From a virus (Duplodnaviria; Caudoviricetes), in the IMG/VR virus record IMGVR_UViG_3300030099_004644, positions 1 to 28,926 of that record: DNA of 28,926 nucleotides; one strand, written 5' to 3'. A program made the position numbers and the translations under genes. Shown one piece after another: positions 1 to 28,926 of the stretch. The notes under the pieces were generated by a model that had not been told where the DNA came from, did not search any database, and was given only the letters and a program-made list of their open reading frames with translations. Within the stretch, counting starts at the first letter, position 1; the number at the start of each line of letters is the position of its first letter.

Positions 1-111
1 GACCGAAAAGAGAAGCGAGAAGAGATTAGGCGCGCCAAAGATATGATCATCGAAGAAGAAGAGCCACTCGAAGAAGAAGAATATCAAATCCCTATCGAAG
101 ATCTGATTCAG
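1..111. repeat. Terminal direct repeat, left copy (circular overlap)
   Basis: 1-111 aligns without gaps to 28816-28926 with 6 mismatches (positions 8, 27, 29, 39, 63, 90). Confidence 0.95.
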
Positions 112-954
112 CAAAGGATCGATGCTACACAACGAAAGATCAGGAAGTTCGGAAAGACCCACTTTCGGACTGTTAAACTTCCAGCCGAGCCGATAGGGAT
201 TATTATCTTTGGTGATCCACATGTTGATTCTGAAGCGTGCGACTGGTATCTCTTACACCATCACGTCAAGCTATGCCAACAAACAGAAGGAGTCCTCGCG
301 GTTTCAGTTGGTGATCAGTTGGATTCGTGGATCGGTCGACTCGGAAAAGAATACTCCAAAGCTTCGATCCTTGCTTCGGACGGTTGGCGTTTGACTGAAT
401 GGCTTTTCAAGTCTTTGCAATGGTTGTGTATCATCGGCGGAAATCATGATCTTTGGAATGATGCGAATGGATTCTCACCGATTAAATATGTAACCGAACA
501 TTGTGGTGTTCGATTCTATGCACCGGATGAACTCAAGATAAATATCGAATGGCAAAAGCGGCCGGACCTCGAAGATATTAATCTTTATTTTCGTCACTTC
601 TTCAAAGGCAACTCCTTTTACCATAGTACGCATGCCGCAAATAAAGAATCAATATGGGATGGAAAAGCAAACCTTCTTGCAGCTGGTCATATTCATAATT
701 GGGGTTACTTGATGACTGAAATGCGACATGGTAGGATCTCACATGCGATATCGGTCAAAGGTTACAAAAGTGTTGATGGTTATGCAAAGTCGAAAGGTTT
801 CAACATACAAGAACATGGATCGGCTTGTTTTGCTGTTATCGATCCTTTTGCTGATGAGCCGGCGCGTATCAAAATCTTTTGGGATGTCGAAGATGGATGT
901 AACTATCTTTCGTATATAAGAAACAAACGAACTAAAAAAAAGGCTGAACAATGA
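1..954 (+). CDS. Calcineurin-like metallophosphoesterase, 3' part (gene probably starts at 28636 across the origin, about 377 aa)
   Basis: Ordered motifs GDPH (DxH), GDQLD (GDxxD), GNHD, RH and GHIH. Frame is open from base 1 and in frame with ATG 28636. Confidence 0.85.
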   Translation, partial: DRKEKREEIRRAKDMIIEEEEPLEEEEYQIPIEDLIQQRIDATQRKIRKFGKTHFRTVKLPAEPIGIIIFGDPHVDSEACDWYLLHHHVKLCQQTEGVLAVSVGDQLDSWIGRLGKEYSKASILASDGWRLTEWLFKSLQWLCIIGGNHDLWNDANGFSPIKYVTEHCGVRFYAPDELKINIEWQKRPDLEDINLYFRHFFKGNSFYHSTHAANKESIWDGKANLLAAGHIHNWGYLMTEMRHGRISHAISVKGYKSVDGYAKSKGFNIQEHGSACFAVIDPFADEPARIKIFWDVEDGCNYLSYIRNKRTKKKAEQ

Positions 955-1391
955 AAAAACCAACAAGTGGAAGACCGACCAAACTAACCGAAGAAACAGT
1001 CGCCAAGCTTTGCGAGTCCGCACGACTCGGAATGAAAGTTGATCATATGTGTCAGCGCGCCGGAATATCAACGCGTGCATATTACTCATGGAAAGCAAAA
1101 GCCAAACGAAAAGAACAACCATTTTATCAATTTATGCAGCGAGTAGAAAAAGCTCTCGCGGATGGAATCGCTCATAACTTAGCGATCATTCTTAAAAGTG
1201 CAAAAGATGGAAACTGGACTTCTTCGGCTTGGCTTCTGGAAAGGTGCTTCGGTTATAATAAAGTGATAGATCCCGTTGATGAAGATATAGCGATCGAGGT
1301 TGATGAGATATCAACAAAAGAACTCCTTGAAGAAGTAGCAAGATCAAACGAAGAACTAAAAAAGTTCTTTATGCCTGATATCAAAGAATGA
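951..1391 (+). CDS. terS: Terminase small subunit
   Basis: GRPTKLT start, HTH-like segment (CQRAGISTRAYYSW), W..AWLLER motif; directly upstream of TerL with ATGA overlap. Confidence 0.75.
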   Translation: MKKPTSGRPTKLTEETVAKLCESARLGMKVDHMCQRAGISTRAYYSWKAKAKRKEQPFYQFMQRVEKALADGIAHNLAIILKSAKDGNWTSSAWLLERCFGYNKVIDPVDEDIAIEVDEISTKELLEEVARSNEELKKFFMPDIKE

Positions 1392-2857
1392 ATCTTCGAG
1401 ATGTAATCGAGACAAGAAAACAATTGAGATGGTTACAGAACAACTATCCGCTTTCTATCTCGCGTCTATGGGTCCCTCATTGTGTCCGGTGGGATGGACT
1501 CGGCGAAAAGTCAGATCGTCTTTGTGGATGCATGAAGCCAATGAAACAGATCGGCCGTGGTTATTATGAGTGTTCCACGTGCAACATTAAAGAAGAAAGA
1601 ACAAGTCAACGAGAAGCGATCGCGAATCTCGGAACAACTTCGACCGCTCTTTTTGGCGGAAACAGATCAGGAAAGACACAAGCCGGTTCGATGTTGTGTG
1701 TAGCGGTTGCGGCCGGTCGCGGTGAGTGGTGGGTCCGTGAATGGTTGCGACTCAATGATCTTCCTGATTCGGTCGTACCAAATGAAAACCCTTCAACCGT
1801 GATCGCAAGTGCTCTTTCCTATGGTGATGCTATCGCGTACATCCGGCCAAAGTTAAAACAATATCTTCCAGCTGGAACGAAGTACACAAGATGGAACGCG
1901 CAAGATCGCGGAATGGCTATTCTTCCGAACGGCGGAAAGATCTATTCTATGAGTGCTGATAGTGGACGCGAAAAATATCAAGGCCAATCATGCGAGCTTG
2001 TTTGGTTGGATGAAGAGCACCCATACGAGATCTTCGAAGAGGCGCAAATGAGAACAATCGACTCCGGAATCTCAAACGGTGTTATTCTGACAATGACACC
2101 ACTGAAAGGTTTTACTTGGCCGGCGAATCTATTCCTCCAAGATCCGAAAGAAGGCTTTGTCGCTGCTAAGATATCAGGTCTCGACAATCCATATATTTCA
2201 TCAAAGAAGATGATGTCGACAATTGCACACATGAGCGACGAATCGAAAAGGTCACGTTTATTTGGTGACTTTACAAATCAGGCCGGACTCGTTTATCCTG
2301 AGTTTGACCGCAATGTGCATGTAATCGATTCGATAGATATATCAGACCGTGATCGATATGAGGTCTTTGTGTCTATTGACTTCGGTGTCGTTAATCCGTT
2401 CGCGGCTTTGCTGATCGCTACAGACGGCGAACGCTATTATGTTCTCGACGAATACTTCATGAAAGAGAAGACAACGATCCAAAATGGACATGCTATCCAA
2501 GCCAAGTTCCATCGATACAAGCCTTTTAACTTTGTGATTTGCGATCCAGAATCAAAAGATGCGAGATTGATCTTGAATCGACAATGTAATCTTTCGAATG
2601 TACCGGCTCCAAAATCTGGAAAGTATGGACTGATAGAATCCATCAACCTTGTTAAATCAAGTCTAACAATACAAGCGGATGGAAAACCGCTTCTTTTCGT
2701 CGCTAAAAAATGCAAAAACTTATTGATGGAATTCAGAAAATATCGGTGGGCAAAAACAACAAACGGAACCGACCGACCAAAAAAGTCAGACGATCACGGC
2801 ATGGACGCTTTGCGATATTTCTGCTCTTGGTATCACCGATACAAATCGCATTTTTAA
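1388..2857 (+). CDS. terL: Terminase large subunit
   Basis: Walker A GGNRSGKT, Walker B VWLDEE, motif III TMTP, nuclease motifs IDFG and DDHGMDALRY. Confidence 0.95.
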   Translation: MNLRDVIETRKQLRWLQNNYPLSISRLWVPHCVRWDGLGEKSDRLCGCMKPMKQIGRGYYECSTCNIKEERTSQREAIANLGTTSTALFGGNRSGKTQAGSMLCVAVAAGRGEWWVREWLRLNDLPDSVVPNENPSTVIASALSYGDAIAYIRPKLKQYLPAGTKYTRWNAQDRGMAILPNGGKIYSMSADSGREKYQGQSCELVWLDEEHPYEIFEEAQMRTIDSGISNGVILTMTPLKGFTWPANLFLQDPKEGFVAAKISGLDNPYISSKKMMSTIAHMSDESKRSRLFGDFTNQAGLVYPEFDRNVHVIDSIDISDRDRYEVFVSIDFGVVNPFAALLIATDGERYYVLDEYFMKEKTTIQNGHAIQAKFHRYKPFNFVICDPESKDARLILNRQCNLSNVPAPKSGKYGLIESINLVKSSLTIQADGKPLLFVAKKCKNLLMEFRKYRWAKTTNGTDRPKKSDDHGMDALRYFCSWYHRYKSHF

Positions 2858-2886
2858 TGCTATATATAAGATCGAGGATTATTATC

Positions 2887-3228
2887 ATGGAAGAATCAAT
2901 TTTCAAATACTTGTTAGACTATGGATCGCTTGGCATCACCGCCGGTCTTTTATTTTGGCTTTACTTACAGAACACAAAACAAATCGAGAAGATATCAAAA
3001 CAAGCGCGAGAAGATAGCCAGCTCTTAAGAGATCGATATGATGTTGTGATCGAGAAGTACGATAAAGAGAGAGTTCTATTCTTTGAAGAGCGGAACAAAA
3101 TACATTCTCAAATCGTCCAACAAATCGACCGGCTCGAAAAGACCGTCGAGAAACAAGATCTTATGATCAACGCGATCAAAGATAAACTTGATGCGCTTCT
3201 ACTTATCAGACAAAAAAAAGTACAATGA
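2887..3228 (+). CDS. Single-TM coiled-coil membrane protein, holin-like (BhlA/UviB type), 113 aa
   Basis: ATG 2887 downstream of GAGGA; N-terminal hydrophobic helix YLLDYGSLGITAGLLFWLYL followed by a charged coiled coil. Confidence 0.5.
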   Translation: MEESIFKYLLDYGSLGITAGLLFWLYLQNTKQIEKISKQAREDSQLLRDRYDVVIEKYDKERVLFFEERNKIHSQIVQQIDRLEKTVEKQDLMINAIKDKLDALLLIRQKKVQ

Positions 3229-3284
3229 AAGATATATGTGACTATTGCGGTTGTGATCCCTGTGATTGTGAAGACCAAAAATAA
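3225..3284 (+). CDS. 19-aa Cys-rich peptide MKDICDYCGCDPCDCEDQK
   Basis: ATGA overlap with the upstream stop (translational coupling); 5 Cys in CxxCxCxxCxC; lies just before the intergenic region and terminator. Confidence 0.55.
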   Translation: MKDICDYCGCDPCDCEDQK

Positions 3285-3384
3285 AAATATAATTTGAAAA
3301 TAAAATAAAATAAAACTATATAAATCAGGCCGAAACAAATTCGGAGTTTTTAACATTTATATGATTAACGTCGTTAGATGAAGA

Positions 3385-3424
3385 AAAGAGAAGGTACGCC
3401 GGCTTTGTCCGGCTTTCTCTTTTT
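3385..3424 (+). terminator. Intrinsic terminator
   Basis: GCCGG-ctttgt-CCGGC stem, extendable by AAAAGAGAAG/TTTCTCTTTT, followed by a T-rich tail. Confidence 0.6.
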
Positions 3425-3485
3425 GTGTTGAATACAAGATCGCCTTTTTTATGTTATCATCATTGTGATAAATGGAGATCTCAAC

Positions 3486-4820
3486 ATGTCTATATTTGAT
3501 TCATTCTTTGGATTGTTTCGCACTCGATCAGCTGCCAAGCTTGAAAGTAAGCCAACAAAAGAAAATCATGGCTCTTCTTGGAACTCACCAAATGGAGTCC
3601 GAAATCCTTTCAATGCTCTAACTGCTTTGGAAGCATATGGAAATCACGGATATCTTTATGCGGCTATTACTCGATCTTGTGAAGACCTTGCGGCTCTTCC
3701 TCTTAAAGTCATAAAGGGAAAAGGAAAAGATGCGGTTGAGATTACTGATCATCCATTGACCGCACTACTCGATCAGCCTTCTATTTCTGTTGATGGTTAT
3801 TTATTCCGTAATCAAATTATACTCGATCTTATCTTATCCGGTTCATGTTATTGTCTCATGTTGGGAGTCAACGAGAAGAAGCCTGATTCGGTTGTTCGAT
3901 TACATCCGGATGAGGTTCGAATCGTTACAAATGAATTAGGGATCGTTGGTTATGAGCATACATCAAACGGACAATCCGTATTGTATCCACCCGAAAGAAT
4001 ACTAACCGCACGAAATGCAAGTTATGAGAAAGGACCAAAGTCACTCTTTGGAACTGGAGCGATCGAGAGTCTACGCCGAGAACTCAACGCCGATCTAAAT
4101 ACGCAAAATCTAACAAGCCAAGCAAGCGCGCAAGGTCATCCGGATATTTTGATCTCACCAAAAGACGGAGACATTTGGCCGGCCGAAACCAGAAGACAAA
4201 TATCCGATAACTATTCGAAGCTTGCAAAGTCCGGAGGGGTCATGGTCCTATCTGGTGAAGCCGATGTAACACCTTTGAACGTCTCGCCGAAAGATATGGA
4301 GTTTGAGACAGTCAGAACAATGACCATGCAAATCATCAGTGCGGTGATCGGTACTCCGCCGAGTGTTCTCGGTTTGCCTTCTGCTAACTATGCAACTTCG
4401 AGATCTCAAAGTATCAACTATTGGGAACTACAGAAGAAGCGCGCCAAGCGAATCGAGATCATGCTTACAAAGTTAGCGCGATTGTTTGATCTTGATCTTT
4501 CTGTTCAACATGACTTTTCAAGCGTTGAACCGCTGCAGAGTGTAAGAGATGCACAGCTGGCACGAATACAGCTTCATATCATGAATGGGATGCGAGCCGA
4601 AGATGCGTATGCTTTTGAAGGTTTACATGATGCACCGATCGGAAAGATGGCCAACAAAGAAGAGCCTTCTCTATTGGATGAAAAATCACAAAAGACCGTT
4701 CTCCGACTCTTTGAGAATACTAAAAAAAAAACTTTGATAACTCACCAACTGAAAGAAGATTCTTCTGGAATCAATACTTTGAAAGAAGATACAAACCAGT
4801 CGAGAAAAAAATCAGGTTGA
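3486..4820 (+). CDS. HK97-family portal protein
   Basis: ATG 3486 with GGAGA; A.LPLKV, LLDQP, DLILSGSCY, LHPDEV, KDMEF, GTPPSVLG..ANYA motifs; position after terL. Confidence 0.93.
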   Translation: MSIFDSFFGLFRTRSAAKLESKPTKENHGSSWNSPNGVRNPFNALTALEAYGNHGYLYAAITRSCEDLAALPLKVIKGKGKDAVEITDHPLTALLDQPSISVDGYLFRNQIILDLILSGSCYCLMLGVNEKKPDSVVRLHPDEVRIVTNELGIVGYEHTSNGQSVLYPPERILTARNASYEKGPKSLFGTGAIESLRRELNADLNTQNLTSQASAQGHPDILISPKDGDIWPAETRRQISDNYSKLAKSGGVMVLSGEADVTPLNVSPKDMEFETVRTMTMQIISAVIGTPPSVLGLPSANYATSRSQSINYWELQKKRAKRIEIMLTKLARLFDLDLSVQHDFSSVEPLQSVRDAQLARIQLHIMNGMRAEDAYAFEGLHDAPIGKMANKEEPSLLDEKSQKTVLRLFENTKKKTLITHQLKEDSSGINTLKEDTNQSRKKSG

Positions 4821-5536
4821 TATTTTCTCGATATTTGGCCGGAGCAAAAAAGCGATATCTTGAAAGAGCCGAAGAATATATTCAAGAGACACAAAGAAGA
4901 AGTATATCGAAACAGTTTGATATAAACATAATCGACTGGTCATCTTTGAGAGGTCAAGATATTGAGGTCCGCAAAATCCGAGAGCTTGCAAAGTCTATCT
5001 ATAGAGAACAGTATAACCAGATCGGCCAAGAAGAGATCAACAAGGTTATGCAAGAAGCCGATCTCGACTCGATTCAATTCAAGTCAGGCGATGCTCTCGA
5101 AAGACATCTTGAGAAGATCAGCCGCGAGATAACAAAGACAACCATCGACAAGATCGAGAAGGCTGTCAAGAAGGGAGAAGAAGAAGGAGCATCAAAAGAC
5201 GAGATACTTGATTCGATCCGTGACTCTGTAGCATTTGACGAGTCACGCGCGCAAACCATCGCGAGAACAGAATCAACAAAAGTAATCAACAGCGCAATCA
5301 ATGAAGCCTATAAGCAAGCCGGCGACAATGGAGTCAAGTTAGAGAAAGTTTGGATAACTGAAAATGATGATGCTGTGAGAGAAACACATATAGAACTCGA
5401 CGGTGTAACGATTCCAGTGAATGAAGACTTTGTGTCATCATCTGGAGCGACAACTCAATCACCGGCTTCTTTTGGTGTAGCCGCTGAGGATATCAATTGT
5501 CGATGTACTATGCAGGCTATGGTCGTGAAAGAATAA
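4724..5536 (+). CDS. MuF / SPP1 gp7-like head morphogenesis domain, probably expressed as a frameshift fusion to portal
   Basis: RAQTIARTE, WITENDDAVRETH..LDG and INCRC motifs. Frame is open from 4724; only a weak TTG start at 4817. Confidence 0.85.
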   Translation, partial: KKNFDNSPTERRFFWNQYFERRYKPVEKKIRLIFSRYLAGAKKRYLERAEEYIQETQRRSISKQFDINIIDWSSLRGQDIEVRKIRELAKSIYREQYNQIGQEEINKVMQEADLDSIQFKSGDALERHLEKISREITKTTIDKIEKAVKKGEEEGASKDEILDSIRDSVAFDESRAQTIARTESTKVINSAINEAYKQAGDNGVKLEKVWITENDDAVRETHIELDGVTIPVNEDFVSSSGATTQSPASFGVAAEDINCRCTMQAMVVKE

Positions 5537-5561
5537 AAAATAATACTGAAAAAAATCAACT

Positions 5562-5590
5562 TTGCAAAAGTAAAAAAAAACAGGTATACT
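5562..5590 (+). promoter_or_regulatory. Sigma70-type promoter for the protease/capsid operon
   Basis: TTGCAA-17 bp-TATACT, A-rich upstream, 17 bp before ATG 5608. Confidence 0.7.
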
Positions 5591-5607
5591 CTCAACGGGT
5601 GAATAAT

Positions 5608-7098
5608 ATGATAATCAAAAAACTATTTGTTGAACGAATCGCTCCAGAAGAAGAGCCAGAAGACGCGCCTTTGATGGCTTCTTTTATTGCTTCCACTTCA
5701 GCCGAAGATCGTTATGGAGACGTCATAGCGCAATCATGGGATTTGACTAACTATCGAAAGAATCCAATTATATTATTTAATCATGACGCTAACCAACTAC
5801 CGATCGGAAAAGGCGATGTCGATGTAGTAGATGGAAACTTGATGATCGATATCACTTTTGATATGGACGATCCAAGAGCCGCCGAGATAGGCCGCAAAGT
5901 TAAAGCCGGTTTTCTGAATGCTGTGTCTGTTGGTTTTAATCCAATTGAGGCCGTCGAAAGATCAGAACTTCCAGATGGTCATTTTGCTAAAGGTGAGAAG
6001 GGGACATTCTTTAAGAGTGCCGAGCTTCTCGAAGTTTCAGTCGTGACGATTCCAGCAAATCAAGAAGCTGTATCATCCAAAGAATATCGAAACATTGAAA
6101 ACGTCGAGTCGATGACTTTATCGAAAGATCAGGCTATGGAGTTATACAAGTATATAGAACAACTTCGTGGAAGTGTTAAGGCACATGCGAGACAAGCCGA
6201 TTTCATCGAAAGCCTTTTTTCAATGGATGACAAATACTATGGTGATGATGAGGACTCGGAGTCAGAAGAAGACAAGCCAAAGACCAAAGATGTAAACTAT
6301 GGTCTAAAGTCAAACGCTAAAGAAGCGATGGAAGCACTCAAAGAGTCAACACAGAAAGCACTTATCAACAAAGCTGAACAGCACAATGAAGAATATGGAG
6401 ACAATCCAGAGAAGAAACTAACGAATAGAAATTATTTAGCTGTTTCCTATCATCGAGGTTTGGCCGCATTTTTTGGAAATCCTTCTTCCGTTCGTCCTTC
6501 TGTTTCAAGTGCTGATCAGTGGGCTATGGCCCGAGTCAATGGTTTACTCTTTGCGATGAGGACCGGAAAGTTCAAAAGCAAACCCTACGATGTTGATCTA
6601 TTACCGAAAGATCATCCACTATCGAACGCCGAAGAAGAGAAGCAAATCACGAAAGAGATATCTAACTTTCCGAAAGCCGGAGAAGATAAAAAGGTATCTT
6701 TGCGGAACTCACAATATCCGATCTTTCCTGTTGATTATGCCGAGAAGATAAAACTTGAATATCCGTCGATATGGAGCAAGGGGGGAAACATCTTAGGAAA
6801 TCAACAGTTTAGACTTTTGAAAAAGATACAGGAAAACAGCGGAGTACCGGAAACAGACAACCAAGAAGAAGCGATTCGACTTCGTGAAGCTTGGGCGGCT
6901 CGACATCTTCAAGATTTTCGAACAGCTGGAACAGTTGCACAAATGAAATGGCTTGTCATCGGTGAAAAAGGTCTTCAACATATGAAAGACACAATCAACG
7001 CCGAGATCGACAAACTTAAAAAGCTTGGCTCTTCGCCAAAAGATCAAGAAGCAAAATCTTTTGCTTTTTTGTACGATCTATTAAAACAAACAGACTAA
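5608..7098 (+). CDS. HK97-type prohead protease with a long C-terminal extension
   Basis: DRYGDVI, NPIILFNHD, AVSVGF and ELLEVSVVTIPAN motifs; start taken as ATG 5608, downstream of the promoter. Confidence 0.9.
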   Translation: MIIKKLFVERIAPEEEPEDAPLMASFIASTSAEDRYGDVIAQSWDLTNYRKNPIILFNHDANQLPIGKGDVDVVDGNLMIDITFDMDDPRAAEIGRKVKAGFLNAVSVGFNPIEAVERSELPDGHFAKGEKGTFFKSAELLEVSVVTIPANQEAVSSKEYRNIENVESMTLSKDQAMELYKYIEQLRGSVKAHARQADFIESLFSMDDKYYGDDEDSESEEDKPKTKDVNYGLKSNAKEAMEALKESTQKALINKAEQHNEEYGDNPEKKLTNRNYLAVSYHRGLAAFFGNPSSVRPSVSSADQWAMARVNGLLFAMRTGKFKSKPYDVDLLPKDHPLSNAEEEKQITKEISNFPKAGEDKKVSLRNSQYPIFPVDYAEKIKLEYPSIWSKGGNILGNQQFRLLKKIQENSGVPETDNQEEAIRLREAWAARHLQDFRTAGTVAQMKWLVIGEKGLQHMKDTINAEIDKLKKLGSSPKDQEAKSFAFLYDLLKQTD

Positions 7099-7114
7099 AA
7101 AGGGAGTTCTTATA

Positions 7115-8596
7115 ATGTCTGATTATAATGTAAATGAAAACATGGTCGCGGAAGCCAAAGGTATACTTGAAGGAATCCGAAGCCATCAAAAAAATGCAGA
7201 AGATAAACTAACTAACCTTGATCGCCAAGTTGAAGATCTGAAACTTGCACAACGCAAACTTTCAGAAGCTTACACCAAAGCGGCTCCAGAATACACCGGC
7301 GAAGAAAGCAAGCTTTCCCGCTACATCAAAAAAGATGGAAATCTTCGAACTCGTGTTGAGCGTTCTCAAATCTCGATCAATGGTCAAGGTGTTATTGATG
7401 CTGAACTAAAAGGTCTTCTCGATGATAGCCCGATTTGTGAGTGGCAAGGTGATCTACAAAAGATCGTTCGTCAACGTAACTTTGCGCGAATGTTGATGGC
7501 CAATCCTCACACGCCGAAGATGGATGTCAAGCTTCACAAACATTTAGAGCTTGCTCCAAAATCAATAAAGCCACAAATCGAACGTGTATATGCTGGAGGA
7601 GCCGGTTCCGGTGCTGAATGGACTCAAGCACGATTTGTCGAAGAGCTTGCTCAAGATTATAAAACACCTCGATCACTCCGTGCACTTCTTGAAGAAGTAC
7701 CGGTCGATCGTGGTTCTTTGTTGATTCCTCGATTGAGCAAAGGTGGACAGCCATATGTTCAAACTACGATCAGCGATGACAATCCATATGCAGCCGCTAA
7801 CCAGTACAAAGCATCAACCGTAACAACAGCACAAAAGACGATCAACATGCAAGGTATGACCGTTCGATATTTAATCGATCAAGCTGTTATGGAAGATTCC
7901 GCTTTGGCCTTAACTCAAATCTTGAGTCGTGATCTTGTTGATACTATCGAAAGCGGTTTCGAGGATGCAATGATCAACGGTCAGACCAGCGGCGCTTTTG
8001 ATTCTGATTTTGCAAACTGGAATCCTCGATCTCGTTGGACTGTTACAGGAAATCCAAACGACCACAGAAAAGCATTTGATGGTTTTCGTCAATTAGCGGC
8101 TAACAAGTCAACTCGAAACATGGCCGGCGATCCTGCAGATATGGCTTTCAGTGATATCATTACCGCGATCTCTTCAATGGGCGAATATGGCGCGAGCCAA
8201 GATAAGGTTCTCGTTGTATCTCCAGAAGCATTGATCAAGCACTTCTTGGATCTTAGCGAACTTGTAACCATAGATAAGTTTGGCGATAAAGCTACTGTAC
8301 TGACTGGAACACAACTTGGATCAATCATGGATATGCCTGTTATCATGTCTCGATTTATGACCGCGGACCTTGATGCAAGCGGTAATTATACAAGTACACC
8401 TTCAACCATGACCGGATTTGTGATCTTTGACCGATCAAGTTTCCAACAATATGTTCGTCGTGGTCTACAGGTTGAGACACAACGAGACATAACGACCGGT
8501 GCGATGTCTTTGGTTGCTTCTTTCCGTGGTGTCATGGCTTCCAGTGATTCAGCACTTGCGAAAAACTGCGCGTTTATTACAAACTTAAATAGTTAA
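7115..8596 (+). CDS. Major capsid protein (HK97 fold, N-terminal coiled-coil delta domain)
   Basis: Follows the protease; GGGAG SD; N-terminal coiled coil; EDAMING, DGFRQLA, G.IMDMPVIMS motifs. Confidence 0.88.
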   Translation: MSDYNVNENMVAEAKGILEGIRSHQKNAEDKLTNLDRQVEDLKLAQRKLSEAYTKAAPEYTGEESKLSRYIKKDGNLRTRVERSQISINGQGVIDAELKGLLDDSPICEWQGDLQKIVRQRNFARMLMANPHTPKMDVKLHKHLELAPKSIKPQIERVYAGGAGSGAEWTQARFVEELAQDYKTPRSLRALLEEVPVDRGSLLIPRLSKGGQPYVQTTISDDNPYAAANQYKASTVTTAQKTINMQGMTVRYLIDQAVMEDSALALTQILSRDLVDTIESGFEDAMINGQTSGAFDSDFANWNPRSRWTVTGNPNDHRKAFDGFRQLAANKSTRNMAGDPADMAFSDIITAISSMGEYGASQDKVLVVSPEALIKHFLDLSELVTIDKFGDKATVLTGTQLGSIMDMPVIMSRFMTADLDASGNYTSTPSTMTGFVIFDRSSFQQYVRRGLQVETQRDITTGAMSLVASFRGVMASSDSALAKNCAFITNLNS

Positions 8597-8602
8597 TCAA
8601 TC

Positions 8603-9220
8603 ATGTCTATTGTAAGTGTATCAACAATCAAAGAGTATCTTCCAGAACTCGCCGGTTCAACTGGAGCGGATACCGATTTGACATCATTGCGGGATCGAGT
8701 AGAAACCGCGGTCGCTCGTTATCTCGGTTTTCCGGCTCCGGATGGATCGTTGAATCCTGTTCTTGATGTCTCGACTTATACGGTCTTTGTTGATTCACCT
8801 ACAATGTATGATTCTTTTACTTTACAATTACCGATAGCACCGATCGCGACTATTACTTCCGTACATGCGGACATCAATCGCAAATACGAAAGTGATAGTC
8901 TGATCGATGCTTCGGTCTATTCTTTTAATGCTCAACTTGGAAGGATCTACATAGATCCGAATCAGGCCACTACACAATTCCAAACCGGCTATCGTACTAA
9001 CAAAGTAATTGTTACAGCTGGCTACACTTCTGTAACTTTACCGGATGATCTGGAACATGCAATTTGTGTTTGGTGTTCTCAACTACACCGAAACAAAGCC
9101 AACCAAGGAAAAGAACAAATCAGTCAAGCGAACTCCACGGTTAGAATATCGGTCAAAACGATTCCGGACGAGGTCAAAGAACTATTGAACCCGATCAGAC
9201 TTCCGCGAGTTGTGTTATGA
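8603..9220 (+). CDS. Head-tail connector (HK97 gp6-like)
   Basis: VSVSTIKEYL start, LQLP.API..ITSV, TAGY...LPDDLEHA, IPDEVKELL.P.R; synteny. Confidence 0.8.
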   Translation: MSIVSVSTIKEYLPELAGSTGADTDLTSLRDRVETAVARYLGFPAPDGSLNPVLDVSTYTVFVDSPTMYDSFTLQLPIAPIATITSVHADINRKYESDSLIDASVYSFNAQLGRIYIDPNQATTQFQTGYRTNKVIVTAGYTSVTLPDDLEHAICVWCSQLHRNKANQGKEQISQANSTVRISVKTIPDEVKELLNPIRLPRVVL

Positions 9221-9627
9221 GTCGAGTATATAGATTTGATCAGTTTGTTGATTTGATGAACAGAAAACACCTCAACACAAGAAAGACCTTTGAACGTTTA
9301 GCGGTAAGAGTAAGAAGGCAGCTTTCATATGAGGCAAAGAAGAACGCGACCACATATCCACGAAGAAGAACCGGCGAACTTTACAAGTCGATCAAGGCAA
9401 CAGTCAAACCGACACAAGACGAATTCTTGATCTCTCTTACGGCTGGAAATGAAACCGCTTTCTATGCGCGATTTATTGAACTTGGAACCAGCGGTAAAGG
9501 ATCGATGGCTCCGAGATATTATCTTCGTCGAGCTTTTGAAAAGGTGAATTCATTTGTTCCGAACGATTTAAAACAATATCTCGGTTTATATTTGCGAGAT
9601 CCTGATTTCTACGGTCAACGAGAATAA
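9217..9627 (+). CDS. HK97 gp10-like neck/tail component
   Basis: TGELYKSI, YARFIELGT and MAPRYYLRRAF motifs. Confidence 0.82.
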   Translation: MSRVYRFDQFVDLMNRKHLNTRKTFERLAVRVRRQLSYEAKKNATTYPRRRTGELYKSIKATVKPTQDEFLISLTAGNETAFYARFIELGTSGKGSMAPRYYLRRAFEKVNSFVPNDLKQYLGLYLRDPDFYGQRE

Positions 9628-9628
9628 C

Positions 9629-10081
9629 ATGACCGATTGTCGAATAGTCAAAATCCATAAGAAGATCCAAGAACTGATCGGTGTATCATATGCGGCCGGC
9701 TTTTCTGGTTTGAATCTTACAGGAAATGTAATTCGCGGAATGGTTGATGAGCCACCGGTGATCCCGTTTGCGTGTGTAAGGTTCGAAGATGCGATCGAAG
9801 ATTATGGTCCTACTATGGGACGTTATCGCGGTGATGCTCTCTTCGAGATTTATTGTTTTGTCGGTGGTTCTTCATTCGAAGAACGTAGTGATGCGGCTTT
9901 GAATATTTCAAGCGACATGATCAGCAAACTGACAGCTATCAGAAATCTATCTTTGCCTGATGATGTCGATGATATCAAGTGTGATTTCACAAGTATCGAC
10001 GGTGACAAAGTCGGGCTTAATGGAATCGGAATCGGTTATATCCGTGCAACTATTAAATTCCAATCCGATAACGGTGTATAA
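9629..10081 (+). CDS. Putative tail terminator
   Basis: Size (150 aa), acidic and beta-rich, positioned between the gp10-like gene and the tail tube. Confidence 0.55.
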   Translation: MTDCRIVKIHKKIQELIGVSYAAGFSGLNLTGNVIRGMVDEPPVIPFACVRFEDAIEDYGPTMGRYRGDALFEIYCFVGGSSFEERSDAALNISSDMISKLTAIRNLSLPDDVDDIKCDFTSIDGDKVGLNGIGIGYIRATIKFQSDNGV

Positions 10082-10083
10082 CT

Positions 10084-10851
10084 ATGACATGGTATGATTC
10101 AAATTTCAAAGATCGTTATCCTGTGGCTATCAATGTAATCGGTGGATCTGAATCAGCTGGAACCGAAGATGTGCAAATTTTAGTTCCAAAGGATTTTGAC
10201 CGATTTTGGAGTTCCATTCGGCCGGATGGATTTGATATCGTGATAGCTGATCCTGATGGAAATGTCGAAGTATTCCAAAGAAGTGTCTTCAATTTTGCAA
10301 ACAGATCTTTGATTTTGCAAGCTGATAACGTAAGTTTTCAGAATAGAAACAGTGTTGCACTGCTTTACATTTACTTCAACAATCCAGATCAATCTTCGGA
10401 TCTTGCTGGAAGTTTTACGGCAAGCTCTCCAAAGATCGGAACAATAGCTTTGAATAGACCTTCTTCTTTGTCAGTTGGAAATCTCGAACAAGGTCAAGGA
10501 AATGACTCACCGGCCGCATCTTTTCAAAAAACAGAAGACGAAGAGGTTTATATCTGGTTTAGAGTCGGCTCTTTGTTATCGCGACGAATCAGTCAATACA
10601 ATGATCATCTTGATTATGAACAGATAAGCTATATCAAAGTTCAGTCACTTGATGCAGCTGGCTCGAATGATGCGAATCGATACATAGAAGGCGAGACAAG
10701 ATTTTTGCCTTCTTGGGTCGGTGTTAAAGTTAAAGCAGGATCGGCCGGCGTTGATTATACTATAGCTGTTGAGGTTGTCACAACTTCCAGCGGTCTAACT
10801 CAAACCTTGAGCGCGCGCGCACTTTTAAGAATCAGAAACCTTTTACCTTAG
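10084..10851 (+). CDS. Virion protein: DUF2341-like N-terminus plus fibre-adaptor-like C-terminus
   Basis: WYDSNFKDRYPV...RPDGFDIVI N-terminus; FQK..DE...AGSAGVDYTIAVEVVTTSSG C-terminus. Family names recalled, not searched. Confidence 0.45.
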   Translation: MTWYDSNFKDRYPVAINVIGGSESAGTEDVQILVPKDFDRFWSSIRPDGFDIVIADPDGNVEVFQRSVFNFANRSLILQADNVSFQNRNSVALLYIYFNNPDQSSDLAGSFTASSPKIGTIALNRPSSLSVGNLEQGQGNDSPAASFQKTEDEEVYIWFRVGSLLSRRISQYNDHLDYEQISYIKVQSLDAAGSNDANRYIEGETRFLPSWVGVKVKAGSAGVDYTIAVEVVTTSSGLTQTLSARALLRIRNLLP

Positions 10852-10861
10852 GATTAAAATC

Positions 10862-11821
10862 ATGGCTCAAATATTCGGAAGAAACTCTTTTATCAATGCA
10901 GGCGAAGAAGGTACATATGGAACCATTTGCGCAGCTTTCCAAAATAGCGCGCGTTTGTATTCTGTATCCTTGGCGAGAACTCAACAACGAGATCGAAAAG
11001 CTGATCTATCAACAAGCGACGGAGCCTTCTCACAAAATCATTTCGATATTTTCGAGGAAGCCGGCGGAGCGATCGAGATTCCTTTGAGATATGATCATGC
11101 GGGCCTTTTCCTTTATGCGGCTTGTGGACAAAAAACCACGACTCCAGACGGTGCGCTTTTCATCCATGATTACAAATGTGGAACCACCGATCTTCCGGCT
11201 ATCTCGATCCAGTTGCAACGAGGATCAGGAAACAGAGAAACCTTTCTTGGTTGCAAAGTTCAGTCAATGGAAATAAGCGGTGCGGCCGGCGAAGAGATCA
11301 AAGCATCATTTGAGATCATCGCACAATCAGCAAATACTCGATCCGGTACAGCTTCACCAACATTTGGCGATGGAAAACAAGCTTTTCATTATGAAAGTTC
11401 AGCAATGCAAATCACACCTTCCGCCGGCGGTGCGACTGTTAACTATAAGTTGATAAACTTCACGCTAACTTTGAACAATAGCATTGAACGAAAAAATGTT
11501 CTTGGTTCCAAGTTAACAGAAGAACCAGAGATCACCGACTTCCGATCTGTTGAATTATCAGCGGAATGCTATCAGGAAAATGATACGCTTTATGATCTAC
11601 AGCTATCCGGAACCCCTCATGATATCGTGATCGAGTTTGTTGAGACTGGAACAAGTAATTATATCAAGTTGTTGATCCATAATGCAGTAATCACGGACTT
11701 TGACGACGCTATTGATACGGTCGGTCGGTTAACTCAAAGCTTCACCTTTTTAGGCTTTTCCGATTCATCAAATGAAGCTTTGGAAATCCAGATTCGAAAT
11801 GATAGGAATGATTCTATTTAA
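10862..11821 (+). CDS. Major tail tube protein
   Basis: GEEGTYG, GGAIEIPL, F.GCKV.SMEIS and FTLTLNN pattern; directly upstream of chaperone and tape measure genes. Confidence 0.82.
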   Translation: MAQIFGRNSFINAGEEGTYGTICAAFQNSARLYSVSLARTQQRDRKADLSTSDGAFSQNHFDIFEEAGGAIEIPLRYDHAGLFLYAACGQKTTTPDGALFIHDYKCGTTDLPAISIQLQRGSGNRETFLGCKVQSMEISGAAGEEIKASFEIIAQSANTRSGTASPTFGDGKQAFHYESSAMQITPSAGGATVNYKLINFTLTLNNSIERKNVLGSKLTEEPEITDFRSVELSAECYQENDTLYDLQLSGTPHDIVIEFVETGTSNYIKLLIHNAVITDFDDAIDTVGRLTQSFTFLGFSDSSNEALEIQIRNDRNDSI

Positions 11822-11860
11822 TTTCTTTTAATAAAATAAAATAAAAAAATTGGGCTGACA

Positions 11861-12349
11861 ATGAAACATATAATCAATCAAATAATTTCACAATCGAAAT
11901 TCACAGTATCCGCTTTTGCTGGAAAGCTACTTCTCGAAGGTCGGATTCTTTCACCGAGTGAGGCACATGCGGCCGGTCTAACATCAGGATTGTTAGCGGC
12001 CGCGATGGCTGATCCAAAACAACTCCAAGCCATGAGTCAAATCAAAGATGATGAAACAGATCAGAACTTCGAAGAAATTCTGCAGATGGCGAAAAGAATA
12101 AGACCGGAAAACATCGAAGCTATGGGAGAAGCACACGACAAAATTCTTTGTCGAGTTATTAAAAGAGCGAGTTCCGACAATGGTGAGACATGGCAAAATA
12201 TCATTCTCGTTGAAGGAGTCGATCAACAAGATGCGGAAAAAAACCGGCTTTGGGTCGGCATGATTCCAGAAGATGACCGTAAGCAAATCCTCGATCATGC
12301 TTTACAAGGTCACAAGAAAGCCGTCGAAAGTATAAGGGGGTCCCTTTGA
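11861..12349 (+). CDS. Tail assembly chaperone (gpG equivalent)
   Basis: Between tail tube and tape measure; ends AGG GGG TCC CTT TGA. Confidence 0.75.
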   Translation: MKHIINQIISQSKFTVSAFAGKLLLEGRILSPSEAHAAGLTSGLLAAAMADPKQLQAMSQIKDDETDQNFEEILQMAKRIRPENIEAMGEAHDKILCRVIKRASSDNGETWQNIILVEGVDQQDAEKNRLWVGMIPEDDRKQILDHALQGHKKAVESIRGSL

Positions 12350-12350
12350 A
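12335..12350 (+). promoter_or_regulatory. prfB-like +1 ribosomal frameshift signal
   Basis: AGGGGG-3 nt-CTT TGA A, the same architecture as E. coli prfB AGGGGG-TAT-CTT-TGA-C; the +1 frame is open to 12569. Confidence 0.8.
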
Positions 12351-12569
12351 AACGATCCTCAAATCTTCGATCTGTTTGATATCTTGGCCGATAGTTATGG
12401 CGTCCTGCCTTCTGATCTTTTGGGCCTCTCTTTTCAAGAGATCATGTTCAATATCAGGTGTTTGAAAAGCCGATCCTATCGGATGAATAAATTGATGAAG
12501 CAAAGTAACAGAAAAAAAGCTATGTTATTTCCGACTGTTAACATTTCTGATTTGCTGAGAAGTTTGTAA
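12348..12569 (+). CDS. Tail assembly chaperone frameshift extension (gpT equivalent)
   Basis: ENDPQIFDLFDILADSYGVLPSDLL...; no SD-backed ATG of its own near its 5' end; stops immediately before the tape measure ATG. Confidence 0.72.
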   Translation, partial: ENDPQIFDLFDILADSYGVLPSDLLGLSFQEIMFNIRCLKSRSYRMNKLMKQSNRKKAMLFPTVNISDLLRSL

Positions 12570-12570
12570 A

Positions 12571-15033
12571 ATGGCCGAAAACATAATCAAATATATACTC
12601 GACATCGAAACAAAAGGAGCCGAGAGAGGACTCAAAGAGGTCGCCGGCGATTCTAAAAAAGCGGCTTTGAGCCTTGACAAGCTGGAGAAGGAAAGCAAAG
12701 AAGCATCTTCTGGACTTGCGATGACAGGAAAAGCTTCGAAGAAATCAGCTATCTCTTTGAAAAGCTTTACAAATGCGGCCAAGTTTGGAAAAGATGCTTT
12801 GTTATCTTTGCCGTCGATTCTTCAGAATGTTGGCGAATCAATGTTCAACTTTACGCGTGATGCCGTCGATGCAATTAACCGGCTCAATGATTTATCAACA
12901 GCTTCGAATTTAAGCGCGTCAACTATTCAAGCGGTGAGTCTTGCTTTTGAGGCATCCGGACAAAGCGCAAGTCAAGCGGATACATTCGTCAAGAAGTTTC
13001 CACAACGACTCGCGGACATAAGAAAAGAAGGATCTGATAGCAATCGAATCTTAAAACAAATGGGAATCGAAATCGGAAATGCGGCGGACGGCTATCGCTC
13101 CAGTGATGCCGTTTTCAAAGATATTATCACCACACTTCAGAACATGGAAGACGCCGAACTAAGAACGGCCGCGGCTCAAAGGATATTTAAGCGCGACGTC
13201 GGAAATCTTTTGGTTGCACTTGGAAACACAGGACCGATCGAGAACTTTATCAAGTTCACTGAAAAGTTTGGAGTCGACACTCAAAAGAGTGCAGCGGATG
13301 CGGCCGAGTTCCAGCAAAAGCTCGCGGCTCTTGGCTTGGCTTTTGCGTTTGCGCGTGATCGTATTGTTGAAAGCTTTGGAGGTTATAAGTCATTTAATAA
13401 GTTACTAAGTGTTACAATTGGGGCTGTTGTTTTCGCGGCTGAAATGATCAGGCTTTTTAGTAATGAATTTATAACATTAGGAAACATAATCACTAAAATT
13501 TTAAAATTTCAGTTTAAACCTTTGCTGGATGTTTTGAAGGGTTTACAGCTTTTAAAAGACGTTGGTTTTGTGGATAATTTAGCAAATGATATACAAAGGC
13601 TTTCAGGAGCAAAAGCCGGAACTGGATTTTTACAAAACTTTGAAGGAAGGCTCAATTCAGCAAAAGCAGCGGCGGCCGAAGCAAGAGAAGCAATTGCAGG
13701 TTTTAATAAAACAACAGAAAAAACCGGTAAAAGTGGCAAAACGGCGAAAACAGCTTTGGAACAATTGAAAAAGCTATTCTCAGATCTTGATAAAGAAGCC
13801 GGAAAAGATTCAGCCGGATCAAAGAAGACCGGTAAGAGTGCGGCCGAGAAAGCCGCCGAAAGATTAATCAAGGCACAAGAGAAGGCAAAAGAAAAGCTCG
13901 CGGACTTGATGAGAACTCTTGAAATGGGAGATATCACTCTTGAAGGTGCTCTCAAAAAAACCGGCGGATTGATTCGGCTCTTTGAAAAACTCAAGATGCC
14001 TATCGATCCGATTCTAAACTTCAAAGCCGAACTCGAATCGCAAATCTTCCAGAACATGCAAGACGAAATGTCGAAGATCGCGGATGAACTGAATAATATA
14101 GATCTATCAGGATTGAAACAACAATTTAGAATTGCGGCTATCGAATTTGGAGTCAATATAACAGAAGCCATATCTGGATCTTTTCAAGCCGTGCAAACCT
14201 TAGTAACACAAATAGCGGGACCACTCGCCGGAGCGATTACTTCAGCTTTGGGATCAATATCAGCAATCGGCCAACAACTGAAAGAGGTTGGACAAAAAGC
14301 GGTCGATGTTGAAAAGGAAAGAAGAGTAACACAAGCCAAAGAACGGATCGAAGCACAACGAGGAAGATCTTTAACCTCGGCGGAAATGAAACAGCTTGAA
14401 GAGACAGCTGGCTTTCTCACAGCAAAAGAACAGGAAAAGATAATTCGAGATGCACAATTAAAAGATGCGAGAATGAGAGTTCAAAACTTTGTCGAAGGGT
14501 TCGCGGTCGCGCTGGAAGTTTTACCGGCTATCCTTATTAATGTTTTACCACGTGCGATCGGGCTTGGTATCGTTGGACTTTTGAAAGCTATTTTTGATCT
14601 TCCGGCTACTATTGGAAAAGAGTTTGGAATTGCAATTGGTAAACTTTTGAAAACATCACGAAATGAGGTTCTTGATGTTGTCGGTGCGATCCTTGATACT
14701 GGAGCCGAGATCGTAACACTAACCGCAATGGATACAAGAACCTATAATCGAAGATCCGGCGGCTATATTCCATCCGCTCGATCTGGAATGATGTTCACCG
14801 GAGCGCAAAAAAGCGGACTTGCTTTGTTACATGAAAATGAATTCGTCGTTCCGGCTTCTGGACAAAAGCCGCAAACAGTTGAACGGACCATGAAACAGAA
14901 CACCGGCGGGATCACGGTCAATGTCTCCGGAATGGTTGTCGAGTCGAACGCCGTTGATCAGATAGTACGCGAGATCGAAAGAAGGTTCTCGACTTTTGGA
15001 TCTGCTCAATCAACATTATTTGGTGGTAGTTAA
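12571..15033 (+). CDS. Tail tape measure protein
   Basis: 820 aa, Ala/Lys/Leu-rich helical; C-terminal ALLHENEFVVPA and GGITVNV typical of tape measures. Confidence 0.92.
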   Translation: MAENIIKYILDIETKGAERGLKEVAGDSKKAALSLDKLEKESKEASSGLAMTGKASKKSAISLKSFTNAAKFGKDALLSLPSILQNVGESMFNFTRDAVDAINRLNDLSTASNLSASTIQAVSLAFEASGQSASQADTFVKKFPQRLADIRKEGSDSNRILKQMGIEIGNAADGYRSSDAVFKDIITTLQNMEDAELRTAAAQRIFKRDVGNLLVALGNTGPIENFIKFTEKFGVDTQKSAADAAEFQQKLAALGLAFAFARDRIVESFGGYKSFNKLLSVTIGAVVFAAEMIRLFSNEFITLGNIITKILKFQFKPLLDVLKGLQLLKDVGFVDNLANDIQRLSGAKAGTGFLQNFEGRLNSAKAAAAEAREAIAGFNKTTEKTGKSGKTAKTALEQLKKLFSDLDKEAGKDSAGSKKTGKSAAEKAAERLIKAQEKAKEKLADLMRTLEMGDITLEGALKKTGGLIRLFEKLKMPIDPILNFKAELESQIFQNMQDEMSKIADELNNIDLSGLKQQFRIAAIEFGVNITEAISGSFQAVQTLVTQIAGPLAGAITSALGSISAIGQQLKEVGQKAVDVEKERRVTQAKERIEAQRGRSLTSAEMKQLEETAGFLTAKEQEKIIRDAQLKDARMRVQNFVEGFAVALEVLPAILINVLPRAIGLGIVGLLKAIFDLPATIGKEFGIAIGKLLKTSRNEVLDVVGAILDTGAEIVTLTAMDTRTYNRRSGGYIPSARSGMMFTGAQKSGLALLHENEFVVPASGQKPQTVERTMKQNTGGITVNVSGMVVESNAVDQIVREIERRFSTFGSAQSTLFGGS

Positions 15034-15035
15034 AC

Positions 15036-15890
15036 ATGGGAAATGCAAAGTTCTATTTTTATCCGGAACCGAACGGTGGTCGGTTAGTTGAGATTGATCT
15101 TGGTGAAAGACTCGGCGAGCTTTTTTTTGATTTTGAAGTTCAACAAGAAACAGCTACATCGATGGCCGGCGGGATGTATCGAGCCGTAACGATGAGCAGA
15201 CAAGTGATCACCATTCAGCGCGATCGGCTAAAGCTCGGCGAAGACATCGCTAACAAAATGCGAGCGATGGAAAATCATTTGAACCGCGGTTTCTCGGTCG
15301 CCTTCTGTAGTGATGCTGATAAGAGTTATTGCTTTCCTGTTTCAAACTTTCCTTATACAGGAGACACAAGTTTTCAGGTCTTAGGAGATCCATTTCGTAA
15401 CATGACCGGCTCGAAACTTCCGACCGAAAATGATTACATCGCATTTGATACGCCAAATTTAGCCGCTACATATGAAGTCGGAAAATATACAAGTGCGACC
15501 GGTGCTTTCACTTCGGTCAACGGTGGCACCATGAATATCTCAGAAGGTCTATCTTTCACTTACACAAAACCGGCTTTTGTTCGATATTATAGATTTTGGC
15601 CATGTTTGAGACTTGCTTCAAATGTTGGACAATCGATCATTACTAACGAAAACGGGATCTTGTTTTCGCTGGCTCTTCAGTTGGTTGTCGATACTTCGAC
15701 TTTGTTCTCTTTCCATCCTATAATGACCGGTGATGATTCGACGGTGAACTTCGATCTGATTCCATCCGGTGAAATAGTACCGCGAGAAGTCGCATTTGAT
15801 CAAGGTACATCTTTGAACACACTGGATCGAGTAGCAAGGGAAATAATTGAGCCTTTTCCTGCAAACCATAGTTTTCCGCATCGAGAATAA
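15036..15890 (+). CDS. Putative distal tail (tail tip) protein
   Basis: First gene after the tape measure; beta-rich. Synteny only. Confidence 0.5.
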   Translation: MGNAKFYFYPEPNGGRLVEIDLGERLGELFFDFEVQQETATSMAGGMYRAVTMSRQVITIQRDRLKLGEDIANKMRAMENHLNRGFSVAFCSDADKSYCFPVSNFPYTGDTSFQVLGDPFRNMTGSKLPTENDYIAFDTPNLAATYEVGKYTSATGAFTSVNGGTMNISEGLSFTYTKPAFVRYYRFWPCLRLASNVGQSIITNENGILFSLALQLVVDTSTLFSFHPIMTGDDSTVNFDLIPSGEIVPREVAFDQGTSLNTLDRVAREIIEPFPANHSFPHRE

Positions 15891-15892
15891 TC

Positions 15893-17503
15893 ATGTCATG
15901 GTCTCATGGTTTCAGACAAGCTCTAACACATCGATCGATAGTACCTTCTTATCGTTTGGCGATTCGTTCTTTCACGGCTGTAAGTATTATCTTCAACATA
16001 AGATCCACAGGACGATCAATAGCAATAGATCGAGAGGGTCCGACTATCAACGGCCAAAGAATCATTCCTCTTCGATGGTCGATCACTTTCGGCGGTTTTA
16101 CGGTTCCGATTGTCGGTGATATGTCCGGCTTGTTTCCAGCGGTGAGAAAGGGATCTTTTGCCGAGTTGTTTTGTGAGATAGACGGTCACGAAGAGAGGAT
16201 CGCATGTGGACAACTTCGATCAATCAATAAAAGATACAATCGATTTATCTTGGAGTTTGTCGATCTGATTTCAGCTTTACAGACAAGATATGAAACCACA
16301 CCGGCCGCCGGTACACCAGAAGAGCCCGATCCCTTTTCATTATTTTATTCAGCTGGGATAGAAACGACATTATCGTCAAACTGGACAAATCACGGAGCCG
16401 GTTTTCCTACGCAATTGAATCTAAATGATATCCGTGGATTCCACAAAGAAAATGGTACTTATGGAGTTGTCAGATGTCAACCAGCAAGCGGAAACGAGTT
16501 TATCCTTCAATGGGATAGTAAGACAACCACATCCGGAAATGCTGGCTTTCTTACTCTTTCACATACTTATCAATTTAGTTCGACTATATATCCGACTGTC
16601 TATAGTCCAGTTAACTTGACAACAAGCGACAAGGTTTTCACGGCTCAATATTTACAAGGTTGGCCGGCTGATATCTTCGGAAAAATGTTAATGGGCACAA
16701 CCGGAACCGGATCGGGCTTATTAACATATCCACCGGCGATGAATAGCGGGATCGGATTGTCTTCTTCTTTCTATGATCAACAAGATGCAGACACTTGGAA
16801 AAGTTACTTGAAAGGAGCGGCTCCAAATTTATCGGCTTATGATATTGGCTATGTAGTTAACTCACCGATGACCGGCGGCTTTCGTAACTTGATCGAAGTA
16901 TTCGCGAAAGTTGGTCATTGGCCTGTTTGGAGGCAGAACGCGATCAGCTATCGATCTTGTTTACTGCTCAACTCGTCAAATATTACGGTCGCGGCCAAAA
17001 TTTATGATACTGATATCTTTGAACTGCGCACCCACGAGCTTTATAGTAATGATCAACAGAATACCTTTTTCCGTTCATCGATCATCTATCAGAACAAAGC
17101 CGGTTTGACTTCTTCTATCACCTTCACAACCGGATCAACGAAAGCCGCTTCTCTTCCTGTTCAGTCTAACAATGAAAGAAATGTAACCGGCTTATATGGT
17201 TATTCACCTTGGACCGCAACAGCTGATCGATCCAGTTTGGCAAATGGAGACGTTCAAAGATTAAAAGAATGGGATTTGTTTAACTATGAAAAGCTTGTTC
17301 TCGTGGTCAAGTTAAAATATGCGACTCTTTGTTGTGGTGATGTTGTTGCAATTCATAGCGGGATCTTTTATGGAGTAAACCAAGGAGCCAACGATCGAAC
17401 ATATGCCGGAACTCGTTTTATGGTTGTCGGTGTAGACTATTCGATTTCTTCGGCTTCTTGTGTTCTCACTTTAGCCGCTCCATATCGACAAAGTGCTTTA
17501 TGA
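15893..17503 (+). CDS. Putative tail hub / baseplate protein
   Basis: Second gene after the tape measure; C-terminal LCCGDVV...FMVVGVDY...LTL resembles hub proteins. Confidence 0.5.
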   Translation: MSWSHGFRQALTHRSIVPSYRLAIRSFTAVSIIFNIRSTGRSIAIDREGPTINGQRIIPLRWSITFGGFTVPIVGDMSGLFPAVRKGSFAELFCEIDGHEERIACGQLRSINKRYNRFILEFVDLISALQTRYETTPAAGTPEEPDPFSLFYSAGIETTLSSNWTNHGAGFPTQLNLNDIRGFHKENGTYGVVRCQPASGNEFILQWDSKTTTSGNAGFLTLSHTYQFSSTIYPTVYSPVNLTTSDKVFTAQYLQGWPADIFGKMLMGTTGTGSGLLTYPPAMNSGIGLSSSFYDQQDADTWKSYLKGAAPNLSAYDIGYVVNSPMTGGFRNLIEVFAKVGHWPVWRQNAISYRSCLLLNSSNITVAAKIYDTDIFELRTHELYSNDQQNTFFRSSIIYQNKAGLTSSITFTTGSTKAASLPVQSNNERNVTGLYGYSPWTATADRSSLANGDVQRLKEWDLFNYEKLVLVVKLKYATLCCGDVVAIHSGIFYGVNQGANDRTYAGTRFMVVGVDYSISSASCVLTLAAPYRQSAL

Positions 17504-18417
17504 CTTTGGACGAAAAAATCTCCTATAATAAACATTCTGCTTTGGACTTTGGTTGGTCGCCGGAATGGTTCGGACTCCATATAGAACAGTTTGATCAAAG
17601 ACTTATCGAGATCATTGAAGAATTTCAATATGAGCATGATCTCGAAGTTGATGGTCTTCTTGGTGAATCAACATTTCGCCGGTTGTATACATATATAAGT
17701 CAGGACAAAGTAGATTTTGAAAATAAAAATAAAACAAAAGAAAACGCAAAGATTATTTTTCGTGGCGAAGAATATCCGATCATGTGGTCAAAGGTTGTCT
17801 TATGGAATGAAGAAGGCGGTCTAAGTTGTAAGAGTAGAAAGTCAAAAGGTAGATCGCCAAGTTATTTTGTTAATCACTGGGACGTTTGCCTTTCTTCTTC
17901 TTCGATGGCTCGCGTCTTGAAAGCTCGATCTTTGGGTGTTCACTTTTCCATTGATAATGATGGAACTATTTTCCAGTTATGCGACATGGAAGACATAGCT
18001 TTTCACGCCGGAGGTCATAACAGAAAATCGATCGGCCTTGAAATCTCGAACGCCTATAGCTTAAAATATCAAGATTGGTATATTAAAAAAGGCTTTGGAA
18101 AAAGACCGATTCAAAGCAATGACTATGTACATGGTAAGCGGCTAAAGTCACATCTCGGATTTTATGATGATCAACTGAATGCGGCTTGCGCTCTTTGGGC
18201 GGCTGTCAGTTTGGCGACCGGTATTCCTTTGCAAGTGCCAAGGATTCACGATGCTGTTGATCATGTTGCGTCTTCTGGATCTTTCAAAGGCTTTTGTGGT
18301 CACTATCATTTAACCAAACGAAAGATCGATCCGGCCGGAACTGATTTTCATCTATTACAAGATAAAGCATCGTTAATCAAAGTTGCGATGAAGCGTATGG
18401 ACTACGGTCGAAAATGA
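17500..18417 (+). CDS. Endolysin: peptidoglycan-binding domain plus N-acetylmuramoyl-L-alanine amidase (Amidase_2)
   Basis: FQYEHDLEVDGLLGESTF (PG-binding); NHWD, VHFSIDNDGTIFQ, AFHAG..N..SIGLEI, GHYH...KIDP. ATGA-coupled start at 17500. Confidence 0.9.
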   Translation: MTLDEKISYNKHSALDFGWSPEWFGLHIEQFDQRLIEIIEEFQYEHDLEVDGLLGESTFRRLYTYISQDKVDFENKNKTKENAKIIFRGEEYPIMWSKVVLWNEEGGLSCKSRKSKGRSPSYFVNHWDVCLSSSSMARVLKARSLGVHFSIDNDGTIFQLCDMEDIAFHAGGHNRKSIGLEISNAYSLKYQDWYIKKGFGKRPIQSNDYVHGKRLKSHLGFYDDQLNAACALWAAVSLATGIPLQVPRIHDAVDHVASSGSFKGFCGHYHLTKRKIDPAGTDFHLLQDKASLIKVAMKRMDYGRK

Positions 18418-18818
18418 TCAAGGTAGGAATAGATATGGAATGGATTTTGTTAGTTGTTGGTTTGATTGCGGGCGGTGCGGCCGGAGCCGGCTTGACAGCT
18501 GGAGTCATGAAGAATAAACCGGCTCGAATCGTTGAGAAGATGATCGAGGTTGATAACTCTTTAAGTGATGCGGACCTTCTAAAGATTCCATGTTCAAAGG
18601 AATACATAAAAGATAAAGGTGAATCTTTGTGTCGTGAGATGTTCTGTAGAATGAACACAAGATCCGGAAATCAATCAAACTCGGCAAGTGCAAAAGAGTG
18701 CGAGGCCATATCAAACACGATCAATAAATCTTTTGTCCTCCAAGAATGCAACAAGGTTGGAAAAGGTGACGAGAACAAAAGAAGGTCATGTATCGAGTTC
18801 TTTGATCGTCGGTTGTAA
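18414..18818 (+). CDS. Membrane-anchored Cys-rich protein (possible lysis accessory)
   Basis: TM segment WILLVVGLIAGGAAGAGL and 6 Cys; coupled to the endolysin. Alternative start at 18435. Confidence 0.45.
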   Translation: MIKVGIDMEWILLVVGLIAGGAAGAGLTAGVMKNKPARIVEKMIEVDNSLSDADLLKIPCSKEYIKDKGESLCREMFCRMNTRSGNQSNSASAKECEAISNTINKSFVLQECNKVGKGDENKRRSCIEFFDRRL

Positions 18819-18871
18819 CAAAGATCCAAAAATTTTTTTTGGCCCGAGTCCAGAGTTTTCTCAAGAAAAAA

Positions 18872-18983
18872 ATTGGTTCAACCAATACGTAGACTTCAAA
18901 TCTCAGCCTTCTTTTTTTATCTTTCCGTATAAGGTTGCATGAAGATCGCTGAGATTCGAAGTTTAGAAATTGGTTCAACCATT
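18872..18983. repeat. Nested palindromic element A
   Basis: ATTGGTTCAACCAAT ... ACTTCAAATCTCAGC ... TATAAGGTTGCA ... GCTGAGATTCGAAGT ... ATTGGTTCAACCATT; an inverted homologue lies at 24139-24251. Confidence 0.85.
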
Positions 18984-19159
18984 GTATTTTATCCAGCTGG
19001 CTATGTTGGTTTAGTCCAAATTGCCGAACATTTCATTTTGATTTATTTTTTTTTGGGATCAAATAGCTATCATTTTGATGATTAAACGATCACTTTTCTA
19101 AGAAAACAAGCGTAAATTACTTAAAAAGTGCGAAAAATACCCTTATTTCACCTCAAAAG

Positions 19160-19199
19160 TAATATTTATGTTGATAAAATAATATTTATGGGCTATAAT
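19160..19199 (+). promoter_or_regulatory. Strong sigma70 early promoter with overlapping direct-repeat operator
   Basis: TTGATA (19171)-17 bp-TATAAT (19194); TAATATTTATG repeated at 19160 and 19180. Confidence 0.85.
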
Positions 19200-19273
19200 A
19201 ATAACAGATGGAGCGCTTACCAAGTGCCGATTCTATACCCGAGATACCTCTAACACTCAAAGGAAAAATCAAA

Positions 19274-19582
19274 ATGAAAAATGTAGGATATGAAATCATT
19301 ATATGGAGCGGTGGCGACAACCACATTACAGGAGAGATTGCAACAGGCACTGTAGGTATTTTTGACCCAGATGAGCATAAATGGGCTTTAATGGACTATA
19401 TGCAAAAAATAGAAGAAGGATTCTTAGGCGCGTATTTAACCGTGAAGAAATACACGGGAGGCAATTGGGTTGAGTTTGGTCATAATATGGACGACTGTGA
19501 GCCGTTAAGCAATTTGCCCAAGTACTTACAGAAGAAACTGAGAAAGCTTATATCTTTTGATAGAGCCCGAAACAACTTGTAA
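19274..19582 (+). CDS. Hypothetical early protein (102 aa)
   Basis: ATG 19274 follows the shared leader AACACTCAAAGGAAAAATCAAA. Confidence 0.7.
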   Translation: MKNVGYEIIIWSGGDNHITGEIATGTVGIFDPDEHKWALMDYMQKIEEGFLGAYLTVKKYTGGNWVEFGHNMDDCEPLSNLPKYLQKKLRKLISFDRARNNL

Positions 19583-19645
19583 CCCTATAGCCTGAGTAAG
19601 CTTTTTAACTGCTCAACACTCAACACTCAAAGGAAAATCAAATGT
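19581..19645 (+). repeat. 65-bp structured leader repeat, copy 1
   Basis: 63/65 identical to 20392-20456; GAGTA/TGCTC pairing, CTCAACA heptads, AAGGA SD and ATG. Confidence 0.95.
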
Positions 19646-20064
19646 ACGAAATCAAATGTCTCGAATGTCATGAAACAAATACTTATAATCATCTTGAATG
19701 GTCGGCGGCTGTTTGCCAACATTGTAAACAGGAAACATATAATCCTCATTATAATCAGCCTTCTATTTATGCAGCTCTCGCCGGAATCGATCGGACTCGT
19801 CGAGATCATGGTAACAAAGGTTATCATACACCTTCGATCAGCCTTTCAACCGGCGAGAAGATCAGTCTCGCCGAATGGCGCGAGTCTCTTCTATTTATTC
19901 ATTCACTGATCCAGCGATACACAATCCACATGCAAAAGAATCAATATGATTATGCCGATCAGCTGGAAGAATATATCGCTGATCAATGCCTTCTCTATTT
20001 CGTTGATATTGATAAAAGTATACACGAGCACTATGAGATAACAGTCGAAGTGATGACAAGCTAA
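19642..20064 (+). CDS. Hypothetical protein with N-terminal Zn ribbon
   Basis: CLEC...CQHC; shared leader. Confidence 0.7.
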   Translation: MYEIKCLECHETNTYNHLEWSAAVCQHCKQETYNPHYNQPSIYAALAGIDRTRRDHGNKGYHTPSISLSTGEKISLAEWRESLLFIHSLIQRYTIHMQKNQYDYADQLEEYIADQCLLYFVDIDKSIHEHYEITVEVMTS

Positions 20065-20073
20065 TCGAAGCTT

Positions 20074-20125
20074 GTGTCTTCACCTGATATCGGTGAACTG
20101 ATGAGATCAAGATAGATCGAAACAC
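20074..20125 (+). ncRNA. Type III hammerhead ribozyme
   Basis: GUGU-C(cleavage after 20078); stem I UUCACC/GGUGAA; CUGAUGA; stem II GAUC/GAUC; GAAAC-AC. Loops UGAUAUC and AAGAUA are complementary (UAUC/GAUA). Intergenic. Confidence 0.88.
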
Positions 20126-20148
20126 TTAACACTTAAAGGATAATCAAA

Positions 20149-20361
20149 ATGAATGAAAAAGAATTCAAATCATGGGCTTTTGTCAAGCCTGAGACCCACA
20201 CTGAAAGTTATTGCACCTGTCCAGAATGCGGAGCTGGATTCTTTCTTTGGTTTGAAAACCATCATACAGATGATGAAGATTCAATTCAAAAAAACAGCCT
20301 TTGTACGCACTGCTTAGAAGAACTCGATGAAGAGTCAGAAGAAGAAGAGGAGTCATTTTAG
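20149..20361 (+). CDS. Small acidic Zn-finger protein
   Basis: CPEC...CTHC, poly-Glu tail; shared leader. Confidence 0.7.
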   Translation: MNEKEFKSWAFVKPETHTESYCTCPECGAGFFLWFENHHTDDEDSIQKNSLCTHCLEELDEESEEEEESF

Positions 20362-20391
20362 TAATCTATTTGATCATAGAGAAAGAATCTA

Positions 20392-20456
20392 AACCCTATA
20401 GCCTGAGTAAGCTTTCCAACTGCTCAACACTCAACACTCAAAGGAAAATCAAATGT
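20392..20456 (+). repeat. 65-bp structured leader repeat, copy 2
   Basis: Matches 19581-19645 except TT versus CC in the linker. Confidence 0.95.
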
Positions 20457-20824
20457 CATATAAAAGTGGAAGCAAATGGATCGCAATAGAAAGAAGATGG
20501 CAAATATATTCGAGAGATAATCATGCGTGTATATATTGCGGATCTTCTGAAAATCTAACACTCGACCATGTCGATCCGACTCGCCGAAAAACTTGGCGCG
20601 GTCGAAACATAGAATGTCACGATGCTGATAACTTGGTCACATGTTGTCGAAGTTGCAACAGCAAAAAAAGAACAAAGAGCCTTGAGCAGTTCGCATCATC
20701 GGCGATTGTTGCAAAGGTTCGGCTGCAGCTGGCTCTTGATCTTCCAGATCATACAATCGCCATGAAACAAAAAACAGCCTATCAGACGATCGGCCAACTT
20801 CCCCTTTTTCAAAAGGTAGCATAA
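20453..20824 (+). CDS. HNH endonuclease
   Basis: RD...CIYCG...LTLDHVDP...NLVTCCRSCNSKK. Confidence 0.92.
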   Translation: MSYKSGSKWIAIERRWQIYSRDNHACIYCGSSENLTLDHVDPTRRKTWRGRNIECHDADNLVTCCRSCNSKKRTKSLEQFASSAIVAKVRLQLALDLPDHTIAMKQKTAYQTIGQLPLFQKVA

Positions 20825-21105
20825 TGAAGCATGGAAAACTATTTAAAACAGCCGCAATTATTATCGATGAATTCGATCTCATCGTTGAAGATGTCCGCAT
20901 GAGCGGATCGGTCCTCAATATCTATGTAACAAGATCAAGCTTTTATCAGGCTTGGACTGATATAAAACCAGTTTTCGAAACATCCACGATCAGGACAAAC
21001 TATCGCGGTGTAAAGATACAATCATTCACGCGAGACTATAAGAATGAACTATCAGCAAACATTTGTGTTTGGTGTACAACACTAACAGAGGAAAAAATCA
21101 AATGA
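20824..21105 (+). CDS. Hypothetical protein
   Basis: TAATG coupling with the HNH stop; AAGGT SD. Confidence 0.65.
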   Translation: MKHGKLFKTAAIIIDEFDLIVEDVRMSGSVLNIYVTRSSFYQAWTDIKPVFETSTIRTNYRGVKIQSFTRDYKNELSANICVWCTTLTEEKIK

Positions 21106-21356
21106 AATGTTCAAAATGTGGATATAAAAATAAGACTCTCAGAAAGTCTTTGACTTGTAAATATTGCGGAGCCGATTTGATACCGGCTGGTGATGACAAG
21201 AACTTTAAGACCTATTCGTTCAAAGATGACCCTGCCATCATGGCCGAGCTTGATCGTATAGGTTCAATTCTCAGCGAGTCACGAAAAGGAAAGGTGACAA
21301 GATCCAAATTGATTCGGTTAGCGGTTCGTCAGCTCTCCAAGGAGTTGCAACCATGA
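21102..21356 (+). CDS. Zn ribbon plus ribbon-helix-helix DNA-binding protein
   Basis: CSKC...CKYC followed by TYSFK...ELDRI...TRSKLIRLAV; ATG 21102 after a degenerate shared leader. Confidence 0.7.
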   Translation: MKCSKCGYKNKTLRKSLTCKYCGADLIPAGDDKNFKTYSFKDDPAIMAELDRIGSILSESRKGKVTRSKLIRLAVRQLSKELQP

Positions 21357-21424
21357 GCGACGAGAACTTTATTGATATTCTTGTGATGTCACTTGTGATC
21401 TTTGGTCTTGTATTTTTCATTTGA
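21353..21424 (+). CDS. 23-aa hydrophobic membrane peptide MSDENFIDILVMSLVIFGLVFFI
   Basis: AAGGAG SD at 21339 and ATGA coupling; a single TM helix. Confidence 0.65.
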   Translation: MSDENFIDILVMSLVIFGLVFFI

Positions 21425-21449
21425 CCATAGATCACGAAAAAGGTATAAC
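21421..21449 (+). promoter_or_regulatory. Sigma70 promoter of the small RNA
   Basis: TTGACC-17 bp-TATAAC. Confidence 0.75.
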
Positions 21450-21455
21450 TCTATA

Positions 21456-21518
21456 ACATGGATCTTGATTATCCTTGTTGAGTGTTTTAAGCGGTCCACG
21501 GTGGGCCGCTTTTTTTTT
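21456..21518 (+). ncRNA. Putative trans-acting antisense sRNA (~60 nt) complementary to the shared early-gene leader
   Basis: Own promoter and terminator; core TTGATTATCCTTGTTGAGTGTT is the reverse complement of AACACTCAACAAGGATAATCAA. Confidence 0.75.
21489..21518 (+). terminator. Intrinsic terminator
   Basis: AAGCGGTCCA-cgg-TGGGCCGCTT followed by a T run. Confidence 0.9.
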
Positions 21519-21538
21519 ACTTTTTTTTGGGCTGACTT

Positions 21539-21937
21539 ATGAGAATATTATCAAAGACCATTCCAAGCTCGGTGACCGGTGTATCATCGACGATGGATGT
21601 CAACAAGAAGATCGACGTCGATCTTGACTTTAACTTCCGATCGGTGTTCAATGGAATACTTCGCGGACTTTGGATCAGGGTATCAAGTGCGGCCTCATCA
21701 CCGACCGCTATGACAATCCGACTCGCTGAAGATACAGCTGGAGACAAAATCATTATTCCAGATACTGATTCATCGATCGCGTTTGGTTTGACAACCACTT
21801 CGAGCGGTGCGGCTGTATATTCGATCGATATGCGATATGTATCAAGTGAAGCCGAGAAGCTTTATCTTTTTTTGAATACCGACACCGGAACGGTCAATAT
21901 CGATTCTGTTACTTTGACTTATGAGGTAGCATCATGA
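21539..21937 (+). CDS. Hypothetical beta-rich protein, probably virion-associated
   Basis: Ser/Thr-rich; first gene of the fibre operon; GGGCTGAC leader. Confidence 0.55.
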   Translation: MRILSKTIPSSVTGVSSTMDVNKKIDVDLDFNFRSVFNGILRGLWIRVSSAASSPTAMTIRLAEDTAGDKIIIPDTDSSIAFGLTTTSSGAAVYSIDMRYVSSEAEKLYLFLNTDTGTVNIDSVTLTYEVAS

Positions 21938-22191
21938 TATCGAATGTCTTTACAAGAAACGGCGGATCAAATGGTCGATCTTTTGATATGATAGATCTCA
22001 GCGATCAAATTGATAATTCTCGAAGGATTTTCACGCTTAAAGCATTTCGCCGTGGTAGTATACTTGTGTTCTTTAATGGACTCGCACAAAGAAATGGCGT
22101 CGAAATTACAGAACTATCTCGATCAACCTTTCAGACATCTTTCGTCCCTTCCACGGGATCGACTCTTCTTGTATTCTATCAACCTTTATAG
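21934..22191 (+). CDS. Small fibre-associated beta-domain protein
   Basis: DLSDQID...FTL...VFFNGLAQ...P..GS.L.V.Y pattern, similar to the C-terminus of the downstream fibre. Confidence 0.55.
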   Translation: MISNVFTRNGGSNGRSFDMIDLSDQIDNSRRIFTLKAFRRGSILVFFNGLAQRNGVEITELSRSTFQTSFVPSTGSTLLVFYQPL

Positions 22192-22202
22192 GAGTTCCAC
22201 AA

Positions 22203-24041
22203 ATGGCAATTCAAATCATAGCCGACCAGATTAAAAACGGTGAAGTCACAAACGACAAGCTCGCCGGATCTATCCAACCAGCAAAGCTCGATCTTTCTCA
22301 AGTTTTCGGTTTTACCGCAATACCTACAATCAACGCGACACCAACTGCAGCAAATCAAGTTGTTAGCAAATCATATGTCGATAACAAATTACAAGGTCTT
22401 TCTTGGCATGATAGTGTAAGAGTTCGATCTTCTTCTAACATAGACATTTCAGACGCGCCGGCGACCATCGACGGAATCAGTATGGCCGCGGACGATAGAG
22501 TTCTTTTGACTGCTCAAAGTACCGGATCCGAAAATGGTATCTATGTTTGGAGTTCAGCCGGTGGAGCCATGGCCCGAGCCGCGGATGCGGACACCTTCGC
22601 CGAGTTGCAATCAGCCGCGGTTTTCATCCGAGAAGGAACTTCAGCCGATAAAGGTTATCTACAGAGTGCCGAGCTTTCAAGTTTTGCTTCTCAAAACTGG
22701 ATCTTGTTTTCATCCACTAACGGCGGTCGTCAAGCAGGAACCGCTCTTGATCTTTCATCGAATACCCTATCAGTCAAGTTTGATAACTCCTCAATTGGTA
22801 CAAATGGATCTGGACAGCTTGAAATAAAAGCTGCAGGAATTCAAGACGCAATGGTTGCTTCTGGAACTTTAAGTAATTCACGGCTCGCAAATAGTAGTAT
22901 CACCGTGAACGCTGGATCAGGATTGTCCGGCGGTGGTGTAACTGCACTCGGAGCAAGTGTCACAGTCGCAGCCGCGGCCGCGGATTCTTCGATCGACGTT
23001 GGCGGTGGTGGAATTTCTGTGGCAAATGCAGGGGTCACCGCAGCAAAACTTGCTGGAAATTCTGTTCAGACTGGAAACATTGTCGATGCAAATGTTACCT
23101 TGGTAAAAGTTGAGAATGTTGCAGCTGGCAAAGTGATCATGGGAAATGCCTCAAACAGACCAACCGCGACCGCTATTTCTGGAGATATCGCGATTTCAAA
23201 CTCTGGAGCCGTAACGATTCAAGCCGGCGTCGTTGAGAACTCAATGTTAGCGGGATCTATCGAAAACGCAAAACTCCAGAATTCAGCCGTGACTCTTTCC
23301 GGCGGTGACGGTGTCTCGATTGCATCCGGCGCGATTTCTTTAGGCGGCTCAAAAACTGTTAACTTACAACTTGATGGTTCAAGTCTTAGCAAGTCCGGAT
23401 CAGGTTTGAAGATCGCTGACGCTGGAGTCGGATCGGCTCAACTACAAGACGACAGTTGCTCAACCGCAAAAATTCCAGACTCGGCCGTAACAAATGACAA
23501 GCTCGCTTCATCTTCTGTTTCAGTGGTGAGCGGTGATGGTCTTCAAGGTGGAGGATCTTTGAGTCTCGGCGGAACCTTAACACTTTCCATAGATCTCGAT
23601 GGCTCGTCTCTCGCACTTGATTCATCAAATGGTCTTTCAGTTGCGGCCGGCGGTATTCAAACCAGCATGTTAGCAGCCAACTGTGTAAACGCTGCAGCTA
23701 TCCAAAACAACGCGGTCGGAAGTTCGGAAATCGCCGACGATGCGGTCGGATCTACGGAGTTGGCAGCAAATGCAGTTTTGATCGAGAAGGTAGGCTTCCG
23801 AGCTTACACCGAATCGTTCAGTGGAACCACGAACACCAAATATGATCTTGGTCGTGCTGTTAATGCTAACTTCTTCGATCGAGTGCAAGTATTCCGAAAC
23901 GGTCTTCGTTGTAAGAAGGTTGCTTCACCTTCTGACAGTTCCGAATATAGTGTCGCAAATGATGGAACCTCTTCAGTGTGTGCTATCACTTTCGGAGCCG
24001 CTCCAAATGGTGATTCTATTATCGTTGATTATTTGACATAG
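22203..24041 (+). CDS. Tail fibre / virion fibre protein with internal repeats
   Basis: SKSYVD..GL.W.DSVRV, IDG..DRVLL..Q..ENGIYV; repeated VT..KLA..SV and G.GL.GGG...LG units; AGGAG SD. Confidence 0.8.
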   Translation: MAIQIIADQIKNGEVTNDKLAGSIQPAKLDLSQVFGFTAIPTINATPTAANQVVSKSYVDNKLQGLSWHDSVRVRSSSNIDISDAPATIDGISMAADDRVLLTAQSTGSENGIYVWSSAGGAMARAADADTFAELQSAAVFIREGTSADKGYLQSAELSSFASQNWILFSSTNGGRQAGTALDLSSNTLSVKFDNSSIGTNGSGQLEIKAAGIQDAMVASGTLSNSRLANSSITVNAGSGLSGGGVTALGASVTVAAAAADSSIDVGGGGISVANAGVTAAKLAGNSVQTGNIVDANVTLVKVENVAAGKVIMGNASNRPTATAISGDIAISNSGAVTIQAGVVENSMLAGSIENAKLQNSAVTLSGGDGVSIASGAISLGGSKTVNLQLDGSSLSKSGSGLKIADAGVGSAQLQDDSCSTAKIPDSAVTNDKLASSSVSVVSGDGLQGGGSLSLGGTLTLSIDLDGSSLALDSSNGLSVAAGGIQTSMLAANCVNAAAIQNNAVGSSEIADDAVGSTELAANAVLIEKVGFRAYTESFSGTTNTKYDLGRAVNANFFDRVQVFRNGLRCKKVASPSDSSEYSVANDGTSSVCAITFGAAPNGDSIIVDYLT

Positions 24042-24084
24042 GGAACGGTCGCGAACAACTTTTCGTTGTTTCTCCTTTGCGACC

Positions 24085-24124
24085 AACCGCCGATCTGGAG
24101 TCAGCCCCATGATCGGCGGTTTTT
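24085..24124 (+). terminator. Intrinsic terminator of the fibre operon
   Basis: 11-bp stem AACCGCCGATC/GATCGGCGGTT with a T tail; loop contains AGTCAGCCC. Confidence 0.88.
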
Positions 24125-24138
24125 CTTTCCTCCTTCTA

Positions 24139-24251
24139 AGTGGTTGAACCAATTATCCAACCTTGCAATCTCAGCCGTTTTCTTTGGTTTACCTGTAACC
24201 TTATAGGGATAGATTGCTGAGGTTTCGATCTTACATATTGGTTGAACCAAT
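24139..24251. repeat. Nested palindromic element B (inverted relative to A)
   Basis: TGGTTGAACCAAT ... AATCTCAGC ... TGTAACCTTATA ... GCTGAGGTT ... ATTGGTTGAACCAAT. Confidence 0.85.
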
Positions 24252-24534
24252 AAAACCGATCCAAAAATCGATTCTAAGATCAGCCGGATATATTGACATA
24301 TCTATCGAATAAAGATCCAAGATTTGACAATAAACATTTGATTTTTGACCGCAAAACGTGTTACATAACAACGTAGTGTTAGTAATTGTTCCAATGTCTG
24401 GATTATTTTAATTTTATTCATAGAAATATATAAATAGTAAATTTTTATTAAAAAAAATAAAACTGAAAACAAAAAAAAACTACTAACCTCCGCCGAAAGG
24501 CAAACACTCAACACTCAAAAAAAGGATAATCAAT

Positions 24535-25251
24535 ATGAGTTTGATTCTTACTCTTGAAGAGGAGTACAACATGTCTCCTCTTGAATCTCGGTTCGTCGAG
24601 CTTTATAACTCGCACGGATGGCAAACCAGCCAAGATAGAAAGCCGCTCGCGGTTTTCGCCAACATCCCGAACCCTTCAAAGGTTGACATATACTTCGAGC
24701 TTGACAAGATCGACGAATGGTTAAGGTCGAAGCAATCTTCCAAACGCTGGAAGGTGAACGAGTGGATCGACTTCTTGACCAGCTGGCTTGGTCGAGTAAA
24801 GCGGCCGAAGCTACAAACCAAGGATCGAGACATAAAGAATATGCCGTACTATATGGTAATATATGATCGAATCATAGAAAGATCAGCAAACCGAATGGAC
24901 TTCCCCGAAGAGGTCCGCGAGAAGTATTGGAGAATGTGGTCGTGGTTGACAGAAGGTATTGATCCAACAAGAAAAGATCGATCGCGCGCCGGTAAGGCGA
25001 TGAAGGAATGGATCGAGAAGATCGCGCTCAACTATAACAAAGAACAAAAGAACCTATACTATAAGAAGCTGAACAAGCTTGTCGAAAGAGGTGATTTTGA
25101 CAATAACGACATGTTGGACTTTCTTGGCTGTCATTCGGCAGGTGTACTCAATGAAGTTCTTGATCTGCTATATGGTCCAGAACTTGACCGGCCCGATCTG
25201 GACAAAATGCGTTGTGATGTTACTTTGAGAATTGATAGGAGTATTTTATGA
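24535..25251 (+). CDS. Putative replication-associated protein
   Basis: ELDKIDEWL...K...WIDFLTSWLGR resembles C-terminal domains of phage replication initiators; shared leader; second possible start at 24571 (GAGGAG). Confidence 0.4.
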   Translation: MSLILTLEEEYNMSPLESRFVELYNSHGWQTSQDRKPLAVFANIPNPSKVDIYFELDKIDEWLRSKQSSKRWKVNEWIDFLTSWLGRVKRPKLQTKDRDIKNMPYYMVIYDRIIERSANRMDFPEEVREKYWRMWSWLTEGIDPTRKDRSRAGKAMKEWIEKIALNYNKEQKNLYYKKLNKLVERGDFDNNDMLDFLGCHSAGVLNEVLDLLYGPELDRPDLDKMRCDVTLRIDRSIL

Positions 25252-25469
25252 TTATACGAATATCAAAAGACAAATGGATAAACTTAAAAAATGTCGAGAT
25301 GATCACTCTTACAAAGAAGATAGTCGATATCAATGTTTTTGATTATCCTCCTGAGCGTAATGATATTATGACCTTAAATTTTCATTGTACTTCTGGTACA
25401 GTTTATAAGTATCATGACACTTTATTAAATATAAAGATATTACTGAAAAAATACAAATTGGATTTATAA
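25248..25469 (+). CDS. Hypothetical protein (AT-rich)
   Basis: AGGAG SD and ATGA coupling. Confidence 0.65.
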   Translation: MIIRISKDKWINLKNVEMITLTKKIVDINVFDYPPERNDIMTLNFHCTSGTVYKYHDTLLNIKILLKKYKLDL

Positions 25470-25538
25470 TGTTGTACATGATCGAAGACCTCCAAAATAA
25501 TACAAAGAAGATAGTCGATATCAATGTTTACGATTATC
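25310..25538 (+). repeat. 38-bp direct repeat (25310-25347 and 25501-25538)
   Basis: TACAAAGAAGATAGTCGATATCAATGTTT(TT/AC)GATTATC, 36/38 identical. Confidence 0.9.
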
Positions 25539-25648
25539 AGGAGGTCTTTGATCTTTCAGTTGTTGAGATACAGGTTCTTGAAATGTCGATTCGCTTTGGT
25601 GGAAAACCTGTATCAACTGGACATTTCAACGCGTACAAATATCAATAA
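25469..25648 (+). CDS. Hypothetical protein, 59 aa (MLYMIEDLQNNTKKIVDINVYDY...)
   Basis: TAATG coupling; below the ORF-track cutoff; fills the gap up to a terminator. Confidence 0.6.
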   Translation: MLYMIEDLQNNTKKIVDINVYDYQEVFDLSVVEIQVLEMSIRFGGKPVSTGHFNAYKYQ

Positions 25649-25669
25649 AAAAATCATGTTATAATAACG

Positions 25670-25692
25670 CCGGCCTTTGAGCCGGTTTTTTT
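25670..25692 (+). terminator. Intrinsic terminator
   Basis: CCGGC-ctttga-GCCGG followed by T7. Confidence 0.7.
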
Positions 25693-25705
25693 ACTTTGGT
25701 GTTTT

Positions 25706-25903
25706 ATGGATGAAGAAGTCAAAAAGGCATATTATGAATATGCAAATAAAAGAATCAGGAAAGCCGGAAAGATGACATCATTTGTTCCGCTTCTGCAGCT
25801 GAACGGGGAGATACTTCTCGCGGTGAAAGAGCGCGCCCAAAAAGAGAAGACCGATCATAATGACTGGATCATCAAAGCAATCATAAAGGCACTTAATGAA
25901 TAA
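25706..25903 (+). CDS. Arc/HicB-like ribbon-helix-helix protein
   Basis: LQLNGEILLAVKERAQKE....NDWIIKAI pattern. Confidence 0.6.
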   Translation: MDEEVKKAYYEYANKRIRKAGKMTSFVPLLQLNGEILLAVKERAQKEKTDHNDWIIKAIIKALNE

Positions 25904-26294
25904 GATCGATCATCATTGCGGCTATTGGAGAAAAAAACTAACCTTGATCAATAGACTCTATTTGTCGATCGGTTCTTCCACGGCTCATAATGTTATCGTT
26001 TGCCAAGCCGAAAACAATCATGGTTTGATACTTACAATTTGCGATCGGCGGTTCTTTGTGTTGACCAAAAGAAGGATCGATCTTGATTCACCTTTCGAAG
26101 ACGTCAAAAAGATGACCGTCAGGAATGGATTATATCAAGGTGATATGTTCAGAAGAAAGAACGACATTGAACAAAAAGATCTTACTATGTGCCGAAAATA
26201 TTTCGAACTGATATACTATGTCAACGGACATATTGTTTCAACATTCTTTTATCGGGCTGACAATGATAAAACTACTGAACAAAAATTGTATTGA
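25896..26294 (+). CDS. Hypothetical protein
   Basis: 132-aa ORF overlapping both neighbours in operon fashion. Confidence 0.55.
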   Translation: MNKIDHHCGYWRKKLTLINRLYLSIGSSTAHNVIVCQAENNHGLILTICDRRFFVLTKRRIDLDSPFEDVKKMTVRNGLYQGDMFRRKNDIEQKDLTMCRKYFELIYYVNGHIVSTFFYRADNDKTTEQKLY

Positions 26295-26964
26295 TGTAAT
26301 GAAAAATTACACCGACGATTATTTTGATATTGGAATCGTCGATCCTCCTTACGGGATAGGGGACTGGACTAAAAAATATCCGAATCATGGTCCAAAAAAT
26401 AAAAATGCAAAGTCACAACAAAAAACACCGACAACTCGAAAAGAACATGTCGATTGGAATGGCACAAAACCAGATAAAAAATATTTTGATGAACTTTTGA
26501 GAATATCAAAGCATCAAGTGATTTTCGGAGCAAACTATTTTAATCAATTTGTTGGCAAATCTGGAGCTTTGATCTGGTTGAAAGGCGTTCCGCTTTCTTC
26601 TAATTTATCAACTTGTGAGATCGCAAGTTATAGCCGATTTACGAAAGTGATCCATATCAATAGCAAATGGCAAAACGTAAATAGAAGATGCGAAACAATT
26701 CATCCATGTCAAAAGCCGATCGATCTATATGAACAGATTCTTGATATAGAAATCAAATCAATGAAGGGTAAAAAGTTAAAGGTGTTTGATTCACATTTTG
26801 GATCTGGATCGTTGGCTATTGCTTGCATGATAAAAGGCTGTGATTTTGTTGGTTGTGAAATATCAGAAGTCTATTTTCAAAGAGCATTAAAGAGAATACA
26901 AAACCATAAATTACAATCAAAGCTATTTGAGACAAATCATGAATTTGAAATATGTACAGCTTGA
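26263..26964 (+). CDS. N6-A/N4-C DNA methyltransferase (beta class)
   Basis: DPPY, HPCQKP and FDSHFGSGS motifs; start at ATG 26263 after GGGCTGAC. Confidence 0.92.
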   Translation: MIKLLNKNCIDVMKNYTDDYFDIGIVDPPYGIGDWTKKYPNHGPKNKNAKSQQKTPTTRKEHVDWNGTKPDKKYFDELLRISKHQVIFGANYFNQFVGKSGALIWLKGVPLSSNLSTCEIASYSRFTKVIHINSKWQNVNRRCETIHPCQKPIDLYEQILDIEIKSMKGKKLKVFDSHFGSGSLAIACMIKGCDFVGCEISEVYFQRALKRIQNHKLQSKLFETNHEFEICTA

Positions 26965-28633
26965 AGACCTTACTCCTTGGAGTGGTAATCCTCGACAAAA
27001 TGATCACGTTGTTGATCGTGTCGTTTCATCAATAAAGAAGTTCGGTTTTGCGGCTCCTATTGTCGCCAACAAAGATGGAACAATCATCGCCGGACATACA
27101 AGATACAAAGCCGCTCTACATATGAAGCTGGAAAAAGTACCGGTCCACTTTTTGGATCTCTCTGCAGAAGAAGCGGAAAAGCTTGCACTTGCTGACAATA
27201 AATTAAACGAGTTAGCAGACTGGAACGATCGCGAGCTTTACGAAATCTTGAAAGACATCGAGACAGAAGAAGCCTATGATCTCGGATGGAATCAAAAAGA
27301 ACTCATTGAACTCTTCGATCAGTTTACACCGATCATCGATGGTCCAGAAGAAGAAGAGTCTTCAGCTGGCGAGAATGAGATAACAGAACATGATAATATT
27401 CCGGATGATGTCGAGCCAACAACGAAAGCCGGTAATATTGTCGATCTTGGAAATCATCTTCTATGCTGTGCTGATAATCTGGAAATCATGCGACGACTTC
27501 CTGATAACTCGATTGATTGTATTGTCACCGATCCACCGTATGGAATCGACTTCATGCAAAAGTCATGGGATGCAGATGTCCCGCAAAATGAATGGGCGCG
27601 AGAATGTCTTCGTGTGTTAAAGTCCGGCGGTCACTTAATCAGCTTTGCGGCTACTCGAACATTTCATAAACTTGTAACGAACTTGGAGAATGCAGGCTTT
27701 GAGGTAAGAGACACAATTAATTGGCTATACTTCTCAGGATTTCCAAAAAGTCTCGATGTATCAAAAGCGATAGATAAACACTTTGGGGTTAAGCGTGAAG
27801 TGATTGCAGAATATAAAGGTGCGGTAAAAGGTAAATCTGGAAAATATAATTGGAATCAAGAAGATACAGGTCAATCAATAGCAAGTATAACCAAACCAGC
27901 AACAAAAGAAGCACAAGAAGCGGAAGGAATCGGAACAGCATTAAAGCCGGCTTTTGAACCTGCTACACTTTGCCGAAAACCATTGAGTGAAAAATCGGTC
28001 GCGCTGAACTGGTTGAAATATAAAACCGGCGGGATCAATATTGATGATTGTCGCTTTGCTTATGGTGATCCTTGCTGGGTCGGTCCGAATGATTTAGTTG
28101 AAAATATGGTTGGTCAGAAAAGAGGAACCATAGGACATAAACTTTCAGAACAAAATAGAATTGTCAATACTCCACCTTCCGATCTCGGAAGATGGCCCGC
28201 TAACATATATCAATGTCCGAAAGCATCAAGATCAGAAAGAGAAAAAGGTCTTGATGATATGAAAACAATATCAGGACATGAAGCCGTAAATCGCAAAGAA
28301 GGATCGGCCGGTCTGAACAATCCGCGGGCCGGCGCTGGAAGAACAGCTTCCGAAGTTGCGAACATTCATCCGACCGTGAAACCTGTTAAGTTGATGCGGT
28401 GGCTTGTTCGTTTGGTGACTCCAAAGAATGGGATCGTGTTAGAACCTTTTTGTGGAAGTGGAACGACGATGATCGCGGCCGAGCTTGAAGACCGCTTTTG
28501 TCTCGGCATAGAACGGAAGCCTAAATATTGTGATATCATAAAAGCGCGCGCCGAACATGCGATCCAGTCTTCAAGCAATGAAAGACACAATCAAGAGTTT
28601 GAAGAACTGAAAAAAATCTTTTCCAAAAAATAA
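26939..28633 (+). CDS. ParB/Srx-like domain fused to an N6-A/N4-C DNA methyltransferase
   Basis: NPRQND...SIKKFGF..PI...IIAGHTR...LADNK; then TDPPY, HPTVKP and EPFCGSGTT. Confidence 0.92.
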   Translation: MNLKYVQLEDLTPWSGNPRQNDHVVDRVVSSIKKFGFAAPIVANKDGTIIAGHTRYKAALHMKLEKVPVHFLDLSAEEAEKLALADNKLNELADWNDRELYEILKDIETEEAYDLGWNQKELIELFDQFTPIIDGPEEEESSAGENEITEHDNIPDDVEPTTKAGNIVDLGNHLLCCADNLEIMRRLPDNSIDCIVTDPPYGIDFMQKSWDADVPQNEWARECLRVLKSGGHLISFAATRTFHKLVTNLENAGFEVRDTINWLYFSGFPKSLDVSKAIDKHFGVKREVIAEYKGAVKGKSGKYNWNQEDTGQSIASITKPATKEAQEAEGIGTALKPAFEPATLCRKPLSEKSVALNWLKYKTGGINIDDCRFAYGDPCWVGPNDLVENMVGQKRGTIGHKLSEQNRIVNTPPSDLGRWPANIYQCPKASRSEREKGLDDMKTISGHEAVNRKEGSAGLNNPRAGAGRTASEVANIHPTVKPVKLMRWLVRLVTPKNGIVLEPFCGSGTTMIAAELEDRFCLGIERKPKYCDIIKARAEHAIQSSSNERHNQEFEELKKIFSKK

Positions 28634-28635
28634 AA

Positions 28636-28926
28636 ATGAAAAAAAAAATATCTTCTTCTCACATCGTTAATAAATATCCGCATCTTATCAGAAAGTGGGC
28701 CATCGATGAGAATCTATCAATGCAGGAATGTAGCGACAAGATAGTCAAACACACCGGCCAAGATTGCACGCACTATATCATGCGGACCGTATTCGATAAG
28801 CTCATGATCTCCAAAGACCGAAGAGAGAAGCGAGAAGAGATCAAGCGCGCCAAGGATATGATCATCGAAGAAGAAGAACCACTCGAAGAAGAAGAATATC
28901 AAATACCTATCGAAGATCTGATTCAG
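28636..28926 (+). CDS. Metallophosphoesterase, 5' part (continues at the window start)
   Basis: ATG 28636 opens MKKKISSSHIVNKYPHLIRKW..., in frame with the repeat and with the ORF at 43. Confidence 0.8.
   Translation, partial: MKKKISSSHIVNKYPHLIRKWAIDENLSMQECSDKIVKHTGQDCTHYIMRTVFDKLMISKDRREKREEIKRAKDMIIEEEEPLEEEEYQIPIEDLIQ
28816..28926. repeat. Terminal direct repeat, right copy
   Basis: 105/111 identical to 1-111. Confidence 0.95.

Follow-up and report, generated by a model that had tools for sequence, protein, structure and literature searches.

Can a small RNA control a self-cleaving ribozyme in a tailed phage? The question is raised by a virus record (Duplodnaviria; Caudoviricetes; IMGVR_UViG_3300030099_004644) that was analyzed over its entire 28,926 bases, hereafter the window. 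A first-pass annotation had described a hammerhead ribozyme fused to a shared gene leader and had suggested that a small RNA of the phage could switch this ribozyme off as well as block the ribosome binding site (RBS).

Genomic setting and hammerhead ribozyme

The window encodes terminase, portal, capsid, tail tube, tape measure and endolysin genes (951-18417), which identify a tailed phage, and a protein family scan placed two methyltransferases at its end. The runs covering most of the region carry marine metagenome labels, indicating a marine phage. Among the 20 runs listed, no RNA run contains this DNA, a result that carries no information on expression. No cultured phage relative was found by blastn, and no GTDB genome that could point to a host matched the ribozyme pattern or the 132-aa neighbor. 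Among the 36 proteins scanned, 16 of which have no PHROG family, no integrase, repressor or antirepressor was recognized.

A strong promoter-like site (19171-19199) and a terminator (21489-21511) enclose a series of small ORFs. The majority are preceded by a repeated leader in which AACACUC is followed by an AAGGA site. We infer that this series is an early operon, and its features are compiled in Table 1. Relatives were drawn from viral and metagenome contigs and give five lineages with seven ribozyme copies, three of them in L035 (L035a-c). Two further relatives were excluded as not independent: L032, which is 99.96% identical to the window, and L033, which matches L002 across the region compared.

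Table 1 Features of the early region and of its predicted RNA targets
Feature	Position	Strand	Basis
Sigma-70-like early promoter	19171..19199	+	11/12 consensus; consensus match only
First cassette leader, one AACACUC and Shine-Dalgarno (SD) site	19252..19276	+	Weaker predicted target, -19.0 kcal/mol
Cassette leader; a different conserved hairpin replaces the ribozyme, then AACACUC twice and SD site	19590..19644	+	Repeat D3
140-aa ORF, function unassigned	19642..20064	+	Ends inside hairpin P0
Hairpin P0, 7 bp, with stop codon of ORF 19642-20064	20056..20075	+	Hairpin in 7/7 copies
Type III hammerhead ribozyme, predicted cut after C20078	20074..20125	+	Sequence, RF00008, covariation
Predicted loop 1/loop 2 pseudoknot, 3-4 bp	20085-20091 / 20109-20114	+	Covariation
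Predicted small-RNA seed target: G12, A13, A14, stem III 3' strand, leader start	20119..20131	+	Cofold
Leader with second AACACU copy, AAGGA SD-like site and ATG	20126..20151	+	Repeat families D1, D4, D6
70-aa zinc-ribbon-like ORF	20149..20361	+	Weak Pfam/PHROG matches only
Second copy of hairpin-plus-leader, before HNH gene	20401..20455	+	Repeat D3
Candidate small-RNA promoter, TTGACC-17-TATAAC	21421..21449	+	By eye; promoter scan did not list it
Candidate small RNA, ~60 nt	21455..21515	+	Kept in 5/5 lineages; 5' end estimated
Leader of 238-aa ORF 24535, without ribozyme	24500..24537	+	Two perfect 12-nt blocks; repeat I5

The surroundings contain further repeats. An inverted pair of ~110-bp elements (18872-18981 and 24141-24251) flanks the early operon and the next three genes. 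Each element is bounded by the near-palindrome TGGTT(C/G)AACCA and both are also present in L002 and L034; they are possible operator, origin or inversion sites. A 38-nt direct repeat (25310-25347 and 25501-25538, 95% identity) lies inside two neighboring small ORFs that share the peptide TKKIVDINV, which suggests a recent duplication.

Every core and stem element that had been listed for the type III hammerhead was found in the sequence. Stems I, II and III of the window's copy measure 6, 4 and 4 bp. Stem III joins GUGU (20074-20077) to ACAC (20122-20125) and is followed by the cleavage-site C (20078). Stem I pairs 20079-20084 with 20092-20097 around loop 1 (UGAUAUC), the core is formed by CUGAUGA (20098-20104) and GAA (20119-20121), and stem II pairs 20105-20108 with 20115-20118 around loop 2 (AAGAUA). 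The proposed loop pairing of UAUC with GAUA is also possible. A check against Rfam gave a match that stays below the family threshold: in a 301-nt search, RF00008 aligns to 20071-20128 with 36.4 bits (E 1.7e-6) against a gathering cut-off of 48.5 bits, and a scan of the whole window did not report the ribozyme. The score falls short because three stem III pairs of the model are absent or unpaired here. Scores in relatives are 34.7-39.5 bits in L035 and 35.4 bits in G006 and G007. The locus is assigned to the ribozyme class and is not counted as a member of Rfam RF00008. A type III descriptor matched the window at this ribozyme only, and one of 300 simulated genomes had a match. A second site (24490-24505) resembles stem II plus GAAAC and was rejected as a ribozyme, as it has no core and is not conserved.

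All seven copies have the CUGANGA and GAAA core segments and an NUH cleavage site. Only N7 and H17 vary, both in L034 (U to A and C to A, respectively) and both at tolerated positions. Stems I and II are closed and stem III is open, and the 14 stem pairs are standard in every copy, without a mispair next to the core; 125 of 126 cells are paired across the copies, and none of 500 shuffles reaches the score. Four of the 18 pairs change compensatorily (two in stem I, one in stem II and one in the pseudoknot), and none does so in stem III. In a sequence-level test, three pseudoknot pairs are kept in all seven copies and the fourth in six; the outer U-A pair is broken in L034. In the pseudoknot, both sides of one pair differ between A-U and G-C, which divides the copies three to four. 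Because of the kinship between the copies, and because the window's copy served as the template for the structure, the covariation represents a few events rather than seven. The ribozyme is retained while the downstream gene is exchanged: L034 shares the window's 70-aa ORF in this slot, which holds other genes in L001, L002 and L035. Conservation and covariation thus support the ribozyme well, and its predicted self-cleavage is very likely on these grounds.

With a lineage-specific ribozyme pattern, and likewise with two protein scans, viral contigs yielded no relatives beyond two close ones that were already known, and these were also the only matches of a type I/III descriptor among 80 loci with the 612-aa gene. 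L057 and L058 are fragments without a visible early region, and four DNA runs yielded no further variants. Such an arrangement is widespread, a related core pattern matching 27 loci. The unrelated phages among these provided 11 type III copies, found with a pattern that forced GAAACAC, and their stem III has 5-7 bp compared to 4 bp here. Ten of these copies lie 20-25 nt upstream of an ATG and one is lost to a contig end. Possible antisense partners of the unrelated hammerheads amounted to 10-12-nt matches in 17 loci. Their shared SD tag had no opposite-strand match in five records, one of them at least 90% complete, and a partner pattern gave one match with one mismatch, at control level and inside a coding frame.

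Seven unrelated phages (L003, L007, L008, L017, L022, L023 and L029) carry type I hammerheads, with two or three copies at each locus, and a C/A-rich stretch comes after the majority of these. In L035 (2892-2970), the cleavage-site strand is able to pair with a downstream GGACAU near the SD site, so that, by this fold, the cut might free the RBS there; the window's copy does not have this pairing.

Candidate small RNA and its predicted target leaders

The candidate small RNA consists of a 5' hairpin, an anti-SD segment (21465-21476), a seed (21477-21487) and a terminator stem (21489-21511) with a U tail. Its locus has a fold z of -4.4, and the single-stranded GAGUGUUU is unpaired with a probability of at least 0.94 in all five lineages. 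The -10 element of the window's putative promoter is without the conserved last T, and the promoter is clearer in L035 (TTGACG-17-TAGGAT). Promoter spacing and terminator are kept in all five lineages. Alternatively, the small RNA could arise by processing from the 3' end of the early mRNA. Its Rfam matches all stay below their family cut-offs, and C4 is absent among the 12 matches at E<=5. Upstream, a 23-codon hydrophobic ORF (21353-21424) overlaps the stop of the CopG-like gene and is kept in L001, L002, L034 and L035; its own stop codon falls within the -35 box of the small-RNA promoter.

Target prediction over 37 gene starts, five of them at estimated positions, ranked four leader-bearing genes at the top, namely 20149 (-30.0 kcal/mol), 24535 (-28.6), 20453 (-25.9) and 19642 (-24.4). 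Across 2312 sliding windows, and setting aside the locus of the RNA itself, the leaders of 24535 and 20149 take the first two places. The remaining leaders are not clear of the background, where, for example, an unrelated window at 8926 scores -26.1. The second-best target, the leader of ORF 24535, was found in the window, L001, L002 and L034. It contains the sole perfect AAACACUC of the + strand (24502), so the seed may be kept for a ribozyme-free target. In the near-complete G007, the 10-nt seed target is confined to the ribozyme and the leader of the ORF-24535 type. One of the target leaders heads what we guess is a replication gene, which has no family match. ORF 24535-25251 (238 aa) itself has no Pfam or PHROG family and three homologues, and the gene in its position in the distant L057 and L058 likewise has a C/A-rich leader.

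The anti-SD part of the RNA has changed in L035 together with the first leader, resulting in a perfect 18-nt match, and this leader binds its own RNA at -26.5 and the window's RNA at -18.6 kcal/mol. The co-change rests on one leader in one lineage, since the window's RNA, which is longer than that of L035 and binds most other L035 leaders equally or better, equals or beats L035's own RNA on four of five leaders. An antisense RNA directed against the shared leaders is thus supported by conservation, an unpaired seed, the target ranking and a single leader co-change. From the sequence, we consider the small RNA probably real and antisense.

A second intercistronic element occupies the ribozyme's slot at 19590-19615 and 20401-20426. 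It is a hairpin with a 6-bp stem and a 10-11-nt loop ending in AAC, and it also occurs in L001 (369), L002 (3126, 3611 and 4868), L034 (4947 and 5949, where both arms change together) and L035 (3265). It had no match in Rfam. A similar hairpin immediately precedes a type III hammerhead in the unrelated L019. The element is possibly a processing or protein-binding site.

Overlap of the predicted seed target with the ribozyme

As claimed in the first-pass annotation, 21477-21487 pairs with 20120-20130 in 11 bp with one G:U. The cofolded duplex is longer than noted there (13 bp, 20119-20131), and a second predicted duplex block of 11 bp lies at the SD region (20137-20147). The observed -26.8 kcal/mol was not reached once when the antisense part was put through 2000 mononucleotide shuffles (mean -10.3, sd 2.8). 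Part of the seed match comes free, as GAAAC is dictated by the hammerhead consensus. In the window's best complex (net about -23 kcal/mol), G12, A13, A14 and the entire 3' strand of stem III are paired, five bases are looped out and the SD site is covered. The best predicted complex occupies A13, A14 and 15.1-15.4 in six of the seven copies. Keeping the ribozyme folded costs 4.9 (window), 9.8 (L002), 5.2 (L034), 1.4, 6.8 and 5.2 (L035a-c) and 0.3 kcal/mol (L001), in energies that omit the pseudoknot and the Mg2+-bound core, both of which favor the folded ribozyme. L001 is uncoupled because of its additional leader repeats.

The first-pass annotation did not include hairpin P0, which shares G20074 and U20075, the two outer bases of stem III. 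Its arms differ in sequence in L035a, and the Thr-Ser ending (T139-S140) of the upstream protein does not vary among its 10 homologues. When P0 is present, stem III has a probability of at most 0.01 in all seven copies under a model that ignores coaxial stacking, so the RNA on its own may be slow to cleave itself. Strand exchange would allow both helices to form together, which weakens P0 as a simple block of the ribozyme. Neighboring helices can speed up or slow down hammerheads (PMC2777235). Three roles are conceivable for P0, namely a brake that the ribosome releases, a partner for stacking, or a cap at the 3' end of the upstream product; whichever applies, P0 would assist the small RNA, since AAACAC stays open.

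The explanation that we favor, and to which we give slightly less than an even chance, is that the hammerhead cuts the early mRNA and that the small RNA silences the leaders and, where it binds first, blocks the cut. Its basis in the sequence is the hammerhead core, covariation in the stems and the pseudoknot, the conserved anatomy of the RNA gene and the complementarity; transcription, cleavage, repression, gating and timing are what we infer from these. Early in infection, the hammerhead between two early-operon cassettes would cut the mRNA after C20078. The upstream piece would carry P0 as a 3' cap, and the downstream piece would begin with a 5'-OH about 70 nt upstream of the ATG. The 5'-OH end may slow RNase E-dependent decay of the downstream piece in this host. 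As the small RNA accumulates, its single-stranded seed would dock on AAACAC, which would be mostly open owing to the 4-bp stem III and the competition from P0, and would then zip across the SD site. Binding would shut off the early cassettes and ORF 24535, and bound transcripts would stay uncut. Because the seed matches the ribozyme's own GAAACAC strand, the small RNA would stop the cut when it is first to bind. Small-RNA binding at cellular levels and hammerhead cleavage both occur on a scale of seconds to minutes, so either could come first.

It is also possible, at less than even chances, that the ribozyme cuts constitutively and fast and that the small RNA affects translation only, after the cut or in a downstream register. 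The overlap would then be a by-product of one leader motif that starts with the ribozyme's GAAACAC. A second register of the window's leader, absent from the first-pass annotation, agrees with this: through the AACACU copy, the small RNA binds at about -19 kcal/mol beside the intact ribozyme in the window and L034. L002, L035b and L035c have no useful register outside the ribozyme (ribozyme-sparing binding only about -4 kcal/mol) and speak against it, whereas the uncoupled L001 is in its favor, as are the target leaders, most of which have no ribozyme. The small RNA is predicted to bind the cut 3' product as strongly as the uncut RNA (-23.3 vs -23.2 kcal/mol). Unrelated phages place type III hammerheads just before start codons with no antisense partner found in the searches above, and the published proposal is processing of polycistronic phage RNA (PMC3088659). 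Stem III is short and invariant in this lineage and, by prediction, largely unpaired until the cut; this would leave the seed time to bind and speaks against the constitutive reading.

That the ribosome is the main gate is unlikely, and would be compatible with the favored explanation. P0 would hold the cleavage-site strand until the ribosome ending ORF 19642-20064 melts it, so that the cut would need upstream translation, and the small RNA would also act indirectly by silencing the leader of this ORF. In each of the seven copies, P0 contains the upstream stop codon, which precedes the cut by 16 nt (six copies) or 14 nt (one copy). This fixed spacing is not independent evidence, since six of the seven P0 copies share one ancestral sequence. 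When the RNA is masked to stop+12, the hammerhead becomes the minimum-energy fold in five of seven copies (stem III p 0.20-0.48, up from at most 0.01). The gap between P0 and stem III, before coaxial stacking and tertiary contacts, is 9.5 kcal/mol in L035b, where P0 covers the whole GUGUC; it is just 2.4-4.2 kcal/mol in five copies and absent in L035a, and the ability of the two helices to coexist speaks against this gate. The automatic alignment has no P0 change on both sides, and one such change, in L035a, is visible just in that copy's own fold. Capping of the upstream product, or stacking with stem III, may be all that P0 does. Very unlikely is a further reading, in which the repeats are DNA recombination sites for cassette swapping, 21455-21515 is an operon terminator only and the hammerhead is an inactive relic. 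Gene exchanges do fall exactly at the AACACUC leaders, and the low RF00008 score and the imperfect -10 element of the small RNA in the window fit this reading. Against it, two stems and the pseudoknot show compensatory changes and the core varies just at tolerated positions, and a terminator has no need of a 24-nt leader match, which moreover co-changes in L035.

The proposal of an antisense-gated ribozyme therefore stands in part. Its ribozyme and its leader-directed RNA are supported and gating is physically plausible; the ribozyme-sparing register, the uncoupled L001 and the nearly uncoupled L035a count against it. Given an active ribozyme and a real antisense RNA, it is likely that the small RNA slows cleavage. 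Gating as a selected function, judged from the sequence, is doubtful, and the data do not separate selection for gating from the common use of a single motif. An RNA-only logic gate, in which the ribosome finishing the upstream gene arms the hammerhead and the small RNA disarms it by pairing with the catalytic core, is somewhat unlikely. We are similarly hesitant about the other aspect of such a gate, by which a single small RNA would set both the cut of the early mRNA and the translation of its genes.

Relation to known RNA regulators

Phage hammerheads and anti-RBS RNAs are both already known kinds. Type III hammerheads with a loop-loop pseudoknot cluster between prophage or phage genes, including variable prophage genes (Perreault et al. 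2011, PMC3088659). That study reported in vitro cleavage for three tandem arrangements and activity of 14 of 18 consensus-type ribozymes, and it describes the pseudoknot as typical where stem I exceeds stem II by 2 bp in type III. The ribozyme described here fits this pattern, with a difference of 2 bp and a pseudoknot present. It differs from the hammerheads covered there in its stem III, which has just 4 bp, is contested by the stop-codon hairpin P0 and has a 3' strand that is also the predicted seed target of a phage RNA. In the parts of PMC3088659 drawn on here, regulated cleavage in phages is proposed only in general terms; its Dataset S1 may hold similar phage hammerheads.

The small RNA is reminiscent of the c4 antisense RNA of P1/P7 (PMC5320573), likewise a short trans-acting phage RNA with one block on the RBS and one upstream, and a two-block pairing of this type is predicted here (13 and 11 bp). 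c4 has three stem-loops with loop seeds, whereas the candidate has two hairpins and a linker seed. Unlike in c4, one of the targets here is a ribozyme, and no integrase, repressor or antirepressor accompanies the RNA among the scanned proteins. The small RNA thus works like c4 on prediction and is not a c4 member, given its two-hairpin fold and the lack of a C4 model match. The pT181 ctRNA (RF00242), with two hairpins ending in a terminator, is a weak structural match at 33.7 bits, far under its 56-bit cut-off. Unlike a ctRNA, the small RNA is not counter-transcribed, since it lies on the same strand as its targets, 1.3-3 kb away.

A natural hammerhead gated by a small RNA was not found in the open-access literature, mostly at abstract level. 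The nearest case is engineered: in E. coli, a trans-RNA seeds on the message, unzips stem 3 and inactivates a hammerhead (Klauser and Hartig 2013, PMC3664830). In this synthetic TR-HHR, the cut frees a sequestered RBS, whereas in the window the RBS is predicted to be accessible both before and after cleavage, and the small RNA would cover it directly.

What self-cleaving ribozymes do for bacteria and phages is presented as an open question in the literature (PMC6765202; PMC3088659). This locus makes regulated cleavage testable with two RNAs of <130 nt and comes with natural controls, namely L002 without an alternative register, the uncoupled L001 and the co-changed RNA-target pair of L035. If gating is true, it would be a natural counterpart of engineered RNA-responsive hammerheads; if it is false, the locus would still be a clear phage early regulon under one antisense RNA, with ribozyme punctuation.

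Follow-up and report, generated by a model that had tools for sequence, protein, structure and literature searches.

The window analysed here, which is the whole record of an uncultured phage (28,926 nt), carries a short transcription unit directly ahead of a block of structural genes. This unit is a real, conserved and co-evolving element and, judging from sequence, it probably makes a small RNA that represses in trans the translation of the leader-bearing early genes of the phage, together with that of a replication-related gene. The features involved are as follows, in window coordinates, with target ranks taken among 36 gene starts.

19171..19199, + strand: early accessory array promoter, sigma70-type, 11/12 consensus, with counterparts in L003 and L004
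19252..19273, + strand: shared leader of ORF 19274-19582 (102 aa, no family), target rank 5 of 36
19581..19645, + strand: 65-nt repeat copy 1, containing the leader of ORF 19642-20064 (140 aa), target rank 3
20121..20148, + strand: shared leader of ORF 20149-20361 (70 aa, weak zinc ribbon), target rank 1
20392..20456, + strand: 65-nt repeat copy 2, containing the leader of the HNH endonuclease ORF 20453-20824, target rank 4
21080..21101, + strand: degenerate leader of ORF 21102-21356, weak target, rank 12
21421..21449, + strand: predicted small RNA promoter, -35 at 21421, -10 at 21444
21455..21479, + strand: 5′ hairpin from the predicted +1 (predicted fold)
21465..21486, + strand: anti-leader core, invariant in 7/7 close contigs
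21489..21518, + strand: intrinsic terminator, hairpin 21489-21511 followed by a U run
21539..24041, + strand: structural block of three genes (132 aa, 85 aa, 612 aa), beginning ~20 nt after the U run
24502..24534, + strand: shared leader of gene 24535, target rank 2
24535..25251, + strand: gene 24535, 238-aa all-helical protein, N-terminal domain distantly related to O-like initiators

The predicted RNA unit, the leaders and the gene setting

The last 111 nt of the window repeat the first 111 with 6 mismatches. The + strand gene set includes terminase, portal, protease, capsid, tail tube, tape measure, amidase and methylase; the best match of the terminase among isolated phages stays below 28% identity, and a host search by scans of species genomes gave no relative. 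No integrase, CI, antirepressor or antiterminator family was found among 35 proteins searched with Pfam and 16 searched with PHROGs, many ORFs being without a family. The accessory array is located between the lysis genes and the three-gene structural block, behind the near-consensus promoter at 19171. A ~120-bp element flanks the array and the structural block as an inverted duplicate (18866-18989 and 24134-24251), each copy with two near-palindromic 12-mers 97-98 bp apart (18873 and 18970; 24140 and 24238), and the left copy in L004 looks like the right one reverse-complemented; the element is a candidate origin, set of initiator sites or pair of inversion ends.

The promoter of the unit consists of TTGACC at 21421, a 17-nt spacer and TATAAC at 21444-21449. 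Its -35 overlaps the stop codon of a 23-codon ORF (21353-21424), both hexamers are invariant in 7/7 close contigs, and it is missing from the promoter-scan list because its -10 ends in C. The predicted RNA spans about 21455-21518 (~62 nt), and its whole fold beats 200 of 200 shuffles (z -3.6). An earlier note on this DNA had described this promoter, about 30 nt of non-stem sequence, a terminator, and a core at 21465-21486 that is the reverse complement of a leader consensus. The promoter, the terminator (21489-21511 plus the T run) and the core are all present as it had claimed; the body is not stem-free, since the first 25 nt form a weak hairpin (-5.4 kcal/mol) with an exposed 7-nt loop. This loop (21464-21470) is antisense to the spacer from the Shine-Dalgarno sequence (SD) to the AUG, the 3′ strand of the stem is anti-SD, and 21480-21488, single-stranded in the predicted fold, is antisense to a CA-rich box further upstream in the leaders. 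A reverse gene behind the motif is ruled out, in agreement with the same note, as the frame on the minus strand has only 2 codons. Another hairpin (21393-21437, -18.2 kcal/mol) overlaps the -35 of the RNA and the end of the 23-codon ORF, which is hydrophobic; two of its stem bases are changed in close relatives, and it may mark a place where the early transcript is processed.

The five longest + strand matches to the complement of the core all fall within gene leaders (12 nt at 24522, 24502 and 20136; 11 nt at 20426 and 19615), which confirms the lengths claimed earlier for the leaders of 20149 and 24535 (12 nt) and of 19642, 20453 and 24535 (11 nt). The leader of 19274 has a 9-nt match and that of 21102 is degenerate. 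Exact sites of at least 11 nt number five, against a shuffle mean of 0.5, and 9 of 5000 shuffles reach five. When the full RNA was cofolded with 36 gene starts, two of which were 3 nt off, ranks 1 to 5 went, in order, to 20149, 24535, 19642, 20453 and 19274, and all six proposed targets taken together stood apart from the other starts (Mann-Whitney p 1.5e-5). The proposal of one RNA directed against six leaders therefore stands for five of them; 21102, the product of which has a zinc ribbon and a CopG-like repressor match (E 4e-5), ranks 12th of 36 and is a weak target. The duplexes predicted with the five leaders consist of two helices, one at the ribosome-binding site (RBS) and one upstream, and the target SD regions lie 0.4-3 kb from the unit, a separate operon included. 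An unfiltered duplex scan of the whole genome on both strands gave sites in these leaders as 4 of its top 10 trans sites and sites elsewhere as the other 6, so that pairing energy alone is insufficient to pick out the leaders.

Two further kinds of site were considered and rejected: a second 11-nt copy of the seed (25339-25349) is a chance occurrence, inside a coding frame and not kept in L111, and the anti-leader stretches at ~19010-19065 and 24310-24370 lie upstream of predicted transcription starts and are without a terminator. As to other repeats, the 65-nt repeat reaches well upstream of its antisense-matched part, can form a weak hairpin and has further copies in L004. An identical 8-mer (at 11852, 21529 and 26254) stands 1-2 nt before the ATG of three non-array genes, possibly as a second class of leader, and a 38-nt repeat (25310-25347 and 25501-25538) is common to two adjacent small ORFs, the first of which is absent from L003.

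Gene 24535, which the earlier note called a putative replication gene, has no direct family match in Pfam or PHROGs. A profile search nevertheless relates it, distantly, to the domain that follows the helix-turn-helix (HTH) in O-like replication initiators. This search returned 48 proteins: an N-terminal HTH was found in 6 of the 21 scanned with Pfam, and 4 of the 19 scanned with PHROGs match replication-initiator or DnaD-like families. A fold search with the model of the protein gave nothing clear (best Z 4.5), the Atlas leads all being below 0.9. From its sequence relationships, a replication role is likely.

Downstream, the 612-aa product of the structural block is decoration- or tail-fibre-like, and gene 22203 has its matches among decoration and tail-fibre PHROGs. 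In 8/8 units printed, 10-25 nt separate the end of the U run from the orthologue of gene 21539, which leaves little room for another promoter. By analogy with lambda 6S RNA, we infer that the structural block would be reached by read-through of the terminator, the unit being most likely also the terminated leader of the structural operon. In the window, the early transcript would stop at this same terminator and so contain the seed at its 3′ end. The unit of L087, L115 and L106 is insulated by a further terminator immediately upstream and for this reason needs its own promoter there.

Distribution and covariation among relatives

In six further close contigs (L003, L004 and L109-L112) the hexamers and the core are unchanged; the upstream ORF and the terminator loop vary, the terminator stem being kept. 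Other accessory genes stand behind the same leader in L003, L004 and L111; new genes, which the earlier note had considered as possible additions to its regulon, do turn up there. Since different genes follow it, and since the breaks in similarity among close relatives coincide with its repeats, the leader is also a gene-swapping junction.

Neighbour-gene searches yielded 40 contigs with a homologue of gene 21539, 3 of them with too little upstream DNA, so that 37 were testable. By a rule that asks for a hairpin of -12 kcal/mol or better plus a T tail within 90 nt, a unit was found in 18 of the 37, one (L123) being borderline; the rule misses L119/L107, with a tail poor in T. The unit precedes the 21539 orthologue in 12 of the 13 contigs carrying a 24535 homologue, and the 18 testable contigs without a unit at that position are all without a detected 24535 homologue. 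The unit-bearing contigs form, in the analyst's own grouping, seven lineages, and their protein 21539 is 33-47% identical to that of the window. Between six of these lineages the RNA bodies are 41-67% alike and do not align. The array of L087 and L115 lies on the opposite strand, yet their unit stays in place and is still antisense to the leaders. The array has moved or been inverted between lineages (L087 5300-9700, L105 11700-13660, L107 4200-7250), the unit staying with gene 21539.

L008 also carries a unit, whose body has a 13-nt exact match to the leader of the small terminase and one of 9 nt to the leader of the 24535 homologue. Among more distant phages with repeated SD leaders, candidate units occur elsewhere (before the terminase in L091; also in L097). 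L122/G001, a 99%-complete relative that was read in three pieces, contains ten SD leaders of the repeated kind, and no anti-leader unit by the filter used; its leader also stands before a structural gene. Repeated leaders can thus exist without the RNA. Relatives that keep the leaders and lack the RNA, which the earlier note had named as evidence against its reading, were thus found in part, in the distant L122. Two observations concern L106: the leaders of its methylase genes (12953 and 13618) have a 10-nt exact match to its RNA, so that targets may exceed the array, and at 6910-6988 the RNA body contains an ATG whose frame runs on through the terminator into the downstream structural gene, which was not seen in the other lineages.

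Folding of 14 units gave the same succession in all of them: a 5′ hairpin with a usually seed-bearing loop, a U-rich stretch and the terminator. The window, L087, L115, L104 and L106 have a loop that is antisense to the SD-to-AUG region. Six lineages have rule-defined 5′ ends; all six (6/6) begin their hairpin at nt 1-2 (shuffle frequencies 0.13-0.44), and the hairpin energy gives a combined p of 0.003, each lineage alone being weak (individual p 0.01-0.17); the 5′ ends of L008, L091 and L097, chosen by eye, are outside this combined value.

For covariation, the RNA body was taken from 6 nt after the -10 up to the terminator stem, the -10 of L104 being set by eye. A first test was run on the leader that precedes the 24535 orthologue, a gene identified by protein homology, with z computed against 282 background starts. 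The cognate z values were -3.7 for the window, -3.8 for L087, -4.8 for L104, -0.3 for L105, -3.5 for L106 and -3.9 for L108, and the cognate diagonal was the best of 720 permutations of these six lineages, which exclude L107 (kin of L108) and L115 (kin of L087); L008 is in neither covariation matrix. L107 scores -1.9 with its own RNA and its leader gives z -3.1 with that of the window; in L105 the 24535 leader is unmatched, 102 of 282 background windows pairing as well. A second test took the array leaders, called automatically by position (4, 7, 3, 4, 4 and 7 genes), with region limits set by the analyst, some starts miscalled and L120 standing in for the L108 lineage. The cognate means were -4.1, -2.3, -2.4, -1.3, -2.7 and -2.1 in the six lineages, the non-cognate means were all -0.85 or weaker, and the cognate pairing was again the best of 720; L105 matches its own array leaders modestly (-1.25). 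The covariation of RNA and leaders, put forward in the earlier note as a check, thus holds in two target sets, with L105 weak. The seeds are constant within a lineage and divergent between lineages. G-U wobble counts were 39 vs 21 (p 0.014) and unique changes 25 vs 16 (p 0.11), in a test contaminated by chance alignments and confounded by the need for G in the SD.

Proposed mechanism and alternative readings

We propose that host RNA polymerase would fire the unit promoter and stop at the terminator. Pairing would be nucleated by the hairpin loop of the resulting RNA, at the A-rich stretch that separates SD from AUG; the stem would then open, its 3′ strand covering the SD, and the U-rich tail would pair with the CA-rich box upstream of the SD. 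Ribosome loading on the leaders would be blocked and, as the stable RNA builds up, early proteins would be limited to a pulse. The same promoter would serve the downstream structural genes through read-through, which would make the RNA a terminated late-operon leader reused as an off-switch for early genes, and any gene that recombination places behind the leader would come under the same control. The idea in the earlier note that the RNA might stand in for a CI repressor would be a possibility at most, and a CopG-like repressor candidate is present at 21102.

The RNA might also pair with the leaders and have as its main job superinfection exclusion, nuclease-coupled decay, or the protection or storage of early mRNAs, instead of a timing of the phage's own translation, which we consider unlikely, if the least so of the alternatives. 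Immunity groups set by the seed would agree with seeds that are invariant within lineages and divergent between them, and a 4-nt change in C4 is described as restricting cross-reaction in P1 and P7 (PMC5320573); moreover, the sign of the effect cannot be given by sequence alone. Nevertheless, with no integrase or CI found by Pfam and PHROGs, a lysogen in which immunity could act would be hypothetical, and the pairing covers the SD. Pairing of bacterial sRNAs over the SD usually blocks initiation.

It is improbable that the motif acts as DNA, with a phage protein such as the CopG-like product of 21102 binding the leaders and the copy at 21465 serving as an operator. This copy does stand just downstream of the structural-operon promoter, a common operator position, and adjoins the candidate repressor gene; a changing binding protein would also make all its sites change together. 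However, in every lineage the promoter-to-terminator strand carries the copy in antisense form, regardless of how the array is oriented, and the hairpin is kept through complete sequence turnover. Ribbon-helix-helix operators, moreover, tend to be symmetric, but this motif has no symmetry and keeps to the SD spacing. The units that differ from the leaders at SD guanines carry U (L087, L104, L106 and L097), which is no more than suggestive.

Slightly less probable still is that the unit is only an attenuated late leader, similar to lambda 6S RNA, and that its match to the leaders is a functionless by-product of recombination or gene conversion among repeats. The short distance from U run to structural gene (10-25 nt in 8/8 units printed), the leaders being recombination junctions, and the occurrence of repeated leaders without the RNA in L122 all agree with it. 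Yet an inverted bipartite match re-tuned in several lineages, with differing linkers and wobble pairs, would be hard to maintain without selection, and the core stays unchanged beside an upstream ORF and a terminator loop that differ between relatives. Finally, a leaderless 7-codon leader peptide (ATG at 21458) is very improbable: its frame does exist in sequence invariant among close relatives, but L087, L115, L104, L108 and L008 are without a start codon at the equivalent place, and the complementarity would be left unexplained.

Comparison with known systems

A small RNA repressing the leaders in trans would share with the trans-encoded base-pairing sRNAs a promoter and an intrinsic terminator of its own, as well as imperfect pairing to several distant mRNAs. 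Rfam gave no relevant match in the window (E up to 1) and none at gathering score in 7 related loci, and the C4 covariance model gave no match in the window (E up to 1) or in the same 7 loci. The element is most probably an anti-leader RNA acting in trans, and would be a variant of phage antisense control, distinct from C4 and from the Rfam families. Of the antisense RNAs known from phages, most act on a single gene or operon, C4 controlling an antirepressor operon. Here, a swappable array and a replication-related gene share an address that is apparently read by one RNA, address and reader co-evolving; if this is true, phage accessory genes would have a regulon that needs no protein and into which new genes can be plugged. 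Furthermore, the six natural RNA-leader pairs are a largely orthogonal set, perhaps useful for synthetic multi-gene repression. With most subscription papers outside its coverage, the literature search found no paper on a phage RNA directed against a shared multi-gene leader; a review table of 38 uncharacterised phage sRNAs and the catalogue PMC10690425 may bear on novelty.

C4 of P1/P7 is a short phage RNA that pairs through two regions, the first over the RBS and the second further upstream, and small sequence changes set its specificity; it contains three stem-loops and is released from a precursor by RNase P (PMC5320573). The bipartite pairing of the window RNA parallels the a′/b′ loops of C4 (immI). 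Unlike C4, with its stem-loops P1-P3, the units have one 5′ hairpin plus a terminator (14/14), and the window RNA is a predicted primary transcript with dispersed targets that carry a repeated leader. The CI RNA of P4 is a processed antisense RNA that limits expression of replication genes via repeated complementary sites, with premature termination at the flanking seqA and seqC of its own transcript (PMC4825925). Antisense to repeated sites and a replication-related target are common to both; in the present case, unlike P4, the sites are ribosome-binding regions up to 3 kb off, in separate operons, and in L087 on the other strand.

Lambda 6S RNA is described as a short RNA, about 194 nt long and Q-dependent, ended by a terminator that is read through for the structural genes; it is Hfq-bound, with one early-operon target and a role given as undetermined, and no shared-leader match is reported for it (bioRxiv 10.1101/2024.10.31.621285). 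The resemblance lies in a promoter and terminator directly ahead of structural genes (8/8 units printed), whereas the window unit is ~62 nt long and matches a shared leader, no antiterminator having been found by Pfam or PHROGs. In turn, the PeSL cassettes of T4-like phages are promoter-terminator repeats where accessory genes swap (PMC2839356). The leaders are likewise repeated regulatory elements at which accessory genes are swapped, but the window repeat is a translation leader with an antisense partner.

The start-associated sequence (SAS) of Cluster K mycobacteriophages offers a further parallel. It is described as an over-conserved SD-containing repeat before non-structural genes, with one inverted copy away from a gene start in K1 phages and the choice between an RNA and a protein partner left open (Pope et al., 2011, PMC3203893); SAS also occurs in Cluster EF Microbacterium phages, its role being still called unclear in 2020 (PMC7302621). 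Both systems have an over-conserved SD repeat at non-structural genes plus one inverted copy; they differ in the motif (the 13-bp Cluster K consensus is not met here) and in the host group. We found the inverted SAS in the loop of a long intergenic hairpin in 3/3 K1 mycobacteriophages checked (Adephagia, CrimD and Anaya; L128 28683, L131 1536, L132 1571). No bounding promoter or U-run terminator was seen at this K1 copy, and no inverted SAS within 2 mismatches in the right arms of TM4 and Pixie. It is conceivable, if rather doubtful, that many phages combine a standard early leader with one master anti-leader RNA, made as the terminated 5′ end of a late operon, the late promoter silencing all leader genes, seed and leader diverging together into lock-and-key groups, and the SAS of actinobacteriophages being the targets of such RNAs. 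The comparison offers a concrete and cheap test of SAS function, which papers of 2011 and 2020 both left open.
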